This document shows, piece after piece, positions 1-32,000 of a stretch of DNA of 32,000 nucleotides. The notes under the pieces are model-generated. The model had not been told where the DNA came from, did no database searches, and saw only the letters and a program-made list of their open reading frames with translations. Positions within the stretch are counted from its first letter, which is position 1, and each line of letters begins with the position of its first letter. A program made the position numbers and the translations under genes. This stretch comes from Acaryochloris marina S15 (lineage in GTDB: Bacteria; Cyanobacteriota; Cyanobacteriia; Thermosynechococcales; Thermosynechococcaceae), in NCBI RefSeq assembly GCF_018336915.1, contig NZ_CP064923.1, positions 2,520,001 through 2,552,000 on the forward strand, written 5' to 3'.

Positions 1-430
1 GAAATTGGAGCGGGCGTGATTGTTTAGAAAAAGACTGAATGGCAATATTGACTTTGACCTTCCCTGTGGATTTAGCAAAACCGCTGACAGTGAAAGACTG
101 ACGAGATGCCCCCTTGATCAGTTGAAATGCCTGTCCTTTAGCAGGGCCAGACGTACTAGCCACCTTTAGGGCAGCAGGGCCCTGTTTAAAAATTTGAGTA
201 TCCCGTGTAATGGAGATCTTGCCTTTTCCCACCCACTGATGATGCCAATAGTCAGGGACCGTCGTTCCTAGAGTCATCGCACCATTACGTAGGGTGATGG
301 GTTGTCTGCCCTTCTCTTTTGCCGAGGGGGGTGGCGATTTTTGCGCCTGAGAAGATTGAAGTGATATGCAGCCTGCTAGAGTTACTAACCCCATGATCAG
401 CGAGGCTCCTATTGCTCTATGTCGATACAT
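1..430 (-). CDS. putative lipoprotein; 3' part lies beyond the window start
   Basis: Own translation of the minus strand from ATG (430-428) gives MYRHRAIGASLIMGLVTLAGCISLQSSQAQ..., open to base 1. It has a hydrophobic signal peptide ending in lipobox L-A-G-C. It is not in the ORF track because there is no stop inside the window. Confidence 0.5.
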   Translation of the reverse strand, partial: MYRHRAIGASLIMGLVTLAGCISLQSSQAQKSPPPSAKEKGRQPITLRNGAMTLGTTVPDYWHHQWVGKGKISITRDTQIFKQGPAALKVASTSGPAKGQAFQLIKGASRQSFTVSGFAKSTGKVKVNIAIQSFSKQSRPLQF

Positions 431-557
431 GATGGGCTGCCCATTGTATTGCTGTTAGATTGTCACATCTCTAACGGTTGAATTGGCGTAACCCAGATTA
501 CTCAATAAGCACTGTTCGTTAGGGTCGTGGCTTCCGTGGGGGGAGAGGTATGAGGAT

Positions 558-2024
558 GAAAGCGTAATTTTTGTACATTATTCAAGTTTTTAGTGTTACT
601 CTATCTCTTGCAGAGGTTCGAGAGTAACGGTGAGAGATGGACTACGAATTTAGAGTGATTGTGGAGAAAGTTTCGGTTACCACTCAGGAAGTCGTTAAAC
701 GAGACACTCTAAAAATCTATGACATCAAGCAACCAGAATCTATTCTAGATCTAGGATTGCGTCACGAAGAACAAATCTCTCTGCTTTCCAAAGTCCAAAG
801 TGCTCTGTTATCCGAACAATCTACCCTCATCGATACTGGAGTTACGCAGTGCATCAAATGTGGTGGGAAAATAGGCAAGCTTGGTTTTCAACCATCTACA
901 TTCCATGCCGTCTTCAGCGATCATAAACTCCGTATCCAAAAACATCGGTGCAAGAATCCTGAGTGTCGATGGCAAAGTATGCCATCGGTGTTGAGCGTCT
1001 TTGGCACAGATACTCATCCTGACTTAGTAAAACTGCAATGTGAGAATGGTGCCTTGCATAGCTATCGAGAAGCTCAGGATAATATGGAGCGGCTGAATGC
1101 TCAGCGCCGGAGTGTGAATAACCATGTCCAAATCAAAAACGTGACCAATCAAGTCGGTGAGCGTTTATCTCAAGCGAACACTACCCCTCCAGATCAAGAA
1201 GAGTTACCCACCCCGGCAGCAGAACTCATTGCTCAAGTCGATGGGGGTCATATTCCTACCAAAGATAAAGACAAGCGCAGTTTTGAAGCCTTATCTGGCA
1301 TCGTTTATCGTCCTAGTGCCATTGAAGTAGTTGATAAACATCATCGCCAAATTACGGAAAAGACTTGTGTTGTTTCCGCCTTAGAGGATGAGTTGCAAAC
1401 CATCAAGACCTATCTGCATCATGCGGCACTTAAACAAGGGATGACAGAAGAGACACAGGTCACTGCCTTGGCCGATGGTGCTAGCAACTGCTGGTCAGTC
1501 ATCTCAGTTCTTGAGCCTCATTGCAAAGCATTAGAGCTGATCTTGGACTGGTTTCATATCGGCAAGAAATTCCGAAATGTCAGCAATGCACTGGGTGAAA
1601 CCTTTGCAGAATCCCTCGATAGTGCGAAGGGGAGTTTATGGCATGGAAAAGTAGATGATGCTCTGCAGAAGATTGCCATGCTTCGAGACAACATTTCAGA
1701 TGAGAAGAAGCAAACAAAGCTCAAAGGCTTATACGATTACTTAAAGAATAACAGTGAATATCTTGTCAATTATGACGAGCGAGATAAAGCGGGGCTAGCT
1801 TATACCAGTCAAGTTGCAGAATCTCATATTGACACCCTCATTAATGCTCGCCATAAAAAGAAGCAGAAGATGCAATGGACTCGGGTAGGTGCCCATAATG
1901 TCTTGCAAATCAGGGCGAGTATGATCAGTAATGAATGGAGTGATAATTGGCTAGATTTAGTTCTTCCTGAAGAAGAAAAAGCTGCTTGAGAATTAGGCTT
2001 TTAATGTAGGATATTTACGCTTAC
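558..2024 (+). mobile_element. IS copy 1 (1,467 bp; ISKra4-like, family tentative)
   Basis: Boundaries come from a three-way comparison of the copies. Identity starts at GAAAGCGTAATTTTTGTACATTA and ends at TAATGTAGGATATTTACGCTTAC. Imperfect terminal IRs match at about 18 of 23 positions (GWAAGCGTAA...TACATTA). Confidence 0.85.
637..1989 (+). CDS. IS transposase, 450 aa (zinc-finger CxxC...C...C region plus DDE-type core; ISKra4-like tentative)
   Basis: ORF track. The protein is identical to the ORFs at 7882-9234 and 10066-11418. It has a Cys-rich CIKCGG...CKNPEC segment and an LDWFH motif also present in the transposase at 5415-6806. Confidence 0.9.
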   Translation: MDYEFRVIVEKVSVTTQEVVKRDTLKIYDIKQPESILDLGLRHEEQISLLSKVQSALLSEQSTLIDTGVTQCIKCGGKIGKLGFQPSTFHAVFSDHKLRIQKHRCKNPECRWQSMPSVLSVFGTDTHPDLVKLQCENGALHSYREAQDNMERLNAQRRSVNNHVQIKNVTNQVGERLSQANTTPPDQEELPTPAAELIAQVDGGHIPTKDKDKRSFEALSGIVYRPSAIEVVDKHHRQITEKTCVVSALEDELQTIKTYLHHAALKQGMTEETQVTALADGASNCWSVISVLEPHCKALELILDWFHIGKKFRNVSNALGETFAESLDSAKGSLWHGKVDDALQKIAMLRDNISDEKKQTKLKGLYDYLKNNSEYLVNYDERDKAGLAYTSQVAESHIDTLINARHKKKQKMQWTRVGAHNVLQIRASMISNEWSDNWLDLVLPEEEKAA

Positions 2025-2025
2025 T

Positions 2026-3231
2026 CGTCAACATGGTTGGTGCTTTGATCAGAAGGGACAGTGCGTCAAGAACCCGATGCTGGCTGATCCGACTGAGCAG
2101 GCAGTCGCTTACTGCAATGTTCGATCTCATGTAACTACCTATCCGACCCAGGTTGAACAAGGGTTGCTTTGGATTTGGCCAGATCATAATGCCCAAGCCT
2201 TTACAGACTGTCAGCAGAAACAACCCGCAACCCTGCCTGAACCTGGTTCAAAGTGGCATAAGGCTGATTGGCACATGATAGAGGTTCCCATAGGCTACAC
2301 CGTTTCGATTGAAAACAGCTTTGACCCTGTACATGCTCAATTTCTGCATGAAGGAATCAGCGGTTTTTCACCCGCGAACGCGATTCCAATGCAAGGTTTC
2401 AAACTCGTAGACGAGCTATCGGCAGAGGATGGTTTTGTTCTTAGTCATAAAGGATATAACACCTTTAATCGAGAGATGGAGGCAACTCGAACATTCCGTC
2501 CCCCTTGTGCCAACATCACCCAGTACAACTTGCCAATGGCTGGTGTCCAAACCTTTCAACTCTATTTTGTCCCGACAGCACCAGGATATTGTCGATATAT
2601 TATGAAGTTCGTGATGGACTTAGATTTTCCGGCTCGTCCTTTTAGTTTGATGCCGTGGATGAACAAAAAAATGCTAGAGTTGCTACCCGAATATGTGCAG
2701 ATTGGACTACAACATTTGGGGCTTTACAAACTCAATGATCAGGATATTACAGCTATGTATGCCCAAGAACAGAATGAGGCTGTTCTCGATACAGGGCGTA
2801 GACGTACTCCCTTCCTCCCCTCTCCTGCGGATCAGGGAACTTTGACTTTTAAAAGCTGGCTGAATAGATTTGGAAATGGTGGTCCTGAACCCAATTCTCT
2901 CTACGCAGAAGGAGTGGAAAGCCGAAGCAATGAGCAACTCTATGACCGCTGGCATCGCCATACTAAACTTTGTCCTCACTGTTGCCGTTCTATAGAGTGG
3001 ATTGCAAAAACTCAGAGAGTTTGCCATCGTTTGACGACTGTGACGGTAATTCTGGGGGGAATCATGCTTTTGCTACCACTATCAGTCCGACTCAGTCTGG
3101 GATGCTTCGCAATTGCAATTCTAAGTCTTCTAGGACATCAGGGACTCACAAAATTGCACTCGCATTTCATGAGTAGTATTCCGCGGCAAGGGATGCCAAA
3201 CCTTCAACTTTGGCCCCATGGAGGTACTTGA
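2026..3231 (+). pseudogene. Rieske/PaO-family oxygenase, C-terminal fragment (starts inside the Rieske CxxH motif)
   Basis: The frame of ORF 2077-3231 is open back to the IS right end and reads RQHGWCFDQKGQCVKNPMLADP... It has a PaO/Tic55-like C-terminal CxxC (LCPHCC) followed by hydrophobic helices. The N-terminal half of the gene is at 9314-9597 on the opposite strand. Confidence 0.85.
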
Positions 3232-3321
3232 ACAGAAACTTATTGTTTTGGGTAAACACGATAAGTTTGCAAGTTGGGTTTCAAGCATTTATGAGCACGT
3301 GTCAGATCTGATAACAAGCTT

Positions 3322-3498
3322 CTAGTACTCCAAGGTGTAAGTTAGCCCACCATTAAAAGCGACAACAGGTGGGAAATTTGCACCACTCTTCAATGCAGCC
3401 GCATAGATTGCAACAGAATCTTCATTTAAACCTGTGTGACAGTGCAGCCCTCCATCACGCCGAAGGGTAGAAATCTCTAGACAAATAATAGAAGACAT
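3322..3498 (-). pseudogene. possible ParB-like N-terminal domain remnant (58 codons)
   Basis: Own translation gives MSSIICLEISTLRRDGGLHCHTGLNEDSVAIYAAALKSGANFPPVVAFNGGLTYTLEY*. The pattern resembles the ParB/Srx fold N-terminus (..V..YA.AL..G..FPPV.VF.) but stops before the expected DGxHR. It is below the ORF-track length cutoff. Confidence 0.25.
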
Positions 3499-3553
3499 CT
3501 GGCGACCTCACCTTGCATAAGGCTGATTTTACCAACTTTCTTTCTACTCCCAA

Positions 3554-4174
3554 TCACCCCCAAACCCTACTCACCCGCTCCCGATCCAACCACACCCCGA
3601 TCATCTCCTCAATCCGCTCAATCGTTTCCCCTGGCCGCAGACTCAACACCTGCAACACATCGAATGTGTCTTCTAATTCCAAGGCGCACTCAAAGCAGAA
3701 CTCGGGTGTTTCAAACGAAATTCTGATGAACGGTATACCGCTGCCCTCGATGGTGATCCAATATTTCCCTGAACTGCTTTGGGAAACCGTCAGATACTCA
3801 AGCTGACCCTTTTGCTTGGTCTGCTGAACCAAGTTCCTTTGACGCTTCTCCAGTGCGTGAAATTTGGACTCAAAAGCTCTCGACACTCTGGGGGGTCGGA
3901 CCCTTCCTGGTGTTTGCCGAGCTGAATACCCTCGCTGCGTTCTCCGAGTATCGGTGGGTTCACTGCGGTCGTATCTGGGGGTGGGTTCAGTGGTGCGATC
4001 ATCATCTTCAGGCTGTGGAGTCGCCTTGCGCTTCACTGGCAGATCGTCTTTCCGGTCGATGGTCGGGAATGATGTCTTGTCTGGGTATGCGGGGGGTGCT
4101 TCGGTGTTTGTCGAGGGTTTCACCGGGAGGTCGGCTGGTAGCTTGGGCTTCAGGGAAATGAGTTGAGGGGGCAT
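3554..4174 (-). CDS. hypothetical protein: Pro/Thr/Arg-rich N-terminal half plus a conserved ~65-aa C-terminal domain
   Basis: Longest ORF in the region. The C-terminal part (KYWITIEGSGIPFIRISFETPEFCFECALELEDTFDVLQVLSLRPGETIERIEEMIGVWL) has a diverged second copy at 28693-28891. Confidence 0.55.
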   Translation of the reverse strand: MPPQLISLKPKLPADLPVKPSTNTEAPPAYPDKTSFPTIDRKDDLPVKRKATPQPEDDDRTTEPTPRYDRSEPTDTRRTQRGYSARQTPGRVRPPRVSRAFESKFHALEKRQRNLVQQTKQKGQLEYLTVSQSSSGKYWITIEGSGIPFIRISFETPEFCFECALELEDTFDVLQVLSLRPGETIERIEEMIGVWLDRERVSRVWG

Positions 4175-4270
4175 TGCAGATATCCTGTGCTAAGGCTGGT
4201 TCAGTTTAGCCTTCGGGAATATGGTCTGGGGGATTTCTGGGAAAAGCTTAATTTCTTAGATGTCAGCTAT

Positions 4271-4543
4271 TTATGAAGCTGTTTGAATAGGGACGCTTGG
4301 GGGTGCAAATAAGAACACTCCATTTCCTACCTCTTTACATTGACCAGATAGAGAATGGGCACTGCCCGCTAAATAGTCACTTATTCTCTGGGATGAAGAA
4401 GGTGGCAAGTCAGCCAAATTTACCAATAGCAGTTGTCCCTTTTTCAAGGATTGTACATCCGCTTCTGCTTCAGTAAATGAACTAGGATGAGACAGACGAA
4501 TTTCACAGGGAGTCTTCCCGTGCAATGGAACTAGGTTATTCAT
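4271..4543 (-). CDS. SepF-like (DUF552) core-domain protein, 90 aa
   Basis: By eye it aligns along its length to the SepF C-terminal domain: RLSHPSSFTEAEADVQSLKKGQLLLVNLADL...SQRISDYLAGSAHSLSGQCKEVGNGVFLFAPPSV. The long N-terminal region of canonical SepF is absent. Confidence 0.7.
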   Translation of the reverse strand: MNNLVPLHGKTPCEIRLSHPSSFTEAEADVQSLKKGQLLLVNLADLPPSSSQRISDYLAGSAHSLSGQCKEVGNGVFLFAPPSVPIQTAS

Positions 4544-4844
4544 AGGGCTATCTAATGCTCAGAGGTTCTGTTCATTGTGACACAACGAAATTTACTTTTA
4601 TTCGGCGGGCAAATAACTCAGAGTTTTGATCAGGGATGGTTTTCATACTCCCACTCAATTCTGACCACCAGATTCACCTATAATCCAATAACTGCAATAC
4701 TTGCAGATAATTCAGTAAAAAAACACTCTATATTTTGATTCAGTTTTGATTTTGCTGACATCTACCCCGCACTCACCGGAAAATCAGAAATTGTAGTAGG
4801 CAAAATTGTTCTCAATTCAGTTCAGTCAAGGATATACAGTATTT

Positions 4845-5243
4845 ATGGCTAAAAAAACAGCCGCCGCAAAGAAAAAAACAGCCGCAAAGAAAAAAGATAT
4901 TCAACCCCTAGTCGGGAAAGAACTACTCAAAAAGCTCAAGGATTTATCTCACCTCTCGAAGCGGGATAAAGCGAAAGAGTGTGGCTATGTAGTCGGCAAG
5001 CAAGTTAACCTAAGTGGTTTTATGAATGCCATTTTGGAAGCCAAGGGCATTTCACTAGATGGTGATGCCAATAACGACGGTAGAGGTCGAGAGGCAACCT
5101 ATCGAGTCAAAGTTCATCAGAATGGGCAGGTGGTCATCGGGTCTACCTACACCGAAAAAATGGGTTTACAGACGGGTGATGAGTTTGAAATCAAGGTCGG
5201 CTATAAGCACATTCATCTAACTCAATTGACGGAAGATAAATAA
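4845..5243 (+). CDS. cyAbrB-type transcriptional regulator (C-terminal AbrB/SpoVT domain) with a Lys/Ala-rich N-terminus
   Basis: The C-terminus GQVVIGSTYTEKMGLQTGDEFEIKVGYKHIHL is an AbrB swapped-hairpin motif. I chose the ATG at 4845 (MAKKTAAAKKKTAAKKK) over the TTG at 4806 given in the ORF track. Confidence 0.8.
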   Translation: MAKKTAAAKKKTAAKKKDIQPLVGKELLKKLKDLSHLSKRDKAKECGYVVGKQVNLSGFMNAILEAKGISLDGDANNDGRGREATYRVKVHQNGQVVIGSTYTEKMGLQTGDEFEIKVGYKHIHLTQLTEDK

Positions 5244-5406
5244 GAGTATTTACGCTTTTACCCAAAATTAATTCGATTTCTCGCGAGAATCTAACAACAC
5301 TCATATTCTGCTATCTCACATCCTGAAAGAGATTGACAAGTTCCTTATAAATAGCTTTGGGCTTAAGCATAAGTCAGCAAACTGAATACCTGGAATACAT
5401 CACATC

Positions 5407-6892
5407 GGGCGTATTTAGCGGATCGGGGATGCCTTAGTTTTCGGAATGGTCACCTCTGGGAATAAGGAGTCAAACCGTTCATTGACCCAGGCAATTCTCA
5501 AGATCAGTAAATGGTTGAAACCATCCTCACTCCAGCGCATGCCAACTCCCTTAAAGCGCTGCTGAATCAACCACTTGCATGCACTTTCAACCATTCCTGA
5601 CCCGAGAGGAATCTGTTGCTGTTCAAAGTGCCGATAACGGATGTGGTTATGATGGCGTTGGAAATAAGCCTGCACCTGGAGCAACGTTGAAAAAGACTTT
5701 CCCGTTAACAGTTGTGAGTGAATCAATATCGTCAAGGACCGTAATACAAGTAGGTGTTGCCCGTGTCGCAATTGGTGTCGCCAGTGCCGGAACCAGGCTT
5801 GGGCTTGAGCAGAGCGGGCATCTCCAAACATCGCTTTAGTTGCTCGTGCCAGATGGCCTGCTGAATGAAAAAAGTCGAGGACTGCCACAGCACAATGAGA
5901 GAACAAGGTGCGATAGACTCGCCAGAAGCCTCGTCCCCCATCACTGAGCCAGATGACTTTTGGAGCAGATTCAAAGTCTTGTTTGTGAGCTTCGAGTTGA
6001 AGTAAAGGGATGAACTGGTCGATATCGCCCAATACTGCCACCAGTCTTCGACGCAGTAATTGGGGGACCTCCTTTTTAGCTCGGGTAACCCGTGTTCCCA
6101 GGCGAGCTAAGATGGCGACTTTGACTTCTCGCCACTGGATTTTTCCCTTGGGTGAGTTCGGGGTGGGGCGAAAGGGGACCATCACACCATCGGCGGCAAT
6201 GGCCAAAGGTAGAGCAGATAACATCTCTGAAATCGCTTCACAAGGGGCCTGAGTCCCTGATGATTGAGCGTTGAGTTGAGCTTCTAATTCCTGCTGAGCT
6301 TTGTTACCCACGGATTGCACCCAGTTCCACAAACTGGATGGACTCACGGATAGACCACTCCACTGACCCAGCATCCAACTGGCCAGTTCATAGGGCATGA
6401 ACAGACTCAACAAGCAGCCCAGACGCACCAGTTCTTCGCTGCTGTGCTGATAGGGGGCAATCCCAATGGCTTGATCCAGGGGAGTCAACAGACTGCCTGG
6501 ACATCCTTTGGGACAACGGCCCACCCGTCGCTTTCAAGAGATAGTGCCTACCAGTGTCTGCATCTGACGAGATTCCCATCCCTTCGAATGTAAGCGGGTT
6601 CCGCAGGTAGTACATACAGGCCATACAAATACTGCTTTCGCGCGCCTTGAGAGTTCATCCTCCAGAAGACAGCGAGCTAGAAACAAGCCCATTTGCAGAA
6701 CGATATAAACCATCTGACTCAGGCTGGTTGATACTTTGAGTGCTTCAGTTTGTTCTAGAAATTCGTCATGGGCTAGCACGGTTAGCAATTGCGATGGTAG
6801 GGTCATGATAGTTTTTTGGTTCGGGTACAGGATCTATTGTCCTTGACCCGTTTTTCTTTGAGCCATGCATCCCCGATCCTTTGCTTACGCCC
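5407..6892 (-). mobile_element. IS (1,486 bp), related to the 1,467-bp IS; ISKra4-like tentative
   Basis: Terminal IRs are GGGCGTATTTAGCGGATCGGGGATGC (5407-5432) and the reverse complement of 6867-6892, GGGCGTAAGCAAAGGATCGGGGATGC (21 of 26 match). It is flanked by the perfect 9-bp direct repeat CATCACATC (5398-5406 and 6893-6901). Confidence 0.85.
5415..6806 (-). pseudogene. IS transposase interrupted by one in-frame TGA (6536-6534)
   Basis: ORFs 6534-6806 and 5415-6524 are in the same frame. The junction reads ...TLVGTIS-TGA-KRRVGRCPKGC, so a Trp codon (TGG) is the likely ancestor. There is a zinc-finger CTTCG...CPKGC region and an LDFFH motif. Confidence 0.8.
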
Positions 6893-6981
6893 CATCACAT
6901 CTCTATGAAGATTGCTTTTATTCTCAAAGGGAAAAATGGGAATCGGGTAGCATGAACATCACTAATATTGGAAATGACTGC

Positions 6982-7254
6982 ATGTCAATTTACGTTGGTA
7001 ACCTCTCTTATGATGTTACAGAGCAAGATCTAAATACCGCTTTTGCTGAATATGGGACCGTAAAAAGTGCCAAGCTTCCCACTGACCGTGAAACAGGGCG
7101 CAAGCGTGGATTTGCCTTTGTCGAAATGGGTGATGAAGCTGAGGAAGCTAAAGCTATTGAAGAACTAGATGGTGCTGAATGGATGGGACGTACTCTCAAA
7201 GTGAATCAAGCAAAGCCCCGTGAGAACAGAGGTGGTGGTGGTAACCGCTGGTAG
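6982..7254 (+). CDS. RRM-type RNA-binding protein (cyanobacterial Rbp family), 90 aa
   Basis: MSIYVGNLSYDV (RNP2), KRGFAFVEM (RNP1) and a Gly-rich tail RGGGGNRW. I chose the ATG at 6982; the ORF-track start at 6865 lies inside the IS terminal repeat. Confidence 0.9.
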   Translation: MSIYVGNLSYDVTEQDLNTAFAEYGTVKSAKLPTDRETGRKRGFAFVEMGDEAEEAKAIEELDGAEWMGRTLKVNQAKPRENRGGGGNRW

Positions 7255-7280
7255 AGCTAATTTGAATTAAGGGGGTTGGA

Positions 7281-7313
7281 ACTCATAGCTCATTTATTTT
7301 TTGAGCTATGAGT
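7281..7313 (+). terminator. hairpin downstream of the rbp gene
   Basis: ACTCATAGCTC (7281-7291) pairs with GAGCTATGAGT (7303-7313) across a T-rich 11-nt loop, 27 nt after the stop codon. There is no clear 3' U-tract. Confidence 0.4.
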
Positions 7314-7548
7314 CTGCCTGATTAAAGTTCTTCTCTTCACTTAAATGACACGAATAAGGCAACCCTTCCAGCCCAGTTGGTTTTTCATGTTAATGGTATT
7401 AGTAAAGACTTGGGTGTTATTCCCGTAAACCGTCTTACTCCCTTGATTACAGGATAGCTTGGCTTTATTCAAGCCAGTTGAATAGTAACCTTTCCAGGCT
7501 CTATCAACACTTTGGCCAAATCCCAACCAGCAATTCTCATTTTAGAAT

Positions 7549-7846
7549 TCAAGTAGAGTTAGCCCCTTCGGTGAGCATGAAATCAAACAACGCATCCCAA
7601 CTAGCGAACCAAAAATAGCGAGTCAGGGTAAATAAGTCACGGAAAAAGTCCTTTCTAGTTACCAGCAGTTCTCGCAGTTGCCCATAGGTGCCGCCAAGCA
7701 ACTCTAAAATTGTATGCATCAAAAATGCTAGCAAGTTGAGCGTCACCAGTAATTCAGCCAGATGCTCTTGGCCATGGCCAAAGTTGTGTTCCAAATGATA
7801 GCCCTTGGTTTTGAGCACATTATTGTTTTCATTCTCGACCTTCCAC
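7549..7846 (-). pseudogene. C-terminal fragment of an unclassified DDE transposase, truncated by IS copy 2
   Basis: The frame is open up to the IS boundary and reads WKVENENNNVLKTKGYHLEHNFGHGQEHLAELLVTLNLLAFLMHTILEL... From memory, the GYxLEHNFGHG...LNLLAF tail occurs at the C-terminus of cyanobacterial IS transposases. The family is not resolved. Confidence 0.5.
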
Positions 7847-9313
7847 GTAAGCGTAAATATCCTACATTAAAAGCCTAATTCTCAAGCAGCTTTTTCTTCT
7901 TCAGGAAGAACTAAATCTAGCCAATTATCACTCCATTCATTACTGATCATACTCGCCCTGATTTGCAAGACATTATGGGCACCTACCCGAGTCCATTGCA
8001 TCTTCTGCTTCTTTTTATGGCGAGCATTAATGAGGGTGTCAATATGAGATTCTGCAACTTGACTGGTATAAGCTAGCCCCGCTTTATCTCGCTCGTCATA
8101 ATTGACAAGATATTCACTGTTATTCTTTAAGTAATCGTATAAGCCTTTGAGCTTTGTTTGCTTCTTCTCATCTGAAATGTTGTCTCGAAGCATGGCAATC
8201 TTCTGCAGAGCATCATCTACTTTTCCATGCCATAAACTCCCCTTCGCACTATCGAGGGATTCTGCAAAGGTTTCACCCAGTGCATTGCTGACATTTCGGA
8301 ATTTCTTGCCGATATGAAACCAGTCCAAGATCAGCTCTAATGCTTTGCAATGAGGCTCAAGAACTGAGATGACTGACCAGCAGTTGCTAGCACCATCGGC
8401 CAAGGCAGTGACCTGTGTCTCTTCTGTCATCCCTTGTTTAAGTGCCGCATGATGCAGATAGGTCTTGATGGTTTGCAACTCATCCTCTAAGGCGGAAACA
8501 ACACAAGTCTTTTCCGTAATTTGGCGATGATGTTTATCAACTACTTCAATGGCACTAGGACGATAAACGATGCCAGATAAGGCTTCAAAACTGCGCTTGT
8601 CTTTATCTTTGGTAGGAATATGACCCCCATCGACTTGAGCAATGAGTTCTGCTGCCGGGGTGGGTAACTCTTCTTGATCTGGAGGGGTAGTGTTCGCTTG
8701 AGATAAACGCTCACCGACTTGATTGGTCACGTTTTTGATTTGGACATGGTTATTCACACTCCGGCGCTGAGCATTCAGCCGCTCCATATTATCCTGAGCT
8801 TCTCGATAGCTATGCAAGGCACCATTCTCACATTGCAGTTTTACTAAGTCAGGATGAGTATCTGTGCCAAAGACGCTCAACACCGATGGCATACTTTGCC
8901 ATCGACACTCAGGATTCTTGCACCGATGTTTTTGGATACGGAGTTTATGATCGCTGAAGACGGCATGGAATGTAGATGGTTGAAAACCAAGCTTGCCTAT
9001 TTTCCCACCACATTTGATGCACTGCGTAACTCCAGTATCGATGAGGGTAGATTGTTCGGATAACAGAGCACTTTGGACTTTGGAAAGCAGAGAGATTTGT
9101 TCTTCGTGACGCAATCCTAGATCTAGAATAGATTCTGGTTGCTTGATGTCATAGATTTTTAGAGTGTCTCGTTTAACGACTTCCTGAGTGGTAACCGAAA
9201 CTTTCTCCACAATCACTCTAAATTCGTAGTCCATCTCTCACCGTTACTCTCGAACCTCTGCAAGAGATAGAGTAACACTAAAAACTTGAATAATGTACAA
9301 AAATTACGCTTTC
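7847..9313 (-). mobile_element. IS copy 2 (1,467 bp)
   Basis: Same ends as copy 1 in reverse complement (GTAAGCGTAAATATCCTAC at 7847; ...AAATTACGCTTTC ending at 9313). Confidence 0.85.
7882..9234 (-). CDS. IS transposase, 450 aa (identical to 637-1989)
   Basis: The ORF-track protein is identical to that of copies 1 and 3. Confidence 0.9.
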   Translation of the reverse strand: MDYEFRVIVEKVSVTTQEVVKRDTLKIYDIKQPESILDLGLRHEEQISLLSKVQSALLSEQSTLIDTGVTQCIKCGGKIGKLGFQPSTFHAVFSDHKLRIQKHRCKNPECRWQSMPSVLSVFGTDTHPDLVKLQCENGALHSYREAQDNMERLNAQRRSVNNHVQIKNVTNQVGERLSQANTTPPDQEELPTPAAELIAQVDGGHIPTKDKDKRSFEALSGIVYRPSAIEVVDKHHRQITEKTCVVSALEDELQTIKTYLHHAALKQGMTEETQVTALADGASNCWSVISVLEPHCKALELILDWFHIGKKFRNVSNALGETFAESLDSAKGSLWHGKVDDALQKIAMLRDNISDEKKQTKLKGLYDYLKNNSEYLVNYDERDKAGLAYTSQVAESHIDTLINARHKKKQKMQWTRVGAHNVLQIRASMISNEWSDNWLDLVLPEEEKAA

Positions 9314-9597
9314 TGTTGACGACAGACAAGGGTGCCATCCGTTTGAATCTTGCCTAGGGATAACCGCGTCAATTTATGGGGACAAACATCATCCATTGCT
9401 ATCCACTGACCCTGATGTTGCCAGATCACCAAATTTTTACCGAGCAAGGTGATGGGGGTGGGGCAAGAGTTATCCAAATAGTTTAAGGGACTAACCGGAT
9501 ACCACTGCTTCAGCCAATTTAAGGGTTGTCTTTCAGCGGTGGATTGTGATTCTAAACCACTTAGATTTTCTGACTTGAGGTCAATATCTGTCGTCAT
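9314..9597 (-). pseudogene. Rieske/PaO-family oxygenase, N-terminal fragment (ends inside the Rieske CxxH motif)
   Basis: MTTDID...WIAMDDVCPHKLTRLSLGKIQTDGTLVCRQ runs into the IS left end. The ORF-track end (9304) includes 3 codons and a stop supplied by the IS. Joined to 2026-3231 it restores CPH-x17-CRQH. Confidence 0.85.
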
Positions 9598-9891
9598 AAG
9601 GCACCATTGTTCTAGTTTTGCTGAGAACGTGCTTGAAAACTATGTAGGTAACGTGGCTCTATTACCTCAGATGGACGAAGACAATATCTAATGACAGATT
9701 TCTAGTTGGTTAATGCTAATCCATCCTCGCTCAAAAGATATACCACTAATCAAACGTCAGCAACTTTCCCAACTTTTATGCATTATCTAGAAAATGTGCG
9801 TGAAGACTCCAACTATACGAATGTTAGTTGGAGATGTGTATAGCACTCCATTCCAAGCATATTGTTATGCCGAACATGCTAGTGTAATAGT

Positions 9892-10030
9892 ATGATTGTA
9901 CTAAAGTTTAAAGCAAGAACCAGTCAGCATCAAACAAGTGCGATTGATGAAGCCATCAGGACAGCTCAATTCATTCGTAATAAGTGCTTGCGCTTTTGGA
10001 TGGATAACAAAGGTACAGGCAAATACGACT
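9892..10030 (+). pseudogene. tnpB: TnpB (IS200/IS605-family OrfB) N-terminal 46 codons, truncated by IS copy 3
   Basis: Own translation gives MIVLKFKARTSQHQTSAIDEAIRTAQFIRNKCLRFWMDNKGTGKYD, the characteristic TnpB N-terminus. A 9-bp-stem hairpin upstream (CTCCAACTA 9807-9815 / TAGTTGGAG 9825-9833) is compatible with an IS605-type left end. Confidence 0.65.
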
Positions 10031-11497
10031 GTAAGCGTAAATATCCTACATTAAAAGCCTAATTCTCAAGCAGCTTTTTCTTCTTCAGGAAGAACTAAAT
10101 CTAGCCAATTATCACTCCATTCATTACTGATCATACTCGCCCTGATTTGCAAGACATTATGGGCACCTACCCGAGTCCATTGCATCTTCTGCTTCTTTTT
10201 ATGGCGAGCATTAATGAGGGTGTCAATATGAGATTCTGCAACTTGACTGGTATAAGCTAGCCCCGCTTTATCTCGCTCGTCATAATTGACAAGATATTCA
10301 CTGTTATTCTTTAAGTAATCGTATAAGCCTTTGAGCTTTGTTTGCTTCTTCTCATCTGAAATGTTGTCTCGAAGCATGGCAATCTTCTGCAGAGCATCAT
10401 CTACTTTTCCATGCCATAAACTCCCCTTCGCACTATCGAGGGATTCTGCAAAGGTTTCACCCAGTGCATTGCTGACATTTCGGAATTTCTTGCCGATATG
10501 AAACCAGTCCAAGATCAGCTCTAATGCTTTGCAATGAGGCTCAAGAACTGAGATGACTGACCAGCAGTTGCTAGCACCATCGGCCAAGGCAGTGACCTGT
10601 GTCTCTTCTGTCATCCCTTGTTTAAGTGCCGCATGATGCAGATAGGTCTTGATGGTTTGCAACTCATCCTCTAAGGCGGAAACAACACAAGTCTTTTCCG
10701 TAATTTGGCGATGATGTTTATCAACTACTTCAATGGCACTAGGACGATAAACGATGCCAGATAAGGCTTCAAAACTGCGCTTGTCTTTATCTTTGGTAGG
10801 AATATGACCCCCATCGACTTGAGCAATGAGTTCTGCTGCCGGGGTGGGTAACTCTTCTTGATCTGGAGGGGTAGTGTTCGCTTGAGATAAACGCTCACCG
10901 ACTTGATTGGTCACGTTTTTGATTTGGACATGGTTATTCACACTCCGGCGCTGAGCATTCAGCCGCTCCATATTATCCTGAGCTTCTCGATAGCTATGCA
11001 AGGCACCATTCTCACATTGCAGTTTTACTAAGTCAGGATGAGTATCTGTGCCAAAGACGCTCAACACCGATGGCATACTTTGCCATCGACACTCAGGATT
11101 CTTGCACCGATGTTTTTGGATACGGAGTTTATGATCGCTGAAGACGGCATGGAATGTAGATGGTTGAAAACCAAGCTTGCCTATTTTCCCACCACATTTG
11201 ATGCACTGCGTAACTCCAGTATCGATGAGGGTAGATTGTTCGGATAACAGAGCACTTTGGACTTTGGAAAGCAGAGAGATTTGTTCTTCGTGACGCAATC
11301 CTAGATCTAGAATAGATTCTGGTTGCTTGATGTCATAGATTTTTAGAGTGTCTCGTTTAACGACTTCCTGAGTGGTAACCGAAACTTTCTCCACAATCAC
11401 TCTAAATTCGTAGTCCATCTCTCACCGTTACTCTCGAACCTCTGCAAGAGATAGAGTAACACTAAAAACTTGAATAATGTACAAAAATTACGCTTTC
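10031..11497 (-). mobile_element. IS copy 3 (1,467 bp)
   Basis: Same ends as copies 1 and 2. Confidence 0.85.
10066..11418 (-). CDS. IS transposase, 450 aa (identical to 637-1989)
   Basis: The ORF-track protein is identical to that of copies 1 and 2. Confidence 0.9.
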   Translation of the reverse strand: MDYEFRVIVEKVSVTTQEVVKRDTLKIYDIKQPESILDLGLRHEEQISLLSKVQSALLSEQSTLIDTGVTQCIKCGGKIGKLGFQPSTFHAVFSDHKLRIQKHRCKNPECRWQSMPSVLSVFGTDTHPDLVKLQCENGALHSYREAQDNMERLNAQRRSVNNHVQIKNVTNQVGERLSQANTTPPDQEELPTPAAELIAQVDGGHIPTKDKDKRSFEALSGIVYRPSAIEVVDKHHRQITEKTCVVSALEDELQTIKTYLHHAALKQGMTEETQVTALADGASNCWSVISVLEPHCKALELILDWFHIGKKFRNVSNALGETFAESLDSAKGSLWHGKVDDALQKIAMLRDNISDEKKQTKLKGLYDYLKNNSEYLVNYDERDKAGLAYTSQVAESHIDTLINARHKKKQKMQWTRVGAHNVLQIRASMISNEWSDNWLDLVLPEEEKAA

Positions 11498-11590
11498 ATT
11501 GCTGTCTCCATTCCTCTGACTAATGCACAGAAGTTTAGAGGTTGGCCTGGTCTGGTTAGGGGGAATGACCTGTCGAAATGATGGTTAGGG

Positions 11591-11759
11591 GGTGGCGAAG
11601 TTTATTGCCATTTGACCGGCGAAGTTATTACCACAGAGGTGGCGAAGTTTATTGCCATTTGACCGGCGAAGATAACTTCCAAAGGGGTGGCGAAGTTGCT
11701 GCTATTTGACCGGCGAGGTTGCCCTCCAAAGGGGTGGCGAAGTTTGTGAGAATATGCAG
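11591..11759. repeat. tandem direct repeats: 47-48-bp period built from seven 23-24-bp GGCGA(A/G)G-headed units
   Basis: GGCGAAG/GGCGAGG starts at 11594, 11618, 11641, 11665, 11689, 11712 and 11736 (spacings 24, 23, 24, 24, 23, 24). Units alternate between ...TTTATTGCCATTTGACC and ...CCAAAGGGGT types. Confidence 0.85.
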
Positions 11760-12083
11760 CTATCTTTTGAATCTCATGTGATAGACAATAGAGAACCACC
11801 GACCAATCATCCTTCGCTAATTCAAGAAATGATTGACTTGGGGTTGGTCAAGACTCAAAGGAGCCGGGCTCACTGCGATCTCTCCCGATTTCAAAGAGAA
11901 TGTTGGTTTGAGTATTGTTCTGACTTGGTGTTGCCATCCATCTATACCTGGGAATTGTGGCACGAGAAATTCATCACCAGTCAAAAGGAATCGACTACCC
12001 TGATCGCACCTGGGGAAGACTTTGAGCATTTTAACTATGTATGGGTACAAGAGATGGAAATCCAGACAGTGCAACCAGGCTAA
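11754..12083 (+). CDS. hypothetical protein
   Basis: ORF track (11706-12083). The ATG at 11754 is preferred because the upstream part runs through the tandem repeats. No recognisable motif. Confidence 0.3.
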   Translation: MQLSFESHVIDNREPPTNHPSLIQEMIDLGLVKTQRSRAHCDLSRFQRECWFEYCSDLVLPSIYTWELWHEKFITSQKESTTLIAPGEDFEHFNYVWVQEMEIQTVQPG

Positions 12084-12167
12084 ATTTAGATGGTTAAGGT
12101 TCTGATTGCTTCATGGCACTATAAGATGTTGCATTAACTATGGCGAAGACCAAAACGTTGTTTGAAG

Positions 12168-12548
12168 ATGATAGAAATCAGATGGCTGGAGAAGGATATC
12201 AGTATGACTTATGTATGTGAATTAGGCCCCGGCCACAGCATGTACCTTGACAACCAAGGTGCTCAGACCTTAGTCACTTTAATGATGGGTACTCCTGGAC
12301 AACAACAACAGTCTAGTAATAGTTTTGGAACAGGCTGTTGGACAGCTCCACCTGAAATTTATCGAACGCCCCAAGAATTCGTCATTAAAGTAACCACTAC
12401 TCACGGTGAGCAGTTTATCCAAGTGCAGGGCAGCAGCATGATTAGTATGACGAGCATCCCATCTTTGCAGAAGTCTCAACAGATACAAATAAACCTAAGT
12501 GAGGCGATCCCCTCTATTTCTGGTAGTGTCGCAAAAATAGAGTGTTGA
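12168..12548 (+). CDS. hypothetical protein whose 3' end is supplied by the IS6 left IR (probably truncated)
   Basis: ORF track (12162-12548), first ATG at 12168. The last 9 codons (SGSVAKIEC*) lie inside IS6 copy A, which starts at 12522. Confidence 0.3.
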   Translation: MIEIRWLEKDISMTYVCELGPGHSMYLDNQGAQTLVTLMMGTPGQQQQSSNSFGTGCWTAPPEIYRTPQEFVIKVTTTHGEQFIQVQGSSMISMTSIPSLQKSQQIQINLSEAIPSISGSVAKIEC

Positions 12549-13365
12549 CCGATAGACAGTGGTAAATTGAGAGGCTCTGTTCCTTTTCTCTCCCATCAAT
12601 GAAAACTACTGATCTGTTCAAATGGCGTCATTACCAATCTGAGATCATCCTGCTCAATGTTCGTTGGTATTGCCGTTATCCCCTCAGCTATAGAAATTTA
12701 GAAGAGATGATGATAGAGAGGGGCTTAGAGGTGGATCACAGCACCATCAATCGGTGGGTTCTCAAATATTCTCCTGAGCTAGACAAGCGCTGTCGTCGGC
12801 ATCTCAAGCCTACCAATGATTCTTGGAGAGTTGATGAAACTTACATCAAAATCCGTAAAAAGTGGCGATACCTATATCGAGCCGTAGACTCTGATGGCTA
12901 CACCCTCGACTTTTTACTCACAGCAAAGCGGGATGCTAAGGCTGCGAAGCGCTTTCTGACTAAAGCACTGAATGCCGTTCATACCCATGAACCTCGGGTG
13001 ATCAATGTGGACAAGAATCCAGCATATCCTCCTGCTGTTGAGCAGTTACAGGAAGAGGAACGTATCCCTGAAGGAGTAAAAGTACGGCAGGTAAAATACC
13101 TCAATAATATAGTGGAGCAAGATCATCGTGGCATTAAAAGTCTCGTGAACCCTGGTATGGGATTTGGATCGTTTAACTCGGCTAGACGAACCTTAAAAGG
13201 GTATGAAGCGATGAACATGATCCGTAAAGGTCAGATCAAAAATGTGGGCAAAGATGATGTGGTAGGACAGATCTCTTTTATCAATCAAATCTTCGGATTA
13301 GCTGCATAGTCTCGGATAGAAATCTGAGGAGTTTTGTAACTGGAAGCATTTTTTGCGACACAACC
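12522..13365 (+). mobile_element. IS6-family IS, copy A (844 bp, boundary +/-1)
   Basis: Boundaries come from comparison with copy B. IRs are GGTAGTGTCGCAAAAA (left) and GGTTGTGTCGCAAAAA (right, reverse complement), resembling the IS26-type GGCACTGTTGCAAA end. Confidence 0.9.
12599..13309 (+). CDS. IS6-family transposase, 236 aa
   Basis: MKTTDLFKWRHYQSEIILLNVRWYCRYPLSYRNLEEMMIERGLEVDHSTINRWV...WRVDETYIKI...YLYRAVD is a typical IS6/IS26-like sequence. Confidence 0.95.
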   Translation: MKTTDLFKWRHYQSEIILLNVRWYCRYPLSYRNLEEMMIERGLEVDHSTINRWVLKYSPELDKRCRRHLKPTNDSWRVDETYIKIRKKWRYLYRAVDSDGYTLDFLLTAKRDAKAAKRFLTKALNAVHTHEPRVINVDKNPAYPPAVEQLQEEERIPEGVKVRQVKYLNNIVEQDHRGIKSLVNPGMGFGSFNSARRTLKGYEAMNMIRKGQIKNVGKDDVVGQISFINQIFGLAA

Positions 13366-16300
13366 ATCATTACTGAACGAGATATCTTGCAATTACAAAC
13401 CTTAGGGATTCCTACGACCACTACATTCGTTGAGCAGGTCATGAGTAGCCCACTATTTTTTGTCGATCCTAGAGATAGCCTGTGGTCGGTTTATCAACAA
13501 ATGCATCACCATCACATCCGCCGCATGGTGGTGGTTGATTCAAATAATAGTAATCATCTCTTGGGGATTGTCAATCAAGATGATCTGCTCCATTTATTCG
13601 ACCCATTGGCGATGAATGAGACCCCGCAAGTACAGGTTGAGCCGTTTAAACAAGAAAAAATCAACCTATTGCAGGACTGGAATCATGGCTTGGAACAGCA
13701 ACAACAGTTGCTAGAGGATATTATCCTTGCCAAGGATCGAGCCCAGCTATTGGAACAACAGAATCTTCGACTTCAACAGGAAATTAAAGACAAGGAGCAA
13801 GCAGAAGCAGAATTAAACCAACAAATTGAGCAGGAAAGGCTACTACGACTTATTACCCAAGACATTCATAGCACCAGAGATATTAAGGAACTGCAGTCTC
13901 TTGTTGTCAATCAAGTCCGTCAGACGGTTAGGGCAGATCGAGCTTTGCTGTTTCGCTTAATGCCAGGAGGGGGAGGCATCATTCTTGAGGAATCTGTTCT
14001 CCCTAGCTATCCTGCTATGGAAGAGCTAGATGGTGAAGATCAAGATTTCCCACCTGAATGCTATGAGTTTTATCTCCAAAGAAAACCGCGAATCGTTTTG
14101 GACTTACACCAAGACGACTGGAGTCATTGCTTAAAACAATTCTGGATGCCAGCCCAGGTCAAATCTAAGATTGTGGCCCCCATTGTGCAATCCCAAAATC
14201 ATGGCCACAAAAGGTTATGGGGGTTATTAGTGGTTCATGCCTGTGACTATCCTCGGGTATGGCAGCCAGATGAAGCTTTATTCCTGCAGCAAGTGGCCAA
14301 TCAATTTGCAGTTGCGATTCAACAAGCTGACTTAGCTATACAGTTACAGCAAGAATTAGTAGAACGGCAACAGAGCGATCTAGCTCTAGCTCAAGAGTTA
14401 CAACGATCGCAGCTTTTAGGTAAAATCACTCAGAAAATCCATGAAAGTCTGGATAGCCTTCATGTTTTTGAAACGGCAGTAGTAGAAATTCGTCGCGCTC
14501 TTAAAGCGAGTCGATGCAACATTTTTGTCTATAGTGCTGTGGATGACCCTCATTTCTCTTTGATGTTCCATGATTATGAAGCAGATTATCCAGACCAAGG
14601 ACCAGAGATTGTCCGCTTAGCCGATCATGAGTATGTGCGGCAACTGGCAAACCAACCAGAAGCAATTGCCAGCCCCCAGGCTCAATCCGATCCATTATTG
14701 GTAAGTTGCTTGCCAATGGTTGAAGCCCTTTCCATTCAATCTATGGTTAGTATTCGCACGTCTTACCAAGGCAATGTGAATGGAGCGATTACGATTAGCC
14801 AATGCGATCGCATCCGGGATTGGACCCCCGAGGAATTAGACTTACTCACTGCAGTCGCCACAGAAGTGGGCATTGCCCTAGCCCACGCCAACTTACTCAC
14901 CCAAGAACTCCACCAGCGAGAACAACTCTCTCAAAAGAACCAACAACTACATACTGAAATCGAAGAGAAGAAACAAACACAGACCCTTCTCAAACTCGTG
15001 ATGGATTCCATTCCTCAAGCCATTTTTTGGAAGGACAGAACCTCTCGCTATTTAGGGTGTAATCGTGCTTTTGCCAAAGAAGCGGGTTTTAACACTGCAG
15101 AAGAGATTATTGGCAAAACTGACCAAGAGATGCCTTGGCCACCGGAAGAAGCAGAATGGTATCGGCTTTCTGATCTAGAAGTCATAAACTCCAACCAACC
15201 CCAATTCCATGTCCTTGAAACTCAGCTACGCGCCGACGGGACAAAAACGTGGATGGACACCAATAAAGTCCCTCTTCATAACCCTAAAGGAAAAGTGGTA
15301 GGGGTTTTGGGAACTGCCGAAGATATTACAGAGCGGATTCAGGTCGAAGCCGAGTTGCAGCAACAACTCCAACGAGAACAGGTCTTATCCGAAATTACCA
15401 ACCAAATTCGTCAGAGCCTCGATCTGGACATCCTTTTAAAATCTGCAGTAGAACAGCTCTGTGCTTTATTCCAAGTCAGTCGGTGTTCCTTTTTTACTTA
15501 CACTGACCAGCCCAACCCTCAACTCGTACTCTCTGCCCAAGCCTATTCACAGCCAGAATGGGAAGCTGCTCTTTCTCATCCCCTCCTCACCTCAGATCAT
15601 CCTCGTCTTTTAAAGTTACTTGCGAATGATCGAGTTCGCCCTGTGTCTGATATTTGGCAAGAGCCTAGTCTGGCGACATCAGAAAAAGAAAGCCTGTCTT
15701 CTACCCTAAGAATTAGAGCCTATCTCAGCGTTAGAACAGCCTTTAAAAATCATCCAAATGGCATTATATTCCTCGACCAATGCGAGCGCAGACGGAATTG
15801 GACCAAAGATGAAGTCTCTTTATTGGGAACAGTTGCAGCCCAGCTAGGGATTGCTGTTGCCCATGCTGATTTATTAGCGGATGAACAGAAGCAGCGTCAG
15901 GACTTAAAACTTCAGAACCGCCGCCTGCAGGAAGAGATCGCCCATCGAAATCAGGCCGAGAAAGCATTAGCAAAGCAACTCGAAAAAGCTGAACTGTTAG
16001 AGAAAATTGTTCAACAAATTCGGCAAAGTCTTGAACCACAGTTAATTTTCCGCACTGCCGTGACTCAGGTACGACAATTACTAGCTGCAGATCGCGTCTG
16101 CATCTATCGATTTATAGAGGATACGGACCACGCCCAAGGCATGATGGTCGCAGAAGAAGTACTCCCAGAGTTTCCATCTGCCCTGACAGCCCATGTGCGA
16201 GACCGATGCTTTGGTGACCAATATGCAAATCGTTATCAGAGCGGTCGCTTCCAGGCTGTTGCCGATATTCATGAAGCTGGCCTTAGTGATTGCCATATTG

Positions 16301-18045
16301 AAATTTTGGCCCAGTTTCATATCCGTGCCAACTTAGTTCTGCCCCTACTCCAGGGAGATAACTTATGGGGATTGCTCTGTATTCATCAATGTTCAGGGCC
16401 GCGATCTTGGCAGCCGGATGAAATAGAGTTTGTGCAGAAGATTGCCAATCAACTGGGTATTGCCCTATATCAAGCTGAACTCCTGCTTAAAGAACAGCAT
16501 CAACGCCATGTCTTATCGGTTCGAAGCCAAGAATTGACCTTCAACAATCAACAGTTGGCGGCCGCTAAACAAGAAGCTGAAACAGCTCAGAAAAAAGCAG
16601 AGCAGGCGAATCGAGCCAAAAGTACATTTCTGGCAAATATGAGCCATGAATTGAGGACACCCTTAAATGCCATCCTAGGTTTTAGCCAGTTGATCAGTCG
16701 TGACCCCAGTACCCCGAACTATCAGCTAGAACAACTAGAAATTATTAATCGTAGCGGTGAACATCTGCTGGCCTTAATTAACGATGTCCTCACCATGTCC
16801 AAGATTGAAGCAGGACGTTCTTCTCTCCACTCCCAAATTGTAGATTTACCGTTGCTTCTGGATACTGTGGAAAGTATGCTCGGGATTAAAGCGAAGCAAA
16901 AAAGGCTGACACTGCTAATTAACCGTGGGCCTAACCCACCTCAGTACATTCGGACAGACCCCGGAAAACTCCGACAGGTATTAATGAATTTACTGAGTAA
17001 TGCCATTAAATTTACCACCAGTGGTCATGTCCAGCTGCACCTGGAGCCCAGTGCCTTAGACACTTCTGAGAGTTCAGATGCACCTCCATTACTAGAGCTG
17101 CGGTTTACAGTGACAGATACAGGGTCCGGCATTGCCCCAGAAGAACTTAAGTTGTTATTTGAGCCGTTTGCCCAGACAGAAACGGGGCGTCAATCCCAAG
17201 AAGGAACAGGCTTAGGATTGGCTATTAGCCGTCAATTCGTACAGCTGATGGGCGGAAATTTGACTGCCCAGAGTATCCATAACCAGGGCACAACTTTCAC
17301 CTTCAATATTGTGGTTGAAAAAGTTCTACAGCAAAAGCAATCTCTCTCTCATCGTCAGTTCATGGGGTTATTACCAGATCAACCTCAATATCGAATTCTG
17401 GTAGTGGAAGATAATATGGATAGTCGTGAATTGTTAGTAACCCTACTAGAAACTATTGGTTTTACGGTTAAGGCAGCTAAAAATGGTGAAGTAGCCGTTA
17501 CACTATGCCAAAGCTGGCAACCTGATTTAGTCTGGATGGATTTGCGACTACCTATCCTAGACGGATTGAGCGCTACGCGTTTGATCAAGCAAATGGAGAA
17601 TCCCCCTGTCGTCATTGCCTTAACAGCTAATGCCTTTGATGAAGATCGTGACTTGGCACTACGAGCAGGATGTGATGATTTCGTTCATAAGCCTTATCGA
17701 GAAGCAAGTATTTTCGAAAAAATGGCTCTACATTTAGAGGTGGAGTATCATTACCAAGATAAAGTACCTCTCAAATCAACGATTCCCACCTTAAATGTGG
17801 ACCATCTAGCTCAAATGCCTCATCCTTGGCTAGTTCAATTACATCAAGCGACTAATAATCTCGACCAACATATGGTGGAACTGCTCCTCGATGAGCTTGA
17901 TGATACTGCTCAGCCATTGCAAGAAGCTCTCAGACATTTAGTATACGAGTTTCGTTATGACGAAATTCTAGCGGTTACGCATCCTCTCATTTCACCTCTT
18001 CCTCAGGACTCCACGGAACAGAGTCCTCAAAATGGGAATGGGTAA
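13366..18045 (+). CDS. hybrid sensor histidine kinase / response regulator, 5'-truncated by IS6 copy A (CBS - coiled coil - GAF - GAF - PAS - GAF - GAF - HisKA - HATPase - REC - C-terminal helical tail)
   Basis: H-box MSHELRTPLN (His codon 16645-16647). ATPase boxes LLSNAIKFT, DTGSGI and GTGLGLAIS. Receiver RILVVEDN...LVWMDLRLP (Asp codon 17539-17541)...HKP. The frame reads TIITERDILQLQ (end of a CBS motif) directly from the IS6 right IR. The first possible starts are TTG 13387 and ATG 13441. Confidence 0.85.
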   Translation: MITERDILQLQTLGIPTTTTFVEQVMSSPLFFVDPRDSLWSVYQQMHHHHIRRMVVVDSNNSNHLLGIVNQDDLLHLFDPLAMNETPQVQVEPFKQEKINLLQDWNHGLEQQQQLLEDIILAKDRAQLLEQQNLRLQQEIKDKEQAEAELNQQIEQERLLRLITQDIHSTRDIKELQSLVVNQVRQTVRADRALLFRLMPGGGGIILEESVLPSYPAMEELDGEDQDFPPECYEFYLQRKPRIVLDLHQDDWSHCLKQFWMPAQVKSKIVAPIVQSQNHGHKRLWGLLVVHACDYPRVWQPDEALFLQQVANQFAVAIQQADLAIQLQQELVERQQSDLALAQELQRSQLLGKITQKIHESLDSLHVFETAVVEIRRALKASRCNIFVYSAVDDPHFSLMFHDYEADYPDQGPEIVRLADHEYVRQLANQPEAIASPQAQSDPLLVSCLPMVEALSIQSMVSIRTSYQGNVNGAITISQCDRIRDWTPEELDLLTAVATEVGIALAHANLLTQELHQREQLSQKNQQLHTEIEEKKQTQTLLKLVMDSIPQAIFWKDRTSRYLGCNRAFAKEAGFNTAEEIIGKTDQEMPWPPEEAEWYRLSDLEVINSNQPQFHVLETQLRADGTKTWMDTNKVPLHNPKGKVVGVLGTAEDITERIQVEAELQQQLQREQVLSEITNQIRQSLDLDILLKSAVEQLCALFQVSRCSFFTYTDQPNPQLVLSAQAYSQPEWEAALSHPLLTSDHPRLLKLLANDRVRPVSDIWQEPSLATSEKESLSSTLRIRAYLSVRTAFKNHPNGIIFLDQCERRRNWTKDEVSLLGTVAAQLGIAVAHADLLADEQKQRQDLKLQNRRLQEEIAHRNQAEKALAKQLEKAELLEKIVQQIRQSLEPQLIFRTAVTQVRQLLAADRVCIYRFIEDTDHAQGMMVAEEVLPEFPSALTAHVRDRCFGDQYANRYQSGRFQAVADIHEAGLSDCHIEILAQFHIRANLVLPLLQGDNLWGLLCIHQCSGPRSWQPDEIEFVQKIANQLGIALYQAELLLKEQHQRHVLSVRSQELTFNNQQLAAAKQEAETAQKKAEQANRAKSTFLANMSHELRTPLNAILGFSQLISRDPSTPNYQLEQLEIINRSGEHLLALINDVLTMSKIEAGRSSLHSQIVDLPLLLDTVESMLGIKAKQKRLTLLINRGPNPPQYIRTDPGKLRQVLMNLLSNAIKFTTSGHVQLHLEPSALDTSESSDAPPLLELRFTVTDTGSGIAPEELKLLFEPFAQTETGRQSQEGTGLGLAISRQFVQLMGGNLTAQSIHNQGTTFTFNIVVEKVLQQKQSLSHRQFMGLLPDQPQYRILVVEDNMDSRELLVTLLETIGFTVKAAKNGEVAVTLCQSWQPDLVWMDLRLPILDGLSATRLIKQMENPPVVIALTANAFDEDRDLALRAGCDDFVHKPYREASIFEKMALHLEVEYHYQDKVPLKSTIPTLNVDHLAQMPHPWLVQLHQATNNLDQHMVELLLDELDDTAQPLQEALRHLVYEFRYDEILAVTHPLISPLPQDSTEQSPQNGNG

Positions 18046-18253
18046 GCTAAAAGTAGATATAGGAACTTTATGGAGAAGGAATTTCCCAATTCTTAAATAC
18101 CCCTTTGTCTCAATCTATTTAGCTCGCTCCTGCAAAGAATGGCTTGGGAATGTCTTATCGTCAGTCAAAAGTCATCAATAACCGAAAGTCCTTGATAGGT
18201 GGCCAGCTATATACCTAGTAAAGCCCTATATCCAATAATTGAATATAGTGTTA

Positions 18254-18276
18254 TTTTTGAATATATATTTCAAAAA
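18254..18276. promoter_or_regulatory. candidate PadR operator: palindrome TTTTTGAA-N7-TTCAAAAA
   Basis: 8-bp arms at 18254-18261 and 18269-18276, ending 15 nt before the PadR start codon. It overlaps direct TTGAATATA repeats at 18239 and 18257. Confidence 0.35.
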
Positions 18277-18290
18277 CATCTAGCGCTGCT

Positions 18291-18620
18291 ATGTCAGAAT
18301 CCAACTTGCGTTTGACGCCTAATCAAGAGGTTATCTTAGCGGCCTTACGATTACATCGACGCTATGGTCTTGAGATTCTGGCTGCGATTGAAAATAGTGG
18401 GGGGAAACAGATTGGTTTTAATTCCCTCTATCCCAATTTAAAGAAATTAGAGAAGAAAGGACTCGTCCAGTCTGAATGGGGGGATGAGCAGCCAGAAGAG
18501 CATAGTGGGGCAAGACGAAAATACTACCGTATTACTGCTGTAGGCATCAGAGCATTAGATGTCAAACAACAGCTGCTAGCTGAGGTAGCAGTCTGGATAC
18601 CTGAAACGGAAGGGGCATGA
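18291..18620 (+). CDS. PadR-family transcriptional regulator
   Basis: Winged-helix pattern YGLEILAAIE...SLYPNLKKLEKKGLVQSEW...ARRKYYRITAVG. Confidence 0.85.
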   Translation: MSESNLRLTPNQEVILAALRLHRRYGLEILAAIENSGGKQIGFNSLYPNLKKLEKKGLVQSEWGDEQPEEHSGARRKYYRITAVGIRALDVKQQLLAEVAVWIPETEGA

Positions 18621-18621
18621 A

Positions 18622-19557
18622 ATGAATGAGAAGGATTTAAAACTCGCAGAAAAAACAGGGCAGTTTGTCCGTCGTTTTCCCGATATATGGCAGGAGTATC
18701 AGGACTGGTTAAGAGCTATTGTCTCTTCTCAGGAAAAACTACAACAACGATATTCAGAGGGGGTAGCAAGTCTGATCTTTCGATGGCGGTTGCTGTATTT
18801 TGGCATCTATATGTTTGGGATGGTGGGACGGAAAACCGTAGCTCAGATTCTCACCCAGTTATCCAGACCTCAACAAACAAATAATGGTCCTATCGTTAAG
18901 CAGGGAGCGATCGCAACTCAATCCCTACAAATTAATCGCACCTATTTTATCCTGCAACGAATAGCGACACTTCTAGCAGTGGCGGAATTGACTCTATGTG
19001 GTCTAGCAGCAATGACGGGAGTCATGCTGGCATTCTACTATCAGCCGACAGCGGTAGGGGCTCATGCATCCTTGCATGCGATCGCATATCAGATCGTCAA
19101 CGGCAATCTCATCCTCAGTCTGCATAACATCGCTGGGAATGGCCTGATTGTTCTCGCATTAGTCCAAATTGTCGTCATGTTTTTGGGACGGCAGTTTATG
19201 AGATCTTGGTTAACCGCCTGGATTAGCGGAATTTGCCTAGCACTAGCAACAATAGGCCTCAGTTGGACAGCCATTATTCTCAATTGGGACCAGGTCGGTT
19301 TCTGGCGATTCAAGATTGAGCTCAATATTATTGGCTCTTTACCCGCAGGCTCATTTCTACGGGAGGTACTGGCTGGCGGGAGTGCCATTAATACCCTGAC
19401 CCTTCAACATATGTATACCTTGCACAGCTACGTACTTGCGATCGCAGCCTTGCTCCTATCCGTTATCCATCTCACTGCCCATATCCTCCAAGAAAAATAT
19501 TGGGCTCAAACTGCTCCTGAAAGCTGGCATTCTTCAGAAGATACAAGCACGATCTAA
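18622..19557 (+). CDS. membrane protein with a cytochrome b6 (PetB)-like four-helix core and a ~115-aa N-terminal extension
   Basis: The ATG is 1 nt after the PadR stop codon. The core aligns by eye to PetB: FYYQPT, SLHNIAGNG (PetB SIHRWSAS), WISGICLAL...LNWDQVGFWRFKI (PetB LPWDQVGYWAVKI), MYTLHSYVL...VIHL. Confidence 0.7.
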   Translation: MNEKDLKLAEKTGQFVRRFPDIWQEYQDWLRAIVSSQEKLQQRYSEGVASLIFRWRLLYFGIYMFGMVGRKTVAQILTQLSRPQQTNNGPIVKQGAIATQSLQINRTYFILQRIATLLAVAELTLCGLAAMTGVMLAFYYQPTAVGAHASLHAIAYQIVNGNLILSLHNIAGNGLIVLALVQIVVMFLGRQFMRSWLTAWISGICLALATIGLSWTAIILNWDQVGFWRFKIELNIIGSLPAGSFLREVLAGGSAINTLTLQHMYTLHSYVLAIAALLLSVIHLTAHILQEKYWAQTAPESWHSSEDTSTI

Positions 19558-19593
19558 TGGTTTAGGAATCTAATAGCCGCTAAAAGTCATCCC

Positions 19594-20160
19594 TTAATCG
19601 AGCCACTGGACTCCATTGCCAGACGTAGGGGGACAGTCATCAATCTGATTAGGCTCTGAAGTCGCAGGCATTTCTTCATTAGGATCGAATTGAATAAACG
19701 GATTAACGCTAATATCCGTGAGACTATCTGGATCAACAATCATGTATGGCGGTTCCCCAATATGTTCAGGGTAAAACTGCTCTACAAAAAAATCCAAGGT
19801 GGCTTGGCGAATATAGCCATTCAAAACAGCAAGGGCTCCAAACCGTAACCCCGTCTTTTGCTGAGCTGCCAAAATAGCGTCGACCATATTTCTATCAATC
19901 AGTCCAGCCCGACGTAAATAGCTACCAATGGGAACTGGATCTGCTTGAGTATCGGGGTAAGGCCACTGATCACCAAAAAAGTCAGCCGTTTGCTGTTGCA
20001 CCCATCCATGCAGAGTCAGAATCTCACCTAACCGCATCATTTCATAGAGTCGCTGCTCATACAGAGCAGTTTCCAACTGATGGGCTGAAATCAGATCTGA
20101 TGCACACAATCGCTCACCGATTTTGTGAGAATTTTGAATGAGGGTGGGGCCAATGGTCAT
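19594..20160 (-). CDS. protein with two tandem MshEN / T2SSE_N-like domains (possible c-di-GMP receptor)
   Basis: There are four 24-residue segments fitting (R/K)(L/I/F)Gxx L..xx(G/D)(L/W/Y)(I/V)xxxx(L/V)xxx(L/F)xxQ: KIGERLCASDLISAHQLETALYEQ, RLGEILTLHGWVQQQTADFFGDQ, PIGSYLRRAGLIDRNMVDAILAAQ, RFGALAVLNGYIRQATLDFFVEQ. Confidence 0.6.
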   Translation of the reverse strand: MTIGPTLIQNSHKIGERLCASDLISAHQLETALYEQRLYEMMRLGEILTLHGWVQQQTADFFGDQWPYPDTQADPVPIGSYLRRAGLIDRNMVDAILAAQQKTGLRFGALAVLNGYIRQATLDFFVEQFYPEHIGEPPYMIVDPDSLTDISVNPFIQFDPNEEMPATSEPNQIDDCPPTSGNGVQWLD

Positions 20161-20318
20161 GGCTTAGCCTACAGAATACACTTTCCCAAAGTAGCAAAAT
20201 TTCATTCGCGAAGTGAATATTGTTACGTATAAGGAATAATTCAGGATTGGATTGGATGTCAGAGGAAGGCTTATAACAAGTTACTTAATAATTCAATCGC
20301 AAATATTTTCACAGAGAT

Positions 20319-20340
20319 TTTATTCATAATTATGAATAAA
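20319..20340. promoter_or_regulatory. perfect 22-bp palindrome TTTATTCATAATTATGAATAAA
   Basis: Verified base by base as its own reverse complement. It lies about 160-180 bp upstream of the start of the minus-strand gene 19594-20160. Confidence 0.4.
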
Positions 20341-20807
20341 TCTGGATAGAGATCTTAAATGACTCAGAAAAAGCGATTTACCCTGTTAATCAAATTTCCA
20401 CCATTTTTCTACATCTTAAAGATCTGAAATAGGGGACATTTAACAACGGTTGCCAAGCAAAGAGAGGATTTTCTAAGTCTGCATATTTAGAGCTTTCACG
20501 GTTCAGAACGCAGCATGGCAAGCTTTTACCTTTTCCACAGCTAGGCCATAGCTTTGCCTCAATTTAGATGGGTTAAAGCTTTAGTCCATAGTTCAGATGA
20601 CATCCATATCTTTTCATCTATGGGCTTTCCCTCACGGGCAATATTGATTTAGTTTTTGTGGCCAGTGTCAAAAATATAGCTATAAGTCAACAAACCCCCC
20701 TCATCTTCTAAACCAAACAAAGTTCATGAAAATGAGAGGGGCAATCAATAAGAATCGTTATTTAGGTAGAAGATTTACCTAAATGAACGAACGAAGATTA
20801 GGGCAGG

Positions 20808-21053
20808 TTACCCTTCTCCGCCTTCACCACCATCATCAGAGGAGCTGTCCTCTCCGCCTTCTCCGCCATCATCGGTAGAGCCATCCTCTCCACCTTCTCC
20901 GCCATCATCGGCAGGACTTTCCACAGCTGGGCTGGGGCTTTCCTGTTCTCCCCCTTCACCATTCGTTGTGCCGCCATCGCAGGCGAAAAGGGTAGCAGAT
21001 AAACCCAGGGCAAGAAATAACTCAACTGATTTAGAACGTTTCATTGTAGTCAC
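20808..21053 (-). CDS. small acidic-repeat lipoprotein (81 aa)
   Basis: Signal peptide MTTMKRSKSVELFLALGLSATLFAC with a lipobox-like L-F-A-C. The mature part is Gly/Glu/Asp-rich with three DDGGEGGE(D/G) repeats. Confidence 0.6.
   Translation of the reverse strand: MTTMKRSKSVELFLALGLSATLFACDGGTTNGEGGEQESPSPAVESPADDGGEGGEDGSTDDGGEGGEDSSSDDGGEGGEG
20815..20922. repeat. 3 x 36-bp in-frame tandem repeat inside the lipoprotein gene
   Basis: Units start at 20815, 20851 and 20887 (TCTCCGCCTTCTCCGCCATCATCGG...). On the minus strand they encode DDGGEGGEDxSx. Confidence 0.8.
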
Positions 21054-21094
21054 TTAGTTTTTCAACAGAGATGGCATCATCCTACCGTTTATTC

Positions 21095-21512
21095 AGATCA
21101 ACTCTCAATAAATAGAAGAATATAAGGGTGAATTTCAGATTTTTTCAGGCTTAGATCAACCCTCAAATTAGAGCCTTAAGCATAAAACAGCTTCATAGCA
21201 TGGCTTTCAGCAAAACTTTATTAAAAACTCTGGCCTAAATGCTTCAGATTAGAACATCAATCGGATGTTAATAGATTTTACTTTTTAAATAGATTCTCAA
21301 TTAGAGTCTCTTCTCACTTAATCATATCGATCCCTAAACCTCATCCAAGTTGAAAAACAAATATCTGGGCTTAAAGCATACAGGGCTTAACAGTGATTCT
21401 CTTAACTACCCATCGTCGTTGCTGGCAAAAGACCCACTAATTTATTGCCAATATTATCAATACCTGCTTAAATAGCGGAAGAGGCTTATTGATTTTAATT
21501 CTCAATAAATAG
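21095..21512. promoter_or_regulatory. cluster of four CTCAA(N)TAG-type AT-rich motifs upstream of isiA (candidate Fur-type boxes)
   Basis: AGATCAACTCTCAATAAATAG (21095-21115), AGATCAACCCTCAAATTAGAG (21153-21173), AGATTCTCAATTAGAG (21291-21306), and TCTCAATAAATAG again at 21500-21512, an exact 13-mer repeat of 21103-21115. Confidence 0.35.
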
Positions 21513-21734
21513 CGAGCAATAAGTCACACTTCTTTCCTATTCGGTTCTGGGACTGAATAGCAAGAAAACGTAAGGCCAAAAAACATTCGTTGGAAACGGT
21601 ATTTCTTTGGTTAGTACAGCCCTCACATCTTGATCAGAGGTTGGTTCCCTCAACCTCTGGCCTTTATTAAATCTTTCACTATGTTCGCAACAGAGCGATA
21701 AATATGGACATTCTAAAAGGAAGGAGACTTTCCT

Positions 21735-22787
21735 ATGCAAAACTACGGTAACCCTGAAGTTACCTATGGCTGGTGGGCGGGTAATTCGCGCGTAGCCAGC
21801 TCTTCAGGTTTATTTATTTCTGCCCATACGGGTCATGCTGGCTTGATATCGGTGTGGGCGGGTGGTTTTACATTATTTGAGCTAAGTCGCTACACCACTG
21901 ACTCTCCCATGTGGGACCAAGGTCTCGTTCTCCTCCCTCATTTGGCCGCAGAGGGCATTGGCTTCGGTTCAGGTGGAATCCTGGATGATCCTCAACAGCT
22001 GGTTGCCGTGGCTATGGTCCACATCATTGCAGGGGCTGTATTAGGGGCTGGAGCGCTGTTTCATCTCTTAAAAGCTCCCTTAGATTTAAGTGATGCCTCC
22101 GGTGCAGCTCGCACCTACCATTTCGAATGGGACAATACCACTAAACTCGGTCGAATTTTAGGCCATCATCTCCTCATTTTGGGCTTGTATACCCTCCTAT
22201 TTGTGGGTTGGGCCATGTATTGGGGAGGACTCTATGACCCTGATTTGCAAGAAGTCAGGTTGGTCACAGATCCCACCCTCAGTCCATCTGTTATTTTTGG
22301 CTATCAAACCCATTTCGACAGTGTTGACAATTTGGAAGATATTGTCGGTGGCCATATCTTTATTGCTGTCCTAGATATTGTCGGTGGGATTTTCCACTTG
22401 CTCGTTCCCATGTTGCCTTGGGCCAAGAAGCGAGTTCCTGTCAATGGGGAAGCAATCTTGTCCTATTCCTTAGGAGCAGTGGCTTTCTTCGGTTTCCTGT
22501 CCGCCTATTGGTGTTCGGTCAATACCTATATTTGGCCAGAAGAGTTTTATGGACCTGCTTTGCAAATCGAGTTTGGCTTTACGCCCTACTTTGCAGATAC
22601 GGTAGATCTCCCCTACGGCATCCATTCCGCTCGATGCTGGCTTTCGAATACAACCTACATCTTTGCTTTCTATTTTCTCCAAGGTCATCTTTGGCATGCC
22701 TTGAGAGGGCTAGGCTTTAACTTTCGATCAGTCGATCACTTTCTCAATTCTTTGACCGACGAGCAGCTGGCAGTCAAACCAAAGTAA
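21735..22787 (+). CDS. isiA: IsiA/Pcb-family (CP43-like) chlorophyll-binding antenna protein
   Basis: [38 protein letters not shown]... and the C-terminal ...[20 protein letters not shown] are hallmark IsiA/CP43' sequences. There is a GGAGA Shine-Dalgarno sequence upstream, and a flavodoxin gene follows. Confidence 0.9.
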
Positions 22788-22888
22788 TTGAAAATTGCTA
22801 ACCGCTACTGCTCCGCCTGCGCAAGCATTCTCGAATAAGTCTGCGTAGGCCTTATACCCCATTCAACTCCGTTGAATAAGAGCGCCAC

Positions 22889-22940
22889 GGTAAGAGCGTG
22901 AACAATCTGACCGTTTTACGCTCTTGCCACTTTCTTTTTC
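22889..22940 (+). terminator. intrinsic-terminator-like hairpin between isiA and the flavodoxin gene
   Basis: GGTAAGAGCGT (22889-22899) pairs with ACGCTCTTGCC (22918-22928), giving an 11 bp stem with one G-U pair. It is followed by ACTTTCTTTTTC. Confidence 0.45.
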
Positions 22941-22980
22941 ACGAAACTTAGTTTTCTTGTAGTAATCCTTTGGAGTACAT

Positions 22981-23493
22981 ATGTCACAAATCGGAATGTT
23001 CTTTGGCACCACCACTGGCAAAACAGCAGAAGCTGCTGAAAAGATCCAAGAGGCCTTTGGGGGTGAAGATGTTGTCACACTCATTGAAATCCCAGATGTC
23101 GAAGATGGAGACTTTTCTAGTTACAATTTCTTGTTGATTGGTTCTCCAACTTGGGATATCGGTGAGCTGCAAAGTGACTGGGACGCTTTTTTCCCTAATT
23201 TAGACAGCATTGACTTTTCCGGTAAGAAAGTGGCCTACTTTGGTACAGGCGATCAGGTGGGCTATGCCGATAACTACATGGATGCCATCGGCATGATTGA
23301 GGCAAAAATCACTGAGAAGGGCGGCCAAACCGTTGGCTATTGGTCAACGGATGGGTATGAGTTTGATGGCTCCAAGGCAGACAGAGGAGGAAAATTTTGT
23401 GGGTTAGCCCTGGATGAAGATAACCAGTCTGAACTCTCTGATGAGCGCATAGAGGCTTGGGTTGCCCAAGTTAAAACAGAATTCGGAATATAG
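22981..23493 (+). CDS. isiB: long-chain flavodoxin
   Basis: MSQIGMFFGTTTGKTAEAAEKI (FMN phosphate loop TxTGxT), ...LLIGSPTW..., 170 aa, immediately downstream of isiA. Confidence 0.9.
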   Translation: MSQIGMFFGTTTGKTAEAAEKIQEAFGGEDVVTLIEIPDVEDGDFSSYNFLLIGSPTWDIGELQSDWDAFFPNLDSIDFSGKKVAYFGTGDQVGYADNYMDAIGMIEAKITEKGGQTVGYWSTDGYEFDGSKADRGGKFCGLALDEDNQSELSDERIEAWVAQVKTEFGI

Positions 23494-23582
23494 GGTTTCC
23501 AACAGCTGGGCCAGGGACAATCTCTGGCCTTTCATCGACCCCTTTTTTAGAATTCCTTCTAACTACATTTGCGAAAAAATAC

Positions 23583-24329
23583 ATGACTCACTCCATTGAT
23601 GCCGTTTGGACGACGACTAGTCGCTATCTTAAGCGTTTTGACCAACCCCTACTGGATCGGTTGAGAAAGCATACAACGATTGCCCAGTGGCAGTATCAAC
23701 AATCTGCGGATGAACCCAGCTCCCTCAGCACAGCGGTGGATCTCCTCCATGACTACATCCAGAATTTTGACCATCCCATCCACTTAATAGGGCATGGCAC
23801 AGGTGGGTTAGTGAGCTTATTGTATGCGCGTCAATGTCCCCAGAATGTTCGATCTCTGACGATGCTCGGTGTGGGGGCATCAGCCACCTTAGATTGGATG
23901 GCCCATTACTATTTTCATCTCCAGTTTATTCCTAGTAACCGCCGCCAAGTTCTAGCTCAGCTTATTCCCGATCTATTTGGCGAACAAAATTCAACCGTGA
24001 CTTGCTACCTCAGTCGGTTGCTGGAAAAGGAAATGATGGTTTCTCCTTCGCCTCATTCATTATTTCAACGCTACAGTTTGCCTCCTAGTGGCGTATCAAT
24101 GCCCCTGTTTGTCTGTGGAAGCAAAACCGATCCAGTGGTCGATAGTCAGGCATTGAAGGAATGGCAGCCTTGGATGAAAGGATGCGATCGCATCTGGCAA
24201 TACAAGAGCGGTTACCACTTTTTCCACTGTTTTCATCCTCAACCCATTGCTGAACAAATTTTGGACTTTTGGCAAATCGAGTCAGAGCCTTCCATTCCAG
24301 CTAAGAACTTAGATGTTTGCTCTGTTTAA
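23583..24329 (+). CDS. alpha/beta-hydrolase-fold protein lacking the nucleophile Ser (possible IsiC counterpart)
   Basis: HLIGHGTGGLVSLLYARQCPQNVRSLTMLG matches the nucleophile-elbow region, but with G-H-G-T-G where G-H-S-x-G is expected. Downstream Asp (GSKTDPVV) and His (SGYHFFH) candidates are retained. Confidence 0.7.
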   Translation: MTHSIDAVWTTTSRYLKRFDQPLLDRLRKHTTIAQWQYQQSADEPSSLSTAVDLLHDYIQNFDHPIHLIGHGTGGLVSLLYARQCPQNVRSLTMLGVGASATLDWMAHYYFHLQFIPSNRRQVLAQLIPDLFGEQNSTVTCYLSRLLEKEMMVSPSPHSLFQRYSLPPSGVSMPLFVCGSKTDPVVDSQALKEWQPWMKGCDRIWQYKSGYHFFHCFHPQPIAEQILDFWQIESEPSIPAKNLDVCSV

Positions 24330-24360
24330 TTCCGCATCAGTTTTTTACTTTGGTTGTCCG

Positions 24361-24948
24361 ATGGTTTCTTCACTATCCACCGTTCCCCTTTCTTCGTTCA
24401 TGCACGCTCAATCTAGTGCCTTACAATCAACATTTTTCTCAGATCGAGCCTTTTTACCATCTGAATCGCAAGAATTGTGGCAAATTACGCGGGGACTCGT
24501 GCGCACCTATACCTGGGACTCCAATGGCAACATCACCACCTTGGGAATTTGGGGAACCGGAGATATTGTAGGGCAGCCGTTGTCAAACGTTGCACCGTAT
24601 ATGATCCAGACCTTAGGGACCGTTGAAGCGACTGCCTTAGTCTCTAATCAATGGAACAATCCAGAAGCTATTCTCAGCCATGCTCAGCAACTCTCGATTT
24701 TACTCAAAATTATCAGCATTAAACGAGCAGACGATCGGCTGTTAAGCCTACTCAAATGGTTGGCCCAACGTTTCGGCAATTTGACACCAGCAGGAACTTG
24801 TACCACCTTGCCAATCACCCATCAAGAGTTGGCAGAAACCGCCAATGTCACAAGGGTTACAGCCACTCGACTGATTGGTGATCTGGAACAACAAGGCGTT
24901 TTACTTTGGTCTCGCCGACGTCAGTTTGTGCTGCTGACGCCATCCTAA
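24361..24948 (+). CDS. Crp/Fnr-family transcriptional regulator
   Basis: C-terminal HTH ITHQELAETANVTRVTATRLIGDLEQQGVL preceded by a beta-roll-like region (GDIVGQPL). I chose the ATG at 24361; the ORF-track start at 24313 overlaps the upstream gene by 17 nt and is an alternative. Confidence 0.75.
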   Translation: MVSSLSTVPLSSFMHAQSSALQSTFFSDRAFLPSESQELWQITRGLVRTYTWDSNGNITTLGIWGTGDIVGQPLSNVAPYMIQTLGTVEATALVSNQWNNPEAILSHAQQLSILLKIISIKRADDRLLSLLKWLAQRFGNLTPAGTCTTLPITHQELAETANVTRVTATRLIGDLEQQGVLLWSRRRQFVLLTPS

Positions 24949-25055
24949 CGACCCAGCTTTTAACTCAGTCTTGCTCGCCAGCAGCGGTTTCAATCAAGCA
25001 CCCTTCGTCAAGGATTGGACGATCTTGAGAGATTCGTCAATATGGCCTTGGAAGT

Positions 25056-25899
25056 GGTTGTGTCGCAAAAAATGCTTCCAGTTACAAAACTCCTCAGATT
25101 TCTATCCGAGACTATGCAGCTAATCCGAAGATTTGATTGATAAAAGAGATCTGTCCTACCACATCATCTTTGCCCACATTTTTGATCTGACCTTTACGGA
25201 TCATGTTCATCGCTTCATACCCTTTTAAGGTTCGTCTAGCCGAGTTAAACGATCCAAATCCCATACCAGGGTTCACGAGACTTTTAATGCCACGATGATC
25301 TTGCTCCACTATATTATTGAGGTATTTTACCTGCCGTACTTTTACTCCTTCAGGGATACGTTCCTCTTCCTGTAACTGCTCAACAGCAGGAGGATATGCT
25401 GGATTCTTGTCCACATTGATCACCCGAGGTTCATGGGTATGAACGGCATTCAGTGCTTTAGTCAGAAAGCGCTTCGCAGCCTTAGCATCCCGCTTTGCTG
25501 TGAGTAAAAAGTCGAGGGTGTAGCCATCAGAGTCTACGGCTCGATATAGGTATCGCCACTTTTTACGGATTTTGATGTAAGTTTCATCAACTCTCCAAGA
25601 ATCATTGGTAGGCTTGAGATGCCGACGACAGCGCTTGTCTAGCTCAGGAGAATATTTGAGAACCCACCGATTGATGGTGCTGTGATCCACCTCTAAGCCC
25701 CTCTCTATCATCATCTCTTCTAAATTTCTATAGCTGAGGGGATAACGGCAATACCAACAAACATTGAGCAGGATGATCTCAGATTGGTAATGACGCCATT
25801 TGAACAGATCAGTAGTTTTCATTGATGGGAGAGAAAAGGAACAGAGCCTCTCAATTTACCACTGTCTATCGGTCAACACTCTATTTTTGCGACACTACC
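25056..25899 (-). mobile_element. IS6-family IS, copy B (844 bp, boundary +/-1), inverted relative to copy A
   Basis: Same IRs as copy A. At least one difference was seen: 25759 A versus the complement of 12662 C. Confidence 0.9.
25112..25822 (-). CDS. IS6-family transposase, 236 aa (R22C relative to copy A)
   Basis: ORF track. The protein is identical to 12599-13309 except NVRWY versus NVCWY. Confidence 0.95.
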   Translation of the reverse strand: MKTTDLFKWRHYQSEIILLNVCWYCRYPLSYRNLEEMMIERGLEVDHSTINRWVLKYSPELDKRCRRHLKPTNDSWRVDETYIKIRKKWRYLYRAVDSDGYTLDFLLTAKRDAKAAKRFLTKALNAVHTHEPRVINVDKNPAYPPAVEQLQEEERIPEGVKVRQVKYLNNIVEQDHRGIKSLVNPGMGFGSFNSARRTLKGYEAMNMIRKGQIKNVGKDDVVGQISFINQIFGLAA

Positions 25900-26149
25900 T
25901 GAATTTGAATTGGCTCAAAGCAAATCGACTCAAACCGAATCACTGATAACACCCGATCTTGCTCATTCGCTAACTTCACCAAAGCCACAATCAGCACTTT
26001 TGACCATAAATCTCGGACTCAAGCATGGCCTGTTGTTGACCATAAACGGGCTTCCCTTAAATAGTCAAAAATCCAACTAGCTAGCCCCATTGGGATGAGT
26101 TGATGTTGGTATGTGCAACAATCAATACACCGCAAACACTTGACGAACT

Positions 26150-26686
26150 ATGGCACCCAAATTTGACTATATGAATGACAGTGGAGCCGCTGACGTTGGG
26201 CAAAGTATCTTCGAGGAAATATCGGAATCCAGAGAGGAGCCTATTGCCGCATCACCCCGGATTGAAATCAAAAAAGTGGAAGTAGAATCCACAACTAAAA
26301 GGAACGGTCAATTGTTTGGAGTAAAGGAGAACGTTCGCTTTGCCGTACCTAATTGCAACCTATCGGTCTTAACTGAAATCGATTGGGACGAACTATCAGT
26401 TTGGGCAGACGAGACTATCAAGCAGTACTTAAAGCTAATGAACCCAGAGCTGATGCCTCTATTCCAACGAGACAATAAGAAGAAGAAGTTCAAGCCAGCG
26501 AGTACTCAAAGTCCTTGCAGCTTGGCTGAGAGATACCCTTGTTATGTAGAGCTAAAGCAGGCGAGGGGCAATATGCTGTATGTTCATTCTAAATTGCCTA
26601 ACTCAGATCGACTGTGGAAAAATACTTTTTGGTACTGCTGGGCTGAGGATGTGAATCGGGTCGAAGCTGGTCTGAAGAAGAAATAA
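26150..26686 (+). CDS. hypothetical protein (178 aa, acidic N-terminus, KKKK patch)
   Basis: ORF track only. No motif recognised. Confidence 0.4.
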   Translation: MAPKFDYMNDSGAADVGQSIFEEISESREEPIAASPRIEIKKVEVESTTKRNGQLFGVKENVRFAVPNCNLSVLTEIDWDELSVWADETIKQYLKLMNPELMPLFQRDNKKKKFKPASTQSPCSLAERYPCYVELKQARGNMLYVHSKLPNSDRLWKNTFWYCWAEDVNRVEAGLKKK

Positions 26687-26899
26687 ATCCGACCAATGGG
26701 GCTGGGTGATGTAGAAATACCAGTTGGCCGAAGTTAGATGAGTTGTCTAAAGTCCTCCTAATGCCTGTTCTCTGGTGTTTCTGGGCTACAGGGAATATGC
26801 AGATTTCAGTCTTATGTGTGCTCTCCAAAATTTCTCGAAAGCATTGTTATCATGCATGGGATAAGAGTATTAACTTCAGAACATTCTTGAGGACTAACG

Positions 26900-27601
26900 A
26901 TGGCTAATCAAGAACAGATAGCCTTGCTCAGTCAGGGTGTTGAAGTTTGGAATGAGTGGAGAACGGATAATCTCAAGGTACCGATCAACCTGAGTGGAGC
27001 TAACCTTGCTGGTCTTGATCTATGTACGATTAACCTTCATAAAGCGATCCTGAACGGTATCAATCTTTCGAGCGCCAATCTCAGTCAGGCTAACCTTTGT
27101 GAAGTCAGTCTCTGGAAAGCTAATCTCCGTGGTGCCATTTTGGATAAAGCTAACCTTAAAGACGCCAACCTTATAGAAGCTGACTTATGTACGGCCAGTT
27201 TCCGTAAAGCCAATCTCTATAACGTCAACCTTTATAAAGCCGATCTCAGTCAGGCTAATCTTTGTAGAGCCTATCTATACAGAGCCGATCTCAGTGAGGC
27301 ATCTCTCAGTCAGGTCAACCTGAGTGAAGCTTATCTGTGTGAAGCCAACCTCAATAAAGCGGACCTCTCTGGTGCGGATCTTGAAGGAGCTAATTTTGAG
27401 GGAGCCGACCTTCTCAACATCCGTTTTGATTCTGATACCAAGTGGTCATCAATAGGTAGTTGGAATAATGCTAGAGGTATACCGCAGGAATGGATGGATG
27501 GGAGCAGTCAAGAAGATGAAGTTCCGCAAAGGGTTGATGGAGCAATTGTTCCTGATGTCAGTTCCGATGTTGCTTCAAATTCAGTGCTATTGGCTGATTA
27601 G
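26900..27601 (+). CDS. pentapeptide-repeat protein
   Basis: About 27 consecutive A(D/N)LxX pentapeptides (ANLSQANLCEVSLWKANLRGAILDKANLKDANLIEADL...). Confidence 0.9.
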   Translation: MANQEQIALLSQGVEVWNEWRTDNLKVPINLSGANLAGLDLCTINLHKAILNGINLSSANLSQANLCEVSLWKANLRGAILDKANLKDANLIEADLCTASFRKANLYNVNLYKADLSQANLCRAYLYRADLSEASLSQVNLSEAYLCEANLNKADLSGADLEGANFEGADLLNIRFDSDTKWSSIGSWNNARGIPQEWMDGSSQEDEVPQRVDGAIVPDVSSDVASNSVLLAD

Positions 27602-27634
27602 CTGTGCTTGTGGGTCTATGGTGAGAGTTCCCCT

Positions 27635-27685
27635 TTGACATCCTCTACCTCTGTACCTTTCAGGTACAGAGGTAGAGGATGTCAA
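27635..27685. terminator. perfect 24-bp-stem hairpin 34 nt after the pentapeptide gene stop
   Basis: TTGACATCCTCTACCTCTGTACCT (27635-27658), loop TTC, AGGTACAGAGGTAGAGGATGTCAA (27662-27685). There is no U-tract. Confidence 0.4.
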
Positions 27686-27883
27686 CAAGGGTTCAAGTCG
27701 ACTGGATATGCTTAATAATTCTGGGTTTCTTTAAGGATTGTAATTGAACTAGAAAAGCACAAAGGGCATGGGTAGGCTAACAGCAACAGCGAGATTCTCT
27801 GGAACAGTATTTGAGAACCTCTTCACTTGTACAGCTCTTCAATTTATCAAGATTGAGGAGCTTCTATCTTTATTAAACAGACA

Positions 27884-28378
27884 TCACCATAAAACTGAAT
27901 ATCCAGGATGGCCTTGGAGATTATTGTTCTTCGGGGCAGGTGCATCCCAGATCAACTTAAATCGCTCCAATCCTTTTGGGCTGATATCGATCTCGCCATC
28001 TGTCAATATCAGTTCACCATTGGCGAAGGTTGAACCCGCCGCATTAAGGATACCAATAAACTCATCGTGCTCTGTAATAACAGAAACATATCGCTTCAAG
28101 CCACTGTAAGAATATATCTGCGAAATTTGCCCCATAGTGCCAGGATAATGTTCGAATAACACTCGAATGTAGAGAGAGAGGAGGGGCATTGGATCGTCGA
28201 TGCCAAACACGGCATTGCAGATGCAGGTCGATGTTGTCAGCATCCAAGTGGCAATCTTTTTGGGATCGGTAGAGCGGTCTCGTGCCATCTCCAAAAGGAG
28301 ATCCATCATATTATTCCTGAAGGGAACATCCAAACGAGTTTCTAAGTTTTTCCAGACGGCTAAAGTATTAGGATCCAT
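27884..28378 (-). CDS. hypothetical protein (164 aa)
   Basis: Longest ORF at this locus. No motif recognised. Confidence 0.4.
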   Translation of the reverse strand: MDPNTLAVWKNLETRLDVPFRNNMMDLLLEMARDRSTDPKKIATWMLTTSTCICNAVFGIDDPMPLLSLYIRVLFEHYPGTMGQISQIYSYSGLKRYVSVITEHDEFIGILNAAGSTFANGELILTDGEIDISPKGLERFKLIWDAPAPKNNNLQGHPGYSVLW

Positions 28379-28598
28379 TTGAAGTTGAGGTATTCACTTG
28401 CTATACCTTTGGATACCCAAATTAGTCCAAAAACCGTCAAGAATTTACTCAATAATGGCAACCTAGACAACAGTTCCTGCTTGGCCTCCTGTCATTGAAT
28501 AATCAACGGTTGAACTGCGGGCTTGGTGAAGGTGATCATGGTGAGTGGGGTTGAGTTGCTTGCTGAGGGTTTGAAGCTTGATTTGAAGTGCAGTAATA

Positions 28599-28656
28599 GG
28601 GGTATGGTTTGCCTAAGCCTGGGGGGTGACTCCCAGGCTTAGGCAAACCATACCCC
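28599..28656. repeat. perfect 25-bp-stem hairpin embedded in a ~104-bp imperfect palindrome (28575-28678)
   Basis: GGGGTATGGTTTGCCTAAGCCTGGG (28599-28623), 8-nt loop, CCCAGGCTTAGGCAAACCATACCCC (28632-28656). Outer arms AGCTTGA (28575-28581) and TCAAGCT (28672-28678). Confidence 0.8.
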
Positions 28657-28692
28657 CGATAGTGATTCAATTCAAGCTGCTATGACTTCTAG

Positions 28693-28891
28693 CTATTGCA
28701 TCACCCCCAAACCCTCGTCCAGCCACATCCCGATCATCTCCTCAATCCGCTTAATCGTCTCTCCTGGACGCAGACTCAACACTTGCAACACATCAAACGT
28801 GTCTTCTAATTCCAAGGCGCACTCGAAACAAAACTCAGGACTTCCAAACGAAATTCTGATGAATGGCTTACCGCTGCCACCCACGGTGATC
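28693..28891 (-). pseudogene. truncated paralog of the C-terminal domain of the 3554-4174 protein
   Basis: ITVGGSGKPFIRISFGSPEFCFECALELEDTFDVLQVLSLRPGETIKRIEEMIGMWLDEGLGVMQ compares with WITIEGSGIPFIRISFETPEFCFECALELEDTFDVLQVLSLRPGETIERIEEMIGVWLD. A TAG sits where the full copy has TGG (Trp), and there is no homologous N-terminal part. Confidence 0.6.
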
Positions 28892-28981
28892 TAATACAGA
28901 TACAACATCAGATCTCGAAATCTCAATGTGAGAGGTTTTTGAGTTGTTACTCAAATAAAACAACACAACAAGTCCCAAAAA

Positions 28982-29926
28982 TTATTTTGATGCACTCGGT
29001 AAATGTAGCAAGCGCTCACCATCACGAAAGAGCCAATCAAACCACAATTTGAGTAACTGGTGACCCTCTAGTTTAAGTGGTACTTCAAGGGCTTCCAGAG
29101 CCTTATCACGATGATCTAATGCTCGCATCATCAATCGACCACGAACATCGTGACTGTCCAGTAGTTGGCGAATAGCCATGTCGTCACGGTATTTCTGGGC
29201 ACACAGTTTTGATAGTGTTTCACTCGTTTTACATCCATGCTCCATGCCTAAAAGCACCGGGTATGTATATTGTTCGTGCCCAGGATCTTCAGCATTGTCC
29301 GGGAACCAGAACGCCTCAATATCATCAAGAATTTGCTGAGCCCAGCCGATATGCCGACCACAGACTCGACATCTCTCAATTGCTTTGGCATCAGCAGTGA
29401 CAGCATTTGCACCCGTAACTGCTGCAAGCTCATAAGCAGCAACAGTTTTTAACTCAACAACTTCCTCATATGCTGCCAAAGACCGAACCTCTCGCCGAAT
29501 GTCTCTATCCTGTCCCTTACACACCCGAAGCAGAGCGTCAAAGTAGTCTCTTGTCATGAGGTCGCTATCTGGTGATGCTTTGGAGAGCAGTCCAATCTCT
29601 CGTGAAGCTAATGTAATTAGCGCAGCAGAGAAATTTGCTGCACGTCCAATACCTATTTGTTGATATAAAGCACTAGGGTTATCCTGGTCAGCTATATCAT
29701 CGAGAGTACGAAGTGCAAAGGCGACTGCAACGATAGCTGATGTGATAGGAATTAGATGTTCCGTAGAGCCACCACATGCATAGCCAGTGGCTACAGGTAA
29801 GGTCGCTACAGGTGGAAGCGGGTCTGGAAGAGTGGTAGACATTAATTCTCCCAAAGCAATATCAACATCACTAGCGAGAGTAATAACTCTGAGACGAATT
29901 GCATGGAGGATGTCTTGTGGGGTCAT
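28982..29926 (-). CDS. polyprenyl-synthase / class I isoprenoid-synthase-fold protein (divergent)
   Basis: ACGGSTEHLIPITSAIVAVAFALRTLDDIADQD (first DDxxD), CKGQDRDI, VELKTVAAYELAAVTGA, and QQILDDIEAFW (degenerate second Asp-rich motif, DDxxA). Confidence 0.65.
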   Translation of the reverse strand: MTPQDILHAIRLRVITLASDVDIALGELMSTTLPDPLPPVATLPVATGYACGGSTEHLIPITSAIVAVAFALRTLDDIADQDNPSALYQQIGIGRAANFSAALITLASREIGLLSKASPDSDLMTRDYFDALLRVCKGQDRDIRREVRSLAAYEEVVELKTVAAYELAAVTGANAVTADAKAIERCRVCGRHIGWAQQILDDIEAFWFPDNAEDPGHEQYTYPVLLGMEHGCKTSETLSKLCAQKYRDDMAIRQLLDSHDVRGRLMMRALDHRDKALEALEVPLKLEGHQLLKLWFDWLFRDGERLLHLPSASK

Positions 29927-29935
29927 AAAGTCTAA

Positions 29936-31417
29936 TTAGAAATTTAATTCAATGCGTTTTGTGTCTTTTGCTGCATTAAGACGAGTGACCTGATCGCGAT
30001 AGTGGTTCGTTTTAGCTACTCCGATATAGTCTGAAAAATTCTCACATGGGAAAAACTTTCCGAATGCGTCAAATTCATCGCTCTTGCCTGCTTCTTTGAA
30101 AAACGGCTCTACTTCTGCGAAAGTATTTCTGGCGAGCTGAAAGCTATCCCATTCGTAGTATTCTTGGATAGCTGCACGCCACTCTTCAGGTGTAGTGGGA
30201 TTCAATGGATTTAGAGAGTCCACTTCCCAATCAGATAATTTCACTCCACTTTCAAAATCACCTTTTTCATAAGCATTTTTAACTTTCGCAAACCGAGTAT
30301 GCTGAATAGCATTTGCAGTTTCGAAAATTGCGTTCAAAGCAGTAGTAGTGTTATGTCCTTTCGCAAGTCGGACCTCATGGCTTTCGGGATCATATGAACC
30401 CGATGTTCCCTTCTGAGCTGTCTTGTAGGTAACCCCTGCTTTCGCTTTGAGTTTTGCAAACTCCTCGGATTTATCGAGGATTGCTTTGACGATGACTCCT
30501 GGTTTACTACCTGCTCCTACTAACTCATCTTTAAGCTCGGTCGGGCTACTTGTACCGCAACAGCGATGCACCCGACCTACAGGGGATTCGTTGATTATCT
30601 CAGTGGGCTGACCAAAAGCAATTGCACTCCTCTTAGCCTGATCCTTGGATGGTAGCCGACTCATGGATACTTTACTTCTGTTGGCTTGAATCGCGCCATT
30701 CTGCTGTACTACATGGGTCAACTCATGAGCAATCAGCTCTTGTCCAACACGGTTCCCAGGCTGATATGCTCCCTCTCGGAAAAACATATCCTGACCCGTC
30801 GTAAATGCCCTCGCCTGAATCGATTGATTTAACTGGTCTGACTGGGTATCTGTATGCACCCGTACTCCACTAAAATCAGCACCCATTGCCTGACCCATTG
30901 ACTGCTGCAATTCTGAATTCAATGGCTGTCCACTACCCCTGGCTCTATTGATAGTAGACTCTAAATCTGGCGATGCTTCTTCACCTGCTATTGCTTGCCG
31001 CCGCTGGATGGCAGCACGAAGACTTTTCGCTTGTATTTCATCTTCTGGTCTTTTCTCCCGTTGAATTGACTGATCTTGATTTAATTGAGAAGAATTAGGA
31101 GCATTGATTTGATAAACCACTTGAGAAGCAACTCTATCCGCTTCTTGTTCATATTTATCTCCTGGCTGCCCAAGCGTTAGCTTCCGCTGAATCCAAGGTT
31201 GTGCTAAGTCTCCGGATGGGTTAGGAACTTTATCCATCCAGGGCGTTCCAAACCGTGCCCATTTCTCCTGCTGAGCTTTCCATTCTGCTAAACCCTCTTC
31301 ATTTGTCTTTGCTTGAATAGCAGGTACTACTGGAGCTGTTGATTGAATTTGGTCTAGTGATTTTGCCTGTGGTATCGGTTGAGATTTCTCTGGCTGAGAA
31401 GAATGTGTACGCTTCAT
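29936..31417 (-). CDS. DUF4157 (eCIS-core / zincin-like HExxH) domain protein with a ~250-aa C-terminal domain of unknown function
   Basis: IQRKLTLGQPGDKYEQEADRVASQV ... MGADFSGVRVHTDTQSDQLNQSIQARAFTTGQDMFFREGAYQPGNRVGQELIAHELTHVVQQ is the DUF4157 signature as I recall it. The stop codon is 9 nt before the start of the next gene. Confidence 0.75.
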   Translation of the reverse strand: MKRTHSSQPEKSQPIPQAKSLDQIQSTAPVVPAIQAKTNEEGLAEWKAQQEKWARFGTPWMDKVPNPSGDLAQPWIQRKLTLGQPGDKYEQEADRVASQVVYQINAPNSSQLNQDQSIQREKRPEDEIQAKSLRAAIQRRQAIAGEEASPDLESTINRARGSGQPLNSELQQSMGQAMGADFSGVRVHTDTQSDQLNQSIQARAFTTGQDMFFREGAYQPGNRVGQELIAHELTHVVQQNGAIQANRSKVSMSRLPSKDQAKRSAIAFGQPTEIINESPVGRVHRCCGTSSPTELKDELVGAGSKPGVIVKAILDKSEEFAKLKAKAGVTYKTAQKGTSGSYDPESHEVRLAKGHNTTTALNAIFETANAIQHTRFAKVKNAYEKGDFESGVKLSDWEVDSLNPLNPTTPEEWRAAIQEYYEWDSFQLARNTFAEVEPFFKEAGKSDEFDAFGKFFPCENFSDYIGVAKTNHYRDQVTRLNAAKDTKRIELNF

Positions 31418-31581
31418 CTACTGTCCCCTATCCGAAATCGAATCACCTTCCTTCAATCCTAAACCCAAGGAAATAATTACTACGATAGGAAATGTGCTAA
31501 CTCAAATAGTAGTTGATTCACTCCCAGATCCGGGCCAACCACTCCCGACCCAGATACGCCACGACCATCTACTCGATCTGC

Positions 31582-32000
31582 CTAGCTCGCCTCGTGATCT
31601 ATCAAGTCATCAGATTGATCGTTTTGCAATGCATAACCTACCCCACGAAACGTATGGATAAACTCGCATTCCTCTGAACTAGCCTTGAGCTTATTCCGTA
31701 AGCGAGACATATGGACATCAACTGTCCGAGTATCAACGATGGATTCTTGGCTATAACCCCATACTTTCTGTAGCAGCTCTTGACGAGAAACTACTACTCC
31801 AGGGTGACTTGCCAACAGCTCTAACAAACAAAACTCCATATGGGTGAGGTAGATGCGTTCTTGCCCCAGGATTACCTGCCGTTTGTTGGTGTCAATATGG
31901 AGTAAACCAATCTCAATTACACCATTAATTTGATACTTTGACGGGTTTAGAGCATCCAGTCTACGGAGAATACAACGAACACGTGATTCTAATTCTTTGG
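31582..32000 (-). CDS. OmpR-family response regulator; N-terminus lies beyond the window end
   Basis: Winged-helix C-terminus: YLTHMEFCLLELLASHPGVVVSRQELLQKVWGY...RTVDVHMSRLRNKL...IHTFRGVGYAL. The frame stays open upstream of the ORF-track Met (31839) to base 32000 (KELESRVRCILRRLDALNPS...). Confidence 0.85.
   Translation of the reverse strand, partial: KELESRVRCILRRLDALNPSKYQINGVIEIGLLHIDTNKRQVILGQERIYLTHMEFCLLELLASHPGVVVSRQELLQKVWGYSQESIVDTRTVDVHMSRLRNKLKASSEECEFIHTFRGVGYALQNDQSDDLIDHEAS

Follow-up and report, generated by a model that had tools for sequence, protein, structure and literature searches.

In the 32,000-nucleotide stretch of Acaryochloris marina S15 DNA that we analysed (the window), a Rieske/PaO oxygenase gene is cut inside its CxxH motif, and its two halves adjoin different, inverted and 100% identical copies of an ISKra4-family insertion sequence that we call IS-A. 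The 9-bp sequence at the cut is present once at each junction and once in related DNA that lacks the insertion, and the segment between the two IS copies is inverted. We infer that this structure may have arisen in one transposase-driven step, rather than by insertion followed by host recombination. The features on which the argument turns are as follows.

558-2024 (+): IS-A copy 1, with transposase gene 637-1989 (450 aa); identical to copies 2 and 3
2025-2033 (+): target-site duplication TCGTCAACA, at the right end of IS-A copy 1
2026-3231 (+): Rieske/PaO C-terminal fragment, R93-Q94-H95 to the stop codon; ExxxDxxHxxxxH iron motif, PaO domain, CxxC and hydrophobic C-terminus
7847-9313 (-): IS-A copy 2, with transposase gene 7882-9234
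9314-9322 (-): target-site duplication, reading TGTTGACGA on the + strand, at the left end of IS-A copy 2
9314-9597 (-): Rieske/PaO N-terminal fragment, M1 to Q94 and the first 2 nt of the codon for His95; C72-x-H74 and C92
9598-9786 (-): upstream DNA native to the Rieske gene; contigs L002, L003 and L004 are collinear here
10031-11497 (-): IS-A copy 3, with transposase gene 10066-11418; its left and right flanks differ

The split Rieske/PaO oxygenase gene

Joining 9597-9314(-) to 2034-3231(+), with one copy of the 9-mer kept, restored an uninterrupted open frame of 1482 nt encoding 493 aa. The rejoined protein has the Rieske motif C72-P-H74-x17-C92-R-Q-H95, which conforms to the [2Fe-2S] pattern CxH-x(15-17)-CxxH and is broken at His95 in the window as assembled. 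The break lies inside the codon of this last Rieske ligand (CA, then T), and the N-terminal open reading frame (9304-9597) runs on for three codons into the IS, ending ...CRQQKA and a stop. The rejoined protein also matched the Pfam Rieske (4.7e-21) and PaO (PF08417; 4.2e-10) families. It carries the mononuclear iron motif ExxxDxxHxxxxH at residue 188 (ENSFDPVHAQFLH), the C-terminal CxxC (CPHC) at 408, and hydrophobic stretches at 433-466 of the kind expected for a membrane anchor. Both domains, the CxH-x17-CxxH, ExxxDxxHxxxxH and CxxC motifs and the hydrophobic C-terminus are shared with PaO/Tic55/LLS1-type Rieske non-heme iron oxygenases.

An intact ortholog (P0001; 493 aa, 99% identical) is contiguous across the break between CRQ and H and reads ...TDGTLVCRQHGWCFDQKG..., which bears out the proposal in a preliminary description of this DNA that the two fragments are halves of one gene. 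The rejoined protein was 99% identical to intact genes from two other sequencing runs and 84% identical to the A. marina MBIC11017 chromosomal gene at 157185-158675. The split gene is probably the ortholog of MBIC11017 AM1_0159, a locus tag that we assigned by position only. In contrast to the MBIC11017 chromosomal gene, the gene here is inactivated and lies in DNA that is plasmid-like, judging from its neighbours. It is dead, a pseudogene in either orientation of the inverted segment. This PaO-type Rieske oxygenase (probably the AM1_0159 ortholog) is thus dispensable in one A. marina-group strain, in agreement with the earlier exclusion of AM1_0159, a chlorophyll d synthase candidate, as non-core (Miller et al. 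2022, PMC8949462).

A duplicated 9-bp target and three IS-A copies

The sequence TCGTCAACA occurs only twice on both strands of the whole window, at 2025-2033 and, as its reverse complement, at 9314-9322, exactly where the preliminary description had placed it. With six possible comparisons between left and right flanks of different copies, the probability of such a match by chance is about 2e-5. Logan contig L002 contains the corresponding empty site: its positions 733-1205 align with window 9786-9314 on the N-terminal side (99.4% identity) and 1197-2482 with window 2025-3310 on the C-terminal side (99.7% nucleotide identity), so that the two alignments overlap by exactly 9 nt, and the site reads GTCTGTCGTCAACATGGTTGG, with a single 9-mer. 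The gene is uninterrupted and the 9-mer likewise present in single copy in L003.

Each of the three IS-A copies is 1467 bp long, and the three are 100% identical; copy 3, absent from the preliminary description, lies 717 bp from copy 2. The ends are imperfect terminal inverted repeats (GAAAGCGTAATTTTTGTACATTA and GTAAGCGTAAATATCCTACATTA, matching at 17/23 positions). The transposase scored 269.6 bits against the NCBIfam model for ISKra4 transposases, NF033572, above its curated cutoff of 205 bits, with residues 29-434 aligned to model positions 15-422 of 422. Both the length and the terminal inverted repeats agree with the ISKra4 family (~1.4-1.6 kb). The ISKra4 group duplicates 9 bp of its target (ISfinder value), as seen here, where TCGTCAACA is present once in the empty site and twice in the window, once per junction. 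These comparisons support the reading that a 9-bp target inside the CxxH motif was duplicated by one ISKra4-family element. IS-A thus resembles the family as described (Guerillot et al. 2014, PMC3942029; NF033572) in its single DDE transposase of ~450 aa, its length of ~1.47 kb, its terminal inverted repeats, its 9-bp target duplication and its occurrence in cyanobacteria, where the family is common.

Origin of the inverted structure

The flank topology and the position of the gene halves on opposite strands make the present structure equal to an inversion of 2025-7846, as had been proposed. The segment holds the SepF-like gene, abrB-like gene, second IS and rbp that were attributed to it, together with a hypothetical gene.

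2025-7846: inverted segment, 5822 bp, relative to the inferred ancestral order
3311-3541: 231-bp segment, missing at the same position in L002, L003 and L004
3554-4174 (-): hypothetical gene, 206 aa; the Rieske gene's conserved downstream neighbour in plasmid CP071724.1 of Acaryochloris 'Moss Beach' (89% amino acid identity)
4271-4543 (-): SepF-like gene (PF04472, 1.7e-18)
4845-5243 (+): AbrB-like regulator gene (PF14250, 1.7e-32); likely ATG at 4845, within the ORF listed from 4806
5407-6892 (-): IS-B, ISKra4-family element, 1486 bp; inserted simply, between direct 9-bp repeats (CATCACATC; 5398-5406, 6893-6901)
6982-7254 (+): Rbp, RRM-type RNA-binding protein gene; the listed ORF 6865-7254 begins inside IS-B, and the likely start Met is at 6982
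7549-7846 (-): transposase C-terminal fragment, cut short by the right end of IS-A copy 2; its homologs are annotated as 'transposase' or 'ISNCY family transposase'

The IS-B transposase gene has an in-frame TGA at codon 91, and an empty site for IS-B is found in Moss Beach pMB06 (L006).

Among the six flanks of the three IS-A copies, the only matching pair is IS1-right with IS2-left. The reciprocal flanks, IS1-left and IS2-right, do not match (TATGAGGAT versus GTGGAAGGT), 1-557 is not what the transposase gene truncated at 7549-7846 has lost, and no direct repeat surrounds any single IS-A copy in the window (0/3). Two of the copies adjoin truncated elements that lack their other halves. This pattern is what intramolecular transposition 'in trans' would leave. 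The ancestor would have carried an intact Rieske/PaO gene on the minus strand, followed by a plasmid module of the hypothetical, SepF, AbrB and Rbp genes, with an IS-A copy already in place at a distance of 5.8 kb, where its neighbours would have been position 557 and the ISNCY-like transposase fragment. That copy would have attacked the 9-bp target TCGTCAACA in the C92-R93-Q94-H95 codons of the same molecule, and this single event would have copied IS-A to give two identical inverted copies, turned round the 5.8 kb between them, set the 9-bp duplication once beside each IS in inverted orientation, and moved the two gene halves to opposite strands. Exactly such a product of intramolecular transposition in trans, formed in one step, is described by He et al. 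2015 (PMC4471558). In IS orientation, the old flanks would be IS1-left and IS2-right, and the new 9-mer stands at IS1-right and IS2-left, the arrangement that this route predicts.

A second case points in the same direction. Moss Beach plasmid pMB02 carries two copies, X and Y, of an 87%-identical IS, inverted to each other and 8.2 kb apart; the X-right and Y-left flanks are both AACAGCGAT, and joining them restored an open 271-aa IS21 istA-like frame. A reciprocal flank match was looked for in this pair and was not found. In a survey of the IS-A clade, in which the ends of seven distant members were set from inverted repeats only and some sequences came from metagenome assemblies, no direct repeat of at least 7 nt was found at the IS ends (0/14 sites), whereas IS-B had perfect 9-bp direct repeats at 4/4 sites on the same plasmids. 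IS-B is an imperfect control: its transposase is only ~24% identical to that of IS-A, and none of its copies form close inverted pairs. Nor does the in-trans model give an obvious explanation for L017, where a lone IS copy lies between intact genes and has no repeat.

The preliminary description had considered insertion, then homologous recombination, to be the simplest history. In this two-step route, IS-A entered the Rieske gene by simple insertion, with a direct 9-bp duplication and inverted relative to a copy that already lay 5.8 kb off. RecA-dependent recombination between the two identical 1467-bp copies then flipped 2025-7846, a segment that may be flipping in the population even now. 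The structure agrees fully with this route, in that a single duplication is shared out, one 9-mer standing on an inner IS flank and the other on an outer flank of the second copy. IS copies commonly recombine to give inversions, 1.47-kb inverted repeats of 100% identity are good recombination substrates, and simple insertions of ISKra4-family elements with 9-bp direct repeats do occur, as IS-B illustrates. The end product is identical to that of a classical RecA-dependent inversion between inverted IS copies, with the segment flipped and the flanks exchanged. However, two simple insertions that recombine should leave both flank pairs matching, and here one pair only does; at least one further event is therefore needed, both in the window and in the Moss Beach case, and the direct-repeat intermediate that the route requires was seen at none of the 14 IS-A-clade sites. 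Thus, the 9-bp duplication, the inverted copies and the inversion of the earlier account stand, whereas its claim to be the simplest is not supported, given the unmatched flanks, the third identical copy, the lack of direct repeats and the one-step alternative. We regard the two-step route as a realistic possibility that is nonetheless more likely wrong than right.

The products of the two routes are identical, and sequence alone does not separate them. We slightly favour one-step, IS26-like intramolecular transposition in trans, to which we would give about an even chance, because direct repeats are absent throughout the clade but regularly present at IS-B, a pattern that this route explains better. 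Against it, the way in which ISKra4-family elements transpose has, to our knowledge, not been demonstrated, and IS256, a better-studied relative of ISKra4, uses a copy-out/paste-in mechanism that gives simple insertions.

Two further readings were considered, and the flanks of copy 3 bear on the first.

9787-10030 (+): left end and first 46 codons of a putative TnpB-type (IS200/IS605-like) element, so assigned from its N-terminal sequence; cut short by the right end of IS-A copy 3; a 'transposase' locus of Moss Beach pMB06 is 97.5% identical
11498-11760: fragment like the sequence beside IS21-family istA genes, with 47-nt tandem repeats; adjoins the left end of IS-A copy 3

Additional IS-A copies (copy 3, or some outside the window) could have driven successive inversions, deletions or replicon fusions, with the IS1/IS2 exchange last. 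Four of the six flanks are unmatched, three of them being truncated mobile-element fragments, and the order of neighbouring blocks differs from that in Moss Beach CP071724.1, where window 25900-26731 and 11843-12507 are adjacent. Such a history is improbable as an account of the split gene and is more an extension than a rival, since one IS1/IS2 exchange rejoins the Rieske halves whatever came before; the other pairings of the six flanks give no match. The assembly might instead have joined the wrong unique segments at the three identical 1.47-kb repeats, the true molecule being a simple insertion or a mixture of isomers. Repeats that exceed short-read inserts permit alternative joins, and six junctions allow other pairings, but in both isomers the same IS interrupts the gene at the same 9-bp site, which leaves the core finding intact, and the long-read Moss Beach assembly has the same kind of structure for a related IS. 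We consider an artefact very unlikely.

Implications and comparison with known transposition systems

The gene disruption and inversion are real but ordinary, a textbook IS-associated rearrangement in an IS-rich Acaryochloris replicon. Two independent inversions with split duplications, together with the 14 clade sites without direct repeats, provide a testable lead on the transposition of a poorly studied IS family and on how Acaryochloris plasmids get rearranged. Tentatively, the IS-A clade may follow an IS26-like pathway in which transposition is coupled to inversion, deletion or replicon fusion, so that a direct repeat would hardly ever be left around one copy. If true, this would be the first mechanistic inference for the ISKra4 family and would name a specific driver of rapid Acaryochloris plasmid reshuffling.

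In lacking direct repeats, the IS-A clade differs from the distantly related IS-B of its own family. For the sister ISAzba1 group, Guerillot et al. 2014 (PMC3942029) suggested that element-borne recombinases may resolve cointegrates. The closest parallels to the structure described here are the in-trans products of IS26 (IS6 family) and Tn4401 (Tn3 family) (He et al. 2015, PMC4471558). Unlike these elements, IS-A belongs to the ISKra4 family (Mutator superfamily, p-MULT4), for which a replicative mechanism is not established, and duplicates 9 bp where they duplicate 8 or 5. As with IS26 and Tn4401, identical inverted copies bracket an inverted segment, each copy has the target duplication once, in inverted orientation, the break leaves two inverted halves of a gene or element, and many copies are without direct repeats.

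A Rieske/PaO oxygenase gene split between inverted IS copies

The preliminary description had a Rieske/PaO oxygenase gene divided between two identical, inverted copies of an insertion sequence, and our analysis bore this out. Copies 1 and 2 of the element, here called IS-A (ISKra4 family), are 1467 bp each and 100% identical. We found a third copy with 100% identity, where only the first two had been named. All three encode an intact transposase of 450 aa (NCBIfam ISKra4 model, 269.6 bits against a cutoff of 205) and end in imperfect 23-bp terminal inverted repeats.

Flanks of the three IS-A copies in the window, read in the orientation of the IS
558-2024, plus strand, IS1: left flank TATGAGGAT, right flank TCGTCAACA
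7847-9313, minus strand, IS2: left flank TCGTCAACA, right flank GTGGAAGGT
10031-11497, minus strand, IS3: left flank GACAGCAAT, right flank AGTCGTATT

The only matching pair among these flanks is IS1-right and IS2-left. As the preliminary description had it, the 9-mer TCGTCAACA abuts the right end of IS1 (2025-2033) and its reverse complement abuts the left end of IS2 (9314-9322); counting both strands, these are its only two occurrences in the window. The left flank of IS1 is unique intergenic DNA. The right flank of IS2 is a truncated transposase gene (7549-7846), for which we dropped the label 'IS4-like' because the annotations of its homologs read 'transposase' or 'ISNCY family transposase'. 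To the right of IS3 is a TnpB-type element, of which the first 46 codons are present and whose insertion point is 189 bp upstream of the Rieske start. To the left of IS3 is a fragment that contains 47-nt tandem repeats and looks like the ends of elements of the IS21 family. Three such repeats lie at 11606-11744 in this fragment, which is similar to DNA beside istA genes of the IS21 family on plasmids from Moss Beach; the repeats probably represent the multi-repeat end of an IS21-type element that IS-A copy 3 has cut. Window positions 1-557 and 7274-7846 had no DNA matches in the plasmid collection, and metagenomes scanned for the Rieske/IS junction and the left end of the IS gave no matches.

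Rejoining the two halves (9597-9314 on the minus strand with 2025-3231) and removing one 9-mer gave a frame of 1482 nt that encodes 493 aa without interruption, in which the Rieske motif predicted earlier is restored as C72-P-H74-x17-C92-R-Q-H95. The break falls within the codon for His95, the last Rieske ligand. The rejoined protein matched the Pfam Rieske and PaO domains and has the mononuclear-iron motif ENSFDPVHAQFLH, a CPHC motif and a hydrophobic C terminus. A database search recovered an intact ortholog (P0001; 493 aa, 99% identical) encoded on two comparison contigs, L002 and L003, from unrelated sequencing runs. The residues on either side of the break, taken to be contiguous in the preliminary description, are so in this ortholog and in all of the more distant ones, which read ...LVCRQHGWCFD... 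unbroken.

Contig L002 also provided the empty site. Its positions 733-1205 correspond to window 9786-9314 and its positions 1197-2482 to window 2025-3310, so that exactly 9 nt of the contig are shared by the two alignments, and TCGTCAACA is present there in a single copy. Together, these results are direct empty-site proof of a 9-bp target duplication in the Rieske gene; they confirm the split-gene observation and exclude chance. The rejoined gene differs from L002 at 5 nt, four of them non-synonymous, with no frameshifts or stops, and the disruption is therefore recent.

Relatives, genomic setting and an IS6-family pair

The closest relatives are all from Acaryochloris. In A. marina MBIC11017 the gene (NC_009925.1:157185-158675) is 84% identical and, from its position, is probably AM1_0159, a Rieske-oxygenase candidate for chlorophyll d synthase that was excluded as lying outside the A. 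marina core genome (Miller et al. 2022, PMC8949462). If this positional assignment is right, an oxygenase copy killed by an IS agrees with that exclusion. Plasmid CP071724.1 of Acaryochloris sp. 'Moss Beach' has a frameshifted gene of 99% identity, called as a 299-aa product (L004 10001-10900). The polishing coverage of this assembly is only ~7x, and given this low depth the frameshifts may be sequencing errors rather than marks of a true pseudogene.

A hypothetical gene downstream (3554-4174) is kept beside the Rieske gene in Moss Beach. The block of hypothetical, SepF, AbrB and Rbp genes is also found on several Acaryochloris plasmids, close to genes for replication and partition, so the window is probably plasmid DNA from a near relative of Moss Beach and S15. 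Many Acaryochloris plasmids carry homologs of the 206-aa hypothetical gene, whose 3' part (3585-3763) has an 87%-identical paralogous stretch at 28718-28896; the intact locus of other strains has sequence similar to this stretch on both sides of the Rieske gene (L002 525-588 and 2483-2536). Just past the Rieske stop lie 231 bp (3311-3541), with a minus-strand 58-aa ORF, that are missing at this place in L002, L003 and L004. A 493-aa ORF at 29936-31417 was ruled out as an intact oxygenase paralog: it encodes an eCIS-core (DUF4157-type) protein, equal in length to the Rieske protein but unconnected with the split gene, and adjoins a polyprenyl-synthetase-like gene (both within 28982-31417, minus strand).

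An inverted pair of 854 nt (12513-13366 and 25055-25908) consists of IS6-family elements of ~844 bp (12522-13365 and 25056-25899). The two are identical, of the IS240 type with a DDE transposase, and bracket 11.7 kb that encode a 1552-aa hybrid sensor kinase, a cytochrome b-like protein, a CP43/IsiA-like chlorophyll-binding protein, a hydrolase and a Crp-family regulator. We rejected a split-duplication signature for this pair, as no pairing of 8-mer flanks matches; it is thus not a clean composite-transposon insertion, and it is not a clean inversion either. An ORF for a zinc-ribbon protein homolog (12162-12548) is cut short by one IS6 copy. In CP071724.1 (L004 13876-15179), blocks homologous to window 25900-26731 and then 11843-12507 are directly adjacent, with only an imperfect 9-nt similarity at their junction. 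In the window each block lies outside one of the two IS6 copies, and their order is reversed.

Possible routes to the inversion

There is ample precedent for IS-bounded inversions in which a gene is split and the target duplication is divided. The preliminary description had explained the present one by a single insertion followed by a single recombination, and this stood only in part. Un-inverting 2025-7846 rebuilt the minus-strand order 'Rieske-N, 9-mer, IS, 9-mer, Rieske-C'. The partner copy is then left without a duplication, with position 557 on one side and the ISNCY-like fragment on the other, so one insertion and one recombination make an incomplete history.

The explanation that we slightly favour is one-step intramolecular transposition, to which we give an even chance of being right. 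A nearby donor copy of IS-A would transpose 'in trans' within the same molecule, and in a single step the IS would be duplicated in inverted orientation and the DNA between would be flipped, each IS keeping one inverted copy of the target duplication. The topology that we derived for this route keeps the old flanks at IS1-left and IS2-right, places the new 9-mer at IS1-right and IS2-left, and matches the one observed. The identical arrangement arises if the inverted copies recombine through RecA after a simple insertion, so that structure alone cannot tell the two routes apart; with the partner copy left without a duplication, we regard this two-step route as plausible, if somewhat doubtful. 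A longer chain of events involving other IS-A copies is improbable.

The one-step and two-step routes share one ancestral order: the Rieske gene was intact on the minus strand, and the hypothetical-SepF-AbrB-Rbp block lay opposite to its present orientation. Synteny with Moss Beach and MBIC11017 does not polarise the orientation, because conservation is limited to the Rieske gene and its hypothetical neighbour, the remaining blocks being permuted. A mis-join of the assembly at the IS-A repeats is very unlikely, and even then the same IS interrupts the same site; the oxygenase gene is non-functional whichever explanation holds.

The IS-A clade and IS-B elsewhere

An IS with 87% identity to IS-A is present on Moss Beach plasmids in four copies, none of which has direct repeats. 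Two of these on pMB02 (CP071719.1, ~62.8-74.0 kb) are inverted and 8.2 kb apart (X and Y; L009 14835-16302 and 24529-25996). Their X-right and Y-left flanks have AACAGCGAT in common as a split inverted duplication, and joining these flanks restored an open 271-aa IS21 istA-like frame. The reciprocal flanks of the pair did not match. We ruled out the Y-right flank as a paralogous istA, which would have implied recombination between IS21 copies, because the flanks have no homology. The pMB02 pair is an independent instance of the same split-duplication rearrangement.

More distant members of the clade (64-84% transposase identity), from genomes and metagenomes, gave seven reproducible sites, and none had direct repeats of at least 7 nt at ends that were inferred from inverted repeats only. 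Across 14 sites (the three window copies and those in L005, L008, L009, L013-L017, L020 and L022), we thus counted no direct repeats and two split inverted pairs. This tally includes sites reproduced in several metagenomes with the IS between apparently intact genes, such as SSF-IS-NusB (L017-L019). The two-step model does not account for the lack of direct repeats in the clade, and the one-step model accounts for it only in part.

By contrast, the distantly related ISKra4-family element IS-B (5407-6892, 1486 bp) separates the AbrB-like gene from the Rbp gene as a clean simple insertion. It has a 9-bp direct repeat, CATCACATC, at 5398-5406 and 6893-6901, and its empty site is found on Moss Beach pMB06. 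The three Moss Beach copies of IS-B also have perfect 9-bp direct repeats, making four of four. With a transposase only ~24% identical to that of IS-A and no nearby inverted pairs among its copies, IS-B is an imperfect control. Although the IS-B transposase frame in the window has an in-frame TGA at codon 91, the Moss Beach plasmids pMB01 and pMB09 carry nearly identical copies flanked by perfect repeats.

ISKra4 elements are part of the Mutator superfamily, and members of the sister ISAzba1 group bear site-specific recombinases that might resolve cointegrates (Guerillot et al. 2014, PMC3942029). One-step intramolecular transposition in trans has been described for IS26 and Tn4401 (He et al. 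2015, PMC4471558). We tentatively suggest that the IS-A clade of ISKra4 may transpose through a similar, IS26-like pathway that couples transposition to rearrangement, which would be of moderate interest if true.

What the first reader, a model, noticed from the sequence alone, without database searches (positions are those of the whole stretch)
18254..19557. PadR regulator translationally coupled to a PetB-like membrane protein missing one heme ligand
The PadR stop (18618-18620) and the ATG of the next gene (18622) are 1 nt apart. The second protein has a ~115-aa soluble N-terminal extension followed by a core that aligns to cytochrome b6 through helices A-D (FYYQPT; SLHNIAGNG; LNWDQVGFWRFKI; MYTLHSYVL...VIHL). 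Spacing analysis shows the equivalents of PetB His86, His187 and His202 are retained. The residue 14 positions after the first His (PetB His100, a ligand of heme bn) is Gln (LVQIVVMF). PadR regulators are commonly paired with a membrane partner that modulates them. A cytochrome-b-fold partner with an altered heme site would suggest a heme- or redox-sensing regulatory pair, which to my knowledge is not described. A TTTTTGAA-N7-TTCAAAAA palindrome lies 15 nt upstream of padR.
Basis: partly seen in the sequence, partly recalled or inferred. Interest (0 to 1): 0.65.

Follow-up and report, generated by a model that had tools for sequence, protein, structure and literature searches.

The report
PadR repressor with cytochrome-b-like membrane partner
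A small DNA-binding repressor is always encoded just before a membrane protein derived from photosynthetic cytochrome b6 that has lost one heme ligand and gained a new repressor-associated domain, which suggests an undescribed membrane-to-gene signalling pair in cyanobacteria.

Summary
padR (18291-18620) and a 311-aa gene (18622-19557) are 1 nt apart. The second protein is a genuine cytochrome b6 homologue. Gln182 sits at the PetB His100 position (heme bn ligand), and the other three His are kept. Gln is invariant in 121/121 relatives.

New findings:
- The padR-cyt b pair is a conserved two-gene module across many cyanobacteria. PadR is always 109 aa, and the 1-nt spacing is seen in 18 of 20 distinct pairs.
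- The N-terminal ~70 aa is a mobile three-helix domain with no Pfam or NCBIfam model. It also occurs on unrelated small membrane proteins, each directly downstream of a related padR (5/5 sampled).
- A sister clade of short PetB-like proteins has Glu or Gln at the same position. It lacks both the domain and PadR.

Best reading: an autoregulated PadR plus membrane partner, analogous to HAAS-PadR dyads, with a remodelled and probably one-heme cytochrome b core as the input domain. The regulatory pairing is well supported. Heme or redox sensing is inferred only. It is a new variant of a known kind.

The parts
18227..18247 (.). Conserved inverted repeat TATATCCAATAATTGAATATA (consensus TATATCYATTWWTTRGATATA). 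Candidate PadR operator.
   Evidence: It is the conserved block in the alignment of 12 orthologous promoters. It is found 59-88 nt upstream of the padR start in all 30 loci (plus the window) that hold enough upstream sequence, except L052. That set includes the paralogous PadRs, which carry a TATATTCA-N5-TGAATATA variant. It is almost absent elsewhere in 424 kb. It occurs once in the window, against 0.01 expected by chance.
18257..18265 (+). Third half-site TTGAATATA, a direct copy of the right arm 18 nt downstream of it.
Evidence: Columns TT-RGATA are conserved in alignment A2.
18244..18249 (+). TATAGT, a -10-like hexamer overlapping the right arm of the operator (inferred promoter element).
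   Evidence: GATATAGTG is conserved in most orthologous promoters. The consensus promoter scan found no full -35/-10 promoter here, so this is inference only.
18254..18276 (.).
   Evidence: It is present in the window. The right arm TTCAAAAA is absent from all other promoters aligned. It is probably lineage-specific or a chance match in AT-rich DNA.
18291..18620 (+). padR: a 109-aa single-domain PadR-family winged-helix regulator with no Cys.
   Evidence: Pfam PadR E=1.2e-16. It is 68-92% identical in orthologous loci and always 109 aa. It is about 50% identical to the PadRs next to other module-bearing proteins.
18608..18615 (+). RBS-like GGAAGGGG for the downstream gene, embedded in the last padR codons.
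   Evidence: A purine-rich (G/A)AGGGG-type motif lies 6-12 nt before the ATG in most of the 20 cyt b-linked pairs listed (not L028).
18622..18831 (+). PadR-associated three-helix module (residues 1-70). Invariant residues are W23, Q27, W29, L30, F53, W55, R56, L57, Y59 and F60.
   Evidence: AF2 gives helices 3-16, 20-43 and 46-81 with pLDDT 85-92. A profile search of 1.8 billion representative proteins finds the module at the C-terminus of 120-270 aa membrane proteins that lack a cyt b domain. All five of these that were sampled lie directly after a padR. No Pfam, NCBIfam, PDB or Foldseek match was found.
18832..18960 (+). Variable basic linker (residues 71-113).
   Evidence: It is poorly conserved and variable in length. 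AF2 pLDDT is below 50 for residues 84-100. It has 5 K/R and no D/E.
18961..19491 (+). Cytochrome b6-like four-helix core (residues 114-290). H168 is at 19123-19125, Q182 at 19165-19167, H268 at 19423-19425 and H283 at 19468-19470.
   Evidence: Pfam PF00033 and PF13631. phmmer against PDB cytochrome b6 chains. Foldseek top hits are cytochrome b6 chains. The ligand pattern is invariant in the family.

Best explanation
This is a self-contained, autoregulated two-gene signalling module.

PadR, a 109-aa winged-helix repressor, binds the conserved inverted repeat that overlaps its own promoter. The translationally coupled second gene encodes a membrane protein with two parts. The first is a cytoplasmic three-helix module that is the dedicated partner of this PadR clade. 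The second is an input domain derived from cytochrome b6.

In that core the p-side heme site (His168/His268) and the cd-loop motif are kept. The n-side, cytoplasm-facing heme bn site is dismantled: His100 becomes Gln, the Arg103 equivalent becomes Val, and there is no Cys35 for heme cn. The protein is therefore most likely a one-heme cytochrome, not a quinol oxidoreductase.

The proposed mechanism is that a change in the core (redox state of the remaining heme, quinone/quinol or heme occupancy) is passed through helix A and the linker to the module. The module then holds or releases PadR at the membrane and so sets transcription.

What is shown:
- homology of both proteins;
- the ligand pattern;
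- conserved gene coupling;
- co-occurrence of the module with PadR;
- the conserved operator-like site.

What is inferred:
- physical binding between PadR and the module;
- autorepression;
- heme content;
- the nature of the signal and its direction.
For: - Homology and ligand pattern.
- Linkage: every long-form locus that holds both genes with padR at its normal place has it immediately upstream. In 18 of 20 distinct pairs the stop and the ATG are 1 nt apart, and the flanking genes are otherwise unrelated.
- Module mobility: the module recurs on unrelated 2-TM and multi-TM proteins, each directly downstream of a roughly 50%-identical PadR. One of these has the same 1-nt spacing.
- Short forms: the sister clade of short PetB-like proteins lacks the module. 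The five such loci examined have no padR nearby.
- Operator: the palindrome sits at a fixed distance upstream of padR across orthologues and paralogues.
- Topology: the standalone partners have only about 11 uncharged residues in helix 3 and a basic tail. Together with the K/R distribution, this places the module and linker in the cytoplasm, on the same side as PadR and the altered heme site.
- No subunit IV: no PetD-like gene is found in the window or in any long-form locus.
- Precedent: HAAS-PadR dyads have been proposed as alternatives to two-component systems (PMC11237479).
Against: - No experiment or structure shows that PadR contacts the module.
- The module is not detectably a HAAS domain.
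- Arg83 of PetB, the heme bp propionate partner by analogy with bc1, is Leu in most members. Even the p-side heme may therefore be bound differently or not at all.
- H283 (= His202) stays invariant although its partner ligand is gone. A simple 'lost heme' model does not explain this.
- Leptolyngbya PCC 7375 (L006) keeps the long form without an upstream padR.
- Only the pair's own promoter is known to carry the operator. The pair could control nothing but itself.
Confidence: 0.5

Rival explanations
1. Effector model. PadR itself senses a small molecule, as PadR and LmrR do. It de-represses the operon, and the cytochrome-b-like protein is the output: for example a stress-induced membrane electron carrier or sink, or a heme- or quinone-handling protein. 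The N-terminal module only provides negative feedback or tethers PadR.
For: Many PadR regulators control a detoxification or transport gene next to them (established knowledge of the PadR family; Listeria examples in PMC6624303). The operator is seen only at the pair's own promoter. The p-side heme ligands and the cd-loop motif are strongly conserved, as expected for a working redox protein.
Against: The same PadR clade and module are attached to minimal 2-TM proteins that have no plausible catalytic role. This argues that the membrane partner class is regulatory. This PadR is a minimal 109-aa form with no Cys and no extra ligand-binding domain.
Confidence: 0.25
2. Heme-free scaffold model. 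The cytochrome b fold has lost its cofactors and serves only as a membrane or envelope-stress sensing TM domain, like the LiaF, PspC or FtsW-type TM domains in HAAS-PadR systems.
For: Several heme-contact residues are lost: His100, the Arg83 equivalent (Leu), the Arg103 equivalent (Val) and Cys35. Other partners of the module are plain TM hairpins. AF2 confidence for the core is only moderate.
Against: Three His at exact heme-ligand positions are invariant in 121 long forms and in 119-120 of 120 short forms. Gly133 (= Gly51) is also invariant. This is hard to explain without a bound cofactor.
Confidence: 0.15
3. Ordinary paralogue model. This is a spare PetB that assembles into a b6f-type complex, and the neighbouring PadR is an unrelated or merely transcriptional neighbour.
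For: It is annotated as 'cytochrome b6' or 'cytochrome bc complex cytochrome b subunit' in public records. Some short-form sisters sit next to a bona fide subunit-IV-like gene.
Against: It scores 89 bits against a cut-off of 325 for the NCBIfam cytochrome b6 model. A heme ligand and the heme cn Cys are missing. No petD-like gene is present in any long-form locus. The extra N-terminal module is tied to PadR.
Confidence: 0.07

Closest known systems
HAAS-PadR-like wHTH dyads (Ravi et al., mSystems 2024, PMC11237479; Pfam HAAS PF22564, overlapping DUF1700)
   Same: A standalone PadR gene is followed by a membrane protein whose small alpha-helical cytoplasmic domain is fused to variable multi-TM input domains. 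These dyads were proposed as an alternative to two-component signalling. The three-helix architecture and a (G/K)xP-like turn before helix 3 resemble the published description.
   Different: The module here does not match the HAAS profile. hhalign probability against real HAAS sequences is 0.15%, and Foldseek finds nothing. In the paralogous systems it sits C-terminal to the TM segments. A cytochrome b input domain is not mentioned in that paper. All sequences traced to an organism are cyanobacterial.
Cytochrome b6 (PetB) of the b6f complex (e.g. PDB 1Q90, 1VF5, 7R0W)
   Same: The four-helix core A-D aligns over about 160 residues at 24-30% identity. His86, His187 and His202 are kept. The FYY-P-T and PWDQVGYW-type motifs are kept.
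   Different: His100 is Gln. The Arg83, Arg87 and Arg103 equivalents are Leu, Asn and Val. There is no Cys35. There is no adjacent petD or Rieske gene. An extra 113-aa N-terminal region is present. The score is far below the NCBIfam cytochrome b6 cut-off.
Listeria PadR-type repressors with adjacent trans-membrane partners (LstR/Lmo0421 and others, PMC6624303)
   Same: PadR repressors are encoded next to, and control, a membrane protein gene. These are cited as HAAS-PadR examples.
   Different: The partner TM domain is different (FtsW/RodA-like rather than cytochrome b), and so are the phylum and the partner domain. That paper was not read in detail here.
Membrane redox or quinone sensing that controls gene expression or kinases (b6f Qo site with the Stt7/STN7 kinase; ArcB and RegB quinone-sensing kinases) - from general knowledge
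   Same: This is a functional analogy. A membrane redox component reports the state of the electron-transport chain to a regulator.
   Different: Those systems use kinases. Here a cytochrome b fold would act directly on a DNA-binding repressor. No evidence for quinone binding was obtained.

Membership tests
Cytochrome b/b6 N-terminal domain superfamily (Pfam PF00033) | Significant match to the four-helix heme-binding domain profile | tested here: met
   PF00033 at 75.7 bits (cut-off 27.2) and PF13631 at 58.1 bits. PDB cytochrome b6 at E=6e-24. Foldseek top 10 hits are all cytochrome b6 chains.
Cytochrome b6 (PetB) proper | Four invariant His ligating hemes bp (His86/His187) and bn (His100/His202) | tested here: not met
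   Gln182 aligns with His100. Gln is invariant in 121/121 long forms. The position is Glu, Gln or Ser in 120 short forms.
Cytochrome b6 (PetB) proper | Cys35 for the covalent heme cn | tested here: not met
   There is no Cys anywhere in residues 100-125. The only nearby Cys (C126) aligns with PetB Cys43.
Cytochrome b6 (PetB) proper | Score above the curated equivalog or subfamily threshold | tested here: not met
   NCBIfam PRK03735 cytochrome b6 at 89.2 bits against a cut-off of 325. cytb_ExtP at 96.9 bits against 290.
Cytochrome b6 (PetB) proper | Genomic and functional partnership with subunit IV (PetD) and the Rieske protein | tested here: not met
   tblastn with a PetD-like protein finds nothing in the window or in any long-form locus. 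Only in-cis linkage could be tested.
PadR family transcription regulators (Pfam PF03551) | Winged-helix PadR domain | tested here: met
   60.9 bits (cut-off 27) over residues 15-89.
PadR family transcription regulators (Pfam PF03551) | Binding to a palindromic operator in its own promoter | not testable with these tools
   Only indirect support: the conserved inverted repeat at -59 to -88 in all 30 loci (plus the window) that hold enough upstream sequence, except L052. EMSA or footprinting is needed.
HAAS-PadR dyad | Standalone PadR gene adjacent to the partner gene | tested here: met
   for the cyt b partners. for the other partners.
HAAS-PadR dyad | Partner carries a HAAS domain (PF22564 / DUF1700 / DUF1129 / DUF1048) | tested here: not met
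   No HAAS hit in 32 N-terminal sequences at E<=10, while a DUF1700-like control sequence hits PF22564 at 7.6e-21. hhalign against 6 real HAAS sequences gives probability 0.15%. The PDB profile search finds no DUF1048. Foldseek gives 0 hits. The HAAS comparison set was small, so a very remote relationship is not excluded.
HAAS-PadR dyad | Small helical domain fused to variable TM or sensor domains | tested here: met
   The module is fused to a cytochrome b core, to 2-TM hairpins and to larger multi-TM proteins.

The most novel reading that the evidence does not exclude
A paralogue of cytochrome b6 has been converted into a transmembrane redox (plastoquinone-pool, heme or gas) sensor. It acts directly on a DNA-binding repressor through a previously unrecognised PadR-binding domain. 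The Gln/His pair at the former heme bn site would form the signal-generating centre on the cytoplasmic face. This would be a kinase-free route from the photosynthetic or respiratory membrane to transcription in cyanobacteria. It would also define a new cyanobacterial family of PadR-partner signalling systems.
Probability: 0.3. Interest if true: 0.8.

Novelty: new variant of a known kind. Interest (0 to 1): 0.6.

Why it matters
How cyanobacteria convert the redox state of their electron-transport membranes into changes in gene expression is still only partly understood. The known routes use histidine kinases or thiol switches. A conserved operon links a repressor one-to-one with a remodelled cytochrome b6, so it offers a directly testable, kinase-free candidate.

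The work also brings out three other points:
- an unannotated domain that marks a family of PadR-partner systems in cyanobacteria;
- a large, apparently unstudied clade of PetB paralogues with Glu or Gln in place of a heme ligand;
- hundreds of public proteins in these two clades that are currently labelled 'cytochrome b6' or 'bc complex subunit' and are probably mis-annotated.

Tried and rejected
- HAAS membership of the N-terminal module was tested five ways: Pfam scan of 32 members at E<=10, PDB profile search, hhalign against real HAAS proteins retrieved with a DUF1700-like seed, AF2 of the module alone followed by Foldseek, and NCBIfam. All were negative.
- Helix 3 (residues 49-70) as a true transmembrane helix placing the module outside the cell is considered unlikely. 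The uncharged run is short (median 15 residues, and 11 in standalone partners). Basic residues lie on both sides, and the partner PadR is cytoplasmic. It is not excluded.
- A link to the neighbouring isiA-IsrR-flavodoxin iron-stress genes was rejected as a general feature. The synteny holds only within Acaryochloris.
- The full-length AF2 model has modest quality (pLDDT 71.5, pTM 0.39). It was used only for secondary structure and fold assignment.
- Literature: three searches worked and found no description of this pair. All later searches and look-ups failed with a database error. Absence from the literature is therefore only weakly established.
- The regulon could not be defined.

Full report
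**Observation.** The window is from an Acaryochloris genome. The second protein is 97% identical to a protein of Acaryochloris sp. 'Moss Beach'. The region is syntenic at about 84% DNA identity with A. marina MBIC11017. padR occupies 18291-18620, its stop TGA is at 18618-18620, and the next ATG is at 18622. The first protein is a 109-aa PadR-family regulator (Pfam E=1.2e-16). The second, 311 aa, matches Pfam Cytochrome_B over residues 124-285 (E=5.6e-21). Its best solved relatives are cytochrome b6 chains (1q90_B, E=6e-24). Foldseek with an AlphaFold model also puts cytochrome b6 chains first.

**Heme ligands.** In the residue-by-residue alignment to Chlamydomonas PetB, H168, H268 and H283 match His86, His187 and His202. 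Gln182 matches His100. That His86/His187 ligate heme bp and His100/His202 ligate heme bn is established knowledge from the b6f structures. It was not re-derived here.

**Not an accident of one genome.** Among 121 relatives (53-97% identical) Gln182 and the three His are all invariant. Other n-side features of PetB are also gone:
- The Arg103 equivalent is Val.
- There is no Cys within 25 residues upstream of C126, so the heme cn Cys35 is absent.
- The Arg83 and Arg87 equivalents are Leu and Asn.

The p-side motif LNWDQVGFW (PetB: LPWDQVGYW) and Gly133 (= Gly51) are kept. The protein scores 89 bits against the 325-bit cut-off of the NCBIfam cytochrome b6 model. Non-cyanobacterial relatives retrieved in the same scan mostly keep His, and a few have Arg.

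**The gene pair is a conserved module.**
- In 10 of 11 cyanobacterial genome loci a PadR that is 72-92% identical ends just before the cytochrome b gene.
- The same holds in Lusitaniella, Pleurocapsa and metagenome contigs, where all other neighbours differ.
- In 20 distinct pairs PadR is always 109 aa. In 18 of them exactly one base separates the stop from the ATG.
- An RBS-like (G/A)AGGGG sits inside the last padR codons in most of them.
- There are two exceptions. Leptolyngbya PCC 7375 lacks the upstream padR, and one contig has 2.5 kb inserted between the two genes.

**The N-terminal extension is a domain of its own.** Residues 1-70 are strongly conserved: W23, Q27, W29, L30, F53, W55, R56, L57, Y59 and F60 are invariant. 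They are predicted with high confidence (pLDDT 85-92) as three helices at 3-16, 20-43 and 46-81. A profile of this region was searched against 1.8 billion representative proteins and found 34 hits. Apart from cytochrome b family members, these are 80-270 aa proteins with the module at their C-terminus, after two or more hydrophobic helices, and with no cytochrome b domain. Those that carry an organism name are hypothetical proteins of Coleofasciculus.

All five such proteins whose contigs were examined lie directly downstream of a PadR gene. For the fifth, the contig edge cuts a PadR C-terminus that is 39/45 identical to a known one. One of the five has the same 1-nt spacing. These PadRs are 49-53% identical to the window's PadR and form one clade.

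Conversely, a sister clade of short PetB-like proteins (196-232 aa) starts just before helix A and lacks the module. The loci examined have no padR nearby. A rough neighbour-joining tree makes the long and short forms reciprocally monophyletic sisters, with PetB outside them (no support values). The module therefore tracks PadR and not the cytochrome b core. This is the strongest evidence that the module is the PadR-interacting part.

**Topology (inference).** In the standalone partners the uncharged stretch of helix 3 has a median of 11 residues. The protein ends about a dozen mostly basic residues later. In the long forms the median is 15. In the window protein the module has 8 K/R, the linker 5 and the BC loop 2. 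The AB loop has none. The simplest reading is that the module and linker are cytoplasmic and helix A enters the membrane from the cytoplasmic (n) side, as in PetB. The module, PadR and the altered heme bn site would then all lie on the same face. A true transmembrane helix 3 is not excluded.

**The operator.** The conserved element is the inverted repeat TATATCCAATAATTGAATATA at 18227-18247, with consensus TATATCYATTWWTTRGATATA. A third half-site follows at 18257-18265. With up to 4 mismatches, the repeat is found 59-88 nt upstream of padR in all 30 loci (plus the window) that hold enough upstream sequence, except L052. The paralogous systems carry the variant TATATTCA-N5-TGAATATA. Only three other weak matches occur in 424 kb. 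The repeat is unique in the window, where 0.01 matches are expected by chance. It overlaps a conserved TATAGT. Autorepression is the natural inference, but no binding was tested.

**Relation to known systems.** PadR genes paired with a membrane protein that carries a small helical 'HAAS' domain fused to diverse TM or sensor domains have been described. They were proposed as an alternative to two-component systems (PMC11237479). The present pair has the same logic. Membership of the HAAS family, however, failed every test available:
- There was no PF22564 hit in 32 members, although a DUF1700-like control hit it at 7.6e-21.
- hhalign probability was 0.15% against real HAAS sequences.
- There was no PDB sequence or fold match.
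- No NCBIfam model matched.

The HAAS paper does not mention cytochromes. Three working literature searches found nothing on a PadR-cytochrome b pair or a PetB paralogue of this kind. Later searches failed for technical reasons, so the claim of novelty in the literature is provisional.

**Mechanism.** I consider it well supported (about 0.8) that this is an autoregulated repressor plus membrane-partner system in which the N-terminal module is the PadR-facing part. Which role the cytochrome b core plays is less certain. I favour an input (sensor) role for three reasons:
- The same PadR/module chassis is attached to minimal TM hairpins that can hardly be enzymes.
- The core has lost what it would need to act as a quinol oxidoreductase. 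It has no heme bn or cn ligands and no subunit IV in cis.
- The remodelling is concentrated on the face where the module and PadR sit.

From my recollection of bc1 ligand mutagenesis (not checked here), loss of the His100-type ligand removes the n-side heme while the p-side heme stays. I therefore expect a single bp-type heme. The invariant H283 with Gln182 opposite it is unexplained. It could hold a five-coordinate heme or another ligand. Long-form-specific invariant residues E122 (helix A) and R190 are Ile and Glu in the short forms. They may belong to the coupling path, but this is speculation.

The main rival is that the protein is the regulated effector and the module only provides feedback. 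A heme-free scaffold or an ordinary PetB paralogue is less likely.

**Verdict.** I class the pair as a new variant of a known kind (a PadR plus membrane-partner dyad) with two new ingredients: a cytochrome-b6-derived input domain with a Gln in place of a heme ligand, and an unannotated PadR-associated domain. Interest is moderate to high. It would rise sharply if redox- or heme-dependent control of PadR were shown.

Noticed in passing
window 21735-23493 (isiA-like 21735-22787 +; IsrR 22128-22305 -; flavodoxin 22981-23493 +): A classical iron-stress isiA-isiB unit lies 2.2 kb downstream of the pair, with the antisense RNA IsrR detected by Rfam (96 bits). The synteny with padR-cyt b is kept in A. 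marina MBIC11017 but not outside the genus.
   Followed up: partly
window 12513-13366 and 25055-25908: Two 100% identical 854-nt IS copies (DDE_Tnp_IS240 transposase) lie in inverted orientation. They bracket the 11.7-kb block that holds the hybrid kinase, padR-cyt b, the MshEN-like gene, isiA, flavodoxin, a hydrolase and a Crp regulator. The layout resembles a composite transposon.
   Followed up: no
window 556-2024, 7847-9313, 10031-11499: Three identical copies of a 1.47-kb insertion sequence, each encoding a 450-aa UPF0236-like protein.
   Followed up: no
L043:1661-2284, L045:2989-3612, L058:5001-5618, L059:5001-5699, L060, L061; proteins P0165-P0284: There is a large sister family of short (196-232 aa) PetB-like proteins in many cyanobacteria, including Chamaesiphon, Coleofasciculaceae, Trichocoleus, Funiculus and Leptothermofonsia; one is labelled Sericytochromatia. 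At the PetB His100 position they have Glu (67), Gln (51) or Ser (2), never His. The other three His are kept.
   Followed up: partly
L045:2497-2979 and L058:4506-4988: In two loci (one from Chamaesiphon minutus) the short form is immediately preceded by a subunit-IV-like gene with a PEWY motif (TIGR01156 at 154 bits, above the cut-off). The gene order is petD-like then petB-like, the reverse of the canonical petBD. This may be a second b6f-like module lacking heme bn.
   Followed up: partly
L059:2687-4912: One short-form gene lies directly downstream of a multi-PAS HisKA/HATPase histidine kinase. This is a second association of this cytochrome b clade with a signalling protein.
   Followed up: no
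L021, L022, L026: Cytochrome b relatives from Acidobacteriota and Gemmatimonadota MAGs carry Arg at the His100-equivalent position.
   Followed up: no
window 19594-20160 (-): This 188-aa protein has two MshEN-type cyclic-di-GMP-binding motifs (NCBIfam NF053729, E=9e-20). It is convergent with the cyt b gene and conserved downstream of it in Acaryochloris-level relatives (L002, L003, L005, L031).
   Followed up: partly
L010:5001-6026; L040:452-3000; L006:4500-5000: Three variants of the pair were seen. The Symploca long form has a ~36-aa insertion inside the conserved QHMY motif. One metagenome contig has 2.5 kb inserted between padR and the cyt b gene, whose match starts only at residue 42. 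Leptolyngbya PCC 7375 has the long form without an upstream padR.
   Followed up: partly
window 13387-18045 (+): A 1552-aa hybrid sensor kinase ends 245 nt upstream of padR and is syntenic in A. marina MBIC11017. Only its translation was read (histidine-kinase and receiver-like C-terminal half); no family search was run on it, and no link to the pair was tested.
   Followed up: no

Follow-up and report, generated by a model that had tools for sequence, protein, structure and literature searches.

In Acaryochloris marina, a polymorphic-effector gene is paired with a candidate linker-specific prenyltransferase

The two genes and their surroundings

The window (the whole 32-kb stretch of Acaryochloris marina S15 DNA that we analysed) contains two co-oriented genes on the minus strand. 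[quoted passage not shown] A first-pass annotation of the sequence had described these genes as an operon. Both open reading frames are indeed where it placed them, and the second gene begins 9 nucleotides downstream of the first (TAA-TTAGACTTT-ATG), in the same reading frame. That the two genes form a unit is borne out by the recurrence of the pair in about 20 independent loci, which is more than expected by chance. The features of the locus are:

29936..31417, minus strand: DUF4157/eCIS_core protein, 493 aa (open reading frame)
30926..31417, minus strand: N-terminal region of this protein, aa 1-164, a putative loading region (from composition and motif positions)
30692..30925, minus strand: DUF4157/eCIS_core zincin-like domain, aa 165-242 (PF13699)
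30560..30658, minus strand: conserved pre-toxin linker, aa 254-286, RLPSKDQAKRSAIAFGQPTEIINESPVGRVHRC (from linker alignments)
29939..30520, minus strand: rare C-terminal module, aa ~300-493, a probable toxin domain (from sequence search and conserved residues)
28982..29926, minus strand: trans-isoprenyl-diphosphate-synthase-fold protein, 314 aa, proposed to be a linker-specific prenyltransferase (open reading frame, PF00348, and fold)
29681..29701, minus strand: first Asp-rich motif of this protein, DDIADQD, aa 76-82 (from alignment)
29300..29338, minus strand: pseudo-second Asp-rich motif, QQILDDIEAFWFP, aa 197-209 (from alignment)
29009..31468, minus strand: cassette in common with Acaryochloris marina MBIC11017 (blastn against locus L011)

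Comparing the window to the MBIC11017 locus with blastn gave a single match of 2,468 nucleotides, at 81% identity, and nothing else. The flanks of the cassette are unrelated between the two strains of A. marina, and the neighboring genes differ. Both genes in the window are under purifying selection (dN/dS = 0.095 for the effector gene and 0.18 for the enzyme gene). Also, the first 60 amino acids of the 493-aa protein are conserved in MBIC11017, which supports the start codon (ATG) at position 31417. NCBI's annotation of the effector gene gives a 433-aa version. A scan of the cassette for promoters and terminators found nothing above the shuffled expectation. The OmpR-type regulator that had been noticed upstream is real (Trans_reg_C, E = 1e-26), and its open reading frame runs off the end of the window.

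DUF4157 effectors are the commonest marker of the toxins of contractile injection systems. The window itself has no structural genes for an injection system, as had been noted: across the 32 kb, no open reading frame of at least 100 amino acids contains such a domain. Genes for eCIS cargo are recognized by their place within or next to an operon for sheath, tube, baseplate, and AAA ATPase, and the pair in the window has no such place. Geller et al. 2021 (Supplementary Data 6) list an eCIS in 0 of 2 Acaryochloris genomes. Among the homologous pairs, the one in L020 forms the 3' end of an eCIS-like operon, beside baseplate-like genes, and the one in L005 adjoins a WHD+AAA ATPase. Most of the homologous pairs stand alone, as orphan cassettes surrounded by housekeeping genes.

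The effector-like protein and its linker

The 493-aa protein is comprised of a disordered N-terminal region, a DUF4157 zincin domain, a linker, a spacer, and a C-terminal module. The zincin domain is a strong match to PF13699 (eCIS_core; E = 2e-31, 108.4 bits against a cutoff of 22) and contains the zinc-binding motif HExxH, as HELTH (aa 231-235). We found nothing in Pfam, NCBIfam, or PADLOC that matches amino acids 243-493, so the initial description of this gene, as a DUF4157 protein of the polymorphic-effector type with a C-terminal module that cannot be assigned, holds up. (The PADLOC models for defence systems did not match the 493-aa protein or the 314-aa protein.) The N-terminal region is rich in Q, A, S, P, and E and contains GDKYEQEAD (with YEQEAD at aa 89-94); by analogy, we consider it to be a putative loading region. 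In the AlgoCIS cargo proteins Cgo1 and Cgo2, the loading signal is formed by disordered N-terminal domains.

The C-terminal module is probably a toxin domain, and it is rare. With the C-terminal 255 amino acids as the query, a word-indexed search for homologs recovered the protein itself and no other. An exhaustive search of representative sequences was needed to identify any relatives, and it found just 14 representatives among 1.84 billion proteins. Profile searches against PDB and Pfam scans with all 14 members of this domain gave no match. FETANAxQ is an invariant signature of the domain (FETANAIQ in the window's copy, aa 365-372), and QEYYEW is a second motif (aa 418-423). FETANAIQ is part of ALNAIFETANAIQH, which had been singled out as reminiscent of a degenerate HExxH helix. 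The sequence is present, and FETANAxQ serves here as the signature of a toxin-like domain; none of our tests linked it to HExxH. The module's dN/dS is 0.043.

The linker is about 35 amino acids long and has two forms, RLPS...GR[IV]HRC or RLPS...VRQFxC. In the linker alignments, the R and the P of RLPS are invariant, and the terminal residue is cysteine in about 18 of 22 sequences. (The exceptions are asparagine in L016, L018, and L023; threonine in P0027; and L026, in which it is shifted by one residue.) The RCCG motif that had been attributed to the C-terminal domain is present at amino acids 285-288, but it is the end of the conserved linker. The linker does not contain tryptophan. In a distant subgroup, the effector in L033 has RRW at the boundary that corresponds to the linker's end. 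Where CTD-A proteins have no linker (P0029 and P0031), a glycine-zipper-like hydrophobic segment is found at the same position before the toxin, which fits a membrane-anchoring role for this position.

The synthase-fold protein and its conserved partner

The 314-aa protein matches the polyprenyl_synt family of Pfam (PF00348; E = 1e-12, 48.4 bits against a cutoff of 27). The predicted structure from AlphaFold2 (pLDDT 90.5) is similar to geranylgeranyl and octaprenyl diphosphate synthases (TM 0.75-0.80 from Foldseek), and Ord1 is also among the structural matches (TM 0.73). In sequence comparisons, GGPP synthases from archaea and bacteria are nearer to the family than Ord1 is. In the model, the first helix of the fold begins right at the N-terminus, and there is no disordered loading region ahead of it.

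The first-pass annotation had reported that the first DDxxD motif is intact (DDIAD) and that the second is degenerate (DDIEA). We confirmed both, at amino acids 76-80 and 201-205. Across 33 non-identical sequences from this family (roughly 30-80% identity), the invariant residues are R73, D76, D80, D82, Q139, K160, Q198, D202, and W207. The second motif has the pattern Q198-x-x-(D/N)201-D202-x-E-(A/S/G), that is, its first position is D or N (ND in the distant subgroup and in L026), and the third aspartate is always replaced by A, S, or G. So, the site for the allylic diphosphate and Mg is kept (D76, D80, D82, Q139, K160, Q198, and D202). In contrast, the family has no equivalents of K45/R48, H77, or R95/R96 of E. 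coli IspA. (We verified that our reference sequence for IspA is identical to PDB 1RQJ.) In IspA, GGKRxR, the histidine before the first motif, and the RRG after it are the residues that bind the diphosphate of isopentenyl diphosphate (IPP). In the window's enzyme, the segment equivalent to GGKRxR is LPDPLPP and the position of H77 is alanine. The canonical RRG is deleted, and R73 lies just before the first motif.

Furthermore, the protein missed all of the cutoffs for NCBIfam's equivalog models. The best of these was NF041169, with 56 bits against a cutoff of 450, and we rejected an encapsulin cargo prenyltransferase on this basis. Models for GGPP synthases, FPP synthases, and long-chain synthases gave 14-36 bits against cutoffs of 275-600. 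Because of these scores and the absence of the IPP-site residues, an ordinary GGPP or FPP synthase was also rejected, and the earlier view of the protein as a divergent, non-canonical member of the isoprenoid-synthase fold stands. No model named for ComQ appeared among the NCBIfam matches with E ≤ 0.1, in a library that is not confirmed to hold one. Judging from the sequence, the enzyme's residue pattern resembles that of the ComQ/PalQ/Ord1 class of synthase-fold prenyltransferases.

The roughly 20 loci with this pair belong to three phyla: they come from Cyanobacteria, from Chloroflexota, and from a betaproteobacterial MAG. For every close relative of the 314-aa protein with upstream DNA available, an effector-like protein is encoded directly upstream, and it always bears the linker (the window and L011, L005, L007, L009, L013, L014, L015, L016, L017, L018, L022, L023, L025, and L026). 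In two of these loci (L014 and L026), a small gene of the YbjN family intervenes between the effector and the enzyme. When loci L001-L018 were searched for the motif, the linker turned up nowhere except in the gene upstream of the enzyme. A linker-only profile, being too short, gave no match among 5.8 billion proteins (E up to 10), and our census of linker-bearing proteins is incomplete.

The reverse holds as well. We considered seven linker-bearing proteins that had been chosen independently, through their C-terminal domain (P0019, P0020, P0021, P0022, P0024, P0026, and P0027), and all of them are followed by the enzyme family, with the caveats that P0019 and P0026 are cut by the ends of contigs and that the copy of the enzyme after P0027 is frameshifted. 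As a control, P0029 (in L010) has the same C-terminal domain and no linker, and the next gene is unrelated and encodes 341 amino acids. This is the one testable case of its kind, as the contig of P0031 is too short to be informative. It had been proposed to check whether the C-terminal domain is always paired with the synthase-like gene, and in L010, it is unpaired.

The toxin modules upstream of the enzyme belong to at least six unrelated types: FETANAxQ, RamC_N (which is presumably related to the OspF-type lyases), GLDPxxGG, and no fewer than three further types. Variation extends to the N-terminal modules, which may be the classic DUF4157, a variant of DUF4157 with HEAWH, or LQRTIGN alone. 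The enzymes that follow these unrelated toxin domains are orthologous, with 38-50% identity to the window's enzyme. In a neighbor-joining tree, the enzymes group by the subtype of the linker (GRIHRC or VRQFxC) and not by toxin type or phylum. In the homologous loci that we examined, the synthase-like gene is never in the context of isoprenoid or carotenoid genes. Thus, the enzyme's conserved partner is the linker of about 35 amino acids, irrespective of the toxin domain.

Proposed prenylation of the effector and comparison with known systems

We tentatively propose that the locus combines a polymorphic effector with an accessory enzyme that is dedicated to its linker, and that the enzyme most likely prenylates the effector. 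From the sequence comparisons, we would put this at somewhat less than an even chance. The proposal builds on the anatomy of the locus, the fold of the enzyme, the residues that it has kept and lost, the adjacency of linker and enzyme irrespective of the toxin, and the purifying selection. The locus would be a mobile two-gene cassette. Its first gene would encode a polymorphic effector of the eCIS-associated type, with an exchangeable and rare toxin-like C-terminal module behind a flexible spacer. The product of the second gene would have lost the site for isopentenyl diphosphate, and hence for chain elongation, while keeping the site for Mg and the allylic diphosphate; it would bind the unstructured linker and transfer a prenyl group onto it from a cellular prenyl diphosphate. 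The prime candidate for the acceptor is the cysteine that ends the linker, and the alternative is the invariant arginine of RLPS. Because the terminal cysteine is not universal, S-prenylation cannot be the universal chemistry. The outcome would be a lipidated effector, whose toxin module could gain affinity for membranes.

The first-pass annotation had mentioned, as an alternative, that the pair might make or process a prenylated product. The evidence favors that direction, and the catalysis is what we infer, as are the prenyl donor, the acceptor residue, the purpose of the modification, and the route of delivery. A more specific form of this proposal, which is possible although we find it rather doubtful, is that these are pre-lipidated polymorphic toxins: the portable linker (RLPS...R-x-[HF]-x-C) would be prenylated, mostly at its terminal cysteine, so that any toxin that is swapped in would arrive already anchored to the membrane.

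Alternatively, the synthase-fold protein might be a non-catalytic adaptor or chaperone, which would bind the linker and either stabilise the effector or pass it to the delivery machine. An association that tracks the linker and not the toxin is the genetic signature of an adaptor; chaperone-like roles around DUF4157 effectors have been proposed in the literature; and the linker has neither a conserved tryptophan nor a universal cysteine. However, a protein that serves only as a scaffold would have little reason to conserve residues for binding metal and diphosphate, and those of this family are invariant in all 33 sequences. We also ran AlphaFold2 on a 62-aa linker fused to the enzyme, and no confident docking was predicted (pLDDT about 30, in the range 26-44, for the linker), although this is a weak test as the alignment had depth for the enzyme only. 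We consider an adaptor to be unlikely.

It is more unlikely still that the enzyme is a second effector that rides along on the cargo's linker and consumes or alters the prenyl diphosphates of the target cell (such as FPP or undecaprenyl-PP). This would explain why the allylic-diphosphate site is kept without the IPP site, why the gene adjoins injection-type effectors (including at the end of the eCIS-like operon in L020), and why most of the loci have no immunity-like gene. But the lack of a gene for self-protection also counts against a toxic enzyme, which moreover has no disordered N-terminal loading region, and its co-diversification with the linker subtype would have no explanation beyond binding.

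We also think it quite improbable that the protein is a metabolic enzyme, that is, an unusual prenyl-diphosphate or terpene synthase with a small isoprenoid as its product, linked to the effector by coincidence or for reasons of regulation. It does pass Pfam's threshold for polyprenyl_synt, its nearest structures are GGPP and octaprenyl-PP synthases, and its homologs are annotated as GGPP synthases in the source databases. Yet the IPP-binding residues are missing, with RRG deleted; the scores fall short of the equivalog cutoffs by at least about 400 bits; and across three phyla, the gene always lies directly behind a linker-bearing effector and never in an isoprenoid or carotenoid context.

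Finally, the gene order and the tight spacing are typical of toxin-immunity pairs, and the first-pass annotation had raised the idea that the downstream protein neutralises the toxin domain, but this can be dismissed as extremely improbable, because this enzyme family is found behind six or more unrelated toxin domains, is absent when the same toxin domain occurs without the linker (P0029, the one testable case), is accompanied by a separate small YbjN-family gene in L014 and L026, and has a tree that follows the type of linker and not the type of toxin. These data suggest that the enzyme modifies (probably lipidates) the toxin rather than acting as its antidote.

If the linker is prenylated as we propose, it would be the first non-tryptophan and whole-protein substrate for the synthase-fold prenyltransferases, which would extend them from small tryptophan-containing pheromone peptides to large proteins with a new acceptor. 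It would also be the first case of an effector prenylated by a bacterially encoded enzyme. Polymorphic toxins would have a new modular element, a linker that comes with an enzyme of its own, beside trafficking domains, toxin domains, and immunity genes. Such an enzyme would be of interest for protein-lipidation biocatalysis, and a portable tag with its enzyme could be used to lipidate engineered cargo of injection systems. Should the enzyme prove to be only an adaptor, the strict association of linker and enzyme would still be useful for annotation and would prevent misannotation as GGPP synthase. In the literature that we searched, we found nothing relevant that connects prenyl or polyprenyl synthases to contractile injection, DUF4157, or polymorphic toxins, or contractile injection to Acaryochloris, and the eCIS literature that we searched mentions neither the linker nor the synthase-fold partner.

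Like the canonical synthases, such as the GGPP synthase of P. horikoshii (1WY0) and IspA of E. coli (1RQJ), the window's enzyme contains the GQxxD, KT, and Q..DD motifs as well as the first Asp-rich motif, and it shares their fold (TM 0.78 to 1WY0). Unlike them, its family lacks GGKRxR, the equivalent of His77, and RRG (a deletion of about 4-6 amino acids, depending on the template); the third aspartate of the second motif is lost, as is, mostly, the lysine after that motif; and the genomic context is never metabolic.

The effector is similar to eCIS cargo and EATs (the AlgoCIS proteins Cgo1 and Cgo2; Geller et al. 2021) in having a disordered N-terminus, DUF4157, and a variable C-terminal effector domain, and it is also of similar size (493 aa, as compared to 498 aa for Cgo1). 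In contrast to such cargo, it is encoded in a window without injection-system genes, and most of the homologous loci are orphan cassettes. The adaptors and chaperones of type VI secretion (Eag/DUF1795, DUF4123, and DUF2169) track a conserved, non-toxic segment of the effector while the toxins are swapped. The genetic logic is the same, with an accessory gene beside a polymorphic effector, but the fold is unrelated, the active site of the window's enzyme is strictly conserved, and the accessory gene is downstream instead of upstream.

Some injected effectors of Legionella and Salmonella carry a C-terminal CaaX box and are prenylated by the host's alpha/beta farnesyl- or geranylgeranyl-transferase. 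The concept would be similar, in that an injected effector is targeted to membranes by its prenyl lipid. The differences would be that the proposed enzyme is bacterial and has a different fold, and that it would modify an internal linker before delivery.

The closest parallels to the proposed activity are ComQ/ComX, PalQ, the P domain of ChrPC, StheQ/StheX, and Ord1, with which the window's enzyme has the all-alpha IPPS fold in common. ComQ, PalQ, StheQ, and Ord1 prenylate acceptors that are not IPP, and StheQ, ComQ, and Ord1 were described as having the glutamine and a pseudo-second motif (NDxxx). The window's enzyme is like the ComQ class and Ord1 in that the first Asp motif is kept, the second is (N/D)D-x-x-non-Asp with a glutamine one helical turn upstream, and chain elongation is lost, or in the window's enzyme predicted to be lost. 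As in the ComQ class, the gene for the enzyme adjoins the gene for the presumed polypeptide substrate. The characterised synthase-fold peptide prenyltransferases all act on tryptophan, in short pheromone or RiPP peptides. In contrast, the partner here is an effector (300-700 aa in the family and 493 aa in the window) whose conserved segment has no tryptophan, rather than a short tryptophan-containing precursor, and the family has two invariant features of its own: R73, which precedes the first motif, and an E-x-x-W-F-P extension that follows the second.

The two genes and their surroundings

Both genes of the cassette are on the minus strand at the positions given by the first-pass annotation. 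The ORF calls place them in the same frame, with a 9-nt gap between them:

29936..31417, minus strand: 493-aa ORF, DUF4157 protein
28982..29926, minus strand: 314-aa ORF, polyprenyl-synthase-fold protein (the enzyme)

The first protein is catalogued in the database as an Acaryochloris marina DUF4157 protein. The NCBI version (P0001) has 433 amino acids and starts at Met61, so the longer ORF has an extra 60 codons (31238-31417). Because these codons are kept in A. marina MBIC11017, and because the nucleotide match already starts 51 nt before the ATG at 31417, the comparison favours the 493-aa start. The cassette is all that the window has in common with MBIC11017 (29009-31468, 81% nucleotide identity), and the flanks are unrelated. 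Between the two strains, dN/dS is 0.095 for the 493-aa gene and 0.18 for the 314-aa gene (dS near 0.8-0.95), and because of these ratios we conclude that both genes are under purifying selection.

The 493-aa protein has the following parts:

residues 1-164: N-terminal region rich in Q/A/S/P/E, with a GDKYEQEAD motif
residues 165-242: complete PF13699 eCIS_core/DUF4157 domain (Pfam, E=2e-31), with HELTH at 231-235
residues 254-286: linker, RLPSKDQAKRSAIAFGQPTEIINESPVGRVHRC
directly after the linker: short spacer rich in G/S/P/T
residues ~300-493: C-terminal domain, with invariant FETANAxQ, QExxEW and a C-terminal His

The full-length PF13699 match bears out the initial reading of this gene. The C-terminal domain had been described as unassignable, and indeed nothing in Pfam, NCBIfam, PADLOC or the PDB sequences matches it. 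It is very rare, with 14 representatives in 1.84 billion proteins. Related proteins carry it behind a classic DUF4157, a HEAWH variant of DUF4157 or just an LQRTxGN N-terminus, some with the linker and some without. The domain thus acts like a polymorphic-toxin module that can be swapped. The key element of the protein turned out to be the linker.

The gene content of the window is cyanobacterial (a CP43/IsiA-like gene, a flavodoxin, a pentapeptide-repeat protein and a large GAF/PAS hybrid kinase). The OmpR-type regulator reported upstream of the cassette is real, and its gene continues past the window's end. As also reported, contractile-injection structural domains are absent from the window's ORFs of at least 100 aa. 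Two ORFs between the cassette and an IS6 copy, of 164 aa (27884-28378, minus strand) and 178 aa (26150-26686, plus strand), have no Pfam or NCBIfam match and no counterpart in what the window shares with MBIC11017. Two kinds of insertion sequence are present:

556-2024 (plus), 7847-9313 (minus) and 10031-11499 (minus): three 100% identical copies of ~1,468 nt, each with a 450-aa UPF0236-like transposase
12513-13366 and 25055-25908, in inverted orientation: two 100% identical IS6-family (DDE_Tnp_IS240) copies of 854 nt

The identity of the three ~1,468-nt copies indicates very recent transposition. The 11.7 kb between the IS6 copies encodes a 1,552-aa CBS/PAS/GAF hybrid histidine kinase, PadR, cytochrome-b-like and CP43/IsiA-like proteins, a flavodoxin, a hydrolase and a Crp regulator; the arrangement looks like a composite transposon with an iron-stress-type gene set.

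Genes next to the enzyme in other genomes

The enzyme belongs to a small family, with 17 clusters in 5.8 billion proteins, 8 loci in 185,579 species genomes, and 14 loci in JGI metagenomes. We found that every close enzyme (38-80% identity) having upstream sequence lies directly behind an effector-like gene with the linker (RLPS...GR[IV]HRC or RLPS...VRQFxC). These pairs occur in A. marina MBIC11017 (L002/L011); a second A. marina genome (GCA_024347835.1, L001), whose enzyme is identical; Cyanobacteria UBA2566 (L016); Nostoc C117 (L017); Spirulina CCY15215 (L018); Aggregatilineales (L007/L012), Chloroflexota (L013/L024) and betaproteobacterial (L015) MAGs; and metagenomes and public read assemblies (L005, L009, L022, L023, L025). 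In a Pseudanabaena locus (L014, 7513-7947) and in L026 (1254-1727), a small YbjN-family (PF10722) gene lies between effector and enzyme. These are the only loci with this insert, and they have one particular C-terminal domain in common, which the YbjN-family protein may serve as cognate immunity protein or as chaperone.

In the reverse direction, the enzyme follows each of the linker proteins that were found independently, via the C-terminal domain (P0019, P0020, P0021, P0022, P0024, P0026 and P0027). P0019 and P0026 are cut by contig ends, and the enzyme copy behind P0027 is frameshifted. In this last locus (L021, 5001-7757), the linker is the only one to end in Thr (GRVHRT), and the enzyme gene is split over two frames, either as a pseudogene or, alternatively, through a possible error of the 6.75x assembly. 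A control protein with the same C-terminal domain but without the linker (P0029; L010, 5001-6176) is followed by an unrelated 341-aa gene. The linker-bearing proteins, all reached via the enzyme or the C-terminal domain, are a partial census; six-frame translations of L001-L018 contain no further copy of the motif, and six other DUF4157 proteins of the loci compared here lack it.

The linker is followed by mutually unrelated C-terminal modules (FETANAxQ, RamC_N, GLDPxxGG and at least three further types, one with faint PARP/Tpt1 hints below threshold). In a neighbour-joining tree without bootstrap values, the enzymes group by linker subtype (GR[IV]HRC vs VRQFxC), not by toxin type or phylum. 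For the first-pass annotation, its reading would fall if the C-terminal domain and the synthase-like gene failed to co-occur elsewhere. This is half the case: the two do co-occur, but only where the linker is present, and the enzyme also accompanies other domains. The comparative genomics indicates that the 314-aa protein is a partner of the linker and does not serve the C-terminal domain as its immunity protein.

The effector of L007/L012 (5698-6897) lacks DUF4157 and has an LQRTIGN N-terminus, the linker and a RamC_N domain (35.5 bits, cutoff 27). Class III lanthipeptide synthetases have an OspF-like lyase domain that belongs to the RamC_N family. Through the relation of this family to the OspF-type phosphothreonine lyases, the effector would have an activity directed at eukaryotes. 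C-terminal domains of L022 (2376-3944), L009, L016, L018, L023, L025 and L027 contain a (Y/F)H(T/G)T...SIL..GL(D/K)P motif; their matches to PARP/Tpt1 (E=0.011 and 0.11, below threshold) are hints of ADP-ribosyltransferase-like toxins. A distant enzyme subgroup (L029, L030, L033, L034; also P0017 and P0018; 31-34% identity) has an NDMES pseudo-second motif, as in ComQ. It also adjoins DUF4157 effectors, with another conserved post-zincin segment (ending T[LI]R, then RC, RW or GSIPSC). In L033 the gene order is effector, 325-aa gene, CxxCxxCC (PF03692) protein, enzyme.

In L020, an eCIS-like operon (Tail_P2_I, DUF6519) has the pair at its 3' end, and in L005 the pair comes just after a WHD+AAA ATPase gene. 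Of the other loci, most (the window among them) are orphan cassettes amid housekeeping genes, and the Acaryochloris part of Supplementary Data 6 of Geller et al. gives eCIS in 0/2 genomes. Because of this, we read the eCIS label of the 493-aa protein, a putative effector, as the name of its family (PF13699) and not as a demonstrated delivery route in A. marina S15.

Active site and possible role of the enzyme

The 314-aa protein scores 48 bits against polyprenyl_synt (Pfam, threshold 27), but it falls under every NCBIfam equivalog cutoff by ~400 bits or more. Its AlphaFold2 model (pLDDT 90.5) resembles GGPP/octaprenyl-PP synthases (TM 0.75-0.80) and the indole prenyltransferase Ord1 (TM 0.73). 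We set the family profile against E. coli IspA (reference sequence identical to PDB 1RQJ). The first Asp-rich motif (D76, D77, D80, D82), GQ (Q139), KT (K160) and Q198-x-x-D201-D202 are kept. In contrast, the GGKRxR segment is gone (it reads LPDPLPP), the His77 equivalent is absent, a deletion removes the RRG that would follow the first motif, the second motif has A, S or G in place of its third Asp, and the Lys after that motif is usually missing. In FPP synthases such as IspA, the residues lost here bind IPP, and those kept bind Mg2+ and the allylic diphosphate. R73, D76, D80, D82, G138, Q139, K160, Q198, D202 and W207 are invariant in 33 non-identical members (to ~30% identity). As first proposed, this is a divergent synthase-fold protein: it has the IPPS fold, yet fails the defining features of a chain-elongating enzyme.

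We propose, at somewhat less than even chances, that the unstructured linker is the substrate of the enzyme, which would recognise and prenylate it to yield a lipidated effector. Several points favour this: a chemistry-competent site is conserved and the IPP site is gone; in ComQ, PalQ and StheQ the substrate is the product of the adjacent gene; and Cys is the last linker residue in ~18/22 sequences, followed by the flexible spacer. Also, in P0029 and P0031, which lack the linker, its place before the toxin module is taken by a hydrophobic, glycine-zipper-like stretch (GGxxGxxxG repeats). However, only the R and P of RLPS are invariant; one clade (L016, L018, L023) ends in Asn-Gly-Gly in place of Cys, and P0027 in Thr; the acceptor is Trp in all characterised enzymes of the ComQ-type class; and AlphaFold2 did not dock the linker when it was fused to the enzyme (a weak test). 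In the enzymes of the Asn clade, ALY after the first motif becomes SLD, and KTVAAY becomes KT[LI]PAY; these changes correlate with the linker ending, if not cleanly.

The enzyme could instead be a non-catalytic adaptor or chaperone, which we consider unlikely. It is more doubtful that it is a co-delivered toxin acting on the target's prenyl diphosphates, and more doubtful again that it makes a small-molecule isoprenoid. An immunity protein that neutralises the C-terminal toxin domain, the partner favoured by the first-pass annotation, is very improbable given the unrelated modules in front of the same enzyme family and the unrelated neighbour of P0029.

Comparison with known systems

The 493-aa protein has the same plan as the AlgoCIS cargo Cgo1 (disordered N-terminus, DUF4157, variable C-terminus, ~500 aa). 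Cgo1 is loaded by means of a signal in its N-terminal region and does not need DUF4157 for this. No paper in our literature searches connects DUF4157, eCIS or polymorphic toxins with a polyprenyl-synthase-like partner. ComQ-family prenyltransferases and Ord1 keep the first motif and have an (N/D)Dxxx pseudo-second motif with a Gln one turn upstream (StheQ preprint and 2026 review), and the 314-aa family has this pattern as well. By this likeness, the 314-aa protein probably works like the ComQ-type enzymes; it is at most a candidate member of that class. What would be new here is our proposal that a synthase-fold transferase has been recruited to a portable pre-toxin linker.
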